The notes beneath the pieces are model-generated. The model did no database searches. It was not told the origin of the DNA and worked only from the letters and a program-made list of their open reading frames with translations. Positions 1 to 64,000 of a stretch of DNA of 64,000 nt are shown in pieces. The position numbers and the translations under genes were made by a program. The stretch lies in IMG/VR virus record IMGVR_UViG_3300021961_000020, one strand, 5' to 3'. This DNA comes from a virus. Each line of letters starts with the position of its first letter. Position 1 is the stretch's first letter.

Positions 1-150
1 GGTCTCATCTTTTATATTATGATAGTGCCAAGAACATCTCTTTCCTTTCTCAAAGAAGAGAAGTTTGCCACAGTACTGTTCATTATTTACAATCCACTTC
101 TCGTATCCCCAACCTTTGGGAACCTCTTTAATAGTCTGAGAAGAATTCAT
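1..150 (-). CDS. Cupin-fold sugar isomerase-like protein, 5' part (runs off the window edge)
   Basis: Hand translation MNSSQTIKEVPKGWGYEKWIVNNEQYCGKLLFFEKGKRCSWHYHNIKDET; KxWGxE, YCGK and SxHYH are typical of cupins found next to NDP-heptose genes. Not in the ORF track. Confidence 0.75.
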   Translation of the reverse strand, partial: MNSSQTIKEVPKGWGYEKWIVNNEQYCGKLLFFEKGKRCSWHYHNIKDET

Positions 151-460
151 TTGCATTGACTCCCTTATCATCTATGTAGTAATCACCCGATGGTTTTCCT
201 AGGTGAAGTTCATGAAACTTACAACCCCATTCTTTAAGTTGATTGTATGTAAAGTCATAGAAATTATTATGAGAAAGCATGCGAGAGTTTTTAAACCTTC
301 CCATACCTCTTGCTGTAAGATAGGTAATGTAATGCCCCTCATCATATAGTTGATTAATTCTATCAATTCTTTCTTGGATGGGGGCAGCACCAGTATACCT
401 AGTTTCGTCAGTAGATCCAGGAGTACAGATAGTACCATCTATGTCAATAGTATATCTCAT
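128..460 (-). CDS. HAD-superfamily phosphatase (capsule biosynthesis phosphatase-like)
   Basis: DIDGT motif I, TAR motif II, GKP...YIDDK motifs III/IV. Confidence 0.8.
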   Translation of the reverse strand: MRYTIDIDGTICTPGSTDETRYTGAAPIQERIDRINQLYDEGHYITYLTARGMGRFKNSRMLSHNNFYDFTYNQLKEWGCKFHELHLGKPSGDYYIDDKGVNANEFFSDY

Positions 461-2292
461 TCGGAATCATCCACTAAACTATAGTTAATCTTCCCTCTTT
501 TACCAGCGTTTGAATTTTCTGAGATGTACAGCATCTTTTTTTGGTTGGGGAAGTAAGTGTATTCTAATTCCGATCTTTGCAAAGTTTCAATCACATCATC
601 AACTGTTTCACAAATAGTATCTCCACCTAGATTAAATGAAGTATTAAGTAGCATTGGAATACCAGTTCTCTTGTAAAACTCTTCGATCAAATCATAGTAA
701 TTTTTATTCTGTTCTCTAGATACTGTTTGAATTCTACAAGTTTTATCGACATGCAAAACTCCAGGAATTTTATCCCAAACTTTCTCATGAGCATTGACGG
801 CAAACATCATGAATGGACTTTCATCAAGACCACGCATATCAAACCAGTCATGAACATGATCTAATAGTACGGATGCTGCAAAGGGTCTCCATAACTCACG
901 ACCTTTCTTTTTGTTCATTATAAGTTGTGCATTTGGATTCCTAGGATCAAATAACAATGATCTATTACCAAGAGCACGAGGTCCCTGTTCGGATCTCCCC
1001 TGAAAGATTCCTACTGGATTACCATTCTCAATAACATCAACTACTTCAGAAAGAGTTGTGTCATACGCGCTTTCTGGAATATCATGTTGTCTTTCAATTC
1101 CAAGATACAAAGATTTCAAAGGATAAATTTCCTTTGATTGTGTATGCTGTCTCCATTCAAGCATTGCTTGACCAGCAGATAAACCAGCATCATAACAAAT
1201 TGGTTCCACAAACAACTTACCACCTTCAGGCAAATACTTTAGATACTCATAGTTAGCAACACAATTTAGAGCACACCCACCAGTCAGAACAATGTTCTTA
1301 CATCCAGTAAGTTCCACTGCCTTTTTAATGAGATCAATCATATAAGACTCAAAGTCTTTTTGCATCCTGTAAGCAAGATCACAATTAACAGAAAATTTAA
1401 TTCTAGGATCCTCAACTTGATCTGGAGCAGTAAGTGCTGGACCTGATCTAACTATATCATTTTCATCTCTACTACATCTCTTCACACCATCATTGTATAG
1501 TTTATATAAATCTATTTTTCCTTCAGGGTAAATGTATTCATAGTAATCGATCAGTACTCCATTAGAAACTCTAACAAATAATTCTTCATTAACTTCTCCG
1601 TTAATTACAAATGGTTTTATGTTTGGATTATCCTTTCCATATGGAGCGAGTCCCATTGTCTTTCCAGACGCAGTATAATTAAATCCAATGTATTCACTAG
1701 CAGCAGCATAAGCCATACCAATTCCAGTGGTAGGATTTTCTACTTGCTCTTCGGTTTCAATAAAAACTGGCGCATATCTTTGATGTAGCAATTCAAAGTT
1801 GCATGGATAGGATGCTTTATAAATGCTTTCTACCTCATGACCACCACCAATAATTGCTCCAGCACCATCCACAACTACAACTGCCGCTTCTTCAAATCCA
1901 GAGTTATAGAATCCAATAGATGCGTGAGAAAGATGGTGTTGGTTTTGAAATGATTTGCATTTATACTTATTTTTTCTCATAACTTTTGATGCTACAAGAA
2001 GACAGATATCGATGGAATCATCGACCATCTTCTTCTCCATTGGTATCTCAATGGTAGTATAAGCAATCAAAGAGTCTTTAGAAATAAATGCGTTGCCATA
2101 TAAAAGCGACAACAAAGGATATGAATCATGCTTTCTATGGCTAAGTCTTTCTTCCTCAATCATCCATTTGACTTTACCGTCTACAAGATAGCAAACAGAT
2201 GCATCGTGAGCAATATTCATAGAAAAAATACTATTCACATTTTCTGGCAAAATTTTTACAGCAGACTGATTTTGTAAGGAGATTTCTTTCAT
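457..2292 (-). CDS. Carbamoyltransferase, NodU/CmcH/TobZ family (copy 1)
   Basis: HDASVC, EEERLS, HHLSHA, VVVDGAG, GKTMGLAPYG, GGCALNCVAN, GPRALGNRS, RPFA, LNTSFN. Confidence 0.93.
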   Translation of the reverse strand: MKEISLQNQSAVKILPENVNSIFSMNIAHDASVCYLVDGKVKWMIEEERLSHRKHDSYPLLSLLYGNAFISKDSLIAYTTIEIPMEKKMVDDSIDICLLVASKVMRKNKYKCKSFQNQHHLSHASIGFYNSGFEEAAVVVVDGAGAIIGGGHEVESIYKASYPCNFELLHQRYAPVFIETEEQVENPTTGIGMAYAAASEYIGFNYTASGKTMGLAPYGKDNPNIKPFVINGEVNEELFVRVSNGVLIDYYEYIYPEGKIDLYKLYNDGVKRCSRDENDIVRSGPALTAPDQVEDPRIKFSVNCDLAYRMQKDFESYMIDLIKKAVELTGCKNIVLTGGCALNCVANYEYLKYLPEGGKLFVEPICYDAGLSAGQAMLEWRQHTQSKEIYPLKSLYLGIERQHDIPESAYDTTLSEVVDVIENGNPVGIFQGRSEQGPRALGNRSLLFDPRNPNAQLIMNKKKGRELWRPFAASVLLDHVHDWFDMRGLDESPFMMFAVNAHEKVWDKIPGVLHVDKTCRIQTVSREQNKNYYDLIEEFYKRTGIPMLLNTSFNLGGDTICETVDDVIETLQRSELEYTYFPNQKKMLYISENSNAGKRGKINYSLVDDSE

Positions 2293-3083
2293 GAGTTCAA
2301 AATAGAATCAACATCTTCCATGGTCATAGTGTATGTACCAGGATTTTGAACGGCAATTGCAGCTGCTCTATTTGCAAAAGCAATTGCTTCTTCCATGACT
2401 GGAAGTTGAATGTGATAAAACACAAGGGCAGCGAGAAAGGTATCACCTGCGCCAGACACATCGAACACACGCTCAATTTCTTTTACAGGATATTGAGTCT
2501 TGTTCCAGATGCATCCATTAGCACCCATGGTTACAATTAAGTTAGTAGCTTTGGGGATAGTATTAGGATCTAATGCTTCAAATTCTTTTTGATTAATCTT
2601 GTAGATGACATTATCATATTCAGACAGGAGTCTGGTTGCTTTCGTATCTACAAATACTTTGATCTTAGGATTTCTACTGGCGACATATGAAATAACTTCA
2701 GAAACATTAAGAAACCCTTTGTTATAATCGGAGATTACAATGGCATCATAGATCTCATGCATCAATGCCATCTGAAGTTGTGCCTGATGGATTGGTTTTA
2801 TATCAGGTTCTTCATCTACACGAACGATCTGCTGATTAGTACGCTCATCAATGTATCTTGTCTTAGTAATCTTCTCTTTATTAGTTACGAAGTTTACATT
2901 AATACCAAGAGACTTTAAATTTTCACAGACATTGCCTGCCATACCAGGAGCAGATTGCTTCTGACGATGCTTAAGAACAGGTACGGGTGCCTCTGGACTC
3001 AAGCGATTGCATGATCCATAAATCCATTCATCGGTACAACTATCCCCGATCAATAATACATTGTATTGTCTTGCTAGTCGCAT
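2289..3083 (-). CDS. PfkB-family sugar kinase, HldE/RfaE kinase-domain-like
   Basis: RLSPEAPVPV, GMAGNV, ISDYNKG, DVSGAGDTF. Confidence 0.9.
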   Translation of the reverse strand: MRLARQYNVLLIGDSCTDEWIYGSCNRLSPEAPVPVLKHRQKQSAPGMAGNVCENLKSLGINVNFVTNKEKITKTRYIDERTNQQIVRVDEEPDIKPIHQAQLQMALMHEIYDAIVISDYNKGFLNVSEVISYVASRNPKIKVFVDTKATRLLSEYDNVIYKINQKEFEALDPNTIPKATNLIVTMGANGCIWNKTQYPVKEIERVFDVSGAGDTFLAALVFYHIQLPVMEEAIAFANRAAAIAVQNPGTYTMTMEDVDSILNS

Positions 3084-3441
3084 AGTCTTCTAATCTATCA
3101 AAGAATTTTAATTCTGCTGAGTGCATCGACCCAATGACTGTCTTTCCTTTCCAGTCAGATCCTACTACCATTATATCAGGTTGTATGGTTTTAACCAAGT
3201 CTTCTAATTCTTGATCGCTGGAAAAAGAAAGTACTTTGTCTACAGTTTTGAGAGACTGTAACATTATGATTCTATCTATGCATGAATTAATAGGTCTTGT
3301 CGGACCTTTCATCTCCTTCACCCTACTATCGGTATCGATAGCAACGATAACCTCATCGCCAAGAGACCTTGCATAAGAAAGAAGTGCAAGGTGCCCACGA
3401 TGAAGGATATCAAATGTACCGTTGACAAATACTCTAGTCAT
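3040..3441 (-). CDS. Cytidylyltransferase-fold nucleotidyltransferase, HldE/RfaE domain II-like
   Basis: NGTFDILHRGH, KGPTRPIN, VVGSDW. Confidence 0.9.
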   Translation of the reverse strand: MTRVFVNGTFDILHRGHLALLSYARSLGDEVIVAIDTDSRVKEMKGPTRPINSCIDRIIMLQSLKTVDKVLSFSSDQELEDLVKTIQPDIMVVGSDWKGKTVIGSMHSAELKFFDRLEDYATSKTIQCIIDRG

Positions 3442-5257
3442 TCTTAACAGTAATCAGTTTACCATACTCAGGAAGATACAAATACTCGATACCAGAGTTA
3501 GCAAGAGTACGCACAGCGTCGTCAAGGGTCTCAACCAAAGGTTCACCACCAAGATTGAAACTGGTGTTAAACAGAATCGGACAACCTGTAGCATCATAGA
3601 ATGCTTTGATGAGTCTGTAGTAGTTTTCATTCTGCTTTTCGGTAACAGTTTGGATTCTACATGTGCCATCAACATGAATGATAGAGGGAATCTTTTCTTC
3701 GATTCCAGGTTGACAATTCACAGCGTACATCATGTGAGGAGTCTCTTCCATTCCACGAAGATCAAACCACTCATGAACATGCTCTTGAAGCATTGATCCA
3801 GCAAACGGACGGAAGAATTCACGACGCTTAATTTTATTTACATGATCCTTACCATCAGGATCACGGGGATCATAGAGAATAGAACGGTTACCAAGAGCAC
3901 GAGGACCAGATTCAGATCTACCTTGGAATAAAGCAACAATATTTTTGTCAGTAATCAAACCAACAATATCTTCGTCCTTTGCTTCGGTAACTTCTCCACC
4001 ATACTTGTCAGCGGTATCAATGATACTATTAATATCATATGTATATTTTGGACCAAGGTATAGACTTTCTGCGTATGGTTTAATATTTGTGTCTCCAGTT
4101 GTAAAGTGATGCCAGAATAAAGCAGCACCGATAGCAGTTCCAGCATCATTACTTACTGGTTCAACATAAAGACTGATACCTTCGTCTTTTAATTCATCGA
4201 GATAATAATAATTAGCAACGCAATTTAGACCATACCCCCCAGACAAAGCAACATTTTTAATTTGGGTAAGGTTAACCGCAAACCGAATTAAATCAAGAAC
4301 CTGTTTTTGAGTTTCTTTTTGAACTTTATATGAAAGATCTTTACGATTCTGAAGTCTTACCAAATCTTTACGATCAATGTCTATTGGAGTCGCCAACTCT
4401 TTATTAAGTTGATCACAAACGAGTGCTCCATTAGGATATGTTGGAGTAATAAACTCTTGATTTACTTGTTTATAGTGAGGAAGAAACTCATTAGACTTAC
4501 CAAAAATGTCTGGGAGATTCTCATTTTCTTTTCCATAAGGGAAAAGTCCCATAGTTTTACCTGCTTCAATGGAATCAAATCCATTGTACCGCGTAACTGC
4601 CTCATAAGATTTTACAATTCCAGCAGAAGAGTCCGCAATCAGAATACAACTTGATTCATCAGAAGTATCAAACTGTTTATTATCAAATGCAGTTTCAACG
4701 AGGAGTGGTCTAAGACCATTTCCACCTAAGTGCCTATACTTTGATTCTATTTTTGCAGGATATGAGCAATTAAAAACAGTTTCTGTTTCCCAAAGTGTCA
4801 TTGGGCGACCGTCAACAGAATGACTATAAAAAGTTCCTGCACCATCAACGACTACAGAAACCGCTTTATCAAAACCAGAACGATAGAATGCACACGCAGC
4901 GTGAAGCTTGTGATGAATATTTCCAAGATCAATTACTTGGGGGTGAGTTTGAGTTTCTGGATTATAATTTACATCACTACGAATCAAACCCAACTTTCTA
5001 GCTAGTGAAGTATATGCATCTTCACCACAGTAATCTAACTTGGCAGCACTCTCTGCCAGTAGTTGAGTATGGGCAACCACTAAGTAGTCCAATTTATCAG
5101 TATATTCTTTTATTTTAAGAATGGATAAAAGAGGTGCTCCATCGTATTTCATACGAGAAAATCTTTCTTCCTCGATAGCAAATACTACTTCCCCATTTTT
5201 TAACAAGCAGACACCTGCATTATGTCCGCGAGTAATACCAGCAATCCATTGAGTCAT
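3434..5257 (-). CDS. Carbamoyltransferase, NodU/CmcH/TobZ family (copy 2)
   Basis: GHNAGVC, EEERFS, HHKLHA, VVDGAG, GKTMG, GGYGLNCVAN, GPRALGNRS, NTSFN. Confidence 0.93.
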   Translation of the reverse strand: MTQWIAGITRGHNAGVCLLKNGEVVFAIEEERFSRMKYDGAPLLSILKIKEYTDKLDYLVVAHTQLLAESAAKLDYCGEDAYTSLARKLGLIRSDVNYNPETQTHPQVIDLGNIHHKLHAACAFYRSGFDKAVSVVVDGAGTFYSHSVDGRPMTLWETETVFNCSYPAKIESKYRHLGGNGLRPLLVETAFDNKQFDTSDESSCILIADSSAGIVKSYEAVTRYNGFDSIEAGKTMGLFPYGKENENLPDIFGKSNEFLPHYKQVNQEFITPTYPNGALVCDQLNKELATPIDIDRKDLVRLQNRKDLSYKVQKETQKQVLDLIRFAVNLTQIKNVALSGGYGLNCVANYYYLDELKDEGISLYVEPVSNDAGTAIGAALFWHHFTTGDTNIKPYAESLYLGPKYTYDINSIIDTADKYGGEVTEAKDEDIVGLITDKNIVALFQGRSESGPRALGNRSILYDPRDPDGKDHVNKIKRREFFRPFAGSMLQEHVHEWFDLRGMEETPHMMYAVNCQPGIEEKIPSIIHVDGTCRIQTVTEKQNENYYRLIKAFYDATGCPILFNTSFNLGGEPLVETLDDAVRTLANSGIEYLYLPEYGKLITVKND

Positions 5258-6258
5258 TTTCCAAATCCTTTAGGTTCACAACAAGTTTTAGTATTTTTTT
5301 CTTGGTTAATATTTTCGTTGGAATATTTTTTTGGTTTTCCAAGACGCTTTCTACACGAAGCAATTACTTTTTTGATATCTTCTTCTGTCATCTCCATGCA
5401 TTCATCGTTCATCATATCTTGATAGTCTTCCATTGTCAACCTAATGGGAGAAAAAATTCTTTTCTCTGCACCAAGATCAATAATATCAAACATTGGATCG
5501 TTTGGATATGAAATATTTTCAGGATAAGTGGATCCAATTACAGCAGTGACTGTAGTACCAACTGATTTGGCAATGTGTTGACCAACGGAATCACAACCTA
5601 AGAAATGATCTGCTTGTTCAATAATGCCTGCCCAAACACGGATGTCAGCTTGAGGCCAAGCACATGGAATCTTGCTAGTATCGACATCAACTGGAAACTG
5701 AAACTCACTCATTATGACAACACCATAATCTTCTCTAAGATTATTAATAATATCTACAATATAACTTAGATGAAAACTTCTAGAAGAAGGATCAATAATA
5801 TATTCACCTTCAACTTGAACTCCTCTACCAAAAGGTTGAATAACAATTACTTTATCCTTCCCACTCTTTGCCTTTACTTCTTCAATTACATTAAGAGCAT
5901 AGATTGCTTCTGACTTGGTGATCTTAATTTTAGGTGCAGGAAGATTTCTGGGTTCTTCCAAACCGTTAATTTCTAGATCAAACGCTTGGGCGATATTACA
6001 CTTCTGATTATAATAGTGCCACTGTCTATATGGTTCAGGAGTTACACAATCTCTATTTTTAATATAGTCTTCGAAAAGATTTTTATGCCAATTATCGAAG
6101 GCATATTTATGGAGAATAGGATGACCTTTGAAGAAATTCATACCACCTTCACAGACAATGATAAAATCATCATGCTTTTCTGCATACCTTTCAAATGCAG
6201 GGATGGAACAAATTACACGACCAGCGCCACCATTAATAAAGAATGCTTTTGATCTCAT
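5254..6258 (-). CDS. GT-B glycosyltransferase, GT9 (heptosyltransferase)-like
   Basis: C-terminal ADHFLGCDSVGQHIAKSVGTTVTAVIGST matches the GT9 signature; likely ATG start MRSKAFF at 6258 (track start is a TTG at 6273). Confidence 0.75.
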   Translation of the reverse strand: MRSKAFFINGGAGRVICSIPAFERYAEKHDDFIIVCEGGMNFFKGHPILHKYAFDNWHKNLFEDYIKNRDCVTPEPYRQWHYYNQKCNIAQAFDLEINGLEEPRNLPAPKIKITKSEAIYALNVIEEVKAKSGKDKVIVIQPFGRGVQVEGEYIIDPSSRSFHLSYIVDIINNLREDYGVVIMSEFQFPVDVDTSKIPCAWPQADIRVWAGIIEQADHFLGCDSVGQHIAKSVGTTVTAVIGSTYPENISYPNDPMFDIIDLGAEKRIFSPIRLTMEDYQDMMNDECMEMTEEDIKKVIASCRKRLGKPKKYSNENINQEKNTKTCCEPKGFGK

Positions 6259-6278
6259 GCTAATTTCAATCAACGAGT

Positions 6279-6315
6279 TATTTAGTTGGTTGCTAATACT
6301 AGATATTATAGCACA
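6279..6315 (-). promoter_or_regulatory. Tandem sigma70 extended -10 (TGTGCTATAAT) and T4-type late promoter core (CTAAATA) upstream of the GT9 operon
   Basis: Plus strand tatttag at 6279-6285 and attatagcaca at 6305-6315. Confidence 0.6.
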
Positions 6316-6329
6316 AAATCCTCAGACAT

Positions 6330-6362
6330 AAAAAAAATCTGGGGAAATTTTTTCCCCAGATC
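6330..6362 (-). terminator. Intrinsic terminator after tail-assembly gene
   Basis: ATCTGGGGAAA/TTTCCCCAGAT inverted repeat followed by a T run on the minus strand. Confidence 0.8.
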
Positions 6363-6386
6363 TTGAAATTAAAAATCGTTTTTAAT

Positions 6387-7160
6387 TCAATCAGAGTCCA
6401 ATCCAGGTCTTTGAGGTGCAAGAGGATCAAGATCATCCAATGCCTTTCTTTCAGCAGATCTCTGATGATTGACTTTTGCCTCAGGATCAAACGGCCACTG
6501 AATTAGATAAGTGCAGTTACCAACACTTGCCCATGTCTCAGGAAGATCTCTGAGTTGTTGGCGATACTCAAGCCAAGGCTGTTTTACGGCATCAGGGATA
6601 TCAGAAGCTGCTACACGATGATCACACTCAGCAAGCATATGATTTCTAAGGTCTCTTACTAAGGTCCAAGAGAATCTCTGAGACTCTCCTTCAGGGACAT
6701 CAATATGATCGATCACCCAATCAGATCTAAACTGGGGTTGCTTCCAAGAGTTAGTGGTAACATCATATCCACAAGATCTTGGTTCAATCGCTTCAAACAA
6801 ATTATAGGGATCAGCGATATCAGCATTCGGTTCGCTATCTGGACCGACTTGTACTTCAAATCTTTCTGGAGGATACGCAGCTCCATATAGCATGCATGCA
6901 TGCAATGGATATTCTTCTGCGTCTAAGATAACCTCTACACAATCTACTGGGCAAGGAAGAAATCCATTAGGATCATTAACACCCCAGCAACCTTGAGTCC
7001 AATCATCCTCGATATATCCCGTTTCATCGGGGAGGACCCATCTTGTCTTAAGATATCTTGGTCCAATATAAGTAGCAATTCCTACTTCGAAATCATCCTG
7101 AACATCACCGCAGTATTGTTCAGGAACAGGGAATAGAAAAGTTTTTGTAATTCTAGCCAT
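6387..7160 (-). CDS. Tail fibre assembly chaperone-like protein
   Basis: C-terminal VRDLRNHMLAECD...WLEYRQQLRDLP...WP is the phage tail assembly chaperone signature. Confidence 0.75.
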   Translation of the reverse strand: MARITKTFLFPVPEQYCGDVQDDFEVGIATYIGPRYLKTRWVLPDETGYIEDDWTQGCWGVNDPNGFLPCPVDCVEVILDAEEYPLHACMLYGAAYPPERFEVQVGPDSEPNADIADPYNLFEAIEPRSCGYDVTTNSWKQPQFRSDWVIDHIDVPEGESQRFSWTLVRDLRNHMLAECDHRVAASDIPDAVKQPWLEYRQQLRDLPETWASVGNCTYLIQWPFDPEAKVNHQRSAERKALDDLDPLAPQRPGLDSD

Positions 7161-7178
7161 TGTTGAAAACTCCTTTAA

Positions 7179-8042
7179 TTACTGCCAGTAAGATACGACT
7201 ACAAGACCAGATCCACCAAAACCACCCCAGCAGCAGCTACCGTCAGTATGAGCGGAAGATCCACCACCACCAGGGAAGAGTGCGTGTCCTCTACAGCAAC
7301 CGTGATTGTTACCAGCAGAGCAGTTATCATCCATCATACCACCCCAAGTTGCCCACGGACCTACAGCAGATCCAGCAATTGCACGGTGGTCGTTACGGCA
7401 ATAGCTGGTGTTAATTCTCATGCCATTAACACCTCTGATACCAAAGGAGCGATCTCTATTGTCAACACAGTTTGCACAAGAAGTAGTAATGATACAAGGA
7501 CCAGAACACTGTCTCATGTGAGAACATGCATAACAGTTTTGACTACAACGGTGGTGTCCCCAAGATCCGCCTTGAGCGCAGAAGTTACTCATACCACCAG
7601 CACCACCATCGTAAGGAGTTACGAAGGTTGTACATCCTTTAGCTCCGCAGCAGTTAAATCCAGTAGAATATCCGCAGCAAGAACAAGAGCTACCACCAGA
7701 ACAAATAGTATAACGACTAGATCCAGGAGTAAAATGCCCACAGTGAGAAAAGACTGTTCTTACGGCATAAGATCCAGAACCACCAGCAGGACCGCTACCA
7801 CAACAAAGTCCAGGAGATCCAGATCCTCCTGAACCAGTCAACTCAAATCGAACTGATCGAGTATTTGCGGGTACTGTCCAAAGAAGGCAACATCCTCCAG
7901 TAGCAGAATAAAAATCACTATGATATACATAAAACTGGTGAGCGACAGCTGTCGATAATCCGACTACTTCATTCGAAGTTACAGACCCAGCAATTAGCGC
8001 CTGGTTACCTTGAATCTTTTTATAACTCTGATAATTTGCCAT
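7179..8042 (-). CDS. Gly/Cys-rich tail-associated structural protein
   Basis: WTVP...FELTGSGGSG, PGGGG and GGSGLVVVSY glycine-rich-domain pattern; 26 Cys counted; late promoter upstream. Confidence 0.6.
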   Translation of the reverse strand: MANYQSYKKIQGNQALIAGSVTSNEVVGLSTAVAHQFYVYHSDFYSATGGCCLLWTVPANTRSVRFELTGSGGSGSPGLCCGSGPAGGSGSYAVRTVFSHCGHFTPGSSRYTICSGGSSCSCCGYSTGFNCCGAKGCTTFVTPYDGGAGGMSNFCAQGGSWGHHRCSQNCYACSHMRQCSGPCIITTSCANCVDNRDRSFGIRGVNGMRINTSYCRNDHRAIAGSAVGPWATWGGMMDDNCSAGNNHGCCRGHALFPGGGGSSAHTDGSCCWGGFGGSGLVVVSYWQ

Positions 8043-8075
8043 TACCTTTAATTGTAAATGGTGGTTCGTTATTAG

Positions 8076-8082
8076 TATTTAG
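8076..8082 (-). promoter_or_regulatory. Late promoter core CTAAATA
   Basis: Plus strand tatttag about 35 nt upstream of the 8042 ATG. Confidence 0.6.
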
Positions 8083-8095
8083 TAAAATCATAACG

Positions 8096-8120
8096 AAAAA
8101 GAGGGGAGGTTGCCCTCCCC
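8096..8120 (-). terminator. Intrinsic terminator
   Basis: GGGGAGG-GCAA-CCTCCCC then TCTTTTT. Confidence 0.85.
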
Positions 8121-8127
8121 AAAAGAA

Positions 8128-11100
8128 TCAGACGGTGATGATTCTCCATCCACGAGTTGCATCATAGAAGACCAGTTCAAATGCAGCACCCTCGGTGGAT
8201 ACTGTCAGGTCAGCATTGTCGCCCATGATTGGGTTGCTATTTCTAGCGATCGTCAGGTTGGCAGTATCGAATGTCTTGTGAGTATCGAAGATTCTAACAG
8301 AGTCACCCTTGATTGGATTGCTGGGCAGAGTGATGGTGAAAGCACCACTAGAGGTATTACAGAATGCCTGCTGTCCAGGAACAAGAGTAGTACCGTTACC
8401 GCTTACATCAATGTTTTGCCACTGACCAACAGCATACCATCTGGAACCATCATAGTATTCGAATCTGTTGTAGTCATTATCGTAACGGAGACCACCTTCA
8501 AGGAGATCAACGCCAGTTGGACGAGCAGCTTGAACACCACGAGGAGGAACGAGGATACCGCTCGTGTTATCCATCTTACCGCGAGTCAGGAATCCACGAG
8601 TCGCTTTCTCAGTAGGACATGCGGTGTTAGAGTCGCCACCCAGAGTTTCATCAGAGGAGAACTCGTTAACTGCCTCACCAACCTGACCGCCGATAGCACC
8701 CAGTCTCAGTTCTGTAAGACCAGACAGGTTGAACGCGGAGGCATCCAGGGTAGCAGCACCAGTCAGCTGGTTAACCGAGAAGAATTCACCAACTCTGAAG
8801 TTACCACCTTGGTCGGTAGAAACATAGAAGATCTTACCAGAGTTTATAGTGTTAACTTCGTTACCCTGAGAAGCAGTGTTCTCGTCAACATCAGGATAGT
8901 TGGTCAGAGAAGTGTTACCAGTACCGATCAACAGGAAGTCATGACCCGTCAGACGAACCTTGGAGAACTTAGTTCTCATCAGGAACGCTTGGTTATCGAA
9001 GGATGCAGGAACAGAACCCTTACCAGGAGCAATGTTGATTGTAGCACGACCAGTTCCAGAATCGTAGTTAGATACGGTTCTGATGATGTAGGTGTTGGAG
9101 TCAGAGAATCCGAGACCAACAGTGGTGAATCCAAGAGCATCACCAACCTTAGGTGTCGTACTCAGACCAGTGATCTCGAAGAGAATGTCCTTCTGACCAG
9201 AGACGGCGGTGGAAGTAGACTTGATCTGGAAGTAACCAGTTGCACCAGCACCAACAGAATCAAGTTCAACATACTCACCAGGAACGAAGACGCTAGTACC
9301 AATACCAACAGCACCGTTAGCGCCATCGGGGTTACCGAAACCAGCGTTATACTTGAAGTAGATTTGCTCACCCGAGATCTGTTCGTTGGTTACAACAGCA
9401 CGAGCACCCGATACAGTACCACGCATGGTAGCACCAACAGTGATGTCTCCTACAGGAGTACCAACAACCAGTTCTAACTTATCACCATAGAGGCGACCAG
9501 ATCTAGCAACCTCAAGAGTAGAGAATCCAACAGCAAGAGCACCATAATCACCGTAAGAGTTGTTACCCGACAGAGAACGGATCTCAGAACCGTCATCGGA
9601 AACATAACCGAAGGCACAGTAGTAGGTGAAGCAGGATACGATCTCAGCAAGAGCGTCGTCTTCTAACCAGAATCCTACACCACCAGAGTGAATGTGGGTG
9701 AATGCGTCGAACACCATCGACTTAGCACCCGATCCTTCAGGTTTACCTTCGTGCTTACCACCTTCGATCCAGACACCGATAGCACCACCGTGACCAGTTC
9801 CATCAGTACATACATCAGAGAAAGCAGTACAGTCTTTGATGTAAGGAGAGCGGTCAAGGATAGGAGTATCAGGATTCAGTCTGAAATAGACACCAGTAGC
9901 AGTGGTTCCCAAACCAACTTTGCTCTGCCACTTATCAGTGTTGAAAGGATCGAGAGTATCATAAGAGAATCCTTGCAGACCACGGAGGGTCAGTGCCTGA
10001 ACGGTGCAAGAGTCGGAGACGAAGAACATCGTCTGACGGGAGTTGGGAGTTACACCATCAGTAGAAACACCAGCAGCAGGTTCAATGATTGTACCTCTAA
10101 GAACATCACCTGCGATGTTGAAGTTCTTAGGCAGTGTGATGGGCAGTTGCTCTCTGAATGTACCAGCAGAGAGTTTCAGGATAACAGGAGATACATCGGT
10201 AACATGACCACCGCTTACATAAGAGTGAGCAATAGTGGAGATACCAACATTGGTTACGAAGGTATCAGAGTCAATTACACTATCAACTCTAAAGAAGAAT
10301 CCTTGTGTACCATCAGGGAAGATAGTGGTGGTGACACCAGCATGTTCCGTAGCACAGGTGAAAGCAATACCACTCAGTTTTACCTGACCAGCTGCAAACA
10401 GACCGTGCCCAGCAGCAGTGATGGTAGCAATACCAGTGCTCTCATCATAGGTGAATGCGCTAATATCTCTTACTCTTTGAGCAGCAGTAGATGCATAAGA
10501 AATTGTGCCCCATGCAGACTCAGGAGTAAGTCCAACATTATCGTTATCACCTTGCTGAGCGTCAACATAGTAAACCTTGGTACGAATACCAGGATAGTTC
10601 CACTCAACTTCATCAGAAGAAGATACTCTCAGGAATGTACCTTGTGTACCAATACCCTGTCTGGTAGGACCAGTCGCGTTTCTTGTGAGGATATCGCCTT
10701 TGGTGGTCAGCAGAGCAGCACTATCACCAATGGCAAATGCTTGCCACATGGTAACAGCAGTACCAGGGGTTACATTCAGGTTAGAAGAAGCAACCGAAAC
10801 ATAAGTAGAAGAAGAATACTCGGCAAGATCACCAATTTCATAGTATGTGCCAGAATTCCAAGTGCCCTTCCAACTTTGTCCACGAGAAATAAGAGACCAT
10901 CCATTTACACCAGTATCTACAGAGGTAATAGCGAGACCAACAGGTCTGTTATTAACATCAATGAGAGTGTTGTCAGCAATATAAGTATTACCACCAAGGG
11001 TTACAGTTTCTCCTCTGGCATATGTTTGAGAAGGATCATAGACACTGGCTCCGCCAGTGCCGATACCACCCATCAACAGAGCCCACTGACTTACATTCTC

Positions 11101-11790
11101 AGCAGGAGCATCTGCATAAGGATTGGTTCCAATAGCTACATAAGAAGCACCCCTGTATTCTACGAGGTCTCCTCTTTCATATCTTGTAGTACCATCCCAC
11201 TTTAATTTATTTTCAAATCCCTTAGCAAACGGATCAAAGTTAGATGCGGGGGGATAGAATCCATCAGATCCAATACCAGTCGGATCATGAGGAGAAGTGG
11301 AGATTCCCTGCATTGAATAGTCTGCAGGGACTTGGAAAGGAGAAGTACAACGATATGTATAGGGACCGTAAGAAACTACAGCGTTGATACCGTAGTAAGT
11401 ATCTGTTGTGAACGCACCCTTGAAACTCAGACCTTCATGATAAAGATCCCAGTAAGCAGGGAAGTCGGAAGAATACCAGCTGCTTTCGATACCAATCGAA
11501 GTATGCTGAGCGGTACAGATGTAGAGGTTACCGCCTTCCTTTACGATGTCATCAAGGACATACGCTGTGCTGGGAGTCCAGTTACCAGCATTCTCCATAC
11601 CTTTTGTATGGAGCGACCAGTATGCTGCGTCGGTGGGAAATCCGTTGGAAGCAGAATCTGAAGTATGGTTGCTTGTGCAAACATATGAATTGGCACCGTA
11701 TCTAACGATGTCATCAATTACATATGCAGTAGAAGCAGCCCAGGCTCCACGCCAGTTAAATTTCAGTCTGCCAAGTCTAAATTCTGCCAT
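8128..11790 (-). CDS. Large tail fibre/virion structural protein with N-terminal W-x4-T-x-Y-x3-D-x-V repeats and a central beta-helix-like domain
   Basis: Repeats such as WAASTAYVIDDIV, WTPSTAYVLDDIV, WNSGTYYEIGDL; YYVDAQQGDNDN and RSPYIKDCT region typical of cyanophage fibres; C-terminal GAFTITLPSNPIKGDSV...GWRI. Confidence 0.75.
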   Translation of the reverse strand: MAEFRLGRLKFNWRGAWAASTAYVIDDIVRYGANSYVCTSNHTSDSASNGFPTDAAYWSLHTKGMENAGNWTPSTAYVLDDIVKEGGNLYICTAQHTSIGIESSWYSSDFPAYWDLYHEGLSFKGAFTTDTYYGINAVVSYGPYTYRCTSPFQVPADYSMQGISTSPHDPTGIGSDGFYPPASNFDPFAKGFENKLKWDGTTRYERGDLVEYRGASYVAIGTNPYADAPAENVSQWALLMGGIGTGGASVYDPSQTYARGETVTLGGNTYIADNTLIDVNNRPVGLAITSVDTGVNGWSLISRGQSWKGTWNSGTYYEIGDLAEYSSSTYVSVASSNLNVTPGTAVTMWQAFAIGDSAALLTTKGDILTRNATGPTRQGIGTQGTFLRVSSSDEVEWNYPGIRTKVYYVDAQQGDNDNVGLTPESAWGTISYASTAAQRVRDISAFTYDESTGIATITAAGHGLFAAGQVKLSGIAFTCATEHAGVTTTIFPDGTQGFFFRVDSVIDSDTFVTNVGISTIAHSYVSGGHVTDVSPVILKLSAGTFREQLPITLPKNFNIAGDVLRGTIIEPAAGVSTDGVTPNSRQTMFFVSDSCTVQALTLRGLQGFSYDTLDPFNTDKWQSKVGLGTTATGVYFRLNPDTPILDRSPYIKDCTAFSDVCTDGTGHGGAIGVWIEGGKHEGKPEGSGAKSMVFDAFTHIHSGGVGFWLEDDALAEIVSCFTYYCAFGYVSDDGSEIRSLSGNNSYGDYGALAVGFSTLEVARSGRLYGDKLELVVGTPVGDITVGATMRGTVSGARAVVTNEQISGEQIYFKYNAGFGNPDGANGAVGIGTSVFVPGEYVELDSVGAGATGYFQIKSTSTAVSGQKDILFEITGLSTTPKVGDALGFTTVGLGFSDSNTYIIRTVSNYDSGTGRATINIAPGKGSVPASFDNQAFLMRTKFSKVRLTGHDFLLIGTGNTSLTNYPDVDENTASQGNEVNTINSGKIFYVSTDQGGNFRVGEFFSVNQLTGAATLDASAFNLSGLTELRLGAIGGQVGEAVNEFSSDETLGGDSNTACPTEKATRGFLTRGKMDNTSGILVPPRGVQAARPTGVDLLEGGLRYDNDYNRFEYYDGSRWYAVGQWQNIDVSGNGTTLVPGQQAFCNTSSGAFTITLPSNPIKGDSVRIFDTHKTFDTANLTIARNSNPIMGDNADLTVSTEGAAFELVFYDATRGWRIITV

Positions 11791-11802
11791 TGTAGGTTCT
11801 CG

Positions 11803-12171
11803 TTAAACAGGTCCAGAGTATGAGTGGGTTCCATTGACTTGAAGGACAAAATATCCATCAGAGTCTAAGTAATAATTCAGGTTCCGCCTATCAAAGCGTA
11901 TCTGTTGATATTTATCTTGCGAGTTATTGGCAAGTGCTTTTTGTTCGGTGATCTCCTCAACATAATCATTGTAATCACCAAAGTCTTCGACCTGAGTTCC
12001 ATCAAGACGATATGCATCAAAAGTTTCTGTTGTTGATGCAGTGCTTACTTTGGTTAACCAAAGCATATCGTCTTCATCTCTTCTCAGAGCATATACAAAA
12101 TACCCAGTCGAGTCTTTAGGACTAAAGTGAGCATTGCTTAATGTGATTGCCATTAGCTGATGATTCTCCAA
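11803..12171 (-). CDS. Conserved cyanophage hypothetical (virion-associated cluster)
   Basis: ORF in a late operon between structural genes. Confidence 0.55.
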   Translation of the reverse strand: MENHQLMAITLSNAHFSPKDSTGYFVYALRRDEDDMLWLTKVSTASTTETFDAYRLDGTQVEDFGDYNDYVEEITEQKALANNSQDKYQQIRFDRRNLNYYLDSDGYFVLQVNGTHSYSGPV

Positions 12172-12623
12172 TAACTACCTGTCCACAAGAACATAACAGT
12201 CACACCTGAAACATCTAAGTTCACAGGTCCGTCATCAATATTGCCAATAGCATCTTTAAATTGATGCAAGGATGAGGTCAGTATAACATTATTTATACTC
12301 CAGTTTTGTCCGCCATCTCCCAGTTCAATGCTGTCCCCAGCAGACAAATTGACGATGGGCATGGTTGCATTGATCACCCCATCAGTGGTAGTCATTAAGT
12401 AGCGTTTGTTAACAACCAACTGAGTGGTAGTAGGACCAACAACTTCAGTAAAAATGGGAGTAGCACCAGTTGCTGCTTGAGCAACGGTCTCTACTTCATT
12501 GCCAACGCGGACATAGATTTTCTGGTCAACTATATTAATAGCCATTTCACCGTCTTCCAAGTCATTAAGACCAGGAATCTGACCCTGCGTTAGACTTCGT
12601 TTTGGTTTAATGCGAGTAGGCAT
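12153..12623 (-). CDS. Virion structural protein with tail-fibre-type N-terminal motif
   Basis: IKPKRSLTQGQIP..LEDGEMAIN..DQKIYV; C-terminal VSGVTVMFLWTGSYWRI; CTAAATA at 12652-12658. Confidence 0.65.
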   Translation of the reverse strand: MPTRIKPKRSLTQGQIPGLNDLEDGEMAINIVDQKIYVRVGNEVETVAQAATGATPIFTEVVGPTTTQLVVNKRYLMTTTDGVINATMPIVNLSAGDSIELGDGGQNWSINNVILTSSLHQFKDAIGNIDDGPVNLDVSGVTVMFLWTGSYWRIIS

Positions 12624-12658
12624 TACGACAAAAAGAATTTGAGCTTCTTAGTATTTAG

Positions 12659-13249
12659 TTACTCATAAAACTCGTACAAATTAAATGCGATTGAAAACCT
12701 AGGTTCATCCGAATAATTCATACCAACTCCATGCGCAAGAGAAGCAGGAAACAAAAGCATTAATCCATCATAAGGCATGATAGAAAAGGAAGTATGTTGA
12801 ATTAAAGATAGACTATGACTATCTTGATGTTGGAAATTAATGTCTCCAGAATTTTCTGGGACATTAATATAAAGCACACCGCCAAGAATAGATCCAGGAT
12901 GAGTATGAATAGTATTGTACGATCCTTTGTAGTTTATATTAAACCACATGTTAGATAGTCTAGGAATACACTCAACACAAGCATCTTCGCTCTGTTTGTA
13001 TACATCAACTAGATCAAGTATTCTTTCGCTCATATAGTTTAATAGAGGAGCGAAAGATTCTTCCTTATAAAAATCGTCTGGACTTTGATATCCGTTTACA
13101 TTACTCCTATAGTTTTGTGGATAAACTTTTGAATAGTTTACCATCCAATCAATAAACCCATCTTTAATTTCAGAAAAGTTTTTATCATGGGATTCTGCCA
13201 TGAGGTATGGAAGAATCGTATGAGATTCTATAGTCGCATAATCAATCAT
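12659..13249 (-). CDS. 2OG-Fe(II) oxygenase-like (TIGR02466 type)
   Basis: WFNIN..GSYNTIHTHP, GVLYI, LFPASLAHGV, RFSIAFN. Confidence 0.85.
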   Translation of the reverse strand: MIDYATIESHTILPYLMAESHDKNFSEIKDGFIDWMVNYSKVYPQNYRSNVNGYQSPDDFYKEESFAPLLNYMSERILDLVDVYKQSEDACVECIPRLSNMWFNINYKGSYNTIHTHPGSILGGVLYINVPENSGDINFQHQDSHSLSLIQHTSFSIMPYDGLMLLFPASLAHGVGMNYSDEPRFSIAFNLYEFYE

Positions 13250-13905
13250 TTAATATAACCTTCTTCTCTCAACCACTTCTCCGTCAAAGGTGTTGGTTCA
13301 TAGATCTCCCACATCTTACCAATAGAACATGCTTGTAGTGCTTTCATGGTCATGCCTTCTGTCTTACCTGCCCATGTTGCTTCTGCTTCAAACGGTACAG
13401 CAGATTTTGGATAAGTCTTTTCTACAATCTCACGCCAGAGAGGAGGAACCATTTCCTCTGGATGAATAAGAGCAATCAAACTATTGTTGATAGTTCCTGC
13501 CATACAATCCTGGGCAGCATGCCATCCTTCATGCCTCATTACACTCATCAGTGTAGAGTAACGCTTAACCAATGTAGCATTGAGGAAGAAGTTATTACTG
13601 ACAGTATGATACACACCACGATGACCAGGAGGAAAGTATTTCTCTGGGGCAATGTAAACTTTGACACCAACCTTGCCCAATGCTGTCATCATCTCATTGA
13701 ACTCAGTCCTGACAGGTTCAAGCATCTCATGCTTGGCATAGTATTTGGCAATGTCTCTTGCCTTTTTAATCTCCACGACGCCATCTGTACATTCACGCAC
13801 GAGCATACAACCCATGGCATCCATCGTATACCAACCTTTAGTCGGTTCCGCAGCTGCCGACAAAGGAGTTAGTGCCATCATCATGGCAAGGAGAAGTTTT
13901 TTCAT
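13246..13905 (-). CDS. Signal-peptide protein with zincin-like HEGWH motif
   Basis: N-terminal MKKLLLAMMMALTPLSAAA; RHEGWHAAQDC and downstream EAEA. Confidence 0.6.
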   Translation of the reverse strand: MKKLLLAMMMALTPLSAAAEPTKGWYTMDAMGCMLVRECTDGVVEIKKARDIAKYYAKHEMLEPVRTEFNEMMTALGKVGVKVYIAPEKYFPPGHRGVYHTVSNNFFLNATLVKRYSTLMSVMRHEGWHAAQDCMAGTINNSLIALIHPEEMVPPLWREIVEKTYPKSAVPFEAEATWAGKTEGMTMKALQACSIGKMWEIYEPTPLTEKWLREEGYIK

Positions 13906-14183
13906 ACTCTGAAATGAATGAGTTCTGATTCTGGTAGAGATTGTTGAACAGCGATTTCTTGTCCACCAATAGTAATTTTTGCTGGAGGAAGACCTTGTTG
14001 TCCAGGAAGTTGTTTGTCTGTTGTTGCTGAAACAGTAATGACTTGATCCATAATAAACTTCTGCTTCCTATAAGTCCTTTCGGTAGGACGCAATTCACAA
14101 AGCATTTTGGCATCACTCTCATCACCACAGTGAGCGATGACTTTACCAGTACTATATTCAACGACTACCCAATAATCAAACAT
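13902..14183 (-). CDS. Conserved cyanophage hypothetical
   Basis: ORF directly after a promoter/terminator; GKVIAHCG motif. Confidence 0.6.
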   Translation of the reverse strand: MFDYWVVVEYSTGKVIAHCGDESDAKMLCELRPTERTYRKQKFIMDQVITVSATTDKQLPGQQGLPPAKITIGGQEIAVQQSLPESELIHFRV

Positions 14184-14188
14184 AAAAA

Positions 14189-14238
14189 AGAAGGGTATAT
14201 ACCCTTCTAATTATAACAGATAAAGATAGTGTCTGCAA
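14189..14238 (-). promoter_or_regulatory. Sigma70 promoter TTGCAG-N17-TATAAT followed by a palindromic terminator hairpin
   Basis: -35 at 14233-14238, -10 at 14210-14215, palindrome AGAAGGGTATATACCCTTCT at 14189-14208 followed by a T run. Confidence 0.7.
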
Positions 14239-14242
14239 TATC

Positions 14243-14365
14243 TTATCCGAAATACATTACGGAAAGAGTGAAGACAACGAAAATGATGACTGTAAAGATC
14301 ATCAAACCTACACCTGCCCAGGTAATCCAGTTAGGCATAGGTTCATATGGTCTGTTGTTAGACAT
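14243..14365 (-). CDS. 40-aa single-TM peptide translationally coupled to psbD
   Basis: [40 protein letters not shown]; TGATG overlap with the psbD stop. Confidence 0.65.
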   Translation of the reverse strand: MSNNRPYEPMPNWITWAGVGLMIFTVIIFVVFTLSVMYFG

Positions 14366-15420
14366 CAGAGAGCGTTGCCACGAGGTAGAACTTCTTCTGG
14401 GAAGATAAAGTTCTCATGTGGTTGGTCAACAGATGCCATCCAGTTACGAAGACCTTCATTCAAGAGAATGTTCTTGGTATAGAATGTCTCGAACTCTGGA
14501 TCTTCTGCTGCTCTGATTTCTTGTGATACGAAGTCATAAGCACGGAGATTGAGAGCGAGACCAATGATACCAATAGAACTAACCCAAAGACCCATGACGG
14601 GTACAAAAAGCATAAAGAAGTGAAGCCAACGCTTATTACTAAAGGCAATGCCGAATATCTGTGACCAGAAACGGTTAGCAGTAACCATCGAATAGGTTTC
14701 TTCTTCTTGAGTTGTATCAAATGCTTTAAAAGTGTTTGCCTGATCACTGTCCTCATACAAAGTATTCTCTACTGTAACACCATGAATGGCAGAAAGCAAT
14801 GCTCCACCAAGGATACCTGCTACGCCCATCATATGAAAAGGATTCAGGGTCCAGTTGTGGAATCCTTGGAGGAAGAGCAGGAACCTGAAGATTGCTGCGA
14901 CCCCGAAGGAGGGGGCAAAGAACCAGCTGCTTTGACCGAGGGGATAGATAAGGAAAACGCTAACGAAGACAGCAATAGGACCAGAGAAAGCAATAGCATT
15001 GTAAGGACGAATTCCAACGAGACGGGCAATTTCAAACTGCCGAAGCATAAAACCTATGAGAGCAAAGGCTCCGTGGAGCGCCACAAAAGGCCAGAGTCCC
15101 CCAAGTTGGCACCAGCGGACGAAATCTCCCTGAGACTCAGGACCCCAAAGTAGAAGAAGAGAATGACCCATAGCGTCAGCAGGGCTTGACACAGCTGCTG
15201 TAAGGAAATTGCAGCCCTCAAGGTAAGAAGACGCAATCCCGTGGGTATACCAGCTTGTAACAAACGCCGTGCCAGTAAGCCAGCCACCAATTGCAAGATA
15301 AGCAGTGGGAAAAAGTAGTAATCCAGACCAACCCACAAAGACAAAGCGATCCCTTTTAAGCCAGTCATCGAGGACATCGAACCACCCCCTCTGCGGAATT
15401 GTTAGTGTACTTGTTGTCAT
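14365..15420 (-). CDS. psbD: Photosystem II D2 protein
   Basis: [14 protein letters not shown]...[10 protein letters not shown]. Confidence 0.99.
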
Positions 15421-15514
15421 TAGTTTTAACCTTTGAATCTTTTAACCAGTATAACTGAGGGTAAGTATCCATAATTATTTCCCTCAATTTGTATGGAGTA
15501 TCTGTACTAATCAT
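15365..15514 (-). CDS. Small ORF between psbA and psbD (49 aa), overlapping the psbD 5' end
   Basis: [23 protein letters not shown]..., ATG immediately after the psbA terminator. Confidence 0.4.
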
Positions 15515-15519
15515 TGGAG

Positions 15520-15545
15520 AAAAAAAGGGGACCGATCGGCCCCCT
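15520..15545 (-). terminator. psbA terminator
   Basis: AGGGGGCC-GATC-GGTCCCCT then a T run. Confidence 0.85.
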
Positions 15546-15587
15546 AGTTGTTTTCTTAATAAACGGTGTTTATTATGAATCCGAGTA

Positions 15588-16670
15588 TCAACCGATAGCA
15601 GGTGCTTGGAGTGCCACAGGAGTGGACTCAGCAGCAGCAAGGTCAAGAGGGAAGTTGTGAGCATTACGCTCGTGCATGACTTCCATACCCAGACCAGCAC
15701 GATTGAGAACATCTGCCCAAGTGTTGATCACTTTACCCTGACTATCAACGATAGACTGGTTGAAGTTGAAACCGTTCAGGTTAAAAGCCATAGTGCTGAC
15801 ACCAAGAGCAGTAAACCAGATACCGACCACTGGCCAAGCAGCAAGGAAGAAGTGAAGAGAACGAGAATTATTAAAGGAAGCATACTGGAAGATCAGACGA
15901 CCAAAGTATCCATGAGCAGCAACAATGTTATAGGTCTCTTCTTCTTGACCGAACTTGTAACCATAGTTCTGAGACTCATTCTCGGTGGTTTCACGAACCA
16001 GCGAGGAAGTAACCAGAGAACCGTGCATTGCACTGAACAGAGAACCACCGAAGACACCAGCAACTCCAAGCATGTGGAAGGGGTGCATCAGAATGTTGTG
16101 CTCTGCTTGGAAGACAAGCATGTAGTTGAAAGTACCACTGATACCCAGGGGCATCGCATCAGAGAAAGAACCTTGACCGAAAGGATAGACCAGGAATACA
16201 GCAGAAGCAGCAGCAACAGGAGCACTGTAAGCAACGCAGATCCAAGGACGCATACCCAGACGATAGGACAGTTCCCACTCACGACCCATGTAGGCATAGA
16301 TGCCGATCAGGAAGTGGAAGACAACCAGTTGGAAAGGACCACCATTGTAAAGCCATTCATCAAGGGATGCGGCTTCCCAAATGGGATAGAAGTGAAGTCC
16401 AATTGCGTTAGAAGAGGGGATAACAGCACCAGAGATGATGTTGTTACCATACATCAGCGAACCAGCAACGGGTTCACGGATTCCATCGATATCGACGGGA
16501 GGTGCCGCGATGAATGCGACGATGAAACAAATGGTAGCGGCAAGGAGGCAAGGAATCATGAGGACTCCGAACCAACCAACATACAGACGATTGTCAGTGC
16601 TGGTGACCCATTCGCAGAATTGTTCCCAAGCAGTATTCGATTGTTGTTTTTGTGAAAGTGTAGCAGTCAT
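15588..16670 (-). CDS. psbA: Photosystem II D1 protein, uninterrupted
   Basis: [15 protein letters not shown]...HNFPLDLA; 360 aa, no intron. Confidence 0.99.
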
Positions 16671-16689
16671 TGTTAGTAGACAGATAGTA

Positions 16690-16795
16690 AGACCATCAGG
16701 GAAATGGTGGAGATACTATGCTCCCCGCACCCTTAGCGGGGATATGAGAGACGGATTTGTGACCCAGCCTAGTCTCGGTCAAGCGGCAGGGAAGT
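16690..16795 (-). ncRNA. Structured psbA 5' leader (PhotoRC-II-like cis element)
   Basis: Stems TGACC/GGTCA, GAGAC/GTCTC, CCCCGC/GCGGGG and ACCAT/ATGGT upstream of psbA; family assignment rests on location only. Confidence 0.5.
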
Positions 16796-16819
16796 AATGT
16801 TGCGAATCCTTAAAGGTCC

Positions 16820-16842
16820 GTTACATTTGTTTACTTATTTAT
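16820..16842. promoter_or_regulatory. HLR1-like direct repeat plus late promoter core upstream of psbA
   Basis: Plus strand GTTACATT-TG-TTTACTTA (16820-16837); minus strand ATAAATA (16836-16842). Confidence 0.55.
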
Positions 16843-16855
16843 TGTAGCATCCAGG

Positions 16856-17968
16856 TTAGAGACCTGTCAAGGGATGTACATTGTCAATCCAGTTACGGAA
16901 ATAGGTGGTGTACCAATGACCATAAGTAGGTGTATCGTCATTGATCAGTTCAAGTCTTGACTTAGACTTTGCATCAGTGATGAAATCGAAGAACCGCTGA
17001 TCATAAGAATGAGAGCGACTCATCTCCTCCGCTGCTGACCAGAACATTGTAGCATACTTAGACCCGTTAGCGTAATGCCAGAGGATGAAATTCTGTACCT
17101 CTTCGACATCTGTCACAAGCTCTTGGAGGATCGACCTCTTTGATCTTCCATCAAAGATCCATTGGCAAACTAAAGAAGTCCAACGATAGTATGTTTCAAC
17201 CGAACTCGCTTCTAATGGTTCGATAAACAACAACCTATTACCATTCAAGATAACCTTATCATTTTGAATTGGTTTCCTGGCAAGATAGTTATTGAAATGC
17301 AAAGTATCGGTCGGAGTAACACCAAACATTTTTTGTATGTTTACTTTTGCTTCTTCATTGGAAGTGTATTTGTTGTTGTACAAATATCCATACGAAGTAA
17401 ATCCTTTGTTGGGTATGCCGAAGCACCACCCGTCTGGAGTAGCAATACAACGAGTCCAGTGCTGATCAGGATCTCTGTAACTGTCCCGACCTAAGACAAC
17501 ACTGTTCAAAGGATTCTTAAGGATGTTGTAATAAGAAAAATCTTTAGGAGTTCCTCTACAGTCAAAGACATAATCGCAATCCAATTCATTGCAATCATCA
17601 ACATGTCTTTCTATAAATTTACATACCTTCTTTGCAATCATACACTCTCTCAGTTTGTCTGGAGAGTAGTGTATTGCCATGTAATCCATGGGAAATGGGT
17701 TGAAGAACTTATCTTTCTTCTTTCCCCATCCCTCATACAAAATTCCTGATTTAAATGTGGCGTCGATCTCATTGTTATACCAATCGACACCAAGAATCTC
17801 ATGAATAAGACCGACAAAGTTTACTAAAGATCCCTGTCCTACTTTCTCAATAGGAATCTTAGGATCGTAATAAACTTCAATCTCTACATCTTGACCGTAA
17901 GTTTCTCTAATCAAAAATAGGGCAACGACTAAACCGCCGTTGCCCCCACCAACAACACCAATTTTCAT
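16856..17968 (-). CDS. FAD-dependent tryptophan halogenase-like protein
   Basis: GGGNGG, VGQGS, DATFKSGI.YEGWG, DGWCFGIP, FIEPLEASS. Confidence 0.85.
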   Translation of the reverse strand: MKIGVVGGGNGGLVVALFLIRETYGQDVEIEVYYDPKIPIEKVGQGSLVNFVGLIHEILGVDWYNNEIDATFKSGILYEGWGKKKDKFFNPFPMDYMAIHYSPDKLRECMIAKKVCKFIERHVDDCNELDCDYVFDCRGTPKDFSYYNILKNPLNSVVLGRDSYRDPDQHWTRCIATPDGWCFGIPNKGFTSYGYLYNNKYTSNEEAKVNIQKMFGVTPTDTLHFNNYLARKPIQNDKVILNGNRLLFIEPLEASSVETYYRWTSLVCQWIFDGRSKRSILQELVTDVEEVQNFILWHYANGSKYATMFWSAAEEMSRSHSYDQRFFDFITDAKSKSRLELINDDTPTYGHWYTTYFRNWIDNVHPLTGL

Positions 17969-18129
17969 TGAGAATACTCTTTTAACACATCAAGAACTTT
18001 GTTCAAAGCATCATGAGCTCCATCATGCCAGTCACCATTCTTAGCGTAATGCTGTCCATTATAGAGTTCATTCTTTAATCTGTAAACTCTATACAAGAGA
18101 TCATTCTTTGTCACGATACTTCTAGGCAT
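17965..18129 (-). CDS. Small hypothetical (54 aa)
   Basis: MPRSIVTKNDLLYRVYRLKNELYNG...WHDGAHDALNKVLDVLKEYSQ; ATGA overlap with the next gene. Confidence 0.65.
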   Translation of the reverse strand: MPRSIVTKNDLLYRVYRLKNELYNGQHYAKNGDWHDGAHDALNKVLDVLKEYSQ

Positions 18130-18131
18130 AA

Positions 18132-18362
18132 TTAAGGAAGGGGGAGAGCAGGACCAGTTACTTTAGGCATCTCTGGCATAGCACCACTGATCATGCCAGG
18201 GAGTGCTTCTGTTACTGATGCTGTGACTTGCTCGATTGCTTGCTTCTTTGCTGCTTCAATCATAGCATCCTTATTGAGGAGCACATATGCGCTACCACCA
18301 ATGAGGGCAGCAGAAGTAAGACCAGAAAGCAGTGCAATAACATTGATTAGTTTTTGCATCAT
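18132..18362 (-). CDS. Small membrane-anchored hypothetical
   Basis: MMQKLINVIALLSGLTSAALIGG hydrophobic N-terminus; start moved to 18362. Confidence 0.65.
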   Translation of the reverse strand: MMQKLINVIALLSGLTSAALIGGSAYVLLNKDAMIEAAKKQAIEQVTASVTEALPGMISGAMPEMPKVTGPALPLP

Positions 18363-18401
18363 GCTATTAGAAAGGGACACCTTATATAGGTGTCCCAAAT
18401 A

Positions 18402-18950
18402 TTACTCTTCGTCTTCTTCTTCGAGACCCAAATGTTCTTTGATCCTCTTATAAACATTCAGAGGAGTTGATTCTTCATAAGGATCTCCCACATAATTGTG
18501 TGATAGACCTTCTTCATCGAACATCAGTTCAATCTCACCGTCAACAACATAAGCAGCATAACGCCAAGAACGATTACCGAATCCGATGTTAGTTTTCTTA
18601 ACGAGCATGCCAATGCCATCGGCAAGTTCAGCATTCCCGTCAGGAATCATTTCAACTTTAGTAATCTCAAGAGACTTTGCCCATGCTTCCATCACATAGT
18701 CGTCGTTAACACTGGTGCAATAGATTGCATCAATACCAAGATCCTTGACGAACTTATCGTAGAGATCTTCATATGCGGGAAGCATTTCGTTGGTGCAGGT
18801 AGGAGTAAATGCACCAGGAAGTCCGAACAGAATTACTTTCTTTCCAGCAAAGTAATCTGCAGTATCAACGATTTGATACTTCTCCATCTCACCATTCTCA
18901 TCAGGAACAGGAGATCCTTGAAGGTGGAATCTTGCGTGGGGAATTCTCAT
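18402..18950 (-). CDS. Peroxiredoxin (Prx5/type II)
   Basis: LPGAFTPTCT, CTSVND.YVM.AW, IPDGNAE, RSWRYA. Confidence 0.92.
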   Translation of the reverse strand: MRIPHARFHLQGSPVPDENGEMEKYQIVDTADYFAGKKVILFGLPGAFTPTCTNEMLPAYEDLYDKFVKDLGIDAIYCTSVNDDYVMEAWAKSLEITKVEMIPDGNAELADGIGMLVKKTNIGFGNRSWRYAAYVVDGEIELMFDEEGLSHNYVGDPYEESTPLNVYKRIKEHLGLEEEDEE

Positions 18951-18951
18951 A

Positions 18952-19071
18952 TCACCAAATGCCAGGAATCAGTTGACCAGTTGTAATGTAAGCACCGACA
19001 CCAGCAACGAAACCAATCATTGCCAGGCGAGCATTGAGGATCTCTGCCTCAGGAGTAAAGAGTTTTTTCAT
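18952..19071 (-). CDS. hli: High-light inducible protein (39 aa)
   Basis: MKKLFTPEAEILNARLAMIGFVAGVGAYITTGQLIPGIW; ExxNxRLAMIG motif; not in the ORF track. Confidence 0.93.
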   Translation of the reverse strand: MKKLFTPEAEILNARLAMIGFVAGVGAYITTGQLIPGIW

Positions 19072-19201
19072 AGTGCTTGTGGAGTTTAGGAACAAGATAT
19101 GGACGGGAGAAAACTTGTTTAAGGGACATAGTTTTCAATTCTTCTTTTTGTTCTGGGGATAGAGAACCCCAACGAAGACGAGCCAGAATATTCTTAAGCA
19201 T
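19049..19201 (-). CDS. Small hypothetical (50 aa)
   Basis: [35 protein letters not shown]...; fills the gap between two genes. Confidence 0.5.
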   Translation of the reverse strand: MLKNILARLRWGSLSPEQKEELKTMSLKQVFSRPYLVPKLHKHYEKTLYS

Positions 19202-19439
19202 TATATGGATGTTTTTGTTTCAGATTAGGATCAGGAATACTGTCTACTTTTTCTCTGGCAGGTTTGATGACAATGAACTTATCATTCTTGAGAGTGCCAG
19301 CAATCTGAACCTGAAGTTGATCTTCAGAAGACCATGCACCAGAATCAACTAATTTTTCTAAAGCGATTGCTAGTTGTCCAAGCATGTCAGCGGTAACGCT
19401 ATTGACTGGGACAGAAGCAGATGGAGCGAATGACTTCAC
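19194..19439 (-). CDS. Conserved cyanophage hypothetical
   Basis: [25 protein letters not shown]; stop-start overlap with petF. Confidence 0.6.
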
Positions 19440-19729
19440 AGGTTTTCTTCCTGCTCAGTAAGAATCACACAGTCGCTGGTGGGATATGCCACACAGGTAA
19501 GCACCCAACCTTCAGCGATTTGATCATCGTCAAGGAAGGATTGCTCTTCGTTATCTACGGTGCCAGAGATGAGTTTCCCTGCACAAGCACTACAAGCGCC
19601 TGCTTTGCACGACGAAGGGAGGTCAACGCCTGCCTCTTCTGCTGCTTCAAGAATGTACTGATCTTCAGGACATTCGATTTTAGTCTCAGTTCCATCAGGA
19701 GATTGGAGAGTAACGCTGTAAATGGTCAT
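19436..19729 (-). CDS. petF: Plant-type 2Fe-2S ferredoxin
   Basis: [13 protein letters not shown]...[12 protein letters not shown]; start MTIYSVTL at 19729. Confidence 0.97.
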
Positions 19730-19815
19730 CAGTAAGTGTCGCAAACTTTTTCAACGGATGCTGCCAGGAGAACGAACCAGGCAACAGATACCATTGTAAA
19801 GAAAACTGAAGTCAT
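19729..19815 (-). CDS. 28-aa hydrophobic peptide coupled to petF
   Basis: [28 protein letters not shown]; TGATG overlap. Confidence 0.55.
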
Positions 19816-19829
19816 TGTCAAATCCATTG

Positions 19830-20033
19830 TCAGAAAATGCCAAAAAAGAGTTTACCAGTAGCGAGGTAAGATACAGCACCAAAGATGATGCCCATCATTG
19901 CCCAACGACCATTATACATCTCCGTGGTCTGCATAGGGGTCAGCAGTCCCTTACGGTTGTACTCTTGATAAACCATCTCGGGCTCCTTTGCCCACATATT
20001 CATCTGTCCGTTTTCATTAGTAGTTACGGTCAT
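19830..20033 (-). CDS. hli: High-light inducible protein with N-terminal extension
   Basis: MTVTTNENGQMNMWAKEP...TEMYNGRWAMMG; start moved to 20033. Confidence 0.93.
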   Translation of the reverse strand: MTVTTNENGQMNMWAKEPEMVYQEYNRKGLLTPMQTTEMYNGRWAMMGIIFGAVSYLATGKLFFGIF

Positions 20034-20040
20034 GATCTGT

Positions 20041-20095
20041 TTGTAAAGATTTACAACATTATATAGCAAAAAGAAAGGGGTGTCAAGCACCCCTT
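20041..20095 (-). promoter_or_regulatory. Perfect sigma70 promoter TTGACA-N17-TATAAT embedded in a terminator hairpin, with a downstream inverted repeat
   Basis: -35 at 20081-20086, -10 at 20058-20063, stem AAGGGGTG/CACCCCTT, TTGTAAA-N2-TTTACAA at 20041-20056. Confidence 0.85.
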
Positions 20096-20128
20096 GTTAT
20101 TGTATCCTGACAGACTAAGTATTAATAC

Positions 20129-20269
20129 TTAGCGTTTATAGTTTGGATTTTTTCTAAGAAAATTTCTGACATAAGAGTCAGAATCTATATCCATTTTGTA
20201 GTGGGCATGAAGGTGTACTCCTTCTATCACTACAAATGTTGTTAATAGAAAGAGTACAGCCCACTTCAT
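20129..20269 (-). CDS. Small membrane/secreted hypothetical (46 aa)
   Basis: MKWAVLFLLTTFVVIEGVHLHAHYKMD... Confidence 0.5.
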   Translation of the reverse strand: MKWAVLFLLTTFVVIEGVHLHAHYKMDIDSDSYVRNFLRKNPNYKR

Positions 20270-20272
20270 TTA

Positions 20273-20644
20273 TCAGAAGGTGAACTTCAGACCAGCCTTA
20301 GTGCCGTAGGAACGATCAACACCAGCAACGCCGCTGCCCAGGAAGGAAACTTCGCCGTAAGCAGACAGTTGCTCGGTCAGACCAGCGGAAAGACCAGCCT
20401 TACCAGAGGGAACGGTGTCAGAAGCACCGCCGTCAGGAGCAACGATGGTAGCACCAGCTTGGACATACCAACCAGCGGATTCGCCCAGAGCGCCTTCGTA
20501 GCCAACATGGGTGTCAATGTTGGTGCCAGAGTAGTTGGAACCAGTGAAACCAGAGTTGGCTTCGACATTCACATAAGGACCTGCCATAGCAGCGCCAGCG
20601 AAAAGGGGAGCAGCAGCCAGAGCTGCGATAGTGGACTTAAGCAT
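20273..20644 (-). CDS. Small outer-membrane beta-barrel/porin-like protein, host-like
   Basis: Signal peptide ending AMA/G, alternating beta strands, C-terminal aromatic GLKFTF. Confidence 0.75.
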   Translation of the reverse strand: MLKSTIAALAAAPLFAGAAMAGPYVNVEANSGFTGSNYSGTNIDTHVGYEGALGESAGWYVQAGATIVAPDGGASDTVPSGKAGLSAGLTEQLSAYGEVSFLGSGVAGVDRSYGTKAGLKFTF

Positions 20645-20670
20645 TTGAAAAAACCTCGTTAAAATTTACT

Positions 20671-20739
20671 TGCGGAGTGATTACCCGCAGATGATGGATC
20701 GGATTCGACTTCCCGATCGCATTTAAAGATTATAGCACA
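20671..20739 (-). promoter_or_regulatory. Extended -10 promoter and two-hairpin 5' leader
   Basis: TGTGCTATAAT at 20729-20739; stems GATCGGG/TCCGATC and TGCGGG/TCCGCA. Confidence 0.55.
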
Positions 20740-20811
20740 GAATGGAGCGCGAGTAGTTGAGGCGGTCATTCCATGAACTGTCACATGTGACAGTTGTAAT
20801 ATTTATACATA

Positions 20812-21612
20812 TTACTTCCCTTCAAAACCAGGGGGTAACCGACCAAGGTAAGGATTGAGATCGAAGAACTGATTCCAATCTTCAACCATGTTAGCATCGT
20901 TCCTCCAGAAATTCCAAAGGGCATCATGACAATTACGATGGAACACATCGATATGCATGTCATGAATGTCTGACCCAAGAGCAATCTTATACATTAAGAT
21001 TGGCATGGCATAGGTCAGACCACTGTTGTAGAGAAGATCATCAGCAACAGCGCGTGGTTTAATTCTACCATCTAGTTTGTACTTCCCATTCTTAGTATAA
21101 AGATCGAGAAGTTTATGACCATACCTGCGATTAATGACATAGGCAGCTGTTGAAAAGTCATTTACGAAGCGATAATGCATCTGCATGACAGGCATCGCAG
21201 GGTTGATGATTGCAATCTGGAGACAATCCCATGCAGCAGGTGCATGGCGAAAGAAATCTTTCCAAGAAAATGGCCAATGCTTGACCACTTCTAGATCGCA
21301 ATCATCTTCCATCATTATAGCATAATCATCAGTGGAAGTTTCCAACCAATGTTGAATTGCTTTGAGGTGAGAAGTTACACAACCAATCTCACCCGATGAC
21401 ATATTGTCTGGATATTTACCAGCAATAATATCACTCAGGTCATCATGACGACCGTCATAGGCAGAGATCCTAGTATGTTTTTCAATTTGCCAATATGCAA
21501 ATTGATCTTCCATAAACTTACGACGATCTGTTTTATCGTCTAAGTTCAACCAATAGATATGAGGAATGTCTTTGAGTTTTGGTGCAGATTTATTTTTGTC
21601 CATGCTTAGCAA
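20812..21612 (-). CDS. Glycosyltransferase family 25-like
   Basis: YWLNLD..TDRR, RISAYDG, GEIGCVTSH, MMEDD. Confidence 0.85.
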   Translation of the reverse strand: MLSMDKNKSAPKLKDIPHIYWLNLDDKTDRRKFMEDQFAYWQIEKHTRISAYDGRHDDLSDIIAGKYPDNMSSGEIGCVTSHLKAIQHWLETSTDDYAIMMEDDCDLEVVKHWPFSWKDFFRHAPAAWDCLQIAIINPAMPVMQMHYRFVNDFSTAAYVINRRYGHKLLDLYTKNGKYKLDGRIKPRAVADDLLYNSGLTYAMPILMYKIALGSDIHDMHIDVFHRNCHDALWNFWRNDANMVEDWNQFFDLNPYLGRLPPGFEGK

Positions 21613-22543
21613 TCACTTCGTTCACATTAGGTAGGTAATGGTTTTGCAGGACATTAGTCCAATCAAACTCTTTAGCATACTCTAGGATCTCTTCCCGATG
21701 GGAGACTGAATACTCCCTGTTCTTGATTATAGCATACTCAACATATTCCACATCATCAATCTTTGATTCTGGAATAACTGTAATAAACTCACGATCAAGA
21801 TCCAGGTTTGCTGTAGCAAACTCACTGACCACAACACCGAGACCAGAAGCAAATGCTTCCATGATAACCAGAGAGTGTGCCTCACCATCAGACAGGAGCA
21901 CAAGGTTACCATAGTCAGTCAGATAGTCATGGAGATATTCTTTCTTCCATTCACCGAGATAGTTTTTGTTAGCATTGAACCTCTTGTCAGCAATGTTACC
22001 AGCAAAGAACAGACTGTCGATGGACTGGAACTTATGCTGACGCTTACGGTAGTCAATCTTGGCAAGGTAGATACTACGGTCAGGGAACTCTGGTTCATCC
22101 GTGGTGCGGAAGAGATCTAGGTTTACACCATTAGGAACGATAGCAAGTTTCTCTTCTGGGATATCACCAAAGAATTGATACGCTTTCTTGATGCCTTCGG
22201 AGAGGCAGAAGACATTCGGTTTAGTCCGTTGGAAGTGACCGAAGATCTGCCCATACCCATTCATCTTGTCTGGGCGTTCGATGTAGGCAAAGTGGGTGGT
22301 ACACGCACAAGGATATTGCACATAAGGATAGAGAACAACCCAGTCGTCATAATGAATATGCACGAAATCAGGGCGAAACGCATTGATTCTCTTGATGATC
22401 TCTCTAGGATCTGAGACATTGATGATGTCAACTTCATGACCTAACTTCTCCAAGGTAAGTTTGTAGTCCCAGATAAGACTCTCTACTGCTCCCCAACCTA
22501 CGGGAGGGATAGGAGTGGCGGGACCAACGATAGAGAATCTCAT
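21590..22543 (-). CDS. GT-B glycosyltransferase (GT4-like)
   Basis: IPPVGWGAVE, VPNGVN, EAHSLVIMEAFASGL. Confidence 0.8.
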   Translation of the reverse strand: MRFSIVGPATPIPPVGWGAVESLIWDYKLTLEKLGHEVDIINVSDPREIIKRINAFRPDFVHIHYDDWVVLYPYVQYPCACTTHFAYIERPDKMNGYGQIFGHFQRTKPNVFCLSEGIKKAYQFFGDIPEEKLAIVPNGVNLDLFRTTDEPEFPDRSIYLAKIDYRKRQHKFQSIDSLFFAGNIADKRFNANKNYLGEWKKEYLHDYLTDYGNLVLLSDGEAHSLVIMEAFASGLGVVVSEFATANLDLDREFITVIPESKIDDVEYVEYAIIKNREYSVSHREEILEYAKEFDWTNVLQNHYLPNVNEVIAKHGQK

Positions 22544-23517
22544 AGTAACGACTGCAACTTCGGAATGTATTCATAAGCAAGAATGTTTTCAAGACCGAAT
22601 TCGTAAATGCCGTATTCTCTGATCTCTTTTCTATGCTGCTTAGATACTTTTTTATTGTTCTCGATTGTCTCAAGAACATATTCAAGGTTATTTATTTTGC
22701 TTTCTGGGATTACATCAATCCAAGGTTTAGAAGTGTCAAGTTCAGGAGCAACTGCTTCCGAACAAACAACACCAAGTCCACAAATCAATCCCTCTTTAAT
22801 AACAAGAGGAGTGGTATTCTCAACTTCACTCAAGAGAGCAATGTTTGAATAGCAAGTAATGTACTCATTGAGTTTTTCTCTAACGACTTCTCCCTTATAG
22901 TTCTTATTCCTCTTATCAAACTTACCACCAAACTCCATGCGACCCATAAAGTCAACGCTATCAATTTTCTCTAGGAGATACTGACGCTTACGGTCTACAA
23001 TCTGAGAGAAGCAAAGAGTTCTATCCCAACTAGCAAACTCATCAAACTTATAAGGTTCGGGGCGAACTCCTAGTTTACTCAACCAGACACGATTAGGATT
23101 AGCACCAAGACTAATCCAGGTATCAATATCTTTCTGAGATGAACAGAAAATATGATGCTTTCTATTAGCAGCAATTTTTTGAGCGATGGGTCCATAACCA
23201 TCTCTACCCCACATATGTGGAGTATTAACATATGGATAATGACTAGAGACGATCAGTGCTCCGCATAAAGGAGCCAGGTCATCAATGATGTCATGGAAAA
23301 CATCATAATGAAGGTGAACAATGTCATACTTTCCGTGAGCAACTTCAAATTTGATTAGTTCCCTGTCGGGAGTGTTAATGATTTCAACACGATGACCCAA
23401 GTCTCTAAGGATCATGGTGTAATCCCAGATAAGCATCTCTACAGCACCCCACCCATCAGGCGGAATCTGCATAATGCCAGGACCAATCAAAGCAATTTTC
23501 ATCTGTAAGTCTCCCAA
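22540..23517 (-). CDS. GT-B glycosyltransferase (GT4-like), paralog of the neighbouring gene
   Basis: IPPDGWGAVE, ENTTPLVIKEGLICGL. Confidence 0.8.
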   Translation of the reverse strand: MGDLQMKIALIGPGIMQIPPDGWGAVEMLIWDYTMILRDLGHRVEIINTPDRELIKFEVAHGKYDIVHLHYDVFHDIIDDLAPLCGALIVSSHYPYVNTPHMWGRDGYGPIAQKIAANRKHHIFCSSQKDIDTWISLGANPNRVWLSKLGVRPEPYKFDEFASWDRTLCFSQIVDRKRQYLLEKIDSVDFMGRMEFGGKFDKRNKNYKGEVVREKLNEYITCYSNIALLSEVENTTPLVIKEGLICGLGVVCSEAVAPELDTSKPWIDVIPESKINNLEYVLETIENNKKVSKQHRKEIREYGIYEFGLENILAYEYIPKLQSLL

Positions 23518-24338
23518 TACATCGTCTCTTTAATTTGATTAACAAATCCAGGGCTATGTGCAATAAGTGATGGAATGTTTTGGTATGCTGCATGGAAGGC
23601 AAACACTTTTTCGTATTCATCTTCCTGAGGATTCTTACCATACCAAATACCATCAACAAGTTTCATGTCTTGTTGAGTTGCCGCAGCACAATGATTGAAT
23701 GCACCGTTAGTAAATTTATATCCGCCAACTTCGTTCATGGCAAGACAGAGAACAAGCTCGTCTGTGACACCATCATGCAATCCACCATCACCAAAGATGT
23801 CATTAAAGATTTCCATGTAACGAGTAAACAAATTATCATGCTTACCCTTCTGAAAAAGGAATGCTCCCGACGCAGCATAGTCATAGGTACTAAGATCCTC
23901 TGGAAAATATTTTCCAAGTCCAGTCTTATCTACTTGAACTTTACGGATATAATCTTCTAGGGTAGGCACCCACCAGTGACGGGCAATCAAGAAATCATCT
24001 TGTGCCTCTTCAATCAATTGATCAACACGATCATTGACAACTACACAATCGGTATCAAGATAGATGCAGTAGTCAGTTTCTACATGCTTGAAGACATTAT
24101 AACGCTCCGCCCAAATGTGTGGTTGAAACCAGTTACGATCATCCTCATTACGAATAGCATCAGCATTTGCCTTGACAATCTTTACTTTAGGATCATCGAT
24201 ATCCAACCGATCATCCATATCAAGGATAACAATTTCATGATCTTGTTCGATCCTCTCAAGGGATTCACAAGCCCTCATCAAATTCTTATAGTAACTATCA
24301 TCGCCACCAACGATGAATCCAAAACTCAGTTTAGTCAT
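23499..24338 (-). CDS. GT-A glycosyltransferase-like
   Basis: IYLDTDCVV DxD motif. Confidence 0.6.
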   Translation of the reverse strand: MTKLSFGFIVGGDDSYYKNLMRACESLERIEQDHEIVILDMDDRLDIDDPKVKIVKANADAIRNEDDRNWFQPHIWAERYNVFKHVETDYCIYLDTDCVVVNDRVDQLIEEAQDDFLIARHWWVPTLEDYIRKVQVDKTGLGKYFPEDLSTYDYAASGAFLFQKGKHDNLFTRYMEIFNDIFGDGGLHDGVTDELVLCLAMNEVGGYKFTNGAFNHCAAATQQDMKLVDGIWYGKNPQEDEYEKVFAFHAAYQNIPSLIAHSPGFVNQIKETMYWETYR

Positions 24339-25258
24339 AGTAATTTAAGAAGTCCGTTGATACGATTGACATAAGTATGATGCTCTCTAGTATGACGCAT
24401 CTGTCTAAGAATGAGTTCTTTGTCGTCTTTATTACGAAGACCTTCTTCAAACAACTCTAAAATATTCTCCCTACAAATAACATCAGGACCAGCAAACTCT
24501 GCTAGTTTGGGGGAGTTTGTAAGTCCAAGATTACCATAACTCATAGTCTTGAATACTCTACAAGTTTTAGTTCCCCACAATTTATGAGTTTCATTTCTAA
24601 GGTCGGGAGAAAGAAAAGATTTCTGCATCAATCCTCTCATGACTTCACCATCAATAGGGTTAGTCCAAGGGTTAGACCATACAGTATCCACACCAATTTT
24701 AGCACATAACTGAGCAAACTCTTTAATAAGATGTGCGTTCATAAATCTACCATCGGGAGAAATACTACCGATAAAATAGAAAGTATTCTCTCTCTGGATG
24801 TTTACCCAGTCTTCATTAAATTCTTCTGGAAGAATATCAGTTGCCCACGCTAAGTAAGAGATATCATATCCTTTTTCCTTTGACATGGCACGATCAACAC
24901 ATACGCCAGTGTCCAGTTCTTCAAACTGGGTGACATCGTGATCGAATTCATAGTTATCATTATCCATCTTATCTTGATGGTAACGCATGTCAATCAGTTT
25001 CTTGACATTGCCAAGATACTTCTCAGGATTCACACATACATGCACATAATATGTGCTGTTCTTCCTCAAAGGAATATTTTTATCAGCATACCCTTCTGTA
25101 AAGAACACGCAGTCATCATAATCAAAGTCTTCAGGATACTCATTGTCATGGAACCAAAAGACTTCGTGACCTGCTCTCTCTAATGCTTTTTGAAATCCTT
25201 CATGCACATATGAATATGTGTCAGAGTGAAGAGGATATCCCCAGAGAACACAACGCAT
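24335..25258 (-). CDS. Glycosyltransferase-like (CgeB/YkvP-type C-terminus)
   Basis: CRVFKTMSYG, HTYVNRI. Confidence 0.55.
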   Translation of the reverse strand: MRCVLWGYPLHSDTYSYVHEGFQKALERAGHEVFWFHDNEYPEDFDYDDCVFFTEGYADKNIPLRKNSTYYVHVCVNPEKYLGNVKKLIDMRYHQDKMDNDNYEFDHDVTQFEELDTGVCVDRAMSKEKGYDISYLAWATDILPEEFNEDWVNIQRENTFYFIGSISPDGRFMNAHLIKEFAQLCAKIGVDTVWSNPWTNPIDGEVMRGLMQKSFLSPDLRNETHKLWGTKTCRVFKTMSYGNLGLTNSPKLAEFAGPDVICRENILELFEEGLRNKDDKELILRQMRHTREHHTYVNRINGLLKLL

Positions 25259-25959
25259 CAGACTCTCCCCAGCATGTAATCTTCTGCTTTCTTAGTTTCT
25301 CCAGTCACACACTTCATAGCATCGATAGTATGAGAAGGGACAAGATCAGGATGAGCCCACCAATCTTCGAAAGGATGCTGATCGTCAACGGAAATATTGT
25401 CAGCAATAAGAACATAACCGAATGACTCAAGATACTCACGAGAAGCATCACGGACTTCAGGACCATCGTTGTAAGAGTCATGCTCGAAGGTGATGGTGGC
25501 GAACTTATACTTATTAAGATCGATACGCTTCAGTGCCTCAAAGGTAACAGAAGAAGGTTCACAATCTACCTGAAGGTAATCAAAGGTAGGACCAAGACCA
25601 ACTTCCTCAAACAGTTCATCGAAGTCAGCAGTAGTTGCATCACCTACAGCAACCTTTGCTCTACGATGTTTGTTATAAAGATCAGACTCATGTTCTTTAA
25701 TTTCAAATCCAATACCATCCCATTCAAAACGAGACTCAAGCAGAGCAGTATTGTTAGAAATAATAGGATGACCAGATCCAATCTCAACGAATGTTCCCCT
25801 CGGTCTTCCATCAGTCATACACAGGACAAACATATCCTGATAACACTGAGAAAAATTCTGATGACTTACCAGTTCAAGTCCAGGGAATTTATAACGGATT
25901 TCACTTGCTTTTTCAGCAGTGTAAAAGGTTGGCATTTGCCAGGCATTAGGGTCGCTCAT
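25258..25959 (-). CDS. FkbM-like SAM methyltransferase
   Basis: SQCYQD.FV, FVEIGSG, WDGIGFE, YLQVDCE, ITFEHD. Confidence 0.8.
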   Translation of the reverse strand: MSDPNAWQMPTFYTAEKASEIRYKFPGLELVSHQNFSQCYQDMFVLCMTDGRPRGTFVEIGSGHPIISNNTALLESRFEWDGIGFEIKEHESDLYNKHRRAKVAVGDATTADFDELFEEVGLGPTFDYLQVDCEPSSVTFEALKRIDLNKYKFATITFEHDSYNDGPEVRDASREYLESFGYVLIADNISVDDQHPFEDWWAHPDLVPSHTIDAMKCVTGETKKAEDYMLGRV

Positions 25960-26684
25960 ACTTGATAAGATGAATTATCTTTGGCTAGGTGAATAATTTT
26001 TTGCTCGTAAGGATAGTTTGGAAAACATTCGGGGAATGCATAGTCAGGAGGTAGAGCATTAACCTCATCCTGATTTTCAATAAAGAATCTATTCAAATGA
26101 CTCTCATCATGCCATAAGGCAATTATACCATTTTCATAGTCTTTGTCAACTCTATCTCTCAAGAGTTTCATCATAGGAATTACAGACTCAATCCTACCTC
26201 CCCATAGACATCCTTGATAGTAAGACTGTTGTTCTCCAGTCACACATGCTTCAGATTCAAGACGCCGCTCAAAGGTCCCAGTTCCAGTATTGTAATGGCA
26301 TGGATGATGGACAGCAATATAATCTTTGCCGAACTTGAAGAATTCTTCAGGAGAAATTTCCTGATTGACTTTCATATCAGCATCAAGGAATAACAACCAA
26401 TCGTGCTCCTCCAACTCTTCTTGTGCTAACAAGATCGTATGGAACCTCTCTAAGGTAATAGAGGGCCATTCTTTATGAGGAATTTTCAGGACTGTTATAT
26501 GGTCAGGTAATGCATCCCCTACAATTTCACCATCGGTAAAGATAAAGTATTGCTTACGAAGTTCGGGAAACAAATATTTTTCACAAGACTCATAGTATCC
26601 AGGAAAAAAATTAAGATACTTATTAGTACCAATAAAAATTATTGCAACTGTTGCATTTTTCATACCACTTCCCAACCTTCGCAA
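25956..26684 (-). CDS. Glycosyltransferase family 6 (ABO-like alpha-1,3-Gal/GalNAc transferase)
   Basis: IFIGTNKY, FIFTD, FLDADM, YYQGCLWGG, WHDESHLN. Confidence 0.88.
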   Translation of the reverse strand: MRRLGSGMKNATVAIIFIGTNKYLNFFPGYYESCEKYLFPELRKQYFIFTDGEIVGDALPDHITVLKIPHKEWPSITLERFHTILLAQEELEEHDWLLFLDADMKVNQEISPEEFFKFGKDYIAVHHPCHYNTGTGTFERRLESEACVTGEQQSYYQGCLWGGRIESVIPMMKLLRDRVDKDYENGIIALWHDESHLNRFFIENQDEVNALPPDYAFPECFPNYPYEQKIIHLAKDNSSYQV

Positions 26685-27469
26685 TACAGATCTTTAGTGT
26701 CATTGATTTGATTCAGAGGAGGACCAAACCATTTAGATGGTGCGACTACTCTCTTGTTCGGATTAGTGCAGAGCCATGCTCCCCACCAACTAAAAGAACT
26801 ATTAGCAATAATAAAATCACTGCAGAGAGACATCATACAAAGATCAAGATACTGATCATTTGTTTCGGAAACTAAGAACCTGTCGTTATCGAACATTTCT
26901 TCTTGGAGGCACCACTCTGGATCATCAGAGAAAATAATCACTTCACGATTAGAGTCGAACCTTGCCAACGCTTCCTTATAGTAATTTATATCACAAATAG
27001 GATGGTGAGAATAATTGGCGTAGTCAGTACGACGAACATGTAATGCAATGGGATTAGTGACATCCGTAATCATCTTCTTACATGGTTCCAGATACTCATC
27101 CTTGAATTTAAAGTCAAGGAGAAGATCTTCTCTAATGTGCTTGAAGTATTTTTCTGACTGGAAGAAACCAAATATACTTACAAAGTCTGGACAATTGTTA
27201 AAGAGATTCTCATCAAACTCAAAAGACTCTTCCCTGACAATGGGACGATCTTGATCAATAGACTGAACCTGAAGAGCACTTAAACTTGAAAGTTCAAAGG
27301 GAACAAACAGTTGATGCTCATTCCATTCATCTGCTTTGTTCTTATAATTTGATGGGGGAACACAGTAGTTGAACCCCCGATTAGCAGCGATACCCTTTAC
27401 AGCAGCATACTGAAACATTTGATTGGCAAGACGCTCTTTCATCTTGCCGACATAGTTAATACCAATCAT
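26660..27469 (-). CDS. Glycosyltransferase family 11 (alpha-1,2-fucosyltransferase)
   Basis: RLANQMFQYA, GFFQSEKYF, LHVRRTDY, IFSDD, ANSSFSWWGAWL. Confidence 0.92.
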   Translation of the reverse strand: MIGINYVGKMKERLANQMFQYAAVKGIAANRGFNYCVPPSNYKNKADEWNEHQLFVPFELSSLSALQVQSIDQDRPIVREESFEFDENLFNNCPDFVSIFGFFQSEKYFKHIREDLLLDFKFKDEYLEPCKKMITDVTNPIALHVRRTDYANYSHHPICDINYYKEALARFDSNREVIIFSDDPEWCLQEEMFDNDRFLVSETNDQYLDLCMMSLCSDFIIANSSFSWWGAWLCTNPNKRVVAPSKWFGPPLNQINDTKDLYCEGWEVV

Positions 27470-28419
27470 CTCGTTTGAATATCAGTGTTTTCAATAAACC
27501 ACTTATAGGTTTCGCGTAGACCATCTTGAAGATTGTACTTTGGTTTCCAACCTTTATCTAAAAGTTTGGAGTAATCAAGAGGACGCTTGGGAGTGCCATC
27601 AGGTTTAGAAGTATCCCACTCAATTTTCCCTGTGTACCCAGTTACATTAGCGACCATGTTAGCAAGTTCTGCAATGGTCACATCTTCACCAGATCCAACA
27701 TTCAACAACTCTGCAGACTCGTAGTTCTCCATAGCGAAGAGACATGCGTCTGCAAGGTCATCAACATAGAGAAACTCACGACGAGGGGTGCCTGTGCCCC
27801 AGCAGGTCACTGGAGCGTCTCCTACGGTCCAGTTGTTGAACTTCTGGAGCATAGCAGGGATCACATGCCCGTTCATGGGGTGGAAGTTATCGTTAGGACC
27901 ATACAGATTGGCAGGCATCAGGGAGACACCCTTGAACCCGTACTGCTTGTAGTAAGACCTCAGCATGTAGATGCCATGGATCTTAGCAAGAGCATACGCA
28001 TCGTTGGTAGGCTCCAGTTCTCCAGACATCAGAGACTCTTCCTTTACAGGAGTCGGTGCAAACTTAGGGTAGATACATACGCTTCCAAGGAAAAGAAACT
28101 TTTGTACACCATGCTTCCAGGCATAGTGAATAAGGTTGGTTTGGATCTGAGTGTTCTGGTAGATAAACTCTGCCGAGTAAGTATCATTGGCATGGATACC
28201 ACCGACACGAGCAGCAGCATCAAACACATAGTCGATACCTTCAGACCTGAAGAACTTTTCGACAGCAAACTGATCCATAAGATCAAGCTCCTGCCGAGTT
28301 CTAGTAATGATGTTCTCATAACCTTCTTCTTGAAGACGGCGAACAATGGCAGATCCAACTAAACCACGATGACCAGCGACAAAAATTCTTGCGTGTTTCT
28401 GCATTGTTCTCAGTTTCAT
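27466..28419 (-). CDS. fcl: GDP-L-fucose synthase
   Basis: GHRGLVGSA, AARVGGIHAN, LGSVCIYPK, YALAK, NLYGPNDNF. Confidence 0.96.
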   Translation of the reverse strand: MKLRTMQKHARIFVAGHRGLVGSAIVRRLQEEGYENIITRTRQELDLMDQFAVEKFFRSEGIDYVFDAAARVGGIHANDTYSAEFIYQNTQIQTNLIHYAWKHGVQKFLFLGSVCIYPKFAPTPVKEESLMSGELEPTNDAYALAKIHGIYMLRSYYKQYGFKGVSLMPANLYGPNDNFHPMNGHVIPAMLQKFNNWTVGDAPVTCWGTGTPRREFLYVDDLADACLFAMENYESAELLNVGSGEDVTIAELANMVANVTGYTGKIEWDTSKPDGTPKRPLDYSKLLDKGWKPKYNLQDGLRETYKWFIENTDIQTR

Positions 28420-29666
28420 GGAATAATTACGACTTCAGGTTCGGGAAGTGGGAATAAGAACCGACGACCTTTAAACTTTTCATTCTTCAGGAAGAAATCT
28501 CTAAAGTGCCAGGGAAGAACAATATGAAGATCATATTCTTTTTCCAGCACACTCTCTTCGCTAGTAATAGGAATCCAAGTTCCAGGTGTAAAGGATCCGT
28601 CTTTGTCAGGATTAACATCACCAACAGCGGCAACATCTTTAGGACCAATCTCCCAGGTTTGCAGCGTTACATTTCCTTTAGTGCTGGCACCAAGGGCACA
28701 GATCTTAGAACCATTACGACGATAGAAGTCCATGATTTCCCAGAACTGTTTCTTACAGGCATTAATACGCTCTGCAAAAGCTTCCCAAGGTTCAACGGTA
28801 TCCAGTTTGTCTTCCAACTCTGAGGCAATAAGAGCAGTAAGTTTTACTGTACATTCCTTACGCTCACTGTTGGTAGAAGGAGTTACTACTACAGAGATAC
28901 TACCACCATTAACATCATTGAATTCAAAATCAACAATCTTGAATCCAGACTTATCCATGATGTACTTGAGTTGTCTCATACCATAGTAGGAGAGATGCTC
29001 ATGACATACTGTGTCAAACGAATTGACCCGCAGCATCGTTGGCATATAACTTTGCTCAAGCACCCAGATTCCGCGAGGATCAAGGATGTCATGGACCTGG
29101 CGGGCAAACTCGCAGGGATCTTCAAGGTCATAGAACATCGAGAACGATGTAACTACCTTTGCTTTCTGCTTACCGAACCGCTCACGATAAACATCGGAAG
29201 AGAAGAAGTCGGCAATATAATTTACATTCTCAGGAATGTAATCTCTAAACTTTTTCGAGGTGGGATCAATGCTCATGAGTTGCAGATCATGGGGGAAGAA
29301 CCCCAAGAAGGTGCCATCATTACCTGCAATATCAATTACGATATCGCCAGAGTTAAACTTGACATCACGCATAATCTTCTCTGCCTTTCCACGCAGGTGA
29401 CGAACCATGCTACCGTTCAGACCAGAACGATAACCATACTCTTCACCATACATGGTAGGAAGATCAAAGGTATGTTCTAGTTGAACATGACCACATCCAC
29501 CTTTAGACTCGTCACACTTGACGAGAGTGAGAGGACCTTTGTACATGTCCTCATCGATCTCTTTGGGAAAAATGCCAGAAAGATATTGATCACCAAGATC
29601 CAAGACTGTGATCAGGTGTTCATTACCACATACTCTGCACTTTTCAATTCTGTGAAATTTACTCAT
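28416..29666 (-). CDS. NDP-sugar C-methyltransferase family
   Basis: CRVCG...CGHVQL zinc site, [29 protein letters not shown]. Confidence 0.85.
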
Positions 29667-30655
29667 TGTCCGTTAATACACATGTCTTCTACAAGATCTT
29701 GGAAACTATATTCTGGTTCCCATCCTAGCACAGTTTTTGCTTTTGTTGCATCCCCAAGTAGTTGCTCTACTTCTGTTGGGCGGTAGTATTTAGGGTCTAC
29801 GCGAACGATCACTCTGTTGAGATTCTTACAGAATCCAACTTCATCAAGACCCTCTCCACGCCACTCAATATTGAATCCAAAGTAAGATGCAGATTCGTTA
29901 ACAAACTCACGAACACTACGCATCTCACCTGTAGCAAGAACAAAATCATCAGGAGTTTCGTGCTGAACAATCATCCACATACCACGAACATAATCTAATG
30001 CATGTCCCCAATCACGCTGAGCATCCAGATTGCCTAGTTCTAGGACATCTTGGAGTCCACTAGAGATGCGTGAGAGTCCTCTCGTGATCTTACGGGTAAC
30101 GAAGGTTTCACCTCTCCGTGGGGACTCATGATTGAAAAGTATGCCATTGCTAGCATGGATACCATACGCTTCACGATAGTTCTTAACAATCCAATATGCA
30201 TACATCTTTGCTACACCATATGGTGAGCGAGGATAGAAAGGAGTGGTCTCTTTCTGAGGGACCTCTTGAACAAGTCCATACAGTTCGCTTGTGGATGCCT
30301 GATAGAACTTACAAGGATGTTCCAATAAACGAATAGCCTCTAGGAGACGCAGGGTTCCTAGAGCATCAACTTCTCCCGTATACTCAGGCATATCAAAAGA
30401 CACCTTTACATGACTCATGGCAGCAAGGTTATACACCTCAGTAGGTTTGATCTTTTGAATCAAACTCATGAGGTTACCTGCATCAGTCATGTCTCCATAA
30501 TGTTTATGGATTTTATTATAGATGTGATCAATACGATGCGTATTAATTAAAGAAGAACGGCGTACAATGCCGTGAACTTCATACCCCTTTTGGAGAAGAA
30601 ATTCGGCAAGGTACGAACCGTCCTGTCCTGTTATTCCTGTAATTAATGCTCTCAT
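29663..30655 (-). CDS. gmd: GDP-mannose 4,6-dehydratase
   Basis: [39 protein letters not shown]. Confidence 0.98.
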
Positions 30656-30838
30656 TTAAACGATTTTGATATGATCTTCAGACATCAAATCTGCTGAAGA
30701 CTTGTCTGCAATATTACGAAGACCCAAATAGTGACGCCAAAGTTCTGACAGCGTATTGGTCTCTTCGTCGTTATTTAGTGCAGCGATCAAAGCGTCTTTG
30801 ACTGCATCAGCAGCGTTTTGATAATCAGTGTAAGTCAT
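30656..30838 (-). CDS. Small hypothetical
   Basis: ORF abutting gmd. Confidence 0.55.
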   Translation of the reverse strand: MTYTDYQNAADAVKDALIAALNNDEETNTLSELWRHYLGLRNIADKSSADLMSEDHIKIV

Positions 30839-30840
30839 AA

Positions 30841-31077
30841 TTAATCGTACTTGCGATAGGCACCCACTTCGGGGTCAGGGTCTAACCATTTGGTGTATTC
30901 TTTGTCTTCGATAGCAAGATGAAGTTGCATCTCATTATCGCAAAGATACATGTCATTGTAACGCTTGGTCCATTCGTGATACTTTTGAATGCGGCAATCA
31001 GGTTTACCGTTGATTTCTAAAGTACCACAGGTTACATAACGGTAAGGATACCGCTCAAGAATCACATTCGGTTTCAT
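30841..31077 (-). CDS. Conserved cyanophage hypothetical
   Basis: MKPNVILERYPYRYV...KWLDPDPEV; start moved to 31077. Confidence 0.6.
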   Translation of the reverse strand: MKPNVILERYPYRYVTCGTLEINGKPDCRIQKYHEWTKRYNDMYLCDNEMQLHLAIEDKEYTKWLDPDPEVGAYRKYD

Positions 31078-31291
31078 CGATAACACCTTCTTCAAGGAGA
31101 TCAGCATAGAGACAGTCTAGCAGAATCTCGTAATCATCACAAGGATCGTTCATGAATTGAACGCCTTTTTCTTCGTAGTATTTGGTTACCTTACGGAAGA
31201 CCTTAGGATACTGATGGTCAAGAGCAACTTGCCCCTCAACAGTGCCACGAAGGATGTTGATATGCTTTTTGAACTTAGTGGTGACAGACAT
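31055..31291 (-). CDS. Conserved cyanophage hypothetical
   Basis: MSVTTKFKKH...DPCDDYEILLD. Confidence 0.6.
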   Translation of the reverse strand: MSVTTKFKKHINILRGTVEGQVALDHQYPKVFRKVTKYYEEKGVQFMNDPCDDYEILLDCLYADLLEEGVIDETECDS

Positions 31292-31508
31292 CGTTCTGTT
31301 TGTTTACCTTGTTATTATACTCCACCTGATCGCTTTTGGGAAGTTCAGGTGGACGGTCGTTCCAGTGTCTGATGGCATTGGCGACGATCGCAATATTAGT
31401 TATGAAATAAGAGATAAAAATAAGGGTGCGGATAACCGCAACCCTATCAGACTCTTTATTATCTCCTGTTGCTTTCTCTCCTAAAGCTTTACACCAAAGT
31501 CTCCACAT
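31275..31508 (-). CDS. Small membrane hypothetical
   Basis: MWRLWCKALGEKA...hydrophobic segment...IRHW. Confidence 0.55.
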   Translation of the reverse strand: MWRLWCKALGEKATGDNKESDRVAVIRTLIFISYFITNIAIVANAIRHWNDRPPELPKSDQVEYNNKVNKQNDVCHH

Positions 31509-31731
31509 TAGATTTTTTAGATGATGCCAACGAGTTGCGAGGAACCTTGGACTTGAATTCGTCTTTCAAATTATACTGTATTTCGTAGTTCTCAGTCAAG
31601 ACATAATAACCAGTGAGATCTTTACCATTGTCAGTCCACCCATAAGAGATAACCCGTTCGTTTACATCACGAAGATCAATCTTTTTATCGGTATTGAGAT
31701 AGTGATTAAAACGCTGGTGAAGGTTGATCAT
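31489..31731 (-). CDS. Hypothetical
   Basis: ORF in a tightly overlapping small-gene run. Confidence 0.55.
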   Translation of the reverse strand: MINLHQRFNHYLNTDKKIDLRDVNERVISYGWTDNGKDLTGYYVLTENYEIQYNLKDEFKSKVPRNSLASSKKSNVETLV

Positions 31732-31976
31732 CGTGTTTCGAAGTTGAGTTTACGAACTTTGCGCTTGCGTCTGTTCTCTTGGTATTCTAAGTCGCCCTTG
31801 GACAAAACGCTAGAACTCTTAAGACTGTTTTCAGAATTGACCAATACGACTTTACTTAAGTCAGCAGCAGAAACTTTATCCCCGATTACTGTGGTCATGT
31901 TCTCGCATCCACAGCACTGAGTTTTGTTCGAGCTGATCAATTCTAGATTGCACATTTTGCATCTGACAGATAACAT
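31728..31976 (-). CDS. Small Zn-ribbon-like protein
   Basis: CKMC...CCGC; SD AAGAGG upstream. Confidence 0.6.
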   Translation of the reverse strand: MLSVRCKMCNLELISSNKTQCCGCENMTTVIGDKVSAADLSKVVLVNSENSLKSSSVLSKGDLEYQENRRKRKVRKLNFETR

Positions 31977-32033
31977 AATCTAACCTCTTTTTAATATCTT
32001 CCAAATCTAATTGGATAGATTTTTTTAATTTCA

Positions 32034-32105
32034 TGGGAAATACTGGATTCGAACCAGTGACTTATTGCTTGTAAGGCAACCACTCTACCGCTGAGTTAAT
32101 CTCCC
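32034..32105 (-). tRNA. trnV: tRNA-Val(UAC)
   Basis: GGGAGAT acceptor, CT-TAC-AA loop, GGTTCGAATCC; no encoded CCA. Confidence 0.95.
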
Positions 32106-32182
32106 TGGCGACTCAGGAGGGACTTGAACCCCCGACCAACTGCTTAGAAGGCAGATGCTCTATCCAACTGAGCTACTGAGTC
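32106..32182 (-). tRNA. trnR: tRNA-Arg(UCU)
   Basis: GACTCAG/CTGAGTC, CT-TCT-AA loop, encoded CCA; first bases overlap the upstream TGA stop. Confidence 0.95.
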
Positions 32183-32780
32183 ACGAAAACATAAAAGTGT
32201 AATTAACTCTTCGATTTCCAGAACCATGTTTCATTGAAACTTTATTGGTTTCATGGAAGTATTTAGAGTTAAATATAAGAAGACGATTACACGCATAAGG
32301 AATAATCGTCTTCTTAGAGTTAGTGTACTCTAGATATTTCCTAATCAACTTGACATCCGTATTATACTCGCGCCAGGTCCATGTCGGAGGCGGTTTAATA
32401 TCATAAAGAATTAAACCGTTTTTCTCTGGATCTTCTACAGAAGAATCTGGAGTGACCCAGAGATTCACATTATAGCATGCTGGATCAGCATGCGGGGTAA
32501 CGCCGTTGGCGTTGTTGTCGTAAACGAATGCCCAACCTCTGTCAAAACGACCGAGGAATGGGAACCTCGTTTCCAACCCTGTAATTATAGCAGATAGAAG
32601 GGGATGCCGCAAGCGGTCTGGAGAGAAGTTAAGTGAGTAATAGTCTTCGTAGATATCATCTGGATCATCTGCATTGAGAGCATACTCACGCAAGTCATCA
32701 ATAACATCTGGCAGAAACAAATTATCTACCACATGATACCTTTCCTCTTCAATTATTTTCTTTACGGTATTTGAATGCAT
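32181..32780 (-). CDS. 2OG-Fe(II) oxygenase-like
   Basis: TPHADP, NVNLWVT, LIFNSKYFHET, RRVNYTF. Confidence 0.75.
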   Translation of the reverse strand: MHSNTVKKIIEEERYHVVDNLFLPDVIDDLREYALNADDPDDIYEDYYSLNFSPDRLRHPLLSAIITGLETRFPFLGRFDRGWAFVYDNNANGVTPHADPACYNVNLWVTPDSSVEDPEKNGLILYDIKPPPTWTWREYNTDVKLIRKYLEYTNSKKTIIPYACNRLLIFNSKYFHETNKVSMKHGSGNRRVNYTFMFS

Positions 32781-33279
32781 ATGTAAAACGATGTTCAGAA
32801 ACTAAAGGAGTTGCTCTATGCAATACCCAAGAAGTAAATTTAACAAGAGTATTTGGAATTGGAGGAATAGCAATGATCTTTTGATCTAGATAGAATTCTG
32901 TAGTTCCCCCATCATTTAGTCCATTATACATTTTATTTGCATAAAAAAGAATTGTAATTTGATCTTCATCATCTTCACAATCTTGATGAAAGTTTGCTAT
33001 TTCTCTAGGAGCAAAACAATTAATATATGCTCTGTATAATTCGTAACTTTCAAGTTCTGGAAACTTATCAAGAACGATACCATTTAGAATGTCAACAATT
33101 TCTGTATCTTGTTCACAATCTGGATCCAACTCAGAAACTAATCCAGTTGGTTTAAATTTTTCCTCGTCCGTCTCTCCATAAGTATAAGAAGCATTGTAAG
33201 CAAAATTGGATACTTCTCTAAAATCTTCAGGAGATAAAGCTTTATCCACTGCAAGAATGCTTGGTCTTTGTTTTGTCAT
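32749..33279 (-). CDS. 2OG-Fe(II) oxygenase
   Basis: RAYINCF, FHQD, GGTTEF, LHRA, RFTYAF. Confidence 0.85.
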   Translation of the reverse strand: MTKQRPSILAVDKALSPEDFREVSNFAYNASYTYGETDEEKFKPTGLVSELDPDCEQDTEIVDILNGIVLDKFPELESYELYRAYINCFAPREIANFHQDCEDDEDQITILFYANKMYNGLNDGGTTEFYLDQKIIAIPPIPNTLVKFTSWVLHRATPLVSEHRFTYAFKYRKENN

Positions 33280-33287
33280 ATTAAATA

Positions 33288-33359
33288 AGCGGGGTATCGG
33301 AATCGAACCGACGACATCTAACTTGGAAGGATAGCGTTCTACCGCTGAACTAACCCCGC
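33288..33359 (-). tRNA. trnG: tRNA-Gly(UCC)
   Basis: GCGGGGT/ACCCCGC, CT-TCC-AA loop; TGTGCTATAAT promoter at 33369-33379. Confidence 0.93.
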
Positions 33360-33369
33360 GATAGATACA

Positions 33370-33936
33370 TTATAGCACATCTTCTAACTTTCTGACGCGC
33401 CAGACCACAGTATATCTATACACATAAGGATGGCGTGGTCCTAGACCCCTGTGAGGAATTTCAGACGGGAAGATAAGAACTCTACCAGGAACATATTCAT
33501 GTTCCTCTATAACTTCATTGTCTTCATTTACAATTTGAAATTGACCACCCCATTCTTTAGAGTCCCATTTAGTATTCACCATATACATGATGGTGTAATC
33601 TCCAGGATCTCCATCAACATGGGATGTACCATCACAAAAAGAGTGTTGTAGGTTGAAATCGATTCTATTTAAAAGAAGAGGAAAGTCAACCTGCTCCTCA
33701 ATATGAGCGAACATATTAAAGAAACACTCACACTTGGGAGTCCAGTTAACTATATGATTGATCGAACTTCTTTCAAAAAGATTTTCACCAAATAATTTAT
33801 GAGTGCCATGTTGCCCTGCAGGATAACCAGTACCGTTTGCCTCATTGATAGCAGTTACAGGAAGATGGAGCATAGTCTTCTCAACCTGCACCATATAGTC
33901 ATAATCAAAAAGGTTATCTAAAATTTGAGCAATCAT
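33370..33936 (-). CDS. 2OG-Fe(II) oxygenase
   Basis: SHVD, TIMYMVN, WGGQF, IFPSEIPHRG, RYTVVW. Confidence 0.85.
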   Translation of the reverse strand: MIAQILDNLFDYDYMVQVEKTMLHLPVTAINEANGTGYPAGQHGTHKLFGENLFERSSINHIVNWTPKCECFFNMFAHIEEQVDFPLLLNRIDFNLQHSFCDGTSHVDGDPGDYTIMYMVNTKWDSKEWGGQFQIVNEDNEVIEEHEYVPGRVLIFPSEIPHRGLGPRHPYVYRYTVVWRVRKLEDVL

Positions 33937-34250
33937 TAATCACGCTGTCTCCAGTCATCAGGTTTATCTCTTTGGAACCAATCTACAATTTCATCTGCAG
34001 ATTTAAACCCCGTACTATGGTTGGATGGGTCGGGGTCTCCTAGTCCCATCCTATTCATAAAATCATCCATACTTCCTTCTTGAATATCTCCCGCTGCTTG
34101 GCGTCGTGCTTTGTTTAACCAGTCTCTTGCAGTTGTATATGACTTGGCAAGTTTCTCTGCCCAAATCATATCCTCAAGATTCACCTCTTCTTTGTTTGAT
34201 ATCTTCTTACAGATACCTTCAAGACGAAGACGATACTGTGTTGACAGCAT
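33936..34250 (-). CDS. Conserved cyanobacterial/cyanophage hypothetical
   Basis: MLSTQYRLRLEGIC...FQRDKPDDWRQRD; TAAATA at 34275-34280. Confidence 0.65.
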   Translation of the reverse strand: MLSTQYRLRLEGICKKISNKEEVNLEDMIWAEKLAKSYTTARDWLNKARRQAAGDIQEGSMDDFMNRMGLGDPDPSNHSTGFKSADEIVDWFQRDKPDDWRQRD

Positions 34251-34283
34251 ACCAGATATGTCCAATCTTTCTAGTATTTAGGA

Positions 34284-34928
34284 CTATATCTGTATCCATT
34301 TGGACGGAGAGGTAACAACATTTTCATACTGGTCGTCTACATTTTCTGTAGATGTTACAAAAATATCGTACACAATAGATGCTCTAAACTGTTCACCATA
34401 AAAATCTGTGACTCCATGGAGCATAGAAGAAGGAAAGATGATTAAGTCTCCTACTTGAGGATCGATTTTATAATATGAGTATTCATCTCTCAAAGTTACA
34501 GGCATAGAATCTAAAACTCCAAGATTACTGAATGCTAGTTCTCCGCCTTCTCCTTCTGTTCTAAGATAATAAACAGCACTAAAGTGTGACCCTCTATGAG
34601 TGTGGTGAGAAGTTTTTCCCTCCTGAGAATTACAGACTGTAGTCCATGCCTTTTGAACAAAGATATTATATTCTAAATCAGAGATTTGACTTAGATAGTC
34701 TTTCATTGATTGTGAGATTACATAGTTCAACCAGTAAAACTCTTTATTGTGCTGAAGAAGAAAGAACTTTGGTATATCTTGATCTCCAGTTAGTCCACCG
34801 TAACCTTCAATATCTTTCTGGTTTTTGTAGTAAAACTCCTCAGCATATCTCATCATACCTTCCATAATATTAGAAGGACAATCAAAATGAGTATGATAAA
34901 TTGGAATTGAAAATAAGTTTTTGATCAT
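34284..34928 (-). CDS. 2OG-Fe(II) oxygenase-like (TIGR02466 type)
   Basis: AWTTV, HHTH, SAVYYL, IFPSSMLHGV. Confidence 0.85.
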   Translation of the reverse strand: MIKNLFSIPIYHTHFDCPSNIMEGMMRYAEEFYYKNQKDIEGYGGLTGDQDIPKFFLLQHNKEFYWLNYVISQSMKDYLSQISDLEYNIFVQKAWTTVCNSQEGKTSHHTHRGSHFSAVYYLRTEGEGGELAFSNLGVLDSMPVTLRDEYSYYKIDPQVGDLIIFPSSMLHGVTDFYGEQFRASIVYDIFVTSTENVDDQYENVVTSPSKWIQI

Positions 34929-34930
34929 AA

Positions 34931-35017
34931 CGGAGAGTTAGGGATTTGAACCCTAGATGAAGTTACCCCCATACAGCATTTCCAGTGCTGCTCCTTAAAC
35001 CACTCGGACAACTCTCC
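34931..35017 (-). tRNA. trnS: tRNA-Ser(GGA)
   Basis: GGAGAGT acceptor, CT-GGA-AA loop, long variable arm. Confidence 0.93.
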
Positions 35018-35019
35018 AA

Positions 35020-35091
35020 CTCCCCTGGCAAGATTCGAACTTGCGACCCATTGATTAACAGTCAACTGCGCTACCGCTGCGCCACAGAGGA
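35020..35091 (-). tRNA. trnN: tRNA-Asn(GUU)
   Basis: TCCTCTG acceptor, CT-GTT-AA loop. Confidence 0.93.
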
Positions 35092-35098
35092 ATGAAGG

Positions 35099-35170
35099 AG
35101 CCACATGTCAGATTCGAACTGACGACCTACCGCTTACAAGGCGGTTGCTCTACCACTGAGCTAAAATGGC
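35099..35170 (-). tRNA. trnT: tRNA-Thr(UGU)
   Basis: GCCATTT/ATGTGGC (one U-U pair), CT-TGT-AA loop; AATAAATA at 35179-35186. Confidence 0.9.
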
Positions 35171-35181
35171 GTGTGTGATAT

Positions 35182-35676
35182 TTATTTGTTGAAATAATCC
35201 TTTCGGTAGTATCTACCGAGGATATTACTATTGTAGTATGCAGGAGTGCCATCTGTCAAGGCACTCGTCAACACATCATGAAGAAATAATTGACGAGTCT
35301 CCTCGTAGTTTACCCTTCCTGGGGTTCCGTGGAGAGAAAGAATTTCTCGTGAAAATCCATCCCTACCGCTTTGCCTAATATCTTCTTTAAGCTCTGGACA
35401 ACTTCCGTAGTATTTCTTCCAGTCACTTTCAATCGTAACTCTTCTTTGTCTATTACTACTGCTAGTTCTAGGCTTTCGTTTTGACCAGAAGTACTTCCTA
35501 CCAATGTAGGATTTTCCCGTTGCATTATTTGTAATCCTGTAGACAAAACCGAAGTTGTCGCCAATGTCATCAGACTCAAAGTGGTGACCATCGTACATCC
35601 AAGGGTTAGGATAGGAGCATGAGCCAGAAGAAGCTCCCCCTTCGCCCTCATTTTTTCTCTCAAGGTCGTCATTCAA
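35182..35676 (-). CDS. GIY-YIG endonuclease-like protein
   Basis: GFVYRITN...KSYIGRK, YYGS, conserved E, YYN; true start uncertain. Confidence 0.8.
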   Translation of the reverse strand: MNDDLERKNEGEGGASSGSCSYPNPWMYDGHHFESDDIGDNFGFVYRITNNATGKSYIGRKYFWSKRKPRTSSSNRQRRVTIESDWKKYYGSCPELKEDIRQSGRDGFSREILSLHGTPGRVNYEETRQLFLHDVLTSALTDGTPAYYNSNILGRYYRKDYFNK

Positions 35677-35733
35677 ATGAATTTCAAAGAACTCTAAGGT
35701 ATATAGAAGATCTAGATCAACCCTAGCAAAGCG

Positions 35734-35762
35734 ATTCTACTCATAAAAAAGAATCTTGTCAA
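35734..35762 (-). promoter_or_regulatory. Sigma70 promoter TTGACA-N17-TAGAAT
   Basis: The -35 at 35757-35762 contains the upstream gene's TGA stop; -10 at 35734-35739. Confidence 0.75.
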
Positions 35763-36325
35763 GCCATTGTAAATGTATTCATCCCAAGAGTGGGAGAAAA
35801 CCATCCAGTTAAAATATATTTGTCACCCTTTAAAGGAGGATTACCCCTATGAAGATGGGTAAAAGAACCTGGCCAAATCACTGCCATGTTTTTCTTTGGT
35901 TTAATTCTAATTCTTTGGTATAAGAATTCAGTTTCTCCACCTTCTTCAACATCATTTAGATAAATCATCCAAGCAACCATTCTGCTAACATCACTATATG
36001 ACCCATCTTCGCAATGCCAAGTGTGATATCCTTCACTGGGAGAAGTTTTTTGAAGAAGTACAGTTCCCGTAAACCAATCTTTCCTACTTTTAAGATATGG
36101 AAATTCTTCAAGATAATTTGCAAATGCATTATTAATTAGAAAATTATTAATGTCTTTTGCTAAAACAGGGTAAAAAGGATCAAGAGTAAACTGTTTATCT
36201 TGTAAGTGAGCCGTAACGCTCCTATGATCATAAACTATTTGATTGTTAACCCTATCTAAAAGAAATTCAATGCATTCTTCTGATAAAACATTTTCATAAG
36301 TTTTAATAAAATTTTGTTCTTCCAT
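35759..36325 (-). CDS. 2OG-Fe(II) oxygenase (prolyl hydroxylase-like)
   Basis: YHTWHCE, WMIYLNDVEEGGETEF, HLHRGNPP, KYILTGW. Confidence 0.9.
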   Translation of the reverse strand: MEEQNFIKTYENVLSEECIEFLLDRVNNQIVYDHRSVTAHLQDKQFTLDPFYPVLAKDINNFLINNAFANYLEEFPYLKSRKDWFTGTVLLQKTSPSEGYHTWHCEDGSYSDVSRMVAWMIYLNDVEEGGETEFLYQRIRIKPKKNMAVIWPGSFTHLHRGNPPLKGDKYILTGWFSPTLGMNTFTMA

Positions 36326-36383
36326 AATTTTAAATAATTTATTTTTATCAAATTGATAGGGTTGTCAACCCCCCTTTAGTATT

Positions 36384-38354
36384 TTACTTAGAAAGTCTTC
36401 TTAAATCGTAACCACCAAGTCTTCTGGTGTCATATCCAGGAGAAGAAACGGAAGAATTTGGTCGATTAGAATTTGTAGGTTTGTTGGTTGCAGGATCGGG
36501 TTTATTAGTAGGTCTTGATTGAGTACCAGAATTAGTAGGTTTTGATTGAGTACCAGAATTAGTAGGTCTTGATTTAGTACCAGTTGGATTGGGACCATGT
36601 GAAAATTCAGGACCGCGAGCACCAGATCTATTTTCAGCAGCTCTTCTTCTATCTCTGTAATCTTGAACTGGATCTTCACCCAGGAGCTCCTCTACGATGC
36701 TTTCGATCTGTTCAGCAGTCAGTTGCTCCATGATCGCCTCAGCGTGCTCTACGCTGTCCATGAGACCGTTCTCATCAAGGTATGTTAGGATGATGTCATA
36801 GAGATTAAAATCATCCTTCATCCAACGGGGAACAGTGTCATCCTTTTTGGATGCCATTTCTTTGCGAGCCTTTTCGTTGTTCTCATGACGCTTCTTCATA
36901 TTTGTTTCCAAATACGAATCATCATCATCCTTTTCTTTTTTGTACTCGGGATGATCGTCTACGCTATGCCCACGCTTCTTCTCAAGGCGTTCCTTTCTCT
37001 CTTCAGTTCCCTTCTCGGGATCTTTGTCGCGGATACCCTCCAATTGGAGTTCTTCACCTTGAAGCGCCTTCTTGCGTTGATGTAGTCTATCTACTAATGT
37101 ACCACCATTACCCTGTCCAGATTCCGCTGCTTTCTTCTGCTTTGTCAGGTTCCTCACCAAACCAAGACCAGCGGCACCGATACCCAGTGCAGCACCAGCA
37201 GCAAGTGCAGGAGCGATCTCATCGATCTGTTCACCCTCTGCTTCGTAGTGTGCTTTAAGATCTCCAGGAGCTTTGATCTCTTTGGGTTTGCCAGTCTTGG
37301 GGTCGGTAATCATTTTGATTCTAGACTTGCCAGTGGCAGGATCTTCCCAAGGATTCAGAGTTCCTTTTACGGGAGGGAATCCTTCTACCAGTTCACCATC
37401 AACTTCATAAGAATTCTTAAGGGTACTACCAGGCATTCCATCCATCTGGGGATTCCTACCCTTGTAAGTCATCTTAGACTTAGGAGGATTGGCACTCATC
37501 AGAGGATTAGGTGTCATGCCAGATCTTCTGCCATAGTTAGCACCAAAGTTTGCCTTGAACTTAGTTTGTCCAAGAGTCTCTGCTTCTCTGGTAGCAGCAG
37601 ATGCTGCTTTAGTGTCTCCTGCATTTGCTGCAGACTTTGCCTTTGCCTGTAGTGCCTTGTAGTCAGCGTTAGGGTCGGGTTTAGGTGCAACAGGTTTAGC
37701 AGCAACAGGTTGTTTAACAGGTTGTTTAACAGGTTGTTTAACAGGAGCAAATGGATCTTCTCTTGGTTTATCCGCCTTTGGAATAGTTACCTTAGTAGGT
37801 TCTACTTTAGCAGCAGGTCTTGGTGGTGTATAAGGTTCAGCAACTCTGGGGAGTGGTCCCACACCAGTTTTTTGTGCTTGTTTATCCAAGAAAGGTTTCA
37901 GGTTAATTTCTTTAGCCTTTTTAGGGTTGTTGTTTAACCAGCTACTAAGATCAACAAATTCTGCGATTGCTCTGGCTTGCTTCTTCTCAGCGGTGTGAAG
38001 GTCCTCATAGATGCGAGGGTTAACTGCCTGCAGGGCAGCACGGAACTCGTGCCCTACAACCTCTTTGGGGAGTGCTTCGATGATGTTATCCAGGAGTCTG
38101 CTGCTCTCGTATCCTTCGCCAATCAGAACTTCAGCAATGGCACGATACTGTTCAGCATAGACAGGGTTCATTGCCTGCAGTCTCTTCAGGTAGAAGGACT
38201 CGCATGTGCATTTGTCTACTTTCTTTTTATCGACTTTCTTCCCTTCGGGATTGTCGTCTTTTCTATTCCAGTCCTTAACTTCTTCCTCGGACTTCTTGCC
38301 TTCGGCAATCCGAGAATAAGCTTCAGCGAGGTTGTTGATATGAGAGGGAAGCAT
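36384..38354 (-). CDS. Large low-complexity late protein, candidate internal head protein
   Basis: TATAAATA at 38381-38388 lies inside the track's 5' extension, so the start is moved to MLPSHINN; Glu/Lys/Pro-rich modules. Confidence 0.7.
   Translation of the reverse strand: MLPSHINNLAEAYSRIAEGKKSEEEVKDWNRKDDNPEGKKVDKKKVDKCTCESFYLKRLQAMNPVYAEQYRAIAEVLIGEGYESSRLLDNIIEALPKEVVGHEFRAALQAVNPRIYEDLHTAEKKQARAIAEFVDLSSWLNNNPKKAKEINLKPFLDKQAQKTGVGPLPRVAEPYTPPRPAAKVEPTKVTIPKADKPREDPFAPVKQPVKQPVKQPVAAKPVAPKPDPNADYKALQAKAKSAANAGDTKAASAATREAETLGQTKFKANFGANYGRRSGMTPNPLMSANPPKSKMTYKGRNPQMDGMPGSTLKNSYEVDGELVEGFPPVKGTLNPWEDPATGKSRIKMITDPKTGKPKEIKAPGDLKAHYEAEGEQIDEIAPALAAGAALGIGAAGLGLVRNLTKQKKAAESGQGNGGTLVDRLHQRKKALQGEELQLEGIRDKDPEKGTEERKERLEKKRGHSVDDHPEYKKEKDDDDSYLETNMKKRHENNEKARKEMASKKDDTVPRWMKDDFNLYDIILTYLDENGLMDSVEHAEAIMEQLTAEQIESIVEELLGEDPVQDYRDRRRAAENRSGARGPEFSHGPNPTGTKSRPTNSGTQSKPTNSGTQSRPTNKPDPATNKPTNSNRPNSSVSSPGYDTRRLGGYDLRRLSK
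36505..36585. repeat. Three 27-bp tandem repeats (PTNSGTQS-type units)
   Basis: ttagtagg(t)cttgattgagtaccagaa x3, degenerate. Confidence 0.85.
37704..37745. repeat. 3.5 x 12-bp tandem repeat (PVKQ)
   Basis: aacaggttgttt repeated. Confidence 0.9.
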
Positions 38355-38395
38355 CTTACTTAGACAGACTCCAGTAGAAGTATTTATATCCATGC

Positions 38396-38435
38396 AAAAA
38401 GAAGACCTCCCTGATAGTTGCCAGGGAAGTCTTCT
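38396..38435 (-). terminator. Strong intrinsic terminator
   Basis: AGAAGACTTCCCTG-N8-CAGGGAGGTCTTCT then TTTT. Confidence 0.9.
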
Positions 38436-38454
38436 GCGCCGACGATATTCAGTT

Positions 38455-38592
38455 CTATTTAGAATACTTAAACTTCATTGCCTGCATCATCCATGCCTGG
38501 GAGAGAGACTTTGGTCCTTCTTTGAGGACCTTAAGCACTCTCTCATCAGTCTCAGATTGCAATGCTTTTGTTTTCCAATCAGAGTTTGCCAC
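38455..38592 (-). CDS. Small hypothetical (45 aa, GTG start)
   Basis: MANSDWKTKAL...EGPKSLSQAWMMQAMKFKYSK. Confidence 0.55.
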   Translation of the reverse strand: MANSDWKTKALQSETDERVLKVLKEGPKSLSQAWMMQAMKFKYSK

Positions 38593-38794
38593 CGACTACA
38601 CCTTCATGTTTTGTAGATTCAACACCATCCCAACCATCCTGTAGTCCCTTCAAATAAAAACGAGTCATTCTAATGACAACATCTTTATCTAATCCAGTAA
38701 CTAATCCTTTACCATCCTTGTTAAAGGACTCCCAAGACTTCCACTTCTTTTGCTCAACACGAAAGCAATCATCGATCCACTCATATTCAATCAT
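38579..38794 (-). CDS. Conserved cyanophage hypothetical
   Basis: EWIDDCFRVEQ...TRFYLKG. Confidence 0.6.
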   Translation of the reverse strand: MIEYEWIDDCFRVEQKKWKSWESFNKDGKGLVTGLDKDVVIRMTRFYLKGLQDGWDGVESTKHEGVVGGKL

Positions 38795-38876
38795 AGTTTA
38801 TTATTTTTAATTGGCCAAGTTAATTCCAGTGTTGTTGTCAACAAAAGAATGAATGCAAAAACAAATAAATGTGCCA

Positions 38877-39575
38877 TCACATGAAAAATGTTTTAAAAAC
38901 GCTGACAGATTTTGAAGCATACATGAAATAATAAAGTGATAAATCCTCTTCGGATAAATTAGGAAGAGGTAGATCAAATCTAGATTTCAATTCATTATAC
39001 ACCAACAAATTAGAAACATACATTCCTACTTGTTGAGATCTAATATTGGAACCTCTAGCAATGATTTGTTCTAAGGTCCAGAACCATAAAGTATCGCATT
39101 CAATTTTTTCACAAATTTTCGAAGTATTTTGTAGCAGCAGATATTCATTTCTGCACTCTTCTTCGTAATGATCTAGAAGTAAAGTATCACACTTACCTTC
39201 ATAATCATGTACATCAGAATGGATCACTTCAACATTATCAAAAAAAGAAGGATTGATATATCTATGATATTCAATGACTTCTTTATTTTTTTCAATAACT
39301 GTTACCTTAGTAACCTCTTTTTTATTTAAGATCCAGTTCTCTCTTACCCCCAGACCCAAACCAGTACATATACAATGTCCTTTTGCTAGATCATAATGCG
39401 AATATAATTCAAAGGCTTGATCATGATCTTTATTTCTATAAGACATCCACTCCTCACCATTTAAAGAGAGTTGGAAACAGTCATCGATAGAATTATATGT
39501 AACTTCGAATCCATCCCTCTTGTATGGTTTTAATTTTGGGGGAGTATAATTTAATTGGTTGAGAAGACGAATCAT
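38877..39575 (-). CDS. Class I SAM methyltransferase-like (spermidine-synthase-like motif I)
   Basis: CTGLGLG, VTVIEKN, LLLDH. Confidence 0.7.
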   Translation of the reverse strand: MIRLLNQLNYTPPKLKPYKRDGFEVTYNSIDDCFQLSLNGEEWMSYRNKDHDQAFELYSHYDLAKGHCICTGLGLGVRENWILNKKEVTKVTVIEKNKEVIEYHRYINPSFFDNVEVIHSDVHDYEGKCDTLLLDHYEEECRNEYLLLQNTSKICEKIECDTLWFWTLEQIIARGSNIRSQQVGMYVSNLLVYNELKSRFDLPLPNLSEEDLSLYYFMYASKSVSVFKTFFM

Positions 39576-39578
39576 GAA

Positions 39579-40760
39579 CTACAATTGAAATCCTGCAAAA
39601 GTGTCTTTCTCGACATCTTGTTTGATGCCACCGACAATATAGGACTCGACTTCGGTCTCTTGGGGAGCAACCTGAAGACCTTTGGAGGAGATCCAGTGTT
39701 GTGTCCAGGGGAGAGGATTATTTTTGGCAGAGATATCATAAAGAGGTTTCATCCCAATGGCTTTCATACGACGATTGGCGATCCATTCGACATACTGGCA
39801 CAGAAGTTTTTCATTCAGACCAATCATGGATCCATCTTTGAACAAATATTCCGCCCACTGCTTCTCCTGATTAACTGCATGCTGGAAGGTTTGAATCAAC
39901 CAGGATTCTTCCTCCTTAGCAATTTGCTGCATGTCTGGGTCATCGCCCTCAATCCATTTGTTGATGATGTTTTGAGTAATGACAAGGTGCTGATTTTCGT
40001 CTCTTGCGATGAGAGAGATAATTTTAGCGGATCCTTCCATAAGCTTGAGTTCACCAAACGCAAACGAGCAAGCGAACGAGACATAAAACCTGATGCCTTC
40101 GAGAATGTTGACATTGGCTACAGCACGGAAAAGTTTTCTCTTAAGTTCATAACGATTTTCTTTGAAGGTGCCTGCACCTTCTTGTGCATACTTCCAGTCA
40201 TCACTAACACCATACTGCTGTGCAGCATTAATGAAGTCATCATATGCCTGGGTGATAGCACTTGCCCTCTCAAGAATTCTCTGGTCCTCAATAATAGTAT
40301 CAAAGACTTCTGAAGGGTCACTGTAAACATTTTTGATGATGTATGTGTATGAGCGACTATGGATCATTTCCATAAACTGCCACACATTCATACATGCTTC
40401 CAATTCAGGAAGGGAACAGTATGGAGTAAACGCCATACCAGGACCACGACCCTGAATAGAGTCTAGCATAACCTGATACTTTAGGTTGCTAGTAAAGATA
40501 TGTTTTTGTTCTGGACGAAGTGTATGATAGTCAGAACGATCTTTTTGTAGGGAAACCTCCTCTGGTCTCCAAAAATAACCCAACTGTTGCTGGGTCAATT
40601 TGTCAAAGATAGGATACTTGTATGAATCGTATCTCTGAATGCTAAGGGGAGATCCAAAAAACATTGGTTGTTTTTTAGGATCTGTGGCGTTTGTGTTGAA
40701 TACAGTCATTCCTTCAATAACTGTTTCTTTTTCTTTAGTCCTAAATTGCACAGGCGTCAC
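39579..40760 (-). CDS. nrdB: Ribonucleotide reductase class Ia beta subunit
   Basis: FWRPEE, EMIHSRSY, LEGIRFY, RDENQH. Confidence 0.98.
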   Translation of the reverse strand: MTPVQFRTKEKETVIEGMTVFNTNATDPKKQPMFFGSPLSIQRYDSYKYPIFDKLTQQQLGYFWRPEEVSLQKDRSDYHTLRPEQKHIFTSNLKYQVMLDSIQGRGPGMAFTPYCSLPELEACMNVWQFMEMIHSRSYTYIIKNVYSDPSEVFDTIIEDQRILERASAITQAYDDFINAAQQYGVSDDWKYAQEGAGTFKENRYELKRKLFRAVANVNILEGIRFYVSFACSFAFGELKLMEGSAKIISLIARDENQHLVITQNIINKWIEGDDPDMQQIAKEEESWLIQTFQHAVNQEKQWAEYLFKDGSMIGLNEKLLCQYVEWIANRRMKAIGMKPLYDISAKNNPLPWTQHWISSKGLQVAPQETEVESYIVGGIKQDVEKDTFAGFQL

Positions 40761-43035
40761 ACTCCTCTTGCTTGCTAAGATTATTGAGTAGGTTTTCTAG
40801 AACCGATTCTGTTTTTTGATCTTCTACTTCATCCGTTTTGTTGTCGTAAGTATTTTGGTAGTAGGATGTCTTCCACCCGTACTTATATGTAGTCAGAAGA
40901 TCATTTGCCATGACAGAGACTGGCACTTCATTATCACTATAGTTCTCAGGATTGTAACTCCAGTTTCCAGAGATTGCCTGGTCAAAGAACTTTTGCATCA
41001 AGGCAACAATCTTGATATAACCTTCATTCGACGGCATATCCCAAAGAAGCGTGTAGTGATGTTTGAGAGAATTGTATTGGGGGACAATCTGCTTAAGAGG
41101 TCCTTTCTTGGACTTCTTAGTGGACAGGAATCCACGAGGAGGTTCGATTCCATTGGTAGCGTTTGACACAACGGAACTGCTCTCCGAAGGCATTTGTGCG
41201 GACAAAGTGCTGTTCCTGAGTCCGTAGGATACGATAGATTCTCTAAGAGCCTCCCAATCATAGTTTAACTTATGCGGTACGATTCCGTCAACATCCTTCT
41301 TGTATGTATCAATCGGAAGAATACCTGAAGAATACTTGGTACGATCAAAGTAACCGCAAGGTCCAAGTTCCTTAGCAAGTTGATTGGATGCCTTTAGCAG
41401 ATAATACTGAAACGCCTCTGTAAGGTCGTGTACGAGTTGATGTGCCTCTTGATCATTATAACCCACCCGATGCTTCGCAAGGTAGTGTGCAAGACCAATA
41501 TAACCCACACCCAGAGAACGACGATTCTTGGTGCCTACCTCTGCTGCCTTAACGGGATATCCTTGGAAATCGATAAGGGCATCCAGACCACGCACAGAGA
41601 GGTCACAGAGTTCTTCCAGTTCGTCCAGGTGACGAATCTTACCGACATTGATAGCAGACAGAATGCACAGAGCAATCTCACCTTCACCATCAATGTGCTG
41701 AAGAGGTTTGGTAGGCAGAGTAATCTCTTGGCAGAGGTTGCTCATCTCAACCTTATCCTTGAAGGAAGAGTGAGAGTTACAGTGGTCGATGTTCATAATG
41801 TACAGACGACCAGTCTCTGCTCTCTCTTTCAGCAGATTCAGGAAAAGTTCTTGTGCTGAAACAGACTGTCTTGGAATAGACTTATCTGATTCATAACCCA
41901 CATAAAGCTCGTCAAATCTATCAGTACCAAAAGCATCATACAGACCAGGAACATCGTGCGGACTGAAGAGGGAAATTGACTCGTTCTTGATGAAACGCTC
42001 ATAGAAGAGTTTGGTGATTTGAATACTGTAGTCTAAACGACGAACACGGTTATCTTCGGTTCCTTTATTATTTTTTAGTACGATGATGTCTTGGATTTCT
42101 TTGTGCCAGATTGGGAAGTGGACAGTCGCTGATCCACCTCTGATGCCATTTTGAGTGCAGCATCTGACAGTTGCTTCAAACTTTTTGAGGAAAGGGACAA
42201 CGCCTGTGTGCTGAACTTCTCCGCCTCTGATTTTGCTGTTGATGCCACGGATTCTACCCGCGTTGATACCGATTCCCGCCCTTTGTGCAACATATCTGCC
42301 AATAGCCATATCGCTAGTAAAGATACTATCGAGGGTGTCATCAACATCAACAAGCACACAGCTAGCGAATTGTCGAAGTGGAGTTCTAACTCCCGCCATG
42401 ATAGGTGTGGGAATGTTGATTTTGTGCTTCGATGTTGCGTCGTAGTACCGCTTGACATAATCGAGTCTCGTTTCTTTGGGATACTCTGCAAAGATCGTAG
42501 CAGCGATCATCAAGTACATAAACTGGGGAGTCTCATAGACATCTCCAGTGCTACGATCCTGAACGAGATATTTATCGGCTACCTGACGAAGACCAGCATA
42601 GGTGAACAGCATGTCACGCTCATGGTCAATATATCCATTCAGTTTTTCCCACTCTTCAGCAGAATATTTTACTACGATCTCTGCGTCATAGACGCCTCTC
42701 TTCACACAATTCTCAACATGCTGTTGCAGAGTAGGGCACTCATGCATACGACCCCACAGTTGCTTCCTCAGAGCAAACAGAAGAAGTCTAGCAGCAACGA
42801 ACTGATAGTTCGGATTCTCAAGGTCAATCAGGTCACTAGCACTACGAATCAAGATCTCCTGAATCTCAGCAGTGGTAACACCATCATAAAACTGAATGCC
42901 AGAATTGATTTCAATCTGAGAGGCAGAGACGCCCGCAAGATCTTTACATGCCTCATCAACCATCTTGTGCATCTTGTTTAGATCAAGCGATTCCAATTCG
43001 CCAGATCTTTTACGAACTTTAGTCCCGTTGCTCAT
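40741..43035 (-). CDS. nrdA: Ribonucleotide reductase class Ia alpha subunit
   Basis: ATP cone, QFASCVL, SNLCQEI, YYQNT; no intein/intron. Confidence 0.98.
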   Translation of the reverse strand: MSNGTKVRKRSGELESLDLNKMHKMVDEACKDLAGVSASQIEINSGIQFYDGVTTAEIQEILIRSASDLIDLENPNYQFVAARLLLFALRKQLWGRMHECPTLQQHVENCVKRGVYDAEIVVKYSAEEWEKLNGYIDHERDMLFTYAGLRQVADKYLVQDRSTGDVYETPQFMYLMIAATIFAEYPKETRLDYVKRYYDATSKHKINIPTPIMAGVRTPLRQFASCVLVDVDDTLDSIFTSDMAIGRYVAQRAGIGINAGRIRGINSKIRGGEVQHTGVVPFLKKFEATVRCCTQNGIRGGSATVHFPIWHKEIQDIIVLKNNKGTEDNRVRRLDYSIQITKLFYERFIKNESISLFSPHDVPGLYDAFGTDRFDELYVGYESDKSIPRQSVSAQELFLNLLKERAETGRLYIMNIDHCNSHSSFKDKVEMSNLCQEITLPTKPLQHIDGEGEIALCILSAINVGKIRHLDELEELCDLSVRGLDALIDFQGYPVKAAEVGTKNRRSLGVGYIGLAHYLAKHRVGYNDQEAHQLVHDLTEAFQYYLLKASNQLAKELGPCGYFDRTKYSSGILPIDTYKKDVDGIVPHKLNYDWEALRESIVSYGLRNSTLSAQMPSESSSVVSNATNGIEPPRGFLSTKKSKKGPLKQIVPQYNSLKHHYTLLWDMPSNEGYIKIVALMQKFFDQAISGNWSYNPENYSDNEVPVSVMANDLLTTYKYGWKTSYYQNTYDNKTDEVEDQKTESVLENLLNNLSKQEECDACAI

Positions 43036-44000
43036 ACCTTTTTCCACTCTGTAAATTTAACTTTTGCTTCTAGACCTGAGTATGTATTTAATTTTAACAC
43101 ATCCATAACATTGTGTCCAGCGAGGACCATATCATTGATGTCCTTCTCTACGATTCCACTTGGCCAGATGATGACTCTCTCGCCTCTTGATATGCATTTG
43201 TCAATGCGATCGACGATCTCTCGATTACGGGGTTCATTATCGTAAACAAAAACGAGATCATTTCCTTCAAGACAACGAAGGTTACCGTCAGCACCACACA
43301 GAGCCACACTATTGTTGACGAAAGTGCTGTCAAAGGGTCCTTCGACCACATAGATAGGTAATTTTGTATCGACTCCATCATATCCATAAATCTTTGGTGC
43401 ATTGTCATCCAACATCACGGTGATATATTTAACACGGTTAGGACCTATAGCCCTTCCCTGAAAACCGATTAGGTTTTGATTATAAAACAAAGGAATAATT
43501 ATCCTAGATTCTTCATGAGAAGTGCTTGTGAATACCTCTTGAAAGGTATTAGCAAAGGACTTGAACTTCTCAGCGAAGTAAAACTTGGACGGATCAATCC
43601 TCCGTCCTTCCAGATACTTTTTTGCAGTGTCAACCTCACTGCAGAGAGGGAGATCTAACTTTGCAATGAACTTTGGTTTCTCAAAAACAAACTCGGGTTC
43701 ATCAACAACAAAGTTTCTGCCCGTATGTCCTTCCTTGAACTTCTCGATAGAATACTTCTTATGCAGAGTAGAGTCTAACTTCTTCAAGAAGTTGTTGAGT
43801 GACATCGAAGCACCACAGTTATGGCACTTAAAATTGGTGTTGTTCTTTACTGAATAGATATACCCACGCGCTTTGTTCTTGTACCGCTGGGAATCTCCAC
43901 AGATAGGGCAACGAAAATTATAAAGATCTGCCTTTACTCTTTTAAACTTCTGAAGTCTAGCAGAGACAAGACCGATGTACTTGGAATCAATTAGGTCCAT
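43032..44000 (-). CDS. gp61: DNA primase (T4 gp61-like)
   Basis: CPICGDS..CHNC zinc finger, EGPFDS, DNE, DIND. Confidence 0.95.
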   Translation of the reverse strand: MDLIDSKYIGLVSARLQKFKRVKADLYNFRCPICGDSQRYKNKARGYIYSVKNNTNFKCHNCGASMSLNNFLKKLDSTLHKKYSIEKFKEGHTGRNFVVDEPEFVFEKPKFIAKLDLPLCSEVDTAKKYLEGRRIDPSKFYFAEKFKSFANTFQEVFTSTSHEESRIIIPLFYNQNLIGFQGRAIGPNRVKYITVMLDDNAPKIYGYDGVDTKLPIYVVEGPFDSTFVNNSVALCGADGNLRCLEGNDLVFVYDNEPRNREIVDRIDKCISRGERVIIWPSGIVEKDINDMVLAGHNVMDVLKLNTYSGLEAKVKFTEWKKV

Positions 44001-44412
44001 TCACCAGACTAGTGCCTGGGACTATTGTACTCGTTATCGGTGCAGGTGTCAACTTAAAACCGATGGATGGAAGGAACTGAACAGCAAAGATGATTGCACT
44101 GGCACTGATGGTAACCATCCAGAGCATCTTCTGGTTCTCATCTACCTTCTTCTCCAGGTCATCAAACTTCTCAGTCATTCTTTCAAACATCTTCTCATCA
44201 TATTTCTGATGATCATTGATCATCTTAATGATTGCCTGGTTTGCTTTGTCACCTTCATCCAAACGATTCTCATGTCGCTCAAGGATGATGGCAGTTTTGT
44301 TTGTATTTTCTTGAATGGAAGTTACAGCACGCTCTAACTTGTCCAGCATTTCTTTGGACAAGTCCTCATAAATTTCTAACTTCGATTCAAGAACTCCTAG
44401 TTTTGCGAACAT
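43987..44412 (-). CDS. Coiled-coil protein with C-terminal TM segment
   Basis: Heptads; LWMVTISASAIIFAVQFL. Confidence 0.6.
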   Translation of the reverse strand: MFAKLGVLESKLEIYEDLSKEMLDKLERAVTSIQENTNKTAIILERHENRLDEGDKANQAIIKMINDHQKYDEKMFERMTEKFDDLEKKVDENQKMLWMVTISASAIIFAVQFLPSIGFKLTPAPITSTIVPGTSLVNGPN

Positions 44413-44602
44413 GGTCTAACCAGCGTTTGCGTGAACCTTTACCCATGTAAATGTTTCGCCCAGCAACGGGTCCTTTAGGATCAGAGTTATCAGAAAAGCC
44501 GCCAGATGCTCCAGGAGCATTAGCGACCATCATCTCTTTCAAGATGTCATACACTTTTTGTAAGCGGCGATCCATCAGACTGCTCGTAACTGCTCCAGAC
44601 AA
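44387..44602 (-). CDS. Small hypothetical
   Basis: ORF overlapping both neighbours. Confidence 0.5.
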   Translation of the reverse strand: MSGAVTSSLMDRRLQKVYDILKEMMVANAPGASGGFSDNSDPKGPVAGRNIYMGKGSRKRWLDHVRKTRSS

Positions 44603-44946
44603 TATTCATCATCGATAATATTATTTAGTTCCGTGCGTGGGTAATCGGGAACTCTACCAAGATAGGTTAGAAAACTTTTGGTACAAGACCATAGATCTCT
44701 ATCTAATTTAAAAAAGAGCAACGGAACTCCAGCGTCCCCAAATACATTAAAAAGGACTATGAAGTGATTAAGAATCAGATGAGTTCTTAACTCTCCGCTA
44801 TTCTTATATCTCTTCAGTAGCCTTTTAATGTATTTGATTCTTTTAAGATCATCATAAAAATCTTCCTCAGTTACTGCCTGAGGATTTTCATAATTCTTAA
44901 TAGCAAATAAGAGATAGTTACTATCGTTCAATTCATCGAATTTCAT
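44575..44946 (-). CDS. Conserved T4-like hypothetical
   Basis: FAIKNYENP, DDLKRIKYIKRL, LILNHFI. Confidence 0.7.
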   Translation of the reverse strand: MKFDELNDSNYLLFAIKNYENPQAVTEEDFYDDLKRIKYIKRLLKRYKNSGELRTHLILNHFIVLFNVFGDAGVPLLFFKLDRDLWSCTKSFLTYLGRVPDYPRTELNNIIDDEYCLEQLRAV

Positions 44947-44954
44947 TCACTTTA

Positions 44955-45497
44955 TCATACATCAGTAGGATAAACGATGCTGCCAGCACCAGTGCTAATG
45001 CCACCGCTGCCAGTAGAATCGGCACCCATGGCAACCAGAGTTTCTGTCTTAACTCTATAATTTCCGTGGCAATCGATATAGGTTTGAACACCTACCCATC
45101 CATAATGAGTAACAGAACCACTGTGACCCATTGCAACGGCAGAAGTAGAAATGCCATAGACAATTTTGTCTTCGACACCGTAGGTATTCTCACTGAAAGT
45201 GGAATCTCCTACAGTATATACAGGCAGTTCACTGACATAGAAGTCAGTAGCGGCGATAGCAGCACCAGAGAGACCAGCAGTACTAGCAATGCTCAGAACT
45301 CTTTCACTGGTAATACCAGAGATAACTGCATCTCCATAGTATGTGCCGACACCATCACGAATGCCGAAGCGGATTACTTGACCAACTTCCAGATCAGTAG
45401 CGAAAGAAGTACCAGCACCTGTGACCGTACCAGTAGCATAATCCAGGCTAACTGTGCCAGTGGAAGTTACATTGTCGTTATTGCCCCAGAGAGCCAT
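44955..45497 (-). CDS. Probable virion structural protein
   Basis: MALWG start, HYGWV, TETLVAM; TATAAATA at 45532-45539. Confidence 0.65.
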   Translation of the reverse strand: MALWGNNDNVTSTGTVSLDYATGTVTGAGTSFATDLEVGQVIRFGIRDGVGTYYGDAVISGITSERVLSIASTAGLSGAAIAATDFYVSELPVYTVGDSTFSENTYGVEDKIVYGISTSAVAMGHSGSVTHYGWVGVQTYIDCHGNYRVKTETLVAMGADSTGSGGISTGAGSIVYPTDV

Positions 45498-45541
45498 GTT
45501 TTTGCACCCAATGTACGATTTTTCTTAGAATTATTTATAAG

Positions 45542-45745
45542 TCAAGCATCCTCGCGGGTTTTAATCGCTGCCTTAACTTTTTCAAACAGTTCGTCGTCAG
45601 CAGTAGTCTTAGTCAGTTTAACTGCTTTACCGACAATAAGGAGACACAGATCGATGAGTTTTTCACCCAGTTCTGCATCGTCGGGGATCTTAGCGATAGC
45701 GGCATCAACTACTTTGTATGCCAGGGGAAGTAAAAAAGAGACCAT
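45542..45745 (-). CDS. Small hypothetical
   Basis: LLPLAYKV...TADDELF. Confidence 0.6.
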   Translation of the reverse strand: MVSFLLPLAYKVVDAAIAKIPDDAELGEKLIDLCLLIVGKAVKLTKTTADDELFEKVKAAIKTREDA

Positions 45746-45778
45746 GATTTTTACCTATATGGTATACCCTATATAGGC

Positions 45779-47110
45779 TCAATCTCTTGCAGAATCGTAT
45801 TTCTCCCTTGCCTTAGATTCTTTCTTCTCTTTAGAAGTGAATCCATGCTTACGAACACGCTCGTTATGCTTCTTAATGCGATCTTGAGTCAGTTCACCTT
45901 CAGTCTGCTTGCGACCTCTTTCCTTTTTCTCCTGACGAGAACCAGGATACTCCTTACGGAACTTGTCGGTGATCCCTTTAGCACGACCTTCCCTTTCTAA
46001 CTCAGCAACTTTCTTACCCTTCTCTTCAACTTCGGGTTTGCGAGCACCTTCTGCGATAGCAGCGATCTCTTCCTTTACAGATTTTTGCAACTCTTCTTTT
46101 TTCTTTAAATTTTCTTTTTCTTGATTTGCTGCTGCCATTTTGGAAAGACCACCAATAGCACTGCCTACACCTCCAACAGCTTGAAGTGGAGCAGTAGCTG
46201 CACTAAGGGCACCACTGACGAGACCTGAAGCAGCACCTTTAGCAACACCTCCAACAATTGCACGGCCTACGCCTTTTTGAAGTAGAGCACCACCAACAGC
46301 TCTTGCTAATAGTGCAGGAGCAATCTCATTAATCTCAGTTTCTTCTTTGACTTTTTTCTTTTCTGGAAGACCATCGTGCTTAGTAGATGCAAAATCTTTT
46401 ACATCTTTCTTCTTCATGCTGGCAGCAACTTTGGCAACCTCAGGCGATGCCGCTCCCTCACCTTTCTGAGCAGCTCTGACCATACCCATGAAACGCTGCT
46501 GCTTTCTAGAGACTGCTTTCTCACTTAAAGTCTCCTCTTTCATCTTAACTACTTTTCCACCCAACTTCTTCTTATCAATCATTCCCTGCAGAAGTTGATC
46601 TGGAGTTTGATTGGTCTTGGATGCATCAATCTGTTCTTTCTGGCAATTAGGAACTTCTTTACCACCCTTCTTCTTAGTTCCTCTGGCAACATATCCATCC
46701 CAGCACTTACCAGCACCGACATTCTTCCGTGCTTGCTTGAGACCCTCTTGAATATCAGGATTGATTTTAATGATATTCTTTACGGGTTTCTCTTCGATTG
46801 TTATTTCTTTCTCGTCAGAGGTCGTCGCCTTGTCGGCGGGATACAACTTTTTTTCGTTTAAACCCTCAACCTTTTGACGGAGAGACATTTCCAATTCTTC
46901 TTTCTTAACACGCTTTGCTTTCTCAGCAGCGATAGCAGCACCAACTGCCTGACGACGCTTTCTCAGGTAGGAATCGGACTTATCAGAGTCACCATCATTA
47001 TCAATATCAGAGTCTTCCTTACCAACAGGGTCCAACTTTTCAGACATAAAAACATTGGCCATGCTATTAAGCATGATTTGCTCTGCGCTATCTTCAATAA
47101 AGTTTTTCAT
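45779..47110 (-). CDS. Large Glu/Lys-rich late protein, candidate internal head protein
   Basis: TATAAATA at 47142-47149; modules LDPVGKED.DIDNDGD, CWDGY, KDFASTKHDGLPEKK. Confidence 0.7.
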   Translation of the reverse strand: MKNFIEDSAEQIMLNSMANVFMSEKLDPVGKEDSDIDNDGDSDKSDSYLRKRRQAVGAAIAAEKAKRVKKEELEMSLRQKVEGLNEKKLYPADKATTSDEKEITIEEKPVKNIIKINPDIQEGLKQARKNVGAGKCWDGYVARGTKKKGGKEVPNCQKEQIDASKTNQTPDQLLQGMIDKKKLGGKVVKMKEETLSEKAVSRKQQRFMGMVRAAQKGEGAASPEVAKVAASMKKKDVKDFASTKHDGLPEKKKVKEETEINEIAPALLARAVGGALLQKGVGRAIVGGVAKGAASGLVSGALSAATAPLQAVGGVGSAIGGLSKMAAANQEKENLKKKEELQKSVKEEIAAIAEGARKPEVEEKGKKVAELEREGRAKGITDKFRKEYPGSRQEKKERGRKQTEGELTQDRIKKHNERVRKHGFTSKEKKESKAREKYDSARD

Positions 47111-47133
47111 CGAACCTAAAAGCTTTGCGTCTG

Positions 47134-48333
47134 CTATCTTTTATTTATAAATGACTTTACCTTCTCCAGGGGAGTAAGGGTCTGTACATATTCTCTGTAA
47201 GAATCTGTTCCGATTTCGCGTTTGGAAGCAGGAACTCCAGAGGGAATACGAGAAACATACTCAGTCAAGTCTCTAATCCAAGACTTGAACATGATGCCTT
47301 CCTTAGTTACTGCAATAACATGATTAGCGCCACGGCGAATGACTCTACCAATCAATCCAGTATTAAGAGATTCTACAAGTGAACCCATACCAAAAATATC
47401 GCCAGAGAGATAGTGCTCTCTAAGAGTTCTGGAATCATACTTAGGTGCAATTTGCCACATCTCAACGCCTTCAGTTTTTGCTGCAGCACCCATAGATCTT
47501 TGAACTGTATTAAACAGTTCTCTAGCAACTACACCCTTAGCAGCTTTAGGAAGTCCCTTTCTAAATGATTCAAAGTCTCCGTCTGCTGCTAGTGCTCGTA
47601 ATTTCGAAGCAGACATGCCCTCGACCCCTTCAGCATCGGGGTCCCGTTCTCCAGCAGAGATGACATTAATCGCATCAAAATTATAGAGTTGCCCGTTGTA
47701 TTTGTTTGCGAGGTTCTCAAACTCTTTTTGTCTGTCAGCACCAACCACGATGTTGACACTGGCATATCCTTCGGTGTCTGCATGTTTCAAAGCATCAAAA
47801 ATAGTACGAACAGAAGGATCGTATACGATCGCGTTCGAATGATCAGGGAACATCTTCTTCATGAAGAGAACCTTTGTCTCTGCATCAAGAGGGTTCTTTT
47901 GAGGATCTACAGAGTGAGAAGGATATACAACATACTGCTCACCCGCAGCAGTCTTCTTAATTGTATCTAAAAGTTTTTCATGACCAGATGTAGGAGGATT
48001 GAATCTACCAAATCCGATGGTGAGAGTTCCTCTGGTCTTTTCTACTTCCTCAACCTCTCCCTCTTCGGGTTGCATTCCACCCTGTCCAGGAGCAGGCGGG
48101 GGTGGTTCTTGAGGGGGAAGTCCTCTAGCAGCGGGTCCAGGTCTTGTAGGATCACTCTCTTGTGCGGGCTTTCTACCGCTAGTGAATACTAATTCACCTT
48201 CTACAGTTCTACCTACAATTCTATTCTGAGCATCCAACCACGATCCATGACCATCGCCCTTCAAACCAAGCTTCTTTGCTTGCTTTGCAGCGTTAGTCTG
48301 TGCCTCGTTTAAAAACTGGAAGAAACTCTTCAT
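47134..48333 (-). CDS. Cytidyltransferase-fold (HxGH) nucleotidyltransferase with N- and C-terminal extensions
   Basis: FGRFNPPTSGHEKL, VVGADR, MSASKLR; TATAAATA at 48374-48381. Confidence 0.88.
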   Translation of the reverse strand: MKSFFQFLNEAQTNAAKQAKKLGLKGDGHGSWLDAQNRIVGRTVEGELVFTSGRKPAQESDPTRPGPAARGLPPQEPPPPAPGQGGMQPEEGEVEEVEKTRGTLTIGFGRFNPPTSGHEKLLDTIKKTAAGEQYVVYPSHSVDPQKNPLDAETKVLFMKKMFPDHSNAIVYDPSVRTIFDALKHADTEGYASVNIVVGADRQKEFENLANKYNGQLYNFDAINVISAGERDPDAEGVEGMSASKLRALAADGDFESFRKGLPKAAKGVVARELFNTVQRSMGAAAKTEGVEMWQIAPKYDSRTLREHYLSGDIFGMGSLVESLNTGLIGRVIRRGANHVIAVTKEGIMFKSWIRDLTEYVSRIPSGVPASKREIGTDSYREYVQTLTPLEKVKSFINKR

Positions 48334-48338
48334 GATTA

Positions 48339-48944
48339 TTATGCAAATACCCGCCGTGTATTCTCCGCAACTCTATTTATATTAAAGGATACAGTCATAC
48401 GAAGATGTTTGCTATCATTCTTTTTAACAAAGTGTTTTAGATTAGATGGAAATATGAGTATATCCCCTTCTTCTACAGGGATATCTGCATGTTCTAGAAC
48501 ATGGGGATTGAGTCTCTCATCCATAAACTCACCATCAAACATGAAAGAATTTATTTGTTCTAGAGGATTGCAAAATGTTGTACCTTCATGCTCATAAGGA
48601 TTAAACAACACATAATGAATTGCAGAATAGAATCCAGGTAAATGAGTGTGAGGTTCTTGATAATGAGATCGATCATAAGTGTTCATCCAAATCTCATGAA
48701 TGTATGGTCTATGAGTCAATCCAATATCATTCTTCCATTGCTGAAGAATGTCAATATAATTATCACTAATCTCTTGAGGAAATGCTCCTTGAAATTCTGT
48801 CCTCACATTGCAAAACCATCCATCTGGAGTTCCATTAACAGAGAAGTCTTTGTAAGAGTTGTACCTCTCTAACATGAACTTCTTTATTTCTGTGGGATCA
48901 AGATGATACTTATATACTCGCTGAGGAAACAAATCAATGTGCAT
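48339..48944 (-). CDS. 2OG-Fe(II) oxygenase-like (TIGR02466 type)
   Basis: WMNTY, EPHTH, IFPSNLKHFV, RMTVSFN. Confidence 0.85.
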   Translation of the reverse strand: MHIDLFPQRVYKYHLDPTEIKKFMLERYNSYKDFSVNGTPDGWFCNVRTEFQGAFPQEISDNYIDILQQWKNDIGLTHRPYIHEIWMNTYDRSHYQEPHTHLPGFYSAIHYVLFNPYEHEGTTFCNPLEQINSFMFDGEFMDERLNPHVLEHADIPVEEGDILIFPSNLKHFVKKNDSKHLRMTVSFNINRVAENTRRVFA

Positions 48945-48945
48945 T

Positions 48946-50277
48946 TCATTCTAATTTGATATACGGAGCAGAGTAACTTGCCTGAGAACTAGCATACAAA
49001 TAAAGATCTTGCACTACTTGATCTTGTATTTGCTTTGGTGCCTTCTTCATGGTTAACAGCAAATTCATGACGAGGTACTTTGAGTATCTGTACTTATCAG
49101 AATTTCCTTGTATTGTTTTGGCAGCGGCACCCACTTGTGCTGGACTAATTATACCATAGTCTGCCATCATTTGCGCTATGTTGGCGCAATGTTTTTCCGT
49201 GTTTGATTTTGCCAAAGCAGCAGACTCTGACGATGCAGGAATCTGCGGTAGTCCATGTCTCTTGAGAATAAAATTGATTGGACCCAAAGAAACCTTACCC
49301 TGGTTAGCAGACGCACCCTTAATCTCTCCCTGCCATCCAGTCAGTGATGCTTCTCCACCAAAACTTCTAAACTGGATCTTCTCTGTTGTTCCAGCACCCC
49401 ACTGAATATAACCATCCATAGCATCCATATTAGTGGTAGTTCCTCTAAAAGATGCAGTTACTGCCTTCTTATCCGTAGGGAAATTTTTCTTACTAATGAT
49501 TCCTCTACTGCTAGTAATCTTTTTAAGAGAGACTCCAATCAGTTGATTAGATTGAACATACTCGAACATCTTTTCATTCAATCCCTTTAGAGTTCTTTCT
49601 GCTTGTAACTCTCCAGGATTAAAACCTGCACCAACCATGTAGATGTCAGCAGGACTCCACTTGTTTAGGTTACCAAAAGCAGACTCTTCTCTATTGATTG
49701 CCGTAAATGTTTTTTCGATAGCATTAACAACAGGAGATCCTCTGTGAAAAGTGAACCTACCAGAATTTCCATACATTTTAAACAGAGCATTTGCACCAGC
49801 AATAGATGAGTTAATCCAATCATCTGGCAATGCATTTACCATGTTATCGAATTTTTCATCAGTGATTGCAGTTGCTGCTGCTCTTACAAAATTATCCTTA
49901 GTAACATCCTTGATCGTCATCTCACGACGAAGAACATTAAAAACTACAGCAGCATAAAGTGCCTGAGATGATTCGGCAAGTTTAGTTAATGCAGCACCAG
50001 CGCCAGATCCTCCACCACCACCTTTCTTGTAGATGAGTTTGATGAGACCTTTTTGAAGTGCAATCTTAGTTACAGGAAAAGAGGACTCACTCTTGTCAAT
50101 TTCATTGACAAAAGGAACCCTCAATCTAATTAATTCTTTAGATATTTTATCCTGGGTCTCTGCTCTTTGTGCAGAGATGATTCTAATTTTATCTACCTTA
50201 GGTCCAGATTTGACGACTTTAGTCTGCACTCCTTTAAGAGCAGCATTCAATGCCAATAATACTTCTCCGTCAGACAT
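48946..50277 (-). CDS. Hypothetical late protein (NKWSPADIY motif)
   Basis: 443-aa ORF; CTAAATA at 50302-50308. Confidence 0.65.
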   Translation of the reverse strand: MSDGEVLLALNAALKGVQTKVVKSGPKVDKIRIISAQRAETQDKISKELIRLRVPFVNEIDKSESSFPVTKIALQKGLIKLIYKKGGGGGSGAGAALTKLAESSQALYAAVVFNVLRREMTIKDVTKDNFVRAAATAITDEKFDNMVNALPDDWINSSIAGANALFKMYGNSGRFTFHRGSPVVNAIEKTFTAINREESAFGNLNKWSPADIYMVGAGFNPGELQAERTLKGLNEKMFEYVQSNQLIGVSLKKITSSRGIISKKNFPTDKKAVTASFRGTTTNMDAMDGYIQWGAGTTEKIQFRSFGGEASLTGWQGEIKGASANQGKVSLGPINFILKRHGLPQIPASSESAALAKSNTEKHCANIAQMMADYGIISPAQVGAAAKTIQGNSDKYRYSKYLVMNLLLTMKKAPKQIQDQVVQDLYLYASSQASYSAPYIKLE

Positions 50278-50278
50278 T

Positions 50279-50485
50279 TTATTCTATCTGGTCGTCAAGA
50301 CTATTTAGATAGTCTTTCTCAGTTTGATAGGGTTGTTTTTTGCCAGACCAGATTTCATAACCCTCTACAAGGTCTGGAATTAACCACTGGTCCACCCGAT
50401 AACAATACTTCCAGTTGGCAGGTTGAATACAATTCATCACGACAACTTGAAAGAATGCTACTAGGTGGATCCAGAAACTATACAT
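50279..50485 (-). CDS. Small hypothetical
   Basis: Coupled ORF. Confidence 0.55.
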   Translation of the reverse strand: MYSFWIHLVAFFQVVVMNCIQPANWKYCYRVDQWLIPDLVEGYEIWSGKKQPYQTEKDYLNSLDDQIE

Positions 50486-50655
50486 CAGTCTTTCATTGCT
50501 TCGTCAAGAGCAGCATCGATCTTACCAATCACTTCACGAATTTGAACAATGCGAGGAGGAACACACTTTTCATCATAAGTATATCCTTCTTGAGTATTGA
50601 CAAGGGACTGCATTACATAAACGGCAGTCTGGGGATCGAGTTCAAGGTTAATCAT
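50485..50655 (-). CDS. Small hypothetical (56 aa)
   Basis: MINLELDPQTAVYVMQSL...VPPRIVQIREVI; TGATG overlaps at both ends. Confidence 0.6.
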   Translation of the reverse strand: MINLELDPQTAVYVMQSLVNTQEGYTYDEKCVPPRIVQIREVIGKIDAALDEAMKD

Positions 50656-51299
50656 CAAAGGTCACCTGCTTTACGGTTTTCAGAATAATATGCATCGAAG
50701 GTTCCTTCTGGATAACGAGCAGCAAGTTTGCTGATGTTACGATCCAGAACTTCTTCCAGAGAGATGTCCAGTGCCATACATGCCTGAGCGACATACCACA
50801 TGACATCACCGAGTTCGATCTTCAGGTGCTCGATGTTATCAGCGTTCCAGGGTTTGCCTTGGAAGGTGATCTTCTTAACGATCTCCATGAACTCGCCACC
50901 TTCAGCAGCGATACCAACAGCAGCAGTCAGGAGACGCTGGATGTCACAACCTTCTGCTTGCAGAGATGCAACACGAGCAATGAACTGAGCATTGTCCTTA
51001 GAAGGAGCACTGGTAACCTGATCGACAAACTCAATATATTTGGAGAGATTGGCAATCTCACGCCTGCTTTGAGTAACAACTACTTGCATACTTTCAACAG
51101 CACGAGCTTGCTGTTCAGCAGCAGGAGCACCTTGAGGACCAGTAGGATTGACAGGGTTATCTTGCCACTGTTCAGTGCCAGGATCTCCAGGTTCCATCTC
51201 CCAGAACTCCTTAGCACGGGGACGGGAAGGAGCAGGAGGTTGCTGAGGACGCTGAGGTTCAGGAATATTGTCAGCGATTGCAGAGGAATAAGTAGGCAT
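50655..51299 (-). CDS. mazG: MazG-like nucleotide pyrophosphohydrolase with Pro/Gln-rich N-terminal extension
   Basis: GIAAEGGEFMEIVKK, ELGDVMWY, KLAARYP. Confidence 0.9.
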   Translation of the reverse strand: MPTYSSAIADNIPEPQRPQQPPAPSRPRAKEFWEMEPGDPGTEQWQDNPVNPTGPQGAPAAEQQARAVESMQVVVTQSRREIANLSKYIEFVDQVTSAPSKDNAQFIARVASLQAEGCDIQRLLTAAVGIAAEGGEFMEIVKKITFQGKPWNADNIEHLKIELGDVMWYVAQACMALDISLEEVLDRNISKLAARYPEGTFDAYYSENRKAGDL

Positions 51300-51304
51300 A
51301 ATAA

Positions 51305-52174
51305 TTATTCAAATTGAGTTTGTTTTGGATGATAATTGAATAGAGTGTCAAGTCTGAAGTGTTCCCAACTATAGGAAACCGTATCTATGTATTTGTCTTC
51401 AAAGTCAAAATCTTCAGGAGACAAAGAGAAAAAAATAGACAAGACTAACCTCTGACTATCAGAGAACCAACTAGGTTCAATGAATGGATTATGGAGGTTC
51501 ATAGTTGGGTAAACTACTAGACTATTATACCCTATCGTGACAGAAGTTTCAAATGAAAAATCTTCATAGTTTTTAATCTGAAACCACGAATCTACAGTTT
51601 GAAATTCGTGACGATCATAAAAGTTTTGCAAACTATTTTTATCTTTACGGTCAAAATCTAAAGCATTAGTTTTACCGCGCCATGACCAAAATCCTGTAGT
51701 AACTGGATCAACACTCTTGGAGAAATTTATGTTTGTGACGAAACACGGAATATCATCCAGTGTATCTAAAAGAGGAGTATCGATATGAGGATAACAACAT
51801 AGACTTCCAGTAGAATCTAATGTCATATTTCCGCTTGTGCATTGGGTATATAAATCCCAAACACTTAATTTAGAAACACCGAATAATGGTTTAAGTCTCT
51901 GCTCTAACTGCTGCGCAATTATTGGACGCAACATGTCAGGGAATCTATGAGTAAGACCAGGACGAACATTATCACTATCAATAAAGTATCTTGTTTCCCA
52001 GTAGTCAAGATTCTCAAAGAACTCAGATACTAGATCTGGATTCTTATAAACATCATTTGCTACAAGAACAGGAACTTTATCATTTAAGAGACGAAATTCG
52101 AACTCAAGGTTGTTAACCGCAGAGATTTTATTCCAAATTTCTGTTGCTGATCTAATCAAACTTAAATCCCTCAA
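51305..52174 (-). CDS. DUF6445-like / divergent 2OG oxygenase-fold protein
   Basis: NDVYKNPD, YPHID, TTGFW, YNSLVVY, LHNP, RLVL. Confidence 0.55.
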   Translation of the reverse strand: MRDLSLIRSATEIWNKISAVNNLEFEFRLLNDKVPVLVANDVYKNPDLVSEFFENLDYWETRYFIDSDNVRPGLTHRFPDMLRPIIAQQLEQRLKPLFGVSKLSVWDLYTQCTSGNMTLDSTGSLCCYPHIDTPLLDTLDDIPCFVTNINFSKSVDPVTTGFWSWRGKTNALDFDRKDKNSLQNFYDRHEFQTVDSWFQIKNYEDFSFETSVTIGYNSLVVYPTMNLHNPFIEPSWFSDSQRLVLSIFFSLSPEDFDFEDKYIDTVSYSWEHFRLDTLFNYHPKQTQFE

Positions 52175-53528
52175 ACTTGTTTTCCTTTACAAAGTTCTCT
52201 GCATCATTTTCGTCACCACGATCATGGAGACTCCCACCTTCAGACTGATCACAGTCATAAAGTCTCATCTTTGCCCTGTCAATACCTACAACAAACCGCT
52301 TGTTTACTGTTGGATCGTTATACCTATTCTTCAACTGCTTCACCATAATTTGCCCGAGTCCTTCAAGATCTTCAGATGAAATAAGGGCAAACATAAGATC
52401 AGCAGTAGCAGGGAGGCCAAAGGACTCGCTAGTGTCAGTAATGTCAACATCACTGCTGCTATAACCAGAACGAGTGGTCTGGGTGGCAGATACGATAGGG
52501 ACCTCTGCTTCGACAGCAAGCCCTCTAAGCTCTTCAGCAATTGCCTTGATATAGCTATATGAATTAACACCAATCGCACCGCGATAGCGTGAGGAAGAGC
52601 ATATATTAAGGTAATCGATGAAAATAATATCAGGACGAAAAGACTTCTTAAGTGCCAGATCGTTGAGCAGAGATTTAAAGTGTCCCGCATGGGCAGATGC
52701 TGTCGGGTACTCTTTAATTATAAGAGTTCCCTGAGTCTTCTTAGCAAGGTTATTGACTTTTGTTTCGAACATCTGACGAGGAAGATCGACTAGATCTCTG
52801 ATGTTAACATTAAGCAGATTAGCGTCGATTCTTTCTGCAATTTTCTCTTCAGCCATTTCAAGCGTGATGTATAGGACATTTTTGCCCTGTAGTAACACCG
52901 AGCTTGCGACATGACACATAAACAGAGATTTACCAACCCCCGTGCCAGCAAGAGCAATATTAAGTGTTTTGTTAGGGAGCCCGCCTTTCGTAATCTTGTT
53001 AAAGTATTCGAGGTCGAACGGGATCTTAGATTCTTGTTTATGATAGGATTCGTAGCGTTGCTCATAGTCTTCAAGATAATCATGTCCGATGTGATTATCA
53101 AACGAGACTGCAAGGGCATCCGACAGAATACTAGGGATAGCATCCCTAGTTTTCTTAGAATCTTTGCCGTCTGCAATTTGAATGGATTCCATGAGTGCCA
53201 AATAGATGGCACGATCACGGCACCATTTCTCAGTGGCATCGAGCAACCACTGAGAATGAGTCTCCGATTCACGGAGAACTTCAACTAACCCTAGAGCGTC
53301 TTTGAACTCTTGTTCAGATAGGTCTCCCCTGTTCTGAATCTCAATGCTAAGAATTTCTGGTGTCAGAATTTTGTCATACTCCTGGGCAAAGGAGGTGACT
53401 TCTTCAAAGATAACTTTTTCAGTACGCTCCTGAAAATATTCAGGATTAATAAAGGGAAGAACTTTCCTTAGAAACTCTTCATCATGAATGAGATTTCTAA
53501 GGATAGTGAGTTCAATACGATCATTCAT
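52152..53528 (-). CDS. gp41: Replicative helicase (T4 gp41-like)
   Basis: AGTGVGKS, ITLEMAEE, IDYLN, QLKNRY. Confidence 0.97.
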   Translation of the reverse strand: MNDRIELTILRNLIHDEEFLRKVLPFINPEYFQERTEKVIFEEVTSFAQEYDKILTPEILSIEIQNRGDLSEQEFKDALGLVEVLRESETHSQWLLDATEKWCRDRAIYLALMESIQIADGKDSKKTRDAIPSILSDALAVSFDNHIGHDYLEDYEQRYESYHKQESKIPFDLEYFNKITKGGLPNKTLNIALAGTGVGKSLFMCHVASSVLLQGKNVLYITLEMAEEKIAERIDANLLNVNIRDLVDLPRQMFETKVNNLAKKTQGTLIIKEYPTASAHAGHFKSLLNDLALKKSFRPDIIFIDYLNICSSSRYRGAIGVNSYSYIKAIAEELRGLAVEAEVPIVSATQTTRSGYSSSDVDITDTSESFGLPATADLMFALISSEDLEGLGQIMVKQLKNRYNDPTVNKRFVVGIDRAKMRLYDCDQSEGGSLHDRGDENDAENFVKENKFEGFKFD

Positions 53529-54532
53529 TAGGCACCATAACTAAATTCGTTCTTAGCAATCTCATCGAGTTGCTGCATCACTTCTTCAGTGAAATATACT
53601 TCTGGTTCTTTAAGGATTTGCTTTGCATAAAGCTTTTTGCCGTCGATCTCATACCGACCTGCGACATTTTTCCAGAGACCGCCCAGTTCACCGAGTTCAA
53701 GAAGACCATAATATCTATCAAGACCACGCTCATCGTAATAAAGACGAACTTCCACATCTTTGTTTTCCTTACTTAAACGAGATTTAGCAGTCTTTGCTTT
53801 GATAATGTTTCCAACAACCTCGGTTCCATCTTTCTCTTTTTTCTTTGAGAGATAGATGATAGTAGAAGCAGCATATTTAAGACCAGAACCACCGCCCATT
53901 TCCTTTGTAGGAACATAGGCACCAATGACATCGTAGGTATGATTAGTAACGATCATCGGGATATTTGCTTGACCCAGTTTAAGGGTAAGCATACGGAATG
54001 CACCTTTGACAAGTTGAGATTTAGTCATGTCCCGAACTTGTTTATCGTTCAGAGCATCAGTAATCTCTTTATCAGTAGAGAGCATACCAAGAGAGTCTAG
54101 CACAAAAATACAAGGTTTACGCTCATCTACAGATTTTTTTAAGTAAATGTCTACTGCTTTCAGTGCCTTACTACGAAACTCTTCGATGGTAACAACATTG
54201 ACAACTACCAAACGCTTGGTGTCAATACCACGAGATTCAATCAGTGATTTAGTGATAGCTGCCTCAGTATCAAAGTAGAGACAATAACCATCGGGGTTAG
54301 AATCAAGAAAATTCTTAACCATAGCGAGAGAAAAGAAAGTCTTTCCAGTACTAGACTCTCCAGCAATAGCAGTAATCTTATTGCCAGATACACCACCAAA
54401 TACACTACCTGACACCAGTGCGTTAAAAATGTACGAACCAGTGTCAACATAACTTTCAGATTCTTCAATGTCTGCTGCGAGTTTGGTGTAGTCATCACCA
54501 ATCTCTTTTACAATATCTTTAAGAAAGTCCAT
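53528..54532 (-). CDS. uvsX: RecA-like recombinase
   Basis: [23 protein letters not shown]. Confidence 0.96.
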
Positions 54533-54730
54533 TCAATACCAACGCATGCTTTTCAAGTATTCTAGCACATTCTCACGAACATCCAACAGTTCGGTGTAGC
54601 ACTTTTGATTGTGGGCACACTGCCTCAGTTCTTGATCTGGTTTAAGAACACTTTCAATAAAAAGGTCTAGACCACGATTCCATTTATCTTTTTTTGATTC
54701 GGTATCTACGATAGAATTTTGATCGTTCAT
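54533..54730 (-). CDS. Small hypothetical
   Basis: KWNRGLDLFIESVLKPD..LRQCAHNQ. Confidence 0.6.
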   Translation of the reverse strand: MNDQNSIVDTESKKDKWNRGLDLFIESVLKPDQELRQCAHNQKCYTELLDVRENVLEYLKSMRWY

Positions 54731-57222
54731 GAGAAAAACATTTCTAGGTTTGCGGTTTTCTCCACAGACCACCCAATAGCATCTAGGATGATCCTTAGAG
54801 GTTCTAAGAATGCCTTGTCAAATTGCAAGTCATAATCAACATATTTGGAGATGTTGAGTTCTGTTGGAAAGTCCTGAATGAAAGAGATAACATTCTCATG
54901 AATGATATTGGGTTTCTTCAGATAACAAAACTTGATCTTCTCCCCGTTTTGGATCAATGAATACTTATGGGTAAGATTTCCTTTCTTAATGTAGTGATTG
55001 TACAGGAGTGCTCCCCGAACATGAATCGGGGTTGCCTTGACATAGATGTCAGAGCTGGATTTATACTTGGTTACATCACTAACAGATCTCGGAAAAGAAA
55101 TTTCCTCAGGAGCAAGTTTCTTAAACTTGCTACGGCATTGATCTATGTAGTCTATCATAGCATCTTCTGATCCTGACATCATAATTTTAAAAGATTCTTT
55201 AAGCATTTGACGACAGGGTGCAGGGGTTGATGATTTAACTGCCTCAATACCCATAACCTTCAGTTTAGGTTCAGTATATGCAACTCCCTCGCTGTTCCAA
55301 ACATTAAGAATATACCGTTTCTTAGCAGTCCAAATACCACGGTCAGCGATATTCTCCCGCTTCATACTCATTTTCTGTTCATATGCCGAAACATAATCCG
55401 CAAGTTCCTGATAGCTGGACTCGATGAATGGTTCCAACTTTTCTTGACAGATCTTGTCAAGTATCCCCACAACTGCTGCTTTATCACCAGACTTATTACC
55501 AAAAAATTGAGTAACAAGAGGTCCAAGATTAAGATAGATTGAGTCTGTATCGCTAGCGATGACATAATCTTCGCGTTCTGTACGCAAAAGTTTATTTAGA
55601 TATTCGTTCATTTTGTTCTCGATCCAGCGAATCGAGACCTGGCCAGACAGAGTGATTGCCTCAGCGTTTGCTAGTTTGAAATACCTGAAGTATTGATTAC
55701 CAATGGCACCATAAGCAGAGTTAAGAGAAATCTTCTTTGCCATCTGAATGTTATTGCAGCGGGCAATCTCTTTCTTAAGGGCGTCGGTAGGAGTCTTCTC
55801 GTATTGTTGCTTGGCAGCAAGCATCTTCTTCTTAAAGATGACACGCTCACCATACATTTTCTCCATCAGTTCGGGAAGAAATCCCTTTTTGTTCTTACGG
55901 AACATAGCACCGTTAGGACAAACGGAATAGTCCTTGTACATTTCAAAGTTGATTTCTTCCTTCAGGATCCTTTCAACAGATGCAGTGGGATGCCGCTCCT
56001 CGATGATGGTTTCAGGGGAGATGTTGTACTGCATAATGAGATGAGGATAAAGGGAATTAAGATCAAAAGAGACCACCCAATCATACACCCCAGGATTCGG
56101 TTCCTTAACATAAGCACCCGCGTACTTTTCATCTTTGTCTGTCTGCTCCTTAGGAGGAATAACGATACCTTTCTTCTTAAGGTAGTTATAAATGATGGTA
56201 TCCCACATCCTAACTTGATAGAAGACATCATTATAGTTAACTTTGGCATCATATGCCATAGTCAGAGCGAGCTCGATCAACTTCATCTTGTCCTCAAGAC
56301 GGTCTACGAGCTCCACATCGATGATGTTATATTCTACAAACTTCTGCCAACCGTTAGTATAGAACTCTTGGAAGGTATCAAACTCGGAGTGATCAAGTTT
56401 CTTCTGACCGAGTTCTACATTAGCAATGTGGTCCAGACGATAAGATTCCTGATTTGTATAAGTGAATTTCTTATACAGATCGAGATAATCTAGTTGTGTA
56501 ATGCCCCCAATATCGTAATAAATCTGTTGACGACCCTTGATGAATACCTCTTTCTGGGACACTAGACCCCAGGGAGACAGTCTCTTAGCAAGTTTCTCAC
56601 CAAGAACACGATCAATACGCTTTGCAATAAACGGGATGTCGAACAGTTGGATGTTCCAACCAGTTACAACATCGGGAGTATTGTCCATCCACCAGTGGAT
56701 GAAATCATTCAGAAGATCACGCTCATTATTGAACTGAAGATAACGAACATTATCCTGTTTGATCTTAAATGGACCTTGACCCCAGGTAGTAATCTCCTTG
56801 GTGTTGTAGTCCTGAATAGTAATCAACAAAATCTCCTGGTCTGCTGATGCAACATCAGGGAACCCATTCTCAGAACGGGTCTCAATATCGACCGTTACGA
56901 GACGAATCTTACTGATATCAAAGTCAATCTGATCTTGAGGATACTTATCCGAGATGTATTGATAGATGAACCGTTCGTTACCGTAGATCTTAAAGTTCTC
57001 TACCTGTGAATACTTTTTAATAAACTCCCGACAGTCAGATACCGACCCAGGTTTAATGGGTTCGACATAATCACCATCGAGAGTTTTGTAGAAAGTTTCT
57101 TTCTTTGCGGGAACAAAGAGAGTGGGTTGATATTTTTCACGAAACTGAATGTACTCACCATTTTCATAACCACGAACGAGGAACTGGTCCCCAATCATTT
57201 GTACATTAGTATAGAATTTCAT
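54727..57222 (-). CDS. gp43: Family B DNA polymerase (T4 gp43-like)
   Basis: DIET exonuclease, DLNSLYP, KISLNSAYG, SDTDS, KKRY. Confidence 0.98.
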   Translation of the reverse strand: MKFYTNVQMIGDQFLVRGYENGEYIQFREKYQPTLFVPAKKETFYKTLDGDYVEPIKPGSVSDCREFIKKYSQVENFKIYGNERFIYQYISDKYPQDQIDFDISKIRLVTVDIETRSENGFPDVASADQEILLITIQDYNTKEITTWGQGPFKIKQDNVRYLQFNNERDLLNDFIHWWMDNTPDVVTGWNIQLFDIPFIAKRIDRVLGEKLAKRLSPWGLVSQKEVFIKGRQQIYYDIGGITQLDYLDLYKKFTYTNQESYRLDHIANVELGQKKLDHSEFDTFQEFYTNGWQKFVEYNIIDVELVDRLEDKMKLIELALTMAYDAKVNYNDVFYQVRMWDTIIYNYLKKKGIVIPPKEQTDKDEKYAGAYVKEPNPGVYDWVVSFDLNSLYPHLIMQYNISPETIIEERHPTASVERILKEEINFEMYKDYSVCPNGAMFRKNKKGFLPELMEKMYGERVIFKKKMLAAKQQYEKTPTDALKKEIARCNNIQMAKKISLNSAYGAIGNQYFRYFKLANAEAITLSGQVSIRWIENKMNEYLNKLLRTEREDYVIASDTDSIYLNLGPLVTQFFGNKSGDKAAVVGILDKICQEKLEPFIESSYQELADYVSAYEQKMSMKRENIADRGIWTAKKRYILNVWNSEGVAYTEPKLKVMGIEAVKSSTPAPCRQMLKESFKIMMSGSEDAMIDYIDQCRSKFKKLAPEEISFPRSVSDVTKYKSSSDIYVKATPIHVRGALLYNHYIKKGNLTHKYSLIQNGEKIKFCYLKKPNIIHENVISFIQDFPTELNISKYVDYDLQFDKAFLEPLRIILDAIGWSVEKTANLEMFFS

Positions 57223-57515
57223 TCACCAAGAAGTTCGTTGTATGCTTGAAGGATAAAAGATTCTGGATCAACCAGGGTTAGGATAGTATCACTTTGGATT
57301 CTACACTTTTTCTGAGAACTCAACTTCATTATAGTCCATGGTTTCAGACGATCTTTGTATGGACCATCATAGTCCTCATCTTGAGGGATAAACTCATAAG
57401 GATTTGTAAGTTCGCAGTCTGGTTCTCCAATGTCAGCACCATAAACCTCTTCGACGCCAGCGATGAGACATTTATAGTCTTCTTTAAGAACAATAACTTT
57501 AACTGATGGCATCAA
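57219..57515 (-). CDS. Small hypothetical, possible paralog of the neighbouring gene
   Basis: LTNPY...PW pattern shared with 57499-57810. Confidence 0.6.
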   Translation of the reverse strand: MMPSVKVIVLKEDYKCLIAGVEEVYGADIGEPDCELTNPYEFIPQDEDYDGPYKDRLKPWTIMKLSSQKKCRIQSDTILTLVDPESFILQAYNELLGE

Positions 57516-57810
57516 TCAACTCCCTGTACATATTTTTAAGATCAGCAACTGGTTCAAAAACCGTTTGAACTGAACTAGGATTGACAATAAAACTAGTGTC
57601 AGTGGTTAATGGTTGCCAAGTAGCAAGAGAAACTTGAGAGGTATTATTAAGTTCCTCCGAAGAATCTTCCATTAGTGTCATTGTAGGTTGCAGGATGACA
57701 CGGTATGGATTATTGAAAAGATATTGACGAGTTTTATCTTCAGGATCAACCAATTCTTTAATATCAGCAATGATTTTATCATTGCCAATCACAGCGACTC
57801 TAACCGACAT
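57499..57810 (-). CDS. Small hypothetical
   Basis: FNNPY...WQPL; start MSVRVAV. Confidence 0.6.
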   Translation of the reverse strand: MSVRVAVIGNDKIIADIKELVDPEDKTRQYLFNNPYRVILQPTMTLMEDSSEELNNTSQVSLATWQPLTTDTSFIVNPSSVQTVFEPVADLKNMYRELIDAIS

Positions 57811-57832
57811 AATAGACTTTTTACCTCTTACT

Positions 57833-57867
57833 AGTATAACATGAAAAAGGGGGGCGATCAACCCCCC
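57833..57867 (-). promoter_or_regulatory. Terminator hairpin carrying a -35 (TTGATC) in its loop, N17, then TATACT
   Basis: GGGGGG-TTGATCG-CCCCCC-TTTTT-CATGT-TATACT. Confidence 0.75.
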
Positions 57868-57872
57868 GATAT

Positions 57873-58307
57873 TTAGAACCAGTCCTTACGCTTATGCGCC
57901 TCTGGGACAATCTTCCCAAGAGTCACTGTCAAAAGACCATCCTCAAAGGTCACATCCCTAACTTCCGTCTCATCAGAGAGCGTCCAGACCCTCGTAAAGG
58001 ACCTCTGCGCCAGTCCCTTGTGGGAGAAGATGGTATCGGTCTCTTTGTCCTCCTTCTGCCCCTCTACGAAGAGTTTACCAGCCTCCGTATAGACAGACAC
58101 CTCCGCCTTCCTAAATCCTGCTAAGGCGACTTCCAGCTTACATTCAGTATTGCTGATGTTGTAGAGGTTATATGGGGGATAATTAGAAGTAGTTTCGTGT
58201 AGTTTGAAGATACGATCGAAATAATCATCCATGCCAATGCTATTGCGTGTGATCTTATCCATCAAAGCAGAAAGATCCGACGCATTATACCGTGCAAGGT
58301 TTGCCAT
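57873..58307 (-). CDS. hsp20: Small heat shock protein (Hsp20/IbpA-like)
   Basis: NYPPYNL, EVALAGF, HKGLAQRSF, FEDGLL; start MANLARY with SD GGAG. Confidence 0.95.
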   Translation of the reverse strand: MANLARYNASDLSALMDKITRNSIGMDDYFDRIFKLHETTSNYPPYNLYNISNTECKLEVALAGFRKAEVSVYTEAGKLFVEGQKEDKETDTIFSHKGLAQRSFTRVWTLSDETEVRDVTFEDGLLTVTLGKIVPEAHKRKDWF

Positions 58308-58385
58308 TATGGTAGCTCCTTTAAAAGCGAGTTTGTGTTGTGTGGACCCTTTCGGCATCCAATACTAATTATAATAGTTTGCATT

Positions 58386-58409
58386 AAAAAGGGGGTGTTG
58401 GTAACCCCC
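58386..58409 (-). terminator. Intrinsic terminator downstream of regA
   Basis: GGGGGT-N7-ACCCCC then TTTTT. Confidence 0.8.
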
Positions 58410-58466
58410 ATAAAGTAGCGTATATTCCGTATGTATAGAGTCGCGCACGAAATGGCGACGAACTAT

Positions 58467-58910
58467 TTATACGGTTTCTTCTCCTTCTACCTTAGTCTTG
58501 CGACCAATGTTATATTTTGTTTCAAGCACCCAGTTGTTCTTATCCTTGTAAGAAAGAACTTTAATTTGATTAAGAGGAGCAATGTCCTGAATCTTTTCAG
58601 CATCAACGACAGTAATCAGACCCCAATCAGCAAGGAGTTGGGAAATTCTATTACGACGCTGGACATCGTTGACAGTAAGATTTGCTTTCTTACCGTCAAG
58701 AGCAAACAGTTCTTTGAAATGGACGATGTAATATCTACCCTGCTTGTGAAGAATGTGGCAGGATTGATACAGTTTCTTTTCCTTTCTGGATGCTACACCG
58801 ATTCTGGTCAGGGTCTCTCGCACCTTCAGGAAATCATCAGGTTCACTCAGAGAAACTTCAATCATCTTCTCGGGCGACCAATCAACGGTCGGTTCAACAA
58901 CGACGCTCAT
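58467..58910 (-). CDS. regA: Translational repressor
   Basis: PDDFLKVRETLTRIGVAS, SCHILHKQGRYYIVHFKE. Confidence 0.97.
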   Translation of the reverse strand: MSVVVEPTVDWSPEKMIEVSLSEPDDFLKVRETLTRIGVASRKEKKLYQSCHILHKQGRYYIVHFKELFALDGKKANLTVNDVQRRNRISQLLADWGLITVVDAEKIQDIAPLNQIKVLSYKDKNNWVLETKYNIGRKTKVEGEETV

Positions 58911-58934
58911 CTCAATTAATGAAAAATGTTTGTA

Positions 58935-59765
58935 TTATTTATCTAAACTTTTCTTGACTTCGTTAAGAGCTTCCTGAAGAATTCTCCTTGGTTCTTCATA
59001 TGTCATTTTGATCAACCATTTTTTATCCCAAAATTCGTCTAGTTTACAACTCTTACCAGTAAAATCCTCATAGATTCCTAAGAAAAGACTAAACAATCCC
59101 CATTGACTTGACGGAAAATATGCGGGGGAAAGGCAAACAAAGATGGCATCATATTCATAGTTTCCATGATCATATTGCTCTTTAAAACAGGTTTCCCATT
59201 TACAAGGATTACCAACATAATCACAGATAAACTTATTGAAAGGAGTACGAGTATCTTCATCTGCCTTAGAATCATTATTTCTGATCCAAGTCATACTATC
59301 CAACTTGTTCTGGGAATGCAAATATCCTCCCCAGCTCCCCTCATCAACTTTACCAAAAGCTTTTGTCATCTCATATTCTAAAATATGACCAGCCATATGT
59401 TGCTGTTCATCTCCAGCACAGTCTTCATCAACATAACACCCTGCTAAGAAATCATCGTGGTGATCAATATTGACAATCTCAATATGATCTTTGTCATGTA
59501 GATATTCCAGAATATAATCATGATCCATTCCAAACCAAACATGAGCATTTGGACTGGCGACAAGTGCTTTAGTAAATGTATCTAAAAGATATTCTAAGCA
59601 TTCTTCATCGATTATTTTTTCCCTGGTGTTTAGAGAAGGATACCTCAGAAAATAATAATACCATTTTGTAAATGGATGCCACTCAGAAAACATTTCATTG
59701 TCTTCATTTGGCCATTCATCTACAGTGGGAAAAGCATAATCAATATCAATGCTTAAGACTTTCAT
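58935..59765 (-). CDS. UPF0489-like / arginase-deacetylase-fold protein
   Basis: LSIDIDY, NIDHHDD, FVCLSPAY. Confidence 0.6.
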   Translation of the reverse strand: MKVLSIDIDYAFPTVDEWPNEDNEMFSEWHPFTKWYYYFLRYPSLNTREKIIDEECLEYLLDTFTKALVASPNAHVWFGMDHDYILEYLHDKDHIEIVNIDHHDDFLAGCYVDEDCAGDEQQHMAGHILEYEMTKAFGKVDEGSWGGYLHSQNKLDSMTWIRNNDSKADEDTRTPFNKFICDYVGNPCKWETCFKEQYDHGNYEYDAIFVCLSPAYFPSSQWGLFSLFLGIYEDFTGKSCKLDEFWDKKWLIKMTYEEPRRILQEALNEVKKSLDK

Positions 59766-60142
59766 TTTTTAATACCACCTGTATCCATTTTCTTATGGAT
59801 GAATTTGATTTGCTCTGGCGAGAGAATCTTAAGTGCTTGTTGTGCCTTTTCGTTACTGTACCCGTAGTATTTTTTTACTACTTCGAGGTCAGCAATCTTC
59901 TCTTGCTTCAACCAGGGAGAGAATCTCTTCTTCTTTCTCAGACTATGTAGCATGAAATGGTACTGCATGTCTTTGTTAAGATGAGTATTCTTATTCATCT
60001 CATTGGCAAACAAGATGGCATCGATGTGTCCAGACATACAACGATTCACGATGTAAGCAGGATACTTTTTGCATGCCTCAGGATCTTCACTAAGGTCCTG
60101 CTTGTTTGTGTTAATAGAGTTCAACCAGTCTTTCAGTTCCAT
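59762..60142 (-). CDS. gp62: Clamp loader small subunit
   Basis: LKDWLNSIN, ANEMN, KKRFSPW, YYGYS..KA..AL. Confidence 0.93.
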   Translation of the reverse strand: MELKDWLNSINTNKQDLSEDPEACKKYPAYIVNRCMSGHIDAILFANEMNKNTHLNKDMQYHFMLHSLRKKKRFSPWLKQEKIADLEVVKKYYGYSNEKAQQALKILSPEQIKFIHKKMDTGGIKK

Positions 60143-60143
60143 A

Positions 60144-60995
60144 TCAATAATTAACCAAAACGAGTTCTTTACGATCTTGTTGTTCCCGCATATACTGACC
60201 AACCGAACGCATGGTATAGGTCAGATCAAACTCAGATGCTTTCCAGTTAGTGAACCGATCTTTAACGAGTTGACTTGAGTTGTAACTTACAAGACTATCT
60301 ATCTTACAAGCAGAGCAGTCAGCAGCAAACTTATCGTGATCAAATCCTTTGTGCATTGATCCTTTACGACCATAAAGATTGTCTTTGATGTCGTAAGGCG
60401 GATCAAGATAGATAAAGATCTTTTGATCTACAAGACCGAAGCACTTGTCTGGAGATTCATCCAGAAGATAATCGTAAGAGTAGTTTGTGATATTCCAGTT
60501 CTTGATTAGTTCTGAGTAGAAGGGCAGTTTGTCAATTCCCCTGAAGGAGAAGTTTGAGTCACTTGCTTGGGCAGAGAATGAACTGGATTCAGTAAGACCT
60601 GAGAAAGAGCATTTATTAACAACATAGAAGGAAACAGCACGCTGGAAATTTTCACTGTCTTCCAGAGGTCTAGCAAGATATGCTTTGGCGTCAAGGAATA
60701 AGTTTTTAGCACTTGCAGGATCAACATGGCGTTGTTTAAGTTGATTTAGTTCATCTCTCATCTCACGACCAAACATCTGGAGTTGCTGCCAGAAGTTGAC
60801 CAGAGGTTCATAAAGGTCATTGACCCATACCCTGCTGTCAGGGTAACGCTTAGTCCATTCGATAGCGAAGGAACCGCCACCTAGGAAAGGTTCCCTCAGT
60901 TCATCATACTCCTTGTCGGGGATATAAGAGAAAAGTTTTTGTACGGCACGAGACTTGCCGCCAGGATAACGAAGGGGGGTTTTCAAAGATTTCAT
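60144..60995 (-). CDS. dam: N6-adenine DNA methyltransferase (Dam/D12 class)
   Basis: LRYPGGKS, EPFLGGG, YLDPPY. Confidence 0.95.
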   Translation of the reverse strand: MKSLKTPLRYPGGKSRAVQKLFSYIPDKEYDELREPFLGGGSFAIEWTKRYPDSRVWVNDLYEPLVNFWQQLQMFGREMRDELNQLKQRHVDPASAKNLFLDAKAYLARPLEDSENFQRAVSFYVVNKCSFSGLTESSSFSAQASDSNFSFRGIDKLPFYSELIKNWNITNYSYDYLLDESPDKCFGLVDQKIFIYLDPPYDIKDNLYGRKGSMHKGFDHDKFAADCSACKIDSLVSYNSSQLVKDRFTNWKASEFDLTYTMRSVGQYMREQQDRKELVLVNY

Positions 60996-61627
60996 TCAAA
61001 AAATTCCATTACGGTTTGCTTCTGTGGGAAGAAGAAGTCTGGATATGCTTCGATCAGTTTAACATCATACATGCAAGAAATCAACATGTCTCTGATCTGA
61101 AAATCAGGTTTTTTTCTAACTTTGAACGAACGATCCAGAACAGGACTCTTACTCTGAATAAACCACCCATTTTCATCAATAGGAATAAGATTGGCAGGGA
61201 TCTTCCAAATCATTTCTCTCAGCGGTGTGACTAAAACATGATAGAAGACATCAATACTATCTGGTCCATAAAAACATTTAGATGGATCAGATTTAGATCC
61301 AGAAGACTGAAACCTAAAGTCAAAAGTATCTCTTCTAACTTCGATACCGCGACGGACTCTTAGACCAGTATCGATTTTAGCTTTCCAAGCAACCTTCTTA
61401 ACCTGAGCTCTTTCAATCTTTCTCGGATCGTCACCTTGAACCCACCAATCAGTTCCTTGATCGACGAGAGGTTTTCCGAAATTAATTTTGTTTTTTAAAA
61501 AATACTTTGCAACGATATGCTCCGCTGCTTCTCCGATAAAAACGGTATCCGAATTCTTTCTATCAAATTCAGTATCAAACTCCTCGGGAAGCAGAGGGGG
61601 CATAAACGCAGGGACAATAATAGACAT
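60992..61627 (-). CDS. PD-(D/E)XK endonuclease-like protein
   Basis: GEAAE..V...F, KPLVDQGTDW, RAQVKK, DVFYHV. Confidence 0.7.
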   Translation of the reverse strand: MSIIVPAFMPPLLPEEFDTEFDRKNSDTVFIGEAAEHIVAKYFLKNKINFGKPLVDQGTDWWVQGDDPRKIERAQVKKVAWKAKIDTGLRVRRGIEVRRDTFDFRFQSSGSKSDPSKCFYGPDSIDVFYHVLVTPLREMIWKIPANLIPIDENGWFIQSKSPVLDRSFKVRKKPDFQIRDMLISCMYDVKLIEAYPDFFFPQKQTVMEFFE

Positions 61628-61644
61628 AACTTAAAATATAAAAG

Positions 61645-61710
61645 AAATAACAGAACACACATTGCTGAGTGTTCTGTTATTTATACAAAAAAACCACCAA
61701 AGTTGGTGGT
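61645..61710 (-). promoter_or_regulatory. Terminator + late promoter TATAAATA + 14-bp perfect hairpin
   Basis: Terminator at 61687-61710; TATAAATA at 61678-61685; AAATAACAGAACAC-N10-GTGTTCTGTTATTT at 61645-61682. Confidence 0.8.
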
Positions 61711-61744
61711 GTTAGTATTTGTTAACAATTACTTAAACTTGCAC

Positions 61745-62374
61745 TCAACCATAAACAACTTTGAATTTTTCATAATCTTTTTTTAGTTCCGATACTCTTA
61801 TTCCAGTTTTGTCAGGTAAATGTTCTACAGGAATCATCCAAACTGTGTCATCTATAACACTAATGAATGCCATATAATCAACGATCTCCCTATACGGTAT
61901 CCTATCAGTATGATTGGTCATGAGATGAAACTGTGCTTTTGCTGAGGAATACTGTGCAGTTGATTTTACCTGAACTCTTTCAAAATTTTTTCCATCTTTT
62001 GATATGATAAAATCAGATCCCCAAATATCTTCAACTGGTTTATAAACTTGATAACCCTTCACCATCATCAAATTTTTAAACTTATCTTCACAAATTCTTC
62101 CAAGACCTTTTCTTAGAGTGGCAATTTTTACATCCTCAGGATTAAACAAACTGTTTTTAAGAACTTGATTTGTGCCAATTATTTCTTGATACTTTTTCTT
62201 TGCCTCAATAATTGCTTCATCTTTATTTCTAGTTTTAAGCGACCAATGTCCCCCTCTCCGCCACCCTGATTTTTTTAGAATACGAAGATACCAAGTTGGT
62301 TGACCATATCTTTGAAAGATACTTGCATCGGGGTCATTATTGAATGACTCTACATTTTGGAAAACCTCGCTCAT
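61745..62374 (-). CDS. PD-(D/E)XK endonuclease-like protein with extra N-terminal domain
   Basis: GRICE..F...M..KGYQVYKPVEDIWGSDFII, RVQVKS, DYMAF. Confidence 0.75.
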   Translation of the reverse strand: MSEVFQNVESFNNDPDASIFQRYGQPTWYLRILKKSGWRRGGHWSLKTRNKDEAIIEAKKKYQEIIGTNQVLKNSLFNPEDVKIATLRKGLGRICEDKFKNLMMVKGYQVYKPVEDIWGSDFIISKDGKNFERVQVKSTAQYSSAKAQFHLMTNHTDRIPYREIVDYMAFISVIDDTVWMIPVEHLPDKTGIRVSELKKDYEKFKVVYG

Positions 62375-62766
62375 TTAAAATTACATTCCATAAGATATTT
62401 TTCTGCCATTTTAATTCCAGCAAGAGTATCACCAAGATTACCAATGGCAGAATTACACTGATAACATAACCAACCTCTAAATTTATTGGTTTGATGATCG
62501 TGGTCAAAAACTAACATTTCAGTTGTTTTTCCACAACATCTGCATGGAGTACCAAGAGGAGGTCTTTCCATATTCAACTCTTGCATGAGTTTTTTTGCCT
62601 GAGATGAATGTGCTTTCCCCCCTACTCTACGACAAACTTTACACTCGCTGCGGTATCTTTTAGGATAAAGTTTGCCATTTACTATTCTTTCAGAATGACA
62701 TAGATGAAATTCACTCAAAGGTTTAGTTTTGCCACATATGCGACACTCTTTCATTTGAACTTGCAC
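62371..62766 (-). CDS. Endonuclease VII-like (His-Me) nuclease
   Basis: CRICG..KPLSEF...CKVC; CRCC, LVFDHDH, RGWLCYQCNSAIG. Confidence 0.88.
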   Translation of the reverse strand: MQVQMKECRICGKTKPLSEFHLCHSERIVNGKLYPKRYRSECKVCRRVGGKAHSSQAKKLMQELNMERPPLGTPCRCCGKTTEMLVFDHDHQTNKFRGWLCYQCNSAIGNLGDTLAGIKMAEKYLMECNFK

Positions 62767-63701
62767 TCCACCATAATTTCAGTCAACGCCGCGAGGAGGT
62801 TGATCTCCTGGTCGGCAACAAATGCGATCTGATACTGATACTTAGCAATGATGAGGACAGCAGCAGCAATGCTAGGACCCTCCAAGGTGCTATAAAGAGC
62901 ATCGTAAACACGACGCAGTAATACGCTAGGATCATTATCCAGATTATTAACGACCCATTTGCGAACTGACTGAAAGTCCTTCTGCTTGAGTTTCTGGAGG
63001 AGATCATTTACCTTAACATCCCCAAACTCTGCAAGGATTGCCGAATCAATTTTACCACCCACCGAGTACCTTTGGCACTCGTTGAGGACACGACGCCAGT
63101 CAGGGAAGTGCTTGTTGATGAGTTCGACAAGAACTTTTTCGTCATAGGCAATACCTTCTCCAGAAAGAATTTGTCCAAGACGCCTAAAGAAGTCTGCTGC
63201 GATTGCAGGTTTCTGCCTTGCAGTAATAGAAAATTCGACGACGGCACACCGAGAATGAAGGGGTTCGATGATTTTGTTTTTGTAGTTACAGGTGAAGATG
63301 AACCTACAGTTGCCATAAAACGCCTCAATATTAGCCCGTAGGAGGAGCTGTACATCGTGGGTTGTGTTATCAGCCTCGTCGATAATGATGACCTTGTGCG
63401 GTGCATCTGAAGAAAGTGAGACGGTCGAAGCAAAGTTCTTTGCTTGATTCCGTACAGTATCGAGAAATCTACCTTCGTCGGATCCATTGATAATAATATA
63501 GTCGCAGTTTAGTTGCTCGCAAATAGCGCGAGCGATAGTTGTCTTGCCACAACCAGCAGGACCTGCAAGAAGCAGGTTAGGAATCTCTCCTTGTGCTAGG
63601 AAATCCTGAAAGGTTTTCTTTGTAGCAGCAGGAAGGATACACTCATCAATAGTTTTGGGACGATACTTTTCGACCCAGAGAAAATCACTACGCATAATCA
63701 A
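62751..63701 (-). CDS. gp44: Clamp loader large subunit
   Basis: WVEKYRP, GPAGCGKT, IIDEAD, SRC. Confidence 0.97.
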   Translation of the reverse strand: MIMRSDFLWVEKYRPKTIDECILPAATKKTFQDFLAQGEIPNLLLAGPAGCGKTTIARAICEQLNCDYIIINGSDEGRFLDTVRNQAKNFASTVSLSSDAPHKVIIIDEADNTTHDVQLLLRANIEAFYGNCRFIFTCNYKNKIIEPLHSRCAVVEFSITARQKPAIAADFFRRLGQILSGEGIAYDEKVLVELINKHFPDWRRVLNECQRYSVGGKIDSAILAEFGDVKVNDLLQKLKQKDFQSVRKWVVNNLDNDPSVLLRRVYDALYSTLEGPSIAAAVLIIAKYQYQIAFVADQEINLLAALTEIMVECKFK

Positions 63702-64000
63702 ATCCAGTCAGGTTTACGATGGGGCAACCTAATATAATTATCGCACACCCATGGTTTAGATGCAATGTACATCTTGTACGCATCAAAAGTTGTAATGCTT
63801 GTATCCAGTTTATATTCGTCAGGCATAGCTCTGGCAAAGGGAGTAACCTTATCCAGTTTACCTTTGGGGAAAAGGTAGTATGCTTGCACTAAAGTATTCT
63901 CACAAGCATGAGTTTTGTTATACCTCAAGGTATATTCGTCACACAGATTTAGTCCCCACTTGATTAACCAATAGGCGTTATCCACGGTGTCTGCCGCCCA
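63698..64000 (-). CDS. Pyrimidine-dimer glycosylase/DenV-like family protein, 3' part (truncated by the window edge)
   Basis: Open to the edge: WAADTVDNAYWL...EYTLRYNKTH...TPFARAMPDEYK...AYKMY. Confidence 0.65.
   Translation of the reverse strand, partial: WAADTVDNAYWLIKWGLNLCDEYTLRYNKTHACENTLVQAYYLFPKGKLDKVTPFARAMPDEYKLDTSITTFDAYKMYIASKPWVCDNYIRLPHRKPDWI

Follow-up and report, generated by a model that had tools for sequence, protein, structure and literature searches.

The first 6,273 nucleotides of the window (the whole 64,000-nt stretch of DNA analysed, from a T4-like ocean cyanophage) hold the cyanomyovirus T4-GC 302–308 cassette, in a version with two carbamoyltransferases. There is good reason to believe that its products make, transfer and carbamoylate an NDP-heptose-type sugar. 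As acceptor we favour a fibre protein, i.e., the carbamoyl-heptosylation of fibre-tip proteins, over remodelling of the host envelope, although we give the fibre acceptor only an even chance. The gene set is a known one: since 2005 it has been entered in published cyanophage genomes as "LPS genes" of unexplained role, and the cassette is already annotated in P-SSM2, S-SSM7, S-CAM1 and S-CAM3 and discussed as "LPS genes" (PMC3037559, PMC2984593), so that its presentation as a fresh discovery in an earlier, sequence-only reading of this DNA does not stand.

Gene order and conservation of the cassette

The seven genes lie on the minus strand, all overlapping, by 4, 8, 44, 4, 4 and 44 nt from the GT9-like end to the cupin end (Table 1); the order and tight overlaps given in the sequence-only reading are borne out by the ORF calls. 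For the transferase, the ATG at 6258 is more likely the true start than the TTG of the longest ORF, since the resulting protein of 334 aa is as long as P0001, an identical database protein. Upstream of the operon lies a block of fibre, adhesin and chaperone genes. The adjoining tail-fibre genes of the earlier reading are real, as profile searches identified a Phage_tail_APC protein, a Gly_rich_2 protein and the CBM_5_12 fibre. In 15 loci the fibre gene is followed, as here, by those of the Gly-rich protein, the chaperone and the transferase, and across loci the Gly-rich adhesin diverges fast (37–78% identity) in comparison with the fibre (60–91%).

Table 1. Features of the operon and of the block upstream of it
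Feature	Position	Strand	Length	Evidence or remark
GT9-like transferase	5254..6258 from ATG; 5254-6273 longest ORF (TTG at 6273)	minus	334 aa from ATG	GT9 fold
Carbamoyltransferase 1	3434-5257	minus	607 aa	NodU/TobZ family
Nucleotidyltransferase, HldE domain II / HldC-like	3040-3441	minus	133 aa	
Kinase, HldE domain I / HldA-like PfkB sugar-phosphate kinase	2289-3083	minus	264 aa	
Carbamoyltransferase 2	457-2292	minus	611 aa	NodU/TobZ family; between kinase and HAD genes
Capless HAD-type putative phosphatase	128-460	minus	110 aa	
Small metal-binding cupin	1-171	minus	N-terminal 57 codons	ORF, phrog_7851; gene cut by window edge
Late-promoter-like motif CTAAATAA	6278..6285	minus		27 nt upstream of transferase ATG
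Putative sigma-70-like extended -10 element TGcTATAAT	6305..6313	minus		sequence reading
Intrinsic terminator-like hairpin	6334..6364	minus		14-bp stem and T run
Tail-fibre assembly chaperone-domain protein	6387..7160	minus	257 aa	PF16778, 3.4e-9
Glycine-rich adhesin-like protein (Gly_rich_2), candidate acceptor	7179..8042	minus	287 aa	PF21722, 4.9e-6
Tail fibre with two CBM_5_12 modules, candidate acceptor	8128..11790	minus	1220 aa	PF02839, 2.6e-17

The hairpin between the two units apparently closes the upstream fibre/chaperone unit. In 15 of 20 loci the motif CTA[AT]ATA[ACT] precedes the transferase start by 25–27 nt, and in three more by 18–49 nt; the window has 13 copies of it, all on the coding strand, and the cyanophage late motif was published as NATAAATA (PMC2984593). 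Expression may be not purely late, since the sigma-70-like -10 element also precedes the operon.

Co-conservation of the genes is strong, extending over about 20 metagenomic loci and three cyanophage genera; on such conservation the earlier reading had made its proposal depend. With P-SSM2 (PSSM2_307–313), S-SSM7 (SSSM7_120–133), S-CAM1 and S-CAM3 the window shares an identical gene set and order and an identical genomic place, with distal fibre genes on one side and neck genes on the other, all eight components having 44–69% protein identity. It differs from the P-SSM2-type cassette in its full-length carbamoyltransferase 2, a form common only to a few metagenomic relatives (L008, L011–L014), and from most relatives in lacking the DUF6445 and 2OG-oxygenase pair that sits before the transferase. 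In phage genome G156, neck and fibre genes still adjoin the transferase and carbamoyltransferase 1, although 31 kb separates these two from the sugar genes. The S-T4 and S-SM2 sugar genes lie within large glycosyltransferase clusters near hli, without a GT9-like gene. The region next to the fibre genes is a known hypervariable zone of T4-like cyanophages, where auxiliary genes gather (PMC7029224).

Predicted enzymes of sugar activation and transfer

Searches with Pfam and TIGRFAM profiles, a check that the earlier reading had itself suggested, back its carbamoyltransferase, nucleotidyltransferase and kinase assignments. The top profile of the nucleotidyltransferase, which also matches PF01467, is rfaE_dom_II (TIGR02199, 6.8e-33, 113.5 bits, cut-off 181.5 bits) and its best PDB match is 5x9q (5.5e-18). 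The kinase gave rfaE_dom_I (TIGR02198, 1.5e-46, 159 bits, cut-off 345 bits) and, among structures, D-beta-D-heptose 7-phosphate kinase (4e84, 4.9e-17), with ribokinases at only about 1e-6. Past base 1, where the earlier reading had advised looking for gmhA and hldD, the closest relative (L006) has an HldD-like epimerase as the next gene (TIGR02197, 1.2e-54), and no GmhA was found. An ADP-heptose enzyme is, in this way, the top match for three independent enzymes. Nevertheless, all three scores are under the curated equivalog cut-offs, and the sugar could therefore be a non-heptose.

The bacterial ADP-L-glycero-beta-D-manno-heptose pathway (GmhA, HldE or HldA plus HldC, GmhB, HldD) provides the best matches for these enzymes, and the phage operon also holds a predicted HAD phosphatase. 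In contrast to bacterial HldE, kinase and nucleotidyltransferase are separate genes and the kinase is shortened. The 110-aa HAD protein, whose translation contains motif I DIDGT (DxDxT) and the T, K and DD motifs, matches TIGR01689 (2e-7), phrog_1238 and the small HAD proteins 9iqw (6.8e-10) and 1xpj. It is of a different HAD subfamily from bacterial GmhB, and we propose that it may perform a GmhB-like phosphatase step. In public records its gene is wrongly labelled "phosphoheptose isomerase".

The SIS-type GmhA of the bacterial pathway has no counterpart here: no GmhA/SIS gene was identified in five complete module-bearing phage genomes, and among 151 sampled host-family genomes GmhA was not found in 116 and an HldE-like gene not in 125. 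The small metal cupin is the candidate substitute. Its full-length orthologue in the closest relative (L006:11078-11458, 126 aa) is a Cupin_2 protein, and in the family His49, His51, Glu56 and His97 are invariant or near-invariant, forming an intact 3His-1Glu site. Sugar isomerases are the function-specific families nearest to it, with weak D-lyxose isomerase matches in 19 of 20 members, and D-lyxose isomerases are among its fold matches; however, the CapF cupin, a nucleotide-sugar epimerase, matches as well as the isomerases do, the structure search being non-discriminating. Since GmhA is absent from these five phage genomes and from most sampled hosts, and each locus of scorable length has the cupin together with the kinase, nucleotidyltransferase and epimerase, the cupin is likely a sugar-phosphate aldose-ketose isomerase, acting on sedoheptulose 7-phosphate in place of GmhA. 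Public records annotate it as "cysteine dioxygenase".

The transferase, "hypothetical" in public records, has no Pfam hit and a weak match to a heptosyltransferase III profile. Its AlphaFold model (pLDDT 93.6) retrieved with Foldseek only GT9 enzymes among the top 30 PDB matches, including 3tov, 1psw, TibC and WaaC, and WaaF and WaaC were the only PDB matches of the family profile. An invariant aspartate, Asp228, aligns with the heptose-binding Asp261 of WaaC. The nearest Atlas clusters are viral, one of them with PF01075 in 22% of its members. On this model-based evidence the protein is predicted to be a phage-specific GT9-fold glycosyltransferase, of a phage-restricted family separate from WaaC/WaaF. 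With a median pI of 6.0 the family is acidic, whereas LPS heptosyltransferases are typically basic.

The two carbamoyltransferases and alternative substrates

Both carbamoyltransferases are well over the Pfam cut-offs (PF16861, 1.3e-60, and PF02543, 2e-25, for carbamoyltransferase 1; 3.8e-55 and 1e-22 for carbamoyltransferase 2). Carbamoyltransferase 1 directly follows the transferase in every locus, G156 included, whereas only the window, L008 and L011–L014 have a carbamoyltransferase 2 gene between kinase and HAD genes; carbamoyltransferase 2 forms its own clade (support 100/100). The difference that had been noticed in the N-terminal histidine motif is real and constant within each paralogue group, HDA in carbamoyltransferase 2 and HNA/HNG/HNS in carbamoyltransferase 1. 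Carbamoyltransferase 2 thus appears, from sequence, to be an accessory old paralogue present in only some relatives, and, the two enzymes being distinct old paralogues, one may reasonably guess at two acceptor positions, as had been suggested.

The PDB matches of carbamoyltransferase 1 (7xb6, the novobiocin carbamoyltransferase 9s2t, TobZ and GdmN) lead to a reading in which the module would build or modify a soluble small molecule, e.g., a carbamoylated metabolite with heptose comparable to that in septacidin or hygromycin, and decorate no macromolecule. The best solved relatives (NodU/TobZ/GdmN/novobiocin) are all from natural-product pathways, pathways of this type are reportedly fed by ADP-heptose (PMC9978623), and a tryptophan halogenase and several 2OG-Fe(II) oxygenases are in or next to the S-SSM7 cassette and nearby in the window. 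We consider this very unlikely, as the cassette has no scaffold builders (PKS, NRPS, nucleoside-building enzymes), the halogenase and oxygenases are linked to it inconsistently, and the tight fibre-gene linkage would be left unexplained.

The sequence-only reading had also offered carbamoylation of a modified DNA base. In such a scheme one or both enzymes would act on a hydroxymethylated base, with or without a sugar from the GT-B enzyme. In T4 a GT-B enzyme, beta-glucosyltransferase, does modify DNA, and G156 has a dCMP deaminase about 3 kb from its sugar-module carbamoyltransferase. This is the most improbable of the readings considered: PF00303 (ThyA/dCMP-hydroxymethylase) is absent from the complete genomes of P-SSM2, S-SSM7, S-CAM3 and G156, and the "td" gene near the cassette encodes what we take, from its RHR...SQRY motif, to be ThyX. 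The phage-encoded metavirome enzyme experimentally established to carbamoylate 5hmC in DNA has the same two-domain NodU/TobZ architecture (Yang et al. 2021, PMC8670742), but genes for ThyA-like hydroxymethylase, MazG-like and deaminase proteins accompany such DNA-active enzymes, whereas the neighbours here are sugar-nucleotide enzymes and a glycosyltransferase. Glycosyltransferases flank the carbamoyltransferases on unmodified contigs (PMC8670742), as in the window, and a nucleotide-sugar operon surrounds both carbamoyltransferases in more than 20 loci.

An ADP-heptose-type pathway with a GT9-fold transferase and O-carbamoyltransferases, as originally read, fits the enzyme set. Carbamoylation of an NDP-heptose-derived sugar is supported by the precedent of Pseudomonas, where HepII of the core is carbamoylated by WapO (PA5005), encoded next to GT9 genes (PMC8005017). 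This LPS inner core (WaaC/WaaF and WapO, giving 7-O-carbamoyl-HepII) is the only well-described natural O-carbamoylated heptose, and the likeness is one of locus gene content, a GT9 enzyme with a NodU-family carbamoyltransferase (PMC8005017). The acceptor there is, however, a Kdo2-lipid A core, reportedly absent from cyanobacterial hosts (PMC4390846).

Proposed pathway and acceptor

From the gene content, folds, synteny and absences we infer the following chemistry. The metal cupin would convert sedoheptulose 7-phosphate, a Calvin-cycle and pentose-phosphate intermediate, into heptose 7-phosphate, replacing the missing GmhA; the HldA-like kinase would phosphorylate O1, the small HAD enzyme take off the 7-phosphate and the HldC-like enzyme form ADP-heptose, which the HldD-like epimerase, encoded just past base 1 in relatives, would turn into the L,D form. 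The phage-specific GT9-fold enzyme would then move the heptose to its acceptor. Carbamoyltransferase 1 would O-carbamoylate the heptose with carbamoyl phosphate and ATP, in a TobZ-like manner, and carbamoyltransferase 2 may add a second carbamoyl or work at another sugar position or stage. The acceptor would most likely be a virion protein from the adjoining fibre/adhesin/chaperone block, with the modification taking place in the cytoplasm at a late stage of infection.

Of the two targets first named, virion fibres or host LPS, position, synteny and the late motif speak for the fibres. A fibre-type acceptor is favoured because the virion-gene block of G156 retains the transferase and carbamoyltransferase 1, because the gene order from fibre to transferase is kept in 15 loci, and because the operon is preceded by a conserved motif of late-promoter type. 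It is also favoured because transferase homologues with the hallmark residues are found among the tail genes of N4-like vibriophages and one Aeromonas phage, which have neither the sugar genes nor a carbamoyltransferase. Against it, no neighbouring proteins are common to the cyanophage and vibriophage contexts. In its favour, all proteins are soluble and acidic, the window encodes no flippase, polymerase or ligase, and host LPS in the conventional sense is a poor fit, as it reportedly has no Kdo/heptose core of the kind used by LPS-type GT9 enzymes (PMC4390846). The adjacency to fibre genes is circumstantial as evidence of the acceptor.

Alternatively, the GT9-like enzyme might put carbamoyl-heptose on a host outer-membrane glycolipid or surface polysaccharide, which would block superinfection by other phages, cut grazing or prevent virions, once released, from adsorbing again to the infected cell. 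This is the published interpretation of the P-SSM2 "LPS genes" (PMC2984593, PMC3037559, PMC7029224), and characterised GT9 enzymes, the TibC/AAH group aside, all work on LPS cores. Multi-glycosyltransferase clusters, as in polysaccharide synthesis, hold the S-T4 and S-SM2 sugar genes, and the window has one at 20.8–30.7 kb; the sigma-70-like element, and heptose-type genes and weak GT9 matches in a minority of host genomes, point the same way. We nevertheless regard it as rather unlikely. The usual GT9 acceptor is reportedly lacking in cyanobacterial LPS (PMC4390846), and the glycan clusters of the window have no lipid-carrier transferase, flippase, polymerase, ligase or multi-spanning membrane protein. 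The virion-block position of the transferase and carbamoyltransferase 1 is held across distant phages, late expression, as the conserved motif suggests, fits early cell protection poorly, and the acidity of the transferase family also argues against it.

For the favoured protein acceptor, the TibC/AAH (BAHT) family is a precedent, as these enzymes have a GT9-type fold and O-heptosylate protein from ADP-heptose, and TibC structures rank high in the fold search. The phage family is shorter (about 310–340 aa, against about 400 aa) and does not have the conserved iron-site cysteine cluster, with no cysteine in its invariant or near-invariant columns. Phage-encoded cytoplasmic glycosyltransferases reportedly decorate virion proteins in mycobacteriophages, in work attributed to Freeman et al. 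in 2023, which PMC12801897 cites, so that such systems are said to exist in tailed phages; transferase families, sugars and hosts are said to be other than here, and the targets to be capsid and tail-tube proteins.

Gene content, order and conservation of the cassette

The sequence-only reading had placed seven genes at 1-6273, next to tail-fibre genes, and their content, order and setting proved correct throughout, as judged from open reading frames and domain matches on the minus strand, with overlaps of 4, 8, 44, 4, 4 and 44 nt at the successive junctions. The window derives from a T4-like cyanomyovirus, of which it is a fragment with psbA, psbD, hli-region genes and T4-type structural genes, and its nucleotide-level matches are restricted to Synechococcus and Prochlorococcus myoviruses.

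Coordinates of the cassette genes, their setting and the related loci (window positions unless a locus or genome is named)
Feature	Position	Strand	Size or remark
GT9-like protein	5254-6258/6273	-	334/339 aa, no Pfam match
Carbamoyltransferase 1	3434-5257	-	607 aa
Nucleotidyltransferase	3040-3441	-	133 aa
PfkB kinase	2289-3083	-	264 aa
Carbamoyltransferase 2	457-2292	-	611 aa
HAD-type protein	128-460	-	110 aa
Cupin	1-171	-	first 57 codons; partial, at window edge
Protein with tail-fibre assembly chaperone domain	immediately upstream of cassette		257 aa
Glycine-rich protein	upstream block of cassette		287 aa
Fibre	upstream block of cassette		1220 aa, two CBM_5_12 modules
Signals in the gap before the cassette	6278-6364	-	113-nt gap
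CTA[AT]ATA[ACT]	6285, 8082, 12658, 18389, 20066, 29793, 30778, 32266, 34281, 35706, 44628, 55599, 57876	-
Tryptophan-halogenase-like gene	16856-17968	-
Peroxiredoxin gene	18402-18950	-
Second glycan cluster	20812-30655	-	ten genes
2OG-oxygenase/DUF6445 genes	L006:5464-6808; S-SSM7 SSSM7_122/132; P-SSM2 PSSM2_314
Shortened carbamoyltransferase genes	L024:10782-11777; L030:317-1453; L002:9740-10849
Split carbamoyltransferase of G156	L029:7895-9353		two overlapping ORFs
Host fusion gene, example locus L113	G001:C1:1006000-1025999

The gene set is co-conserved across phages: the order GT9-like transferase, carbamoyltransferase 1, nucleotidyltransferase, kinase, carbamoyltransferase 2 (where present), HAD protein, cupin and a convergent epimerase recurs in about 20 IMG/VR loci and the cyanophages P-SSM2, S-SSM7 and S-CAM3, whose genomes annotate these genes as T4-GC 302-308. 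Isolated cyanophages that have the GT9-like gene all have the kinase too, and five kinase-bearing phages are devoid of the GT9-like gene. GC 304, 305, 307 and 308 were described as co-occurring, probably functionally linked 'LPS genes' (Sullivan et al., 2010; PMC3037559), a designation repeated, as altering the host surface, by Clokie et al. (2010; PMC2984593), and 'heptose-related LPS synthesis' genes were reported in another cyanophage in a 2020 genome note (PMC7378029). Function aside, the cassette is already known and annotated, and the window adds a member with two carbamoyltransferases. What the cyanophage 'LPS genes' do has been asked since the P-SSM2 genome of 2005, and the cassette genes are very abundant in ocean metagenomes, with thousands of sequence clusters for the transferase family and 4801 for the cupin.

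In most relatives, genes for 2OG-Fe(II) oxygenase (PF13759/PF13640) and DUF6445 proteins lie directly before or inside the cassette, a position from which they are absent in the window; their products might hydroxylate the acceptor ahead of glycosylation.

Proposed sugar activation, transfer and carbamoylation

The kinase has TIGR02198 (HldE domain I) as its top family by far (1.5e-46, 159 bits against an equivalog cut-off of 345 bits); it keeps the GAGD catalytic motif and lacks some 30 profile positions (68-96), and its closest solved structure is the heptose-7-phosphate kinase 4e84 (4.9e-17), ribokinases following at about 1e-6. The nucleotidyltransferase is best matched by TIGR02199 (rfaE_dom_II; 6.8e-33, 113.5 bits against an equivalog cut-off of 181.5 bits), far ahead of the glycerol-3-phosphate cytidylyltransferase family (3.4e-17), and is closest among solved structures to 5x9q, which we take to be Burkholderia HldC. 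Of the HldE/GmhB steps first proposed, the two HldE assignments stand as best matches below cut-off, and the GmhB one does not: the 110-aa HAD protein was ruled out as a member of the GmhB/histidinol-phosphatase subfamily, resembling instead TIGR01689 (EcbF-BcbF capsule phosphatase), its sole NCBIfam match (2e-7), and the small capless HAD proteins 9iqw and 1xpj. All four HAD motifs are present, which makes a phosphatase role plausible.

The region past base 1, where hldD and gmhA had been thought worth looking for, was read from the closest IMG/VR relative (L006, kinase 92% identical). There, beyond a 126-aa cupin come a convergent 262-aa SDR enzyme and then a 1648-aa subtilase-containing structural protein; hldD was found in this relative and gmhA was not. 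The SDR enzyme is best matched by TIGR02197 (ADP-glyceromanno-heptose 6-epimerase; 1.2e-54, 185.6 bits, below the equivalog cut-off of 274.6 bits), with GalE at 3e-11, and such an HldD-like epimerase is present in 20 of the 20 loci that extend far enough.

The designation 'GT9-like' is supported by fold and motif, but not by sequence-family membership. No Pfam family matched the transferase at E <= 0.01, hence not PF01075 (Glyco_transf_9), which is found on 22% of the members of a related Atlas cluster, and the sole family match was over 40 residues of TIGR02201 (8e-4). Nevertheless, the AlphaFold model (pLDDT 93.6, from a 69-sequence family alignment) retrieved only GT9 enzymes at Foldseek ranks 1-30 in the PDB (best E 1.8e-11), including Veillonella GT9, WaaF, TibC and WaaC, and the PDB matches of the family profile were WaaF and WaaC only. 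The invariant Asp228 of the CDSxGQH motif aligns with Asp261 of WaaC, the heptose-binding Asp, so that the predicted structure joins a GT-B fold closest to GT9 with a conserved donor-binding motif and heptose-binding residue. On this fold and motif evidence the protein seems to be a GT9-fold transferase and a candidate for heptose transfer.

Both carbamoyltransferases proved to be of the NodU/TobZ type, as had been read from the sequence, each exceeding by far the Pfam cut-offs of PF02543 (Kae1-like, N-terminal) and PF16861 (YrdC-like, C-terminal). Their best solved relatives are 7xb6, novobiocin carbamoyltransferase (9s2t), TobZ and GdmN; a literature search retrieved no paper describing 7xb6, nor one for the HAD relative 9iqw. 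Across both paralogue groups 159 positions are invariant (among them His12, His115/His116/His119, Asp138, GPRALGNRS and NTSFNLGG), and these presumably include the metal and carbamoyl-AMP sites of TobZ. The N-terminal histidine is followed by N-(A/G/S) in carbamoyltransferase 1 orthologues and by D-A in carbamoyltransferase 2 orthologues. The latter occupy the position between kinase and HAD genes only in the window and five IMG/VR loci (L008 and L011-L014), and in a maximum-likelihood tree built from hand-checked coordinates they form a clade of their own, separated by a long branch (support 100/100) from the GT-adjacent clade, which also takes in the copies of P-SSM2, S-CAM3, S-SSM7 and G156, a complete 168-kb contig of a distant T4-like phage. 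The Pseudomonas LPS core offers the best precedent for the cassette product in its 7-O-carbamoyl-heptose, made through GT9 enzymes and the NodU-family WapO of one locus (PMC8005017).

At the carbamoyltransferase 2 position, some relatives and S-SSM7 have shortened genes (332-379 aa), and forms with the C-terminal domain alone occur in many other cyanophages. The sugar-module carbamoyltransferase of G156 is encoded in two pieces, 310 aa for the N-terminal and 199 aa for the C-terminal domain, owing to a frameshift, an error in sequencing or a true division of the gene.

These enzymes could in principle act on DNA, through carbamoylation of the 5hmC type, and we consider this very improbable. 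Four complete carrier genomes and a partial one yielded no ThyA-type gene (PF00303), and the 'td' gene near the cassette looks like ThyX, to which we attribute its RHR...SQRY signature. The 5hmC carbamoyltransferases are accompanied by genes for ThyA-like hydroxymethylase, MazG-like and deaminase proteins, and it was the carbamoyltransferases of unmodified contigs that were flanked by glycosyltransferases (Yang et al.; PMC8670742); the linked ThyA-like hydroxymethylase of that system is absent from the cassette carriers searched.

The proposed isomerase step and a possible host pathway

No SIS/GmhA match (TIGR00441, E <= 0.01) was found in the complete P-SSM2, S-SSM7, S-CAM3, S-T4 and G156 sequences, nor did family searches of the cassette proteins identify a GmhA in the window cassette. 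The cupin co-occurs with kinase, nucleotidyltransferase and epimerase in every locus of sufficient reach, and it has a conserved 3His-1Glu metal site. Among function-specific families it matches sugar aldose-ketose isomerases alone (D-lyxose isomerase in 19 of 20 members, mannose-6-phosphate isomerase in 2 of 20), and D-lyxose isomerases (24-25% identity) top the fold search together with the CapF cupin. From the missing GmhA and from the linkage, metal site and best family and fold matches of the cupin, we propose that it functionally replaces GmhA. Fold scores of about 1e-8 to 1e-7 are alike for the CapF cupin, D-lyxose isomerases, KdgF, quercetinase and oxalate decarboxylase, and a CapF-like epimerase role on a nucleotide-sugar is possible. 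In public records the HAD protein goes under 'phosphoheptose isomerase' and the cupin under 'cysteine dioxygenase', and both names seem misapplied.

Among 151 sampled host-family genomes, 35 have a GmhA-like and 26 an HldE-like gene, and none was found to contain the GT9-like transferase family. Recent capture of the cassette from a host island was considered and rejected, as the host genes differ in fusion, domain order, identity and neighbours: the HldE-like genes are fusions of about 510 aa that cannot be the source of the phage kinase because their domain order is reversed and their identity to it is 23-28%, and no cupin, HAD, carbamoyltransferase or GT9-like homologue was found near them. 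These nucleotidyltransferase-kinase fusions, opposite in order to HldE, occur in about one sixth of the sampled picocyanobacterial genomes (locus L113 and 25 others), with a GmhA-like gene a few kb away in the cases compared (e.g. G001, G016 and G042), which suggests a host-island heptose-type pathway separate from that of the phage.

Putative transcription signals and the possible acceptor of the glycan

In 15 of 20 loci a CTA[AT]ATA[ACT] motif lies 25-27 nt upstream of where the transferase starts, and the window contains 13 copies of it, all on the coding strand and none on the plus strand. This distribution fits a strand-specific late-promoter variant, with C replacing A at position 2 of the published cyanophage late motif NATAAATA (PMC2984593). 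An exact ATAAATA search gave no enrichment (15 observed, 14 expected), the conserved form carrying one mismatch. The gap before the cassette also holds a terminator with a 14-bp stem and a TGcTATAAT extended -10 besides the late-type CTAAATAA, a layout shared by the IMG/VR locus L012; in most relatives the end of a DUF6445 gene lies instead just ahead of the late-type motif.

We give about an even chance to a fibre protein being the acceptor. In G156, the GT9-like, carbamoyltransferase 1 and HAD genes stand directly before the neck, gp15, terminase and sheath genes, a second carbamoyltransferase with the nucleotidyltransferase, kinase, cupin and epimerase being 31 kb off amid replication genes. 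Transferase homologues with the hallmark residues also lie inside tail-gene blocks of N4-like vibriophages and one Aeromonas phage; sugar genes and carbamoyltransferases are both missing from these phages, whose hosts make ADP-heptose. The gene order from fibre through Gly-rich protein and chaperone to transferase is preserved in 15 loci, and the Gly-rich and chaperone proteins diverge much faster than the fibre. The late-type motif before the transferase and the constant company of the kinase count in the same direction, as do the soluble and acidic nature of all cassette proteins, the lack of any flippase, polymerase or ligase encoded in the window, and reports of cyanobacterial LPS without Kdo and heptose (PMC4390846). 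TibC/AAH (BAHT), which assemble as dodecamers, offer, by analogy, a precedent for a protein acceptor, though their conserved iron-binding Cys cluster has no counterpart in the 69-sequence alignment, where no invariant or near-invariant column is a cysteine, and the phage fold is no nearer to TibC than to WaaF/WaaC.

Remodelling of the host envelope by the cassette product is the alternative, which we regard as rather unlikely. Several observations stand against a virion acceptor: the cassette region is a known hypervariable zone that gathers auxiliary genes (PMC7029224), the sugar genes of S-T4 and S-SM2 lie within large glycosyltransferase clusters near hli, and the window operon is preceded by a terminator and a sigma-70-like TGcTATAAT. 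To these is added the finding that no neighbour protein but the transferase itself is common to the cyanophage and vibriophage/Aeromonas-phage contexts. A literature search on phage fibre heptosylation gave nothing relevant. If the envelope were remodelled, this would be seroconversion by a lytic phage, in hosts normally without heptose.

The complete fibre-directed pathway can be put forward tentatively, as less likely than not. T4-like cyanophages, whose hosts would mostly be unable to make heptose, would bring their own ADP-heptose pathway, with the cupin in place of GmhA; a GT9-fold enzyme peculiar to phages and transcribed among the late genes would O-heptosylate the fast-evolving receptor-binding proteins of the fibre tip, and one or two old paralogous carbamoyltransferases would afterwards cap the heptose. 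The glycan may serve to adjust host range or to protect the fibre tip, and the lone transferase of N4-like vibriophages could have the same role with host-made ADP-heptose. With such decoration, host-range determination in viruses controlling Prochlorococcus and Synechococcus would gain a post-translational layer; it would also define a new family of heptosyltransferases acting on protein as well as a heptose isomerase outside the SIS type, and would make this the first virion both heptosylated and carbamoylated.

The window has a second, larger and tightly packed glycan cluster, with GT25, two GT4-like, GT1-like, GT6, GT11, Fcl-like epimerase/reductase, sugar C-methyltransferase and GDP-mannose 4,6-dehydratase genes, amounting to a GDP-fucose, fucosyltransferase and GT6 set in which no multi-spanning membrane protein was found. 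The tryptophan-halogenase-like and peroxiredoxin genes adjoin psbA and psbD, and in S-SSM7 a halogenase is located inside the heptose cassette. The psbA of a contig binned as a Gammaproteobacteria MAG (L061, NYUL01000008.1) is 94% identical to the phage copy, and this contig is probably a mis-binned cyanophage or cyanobacterial one.
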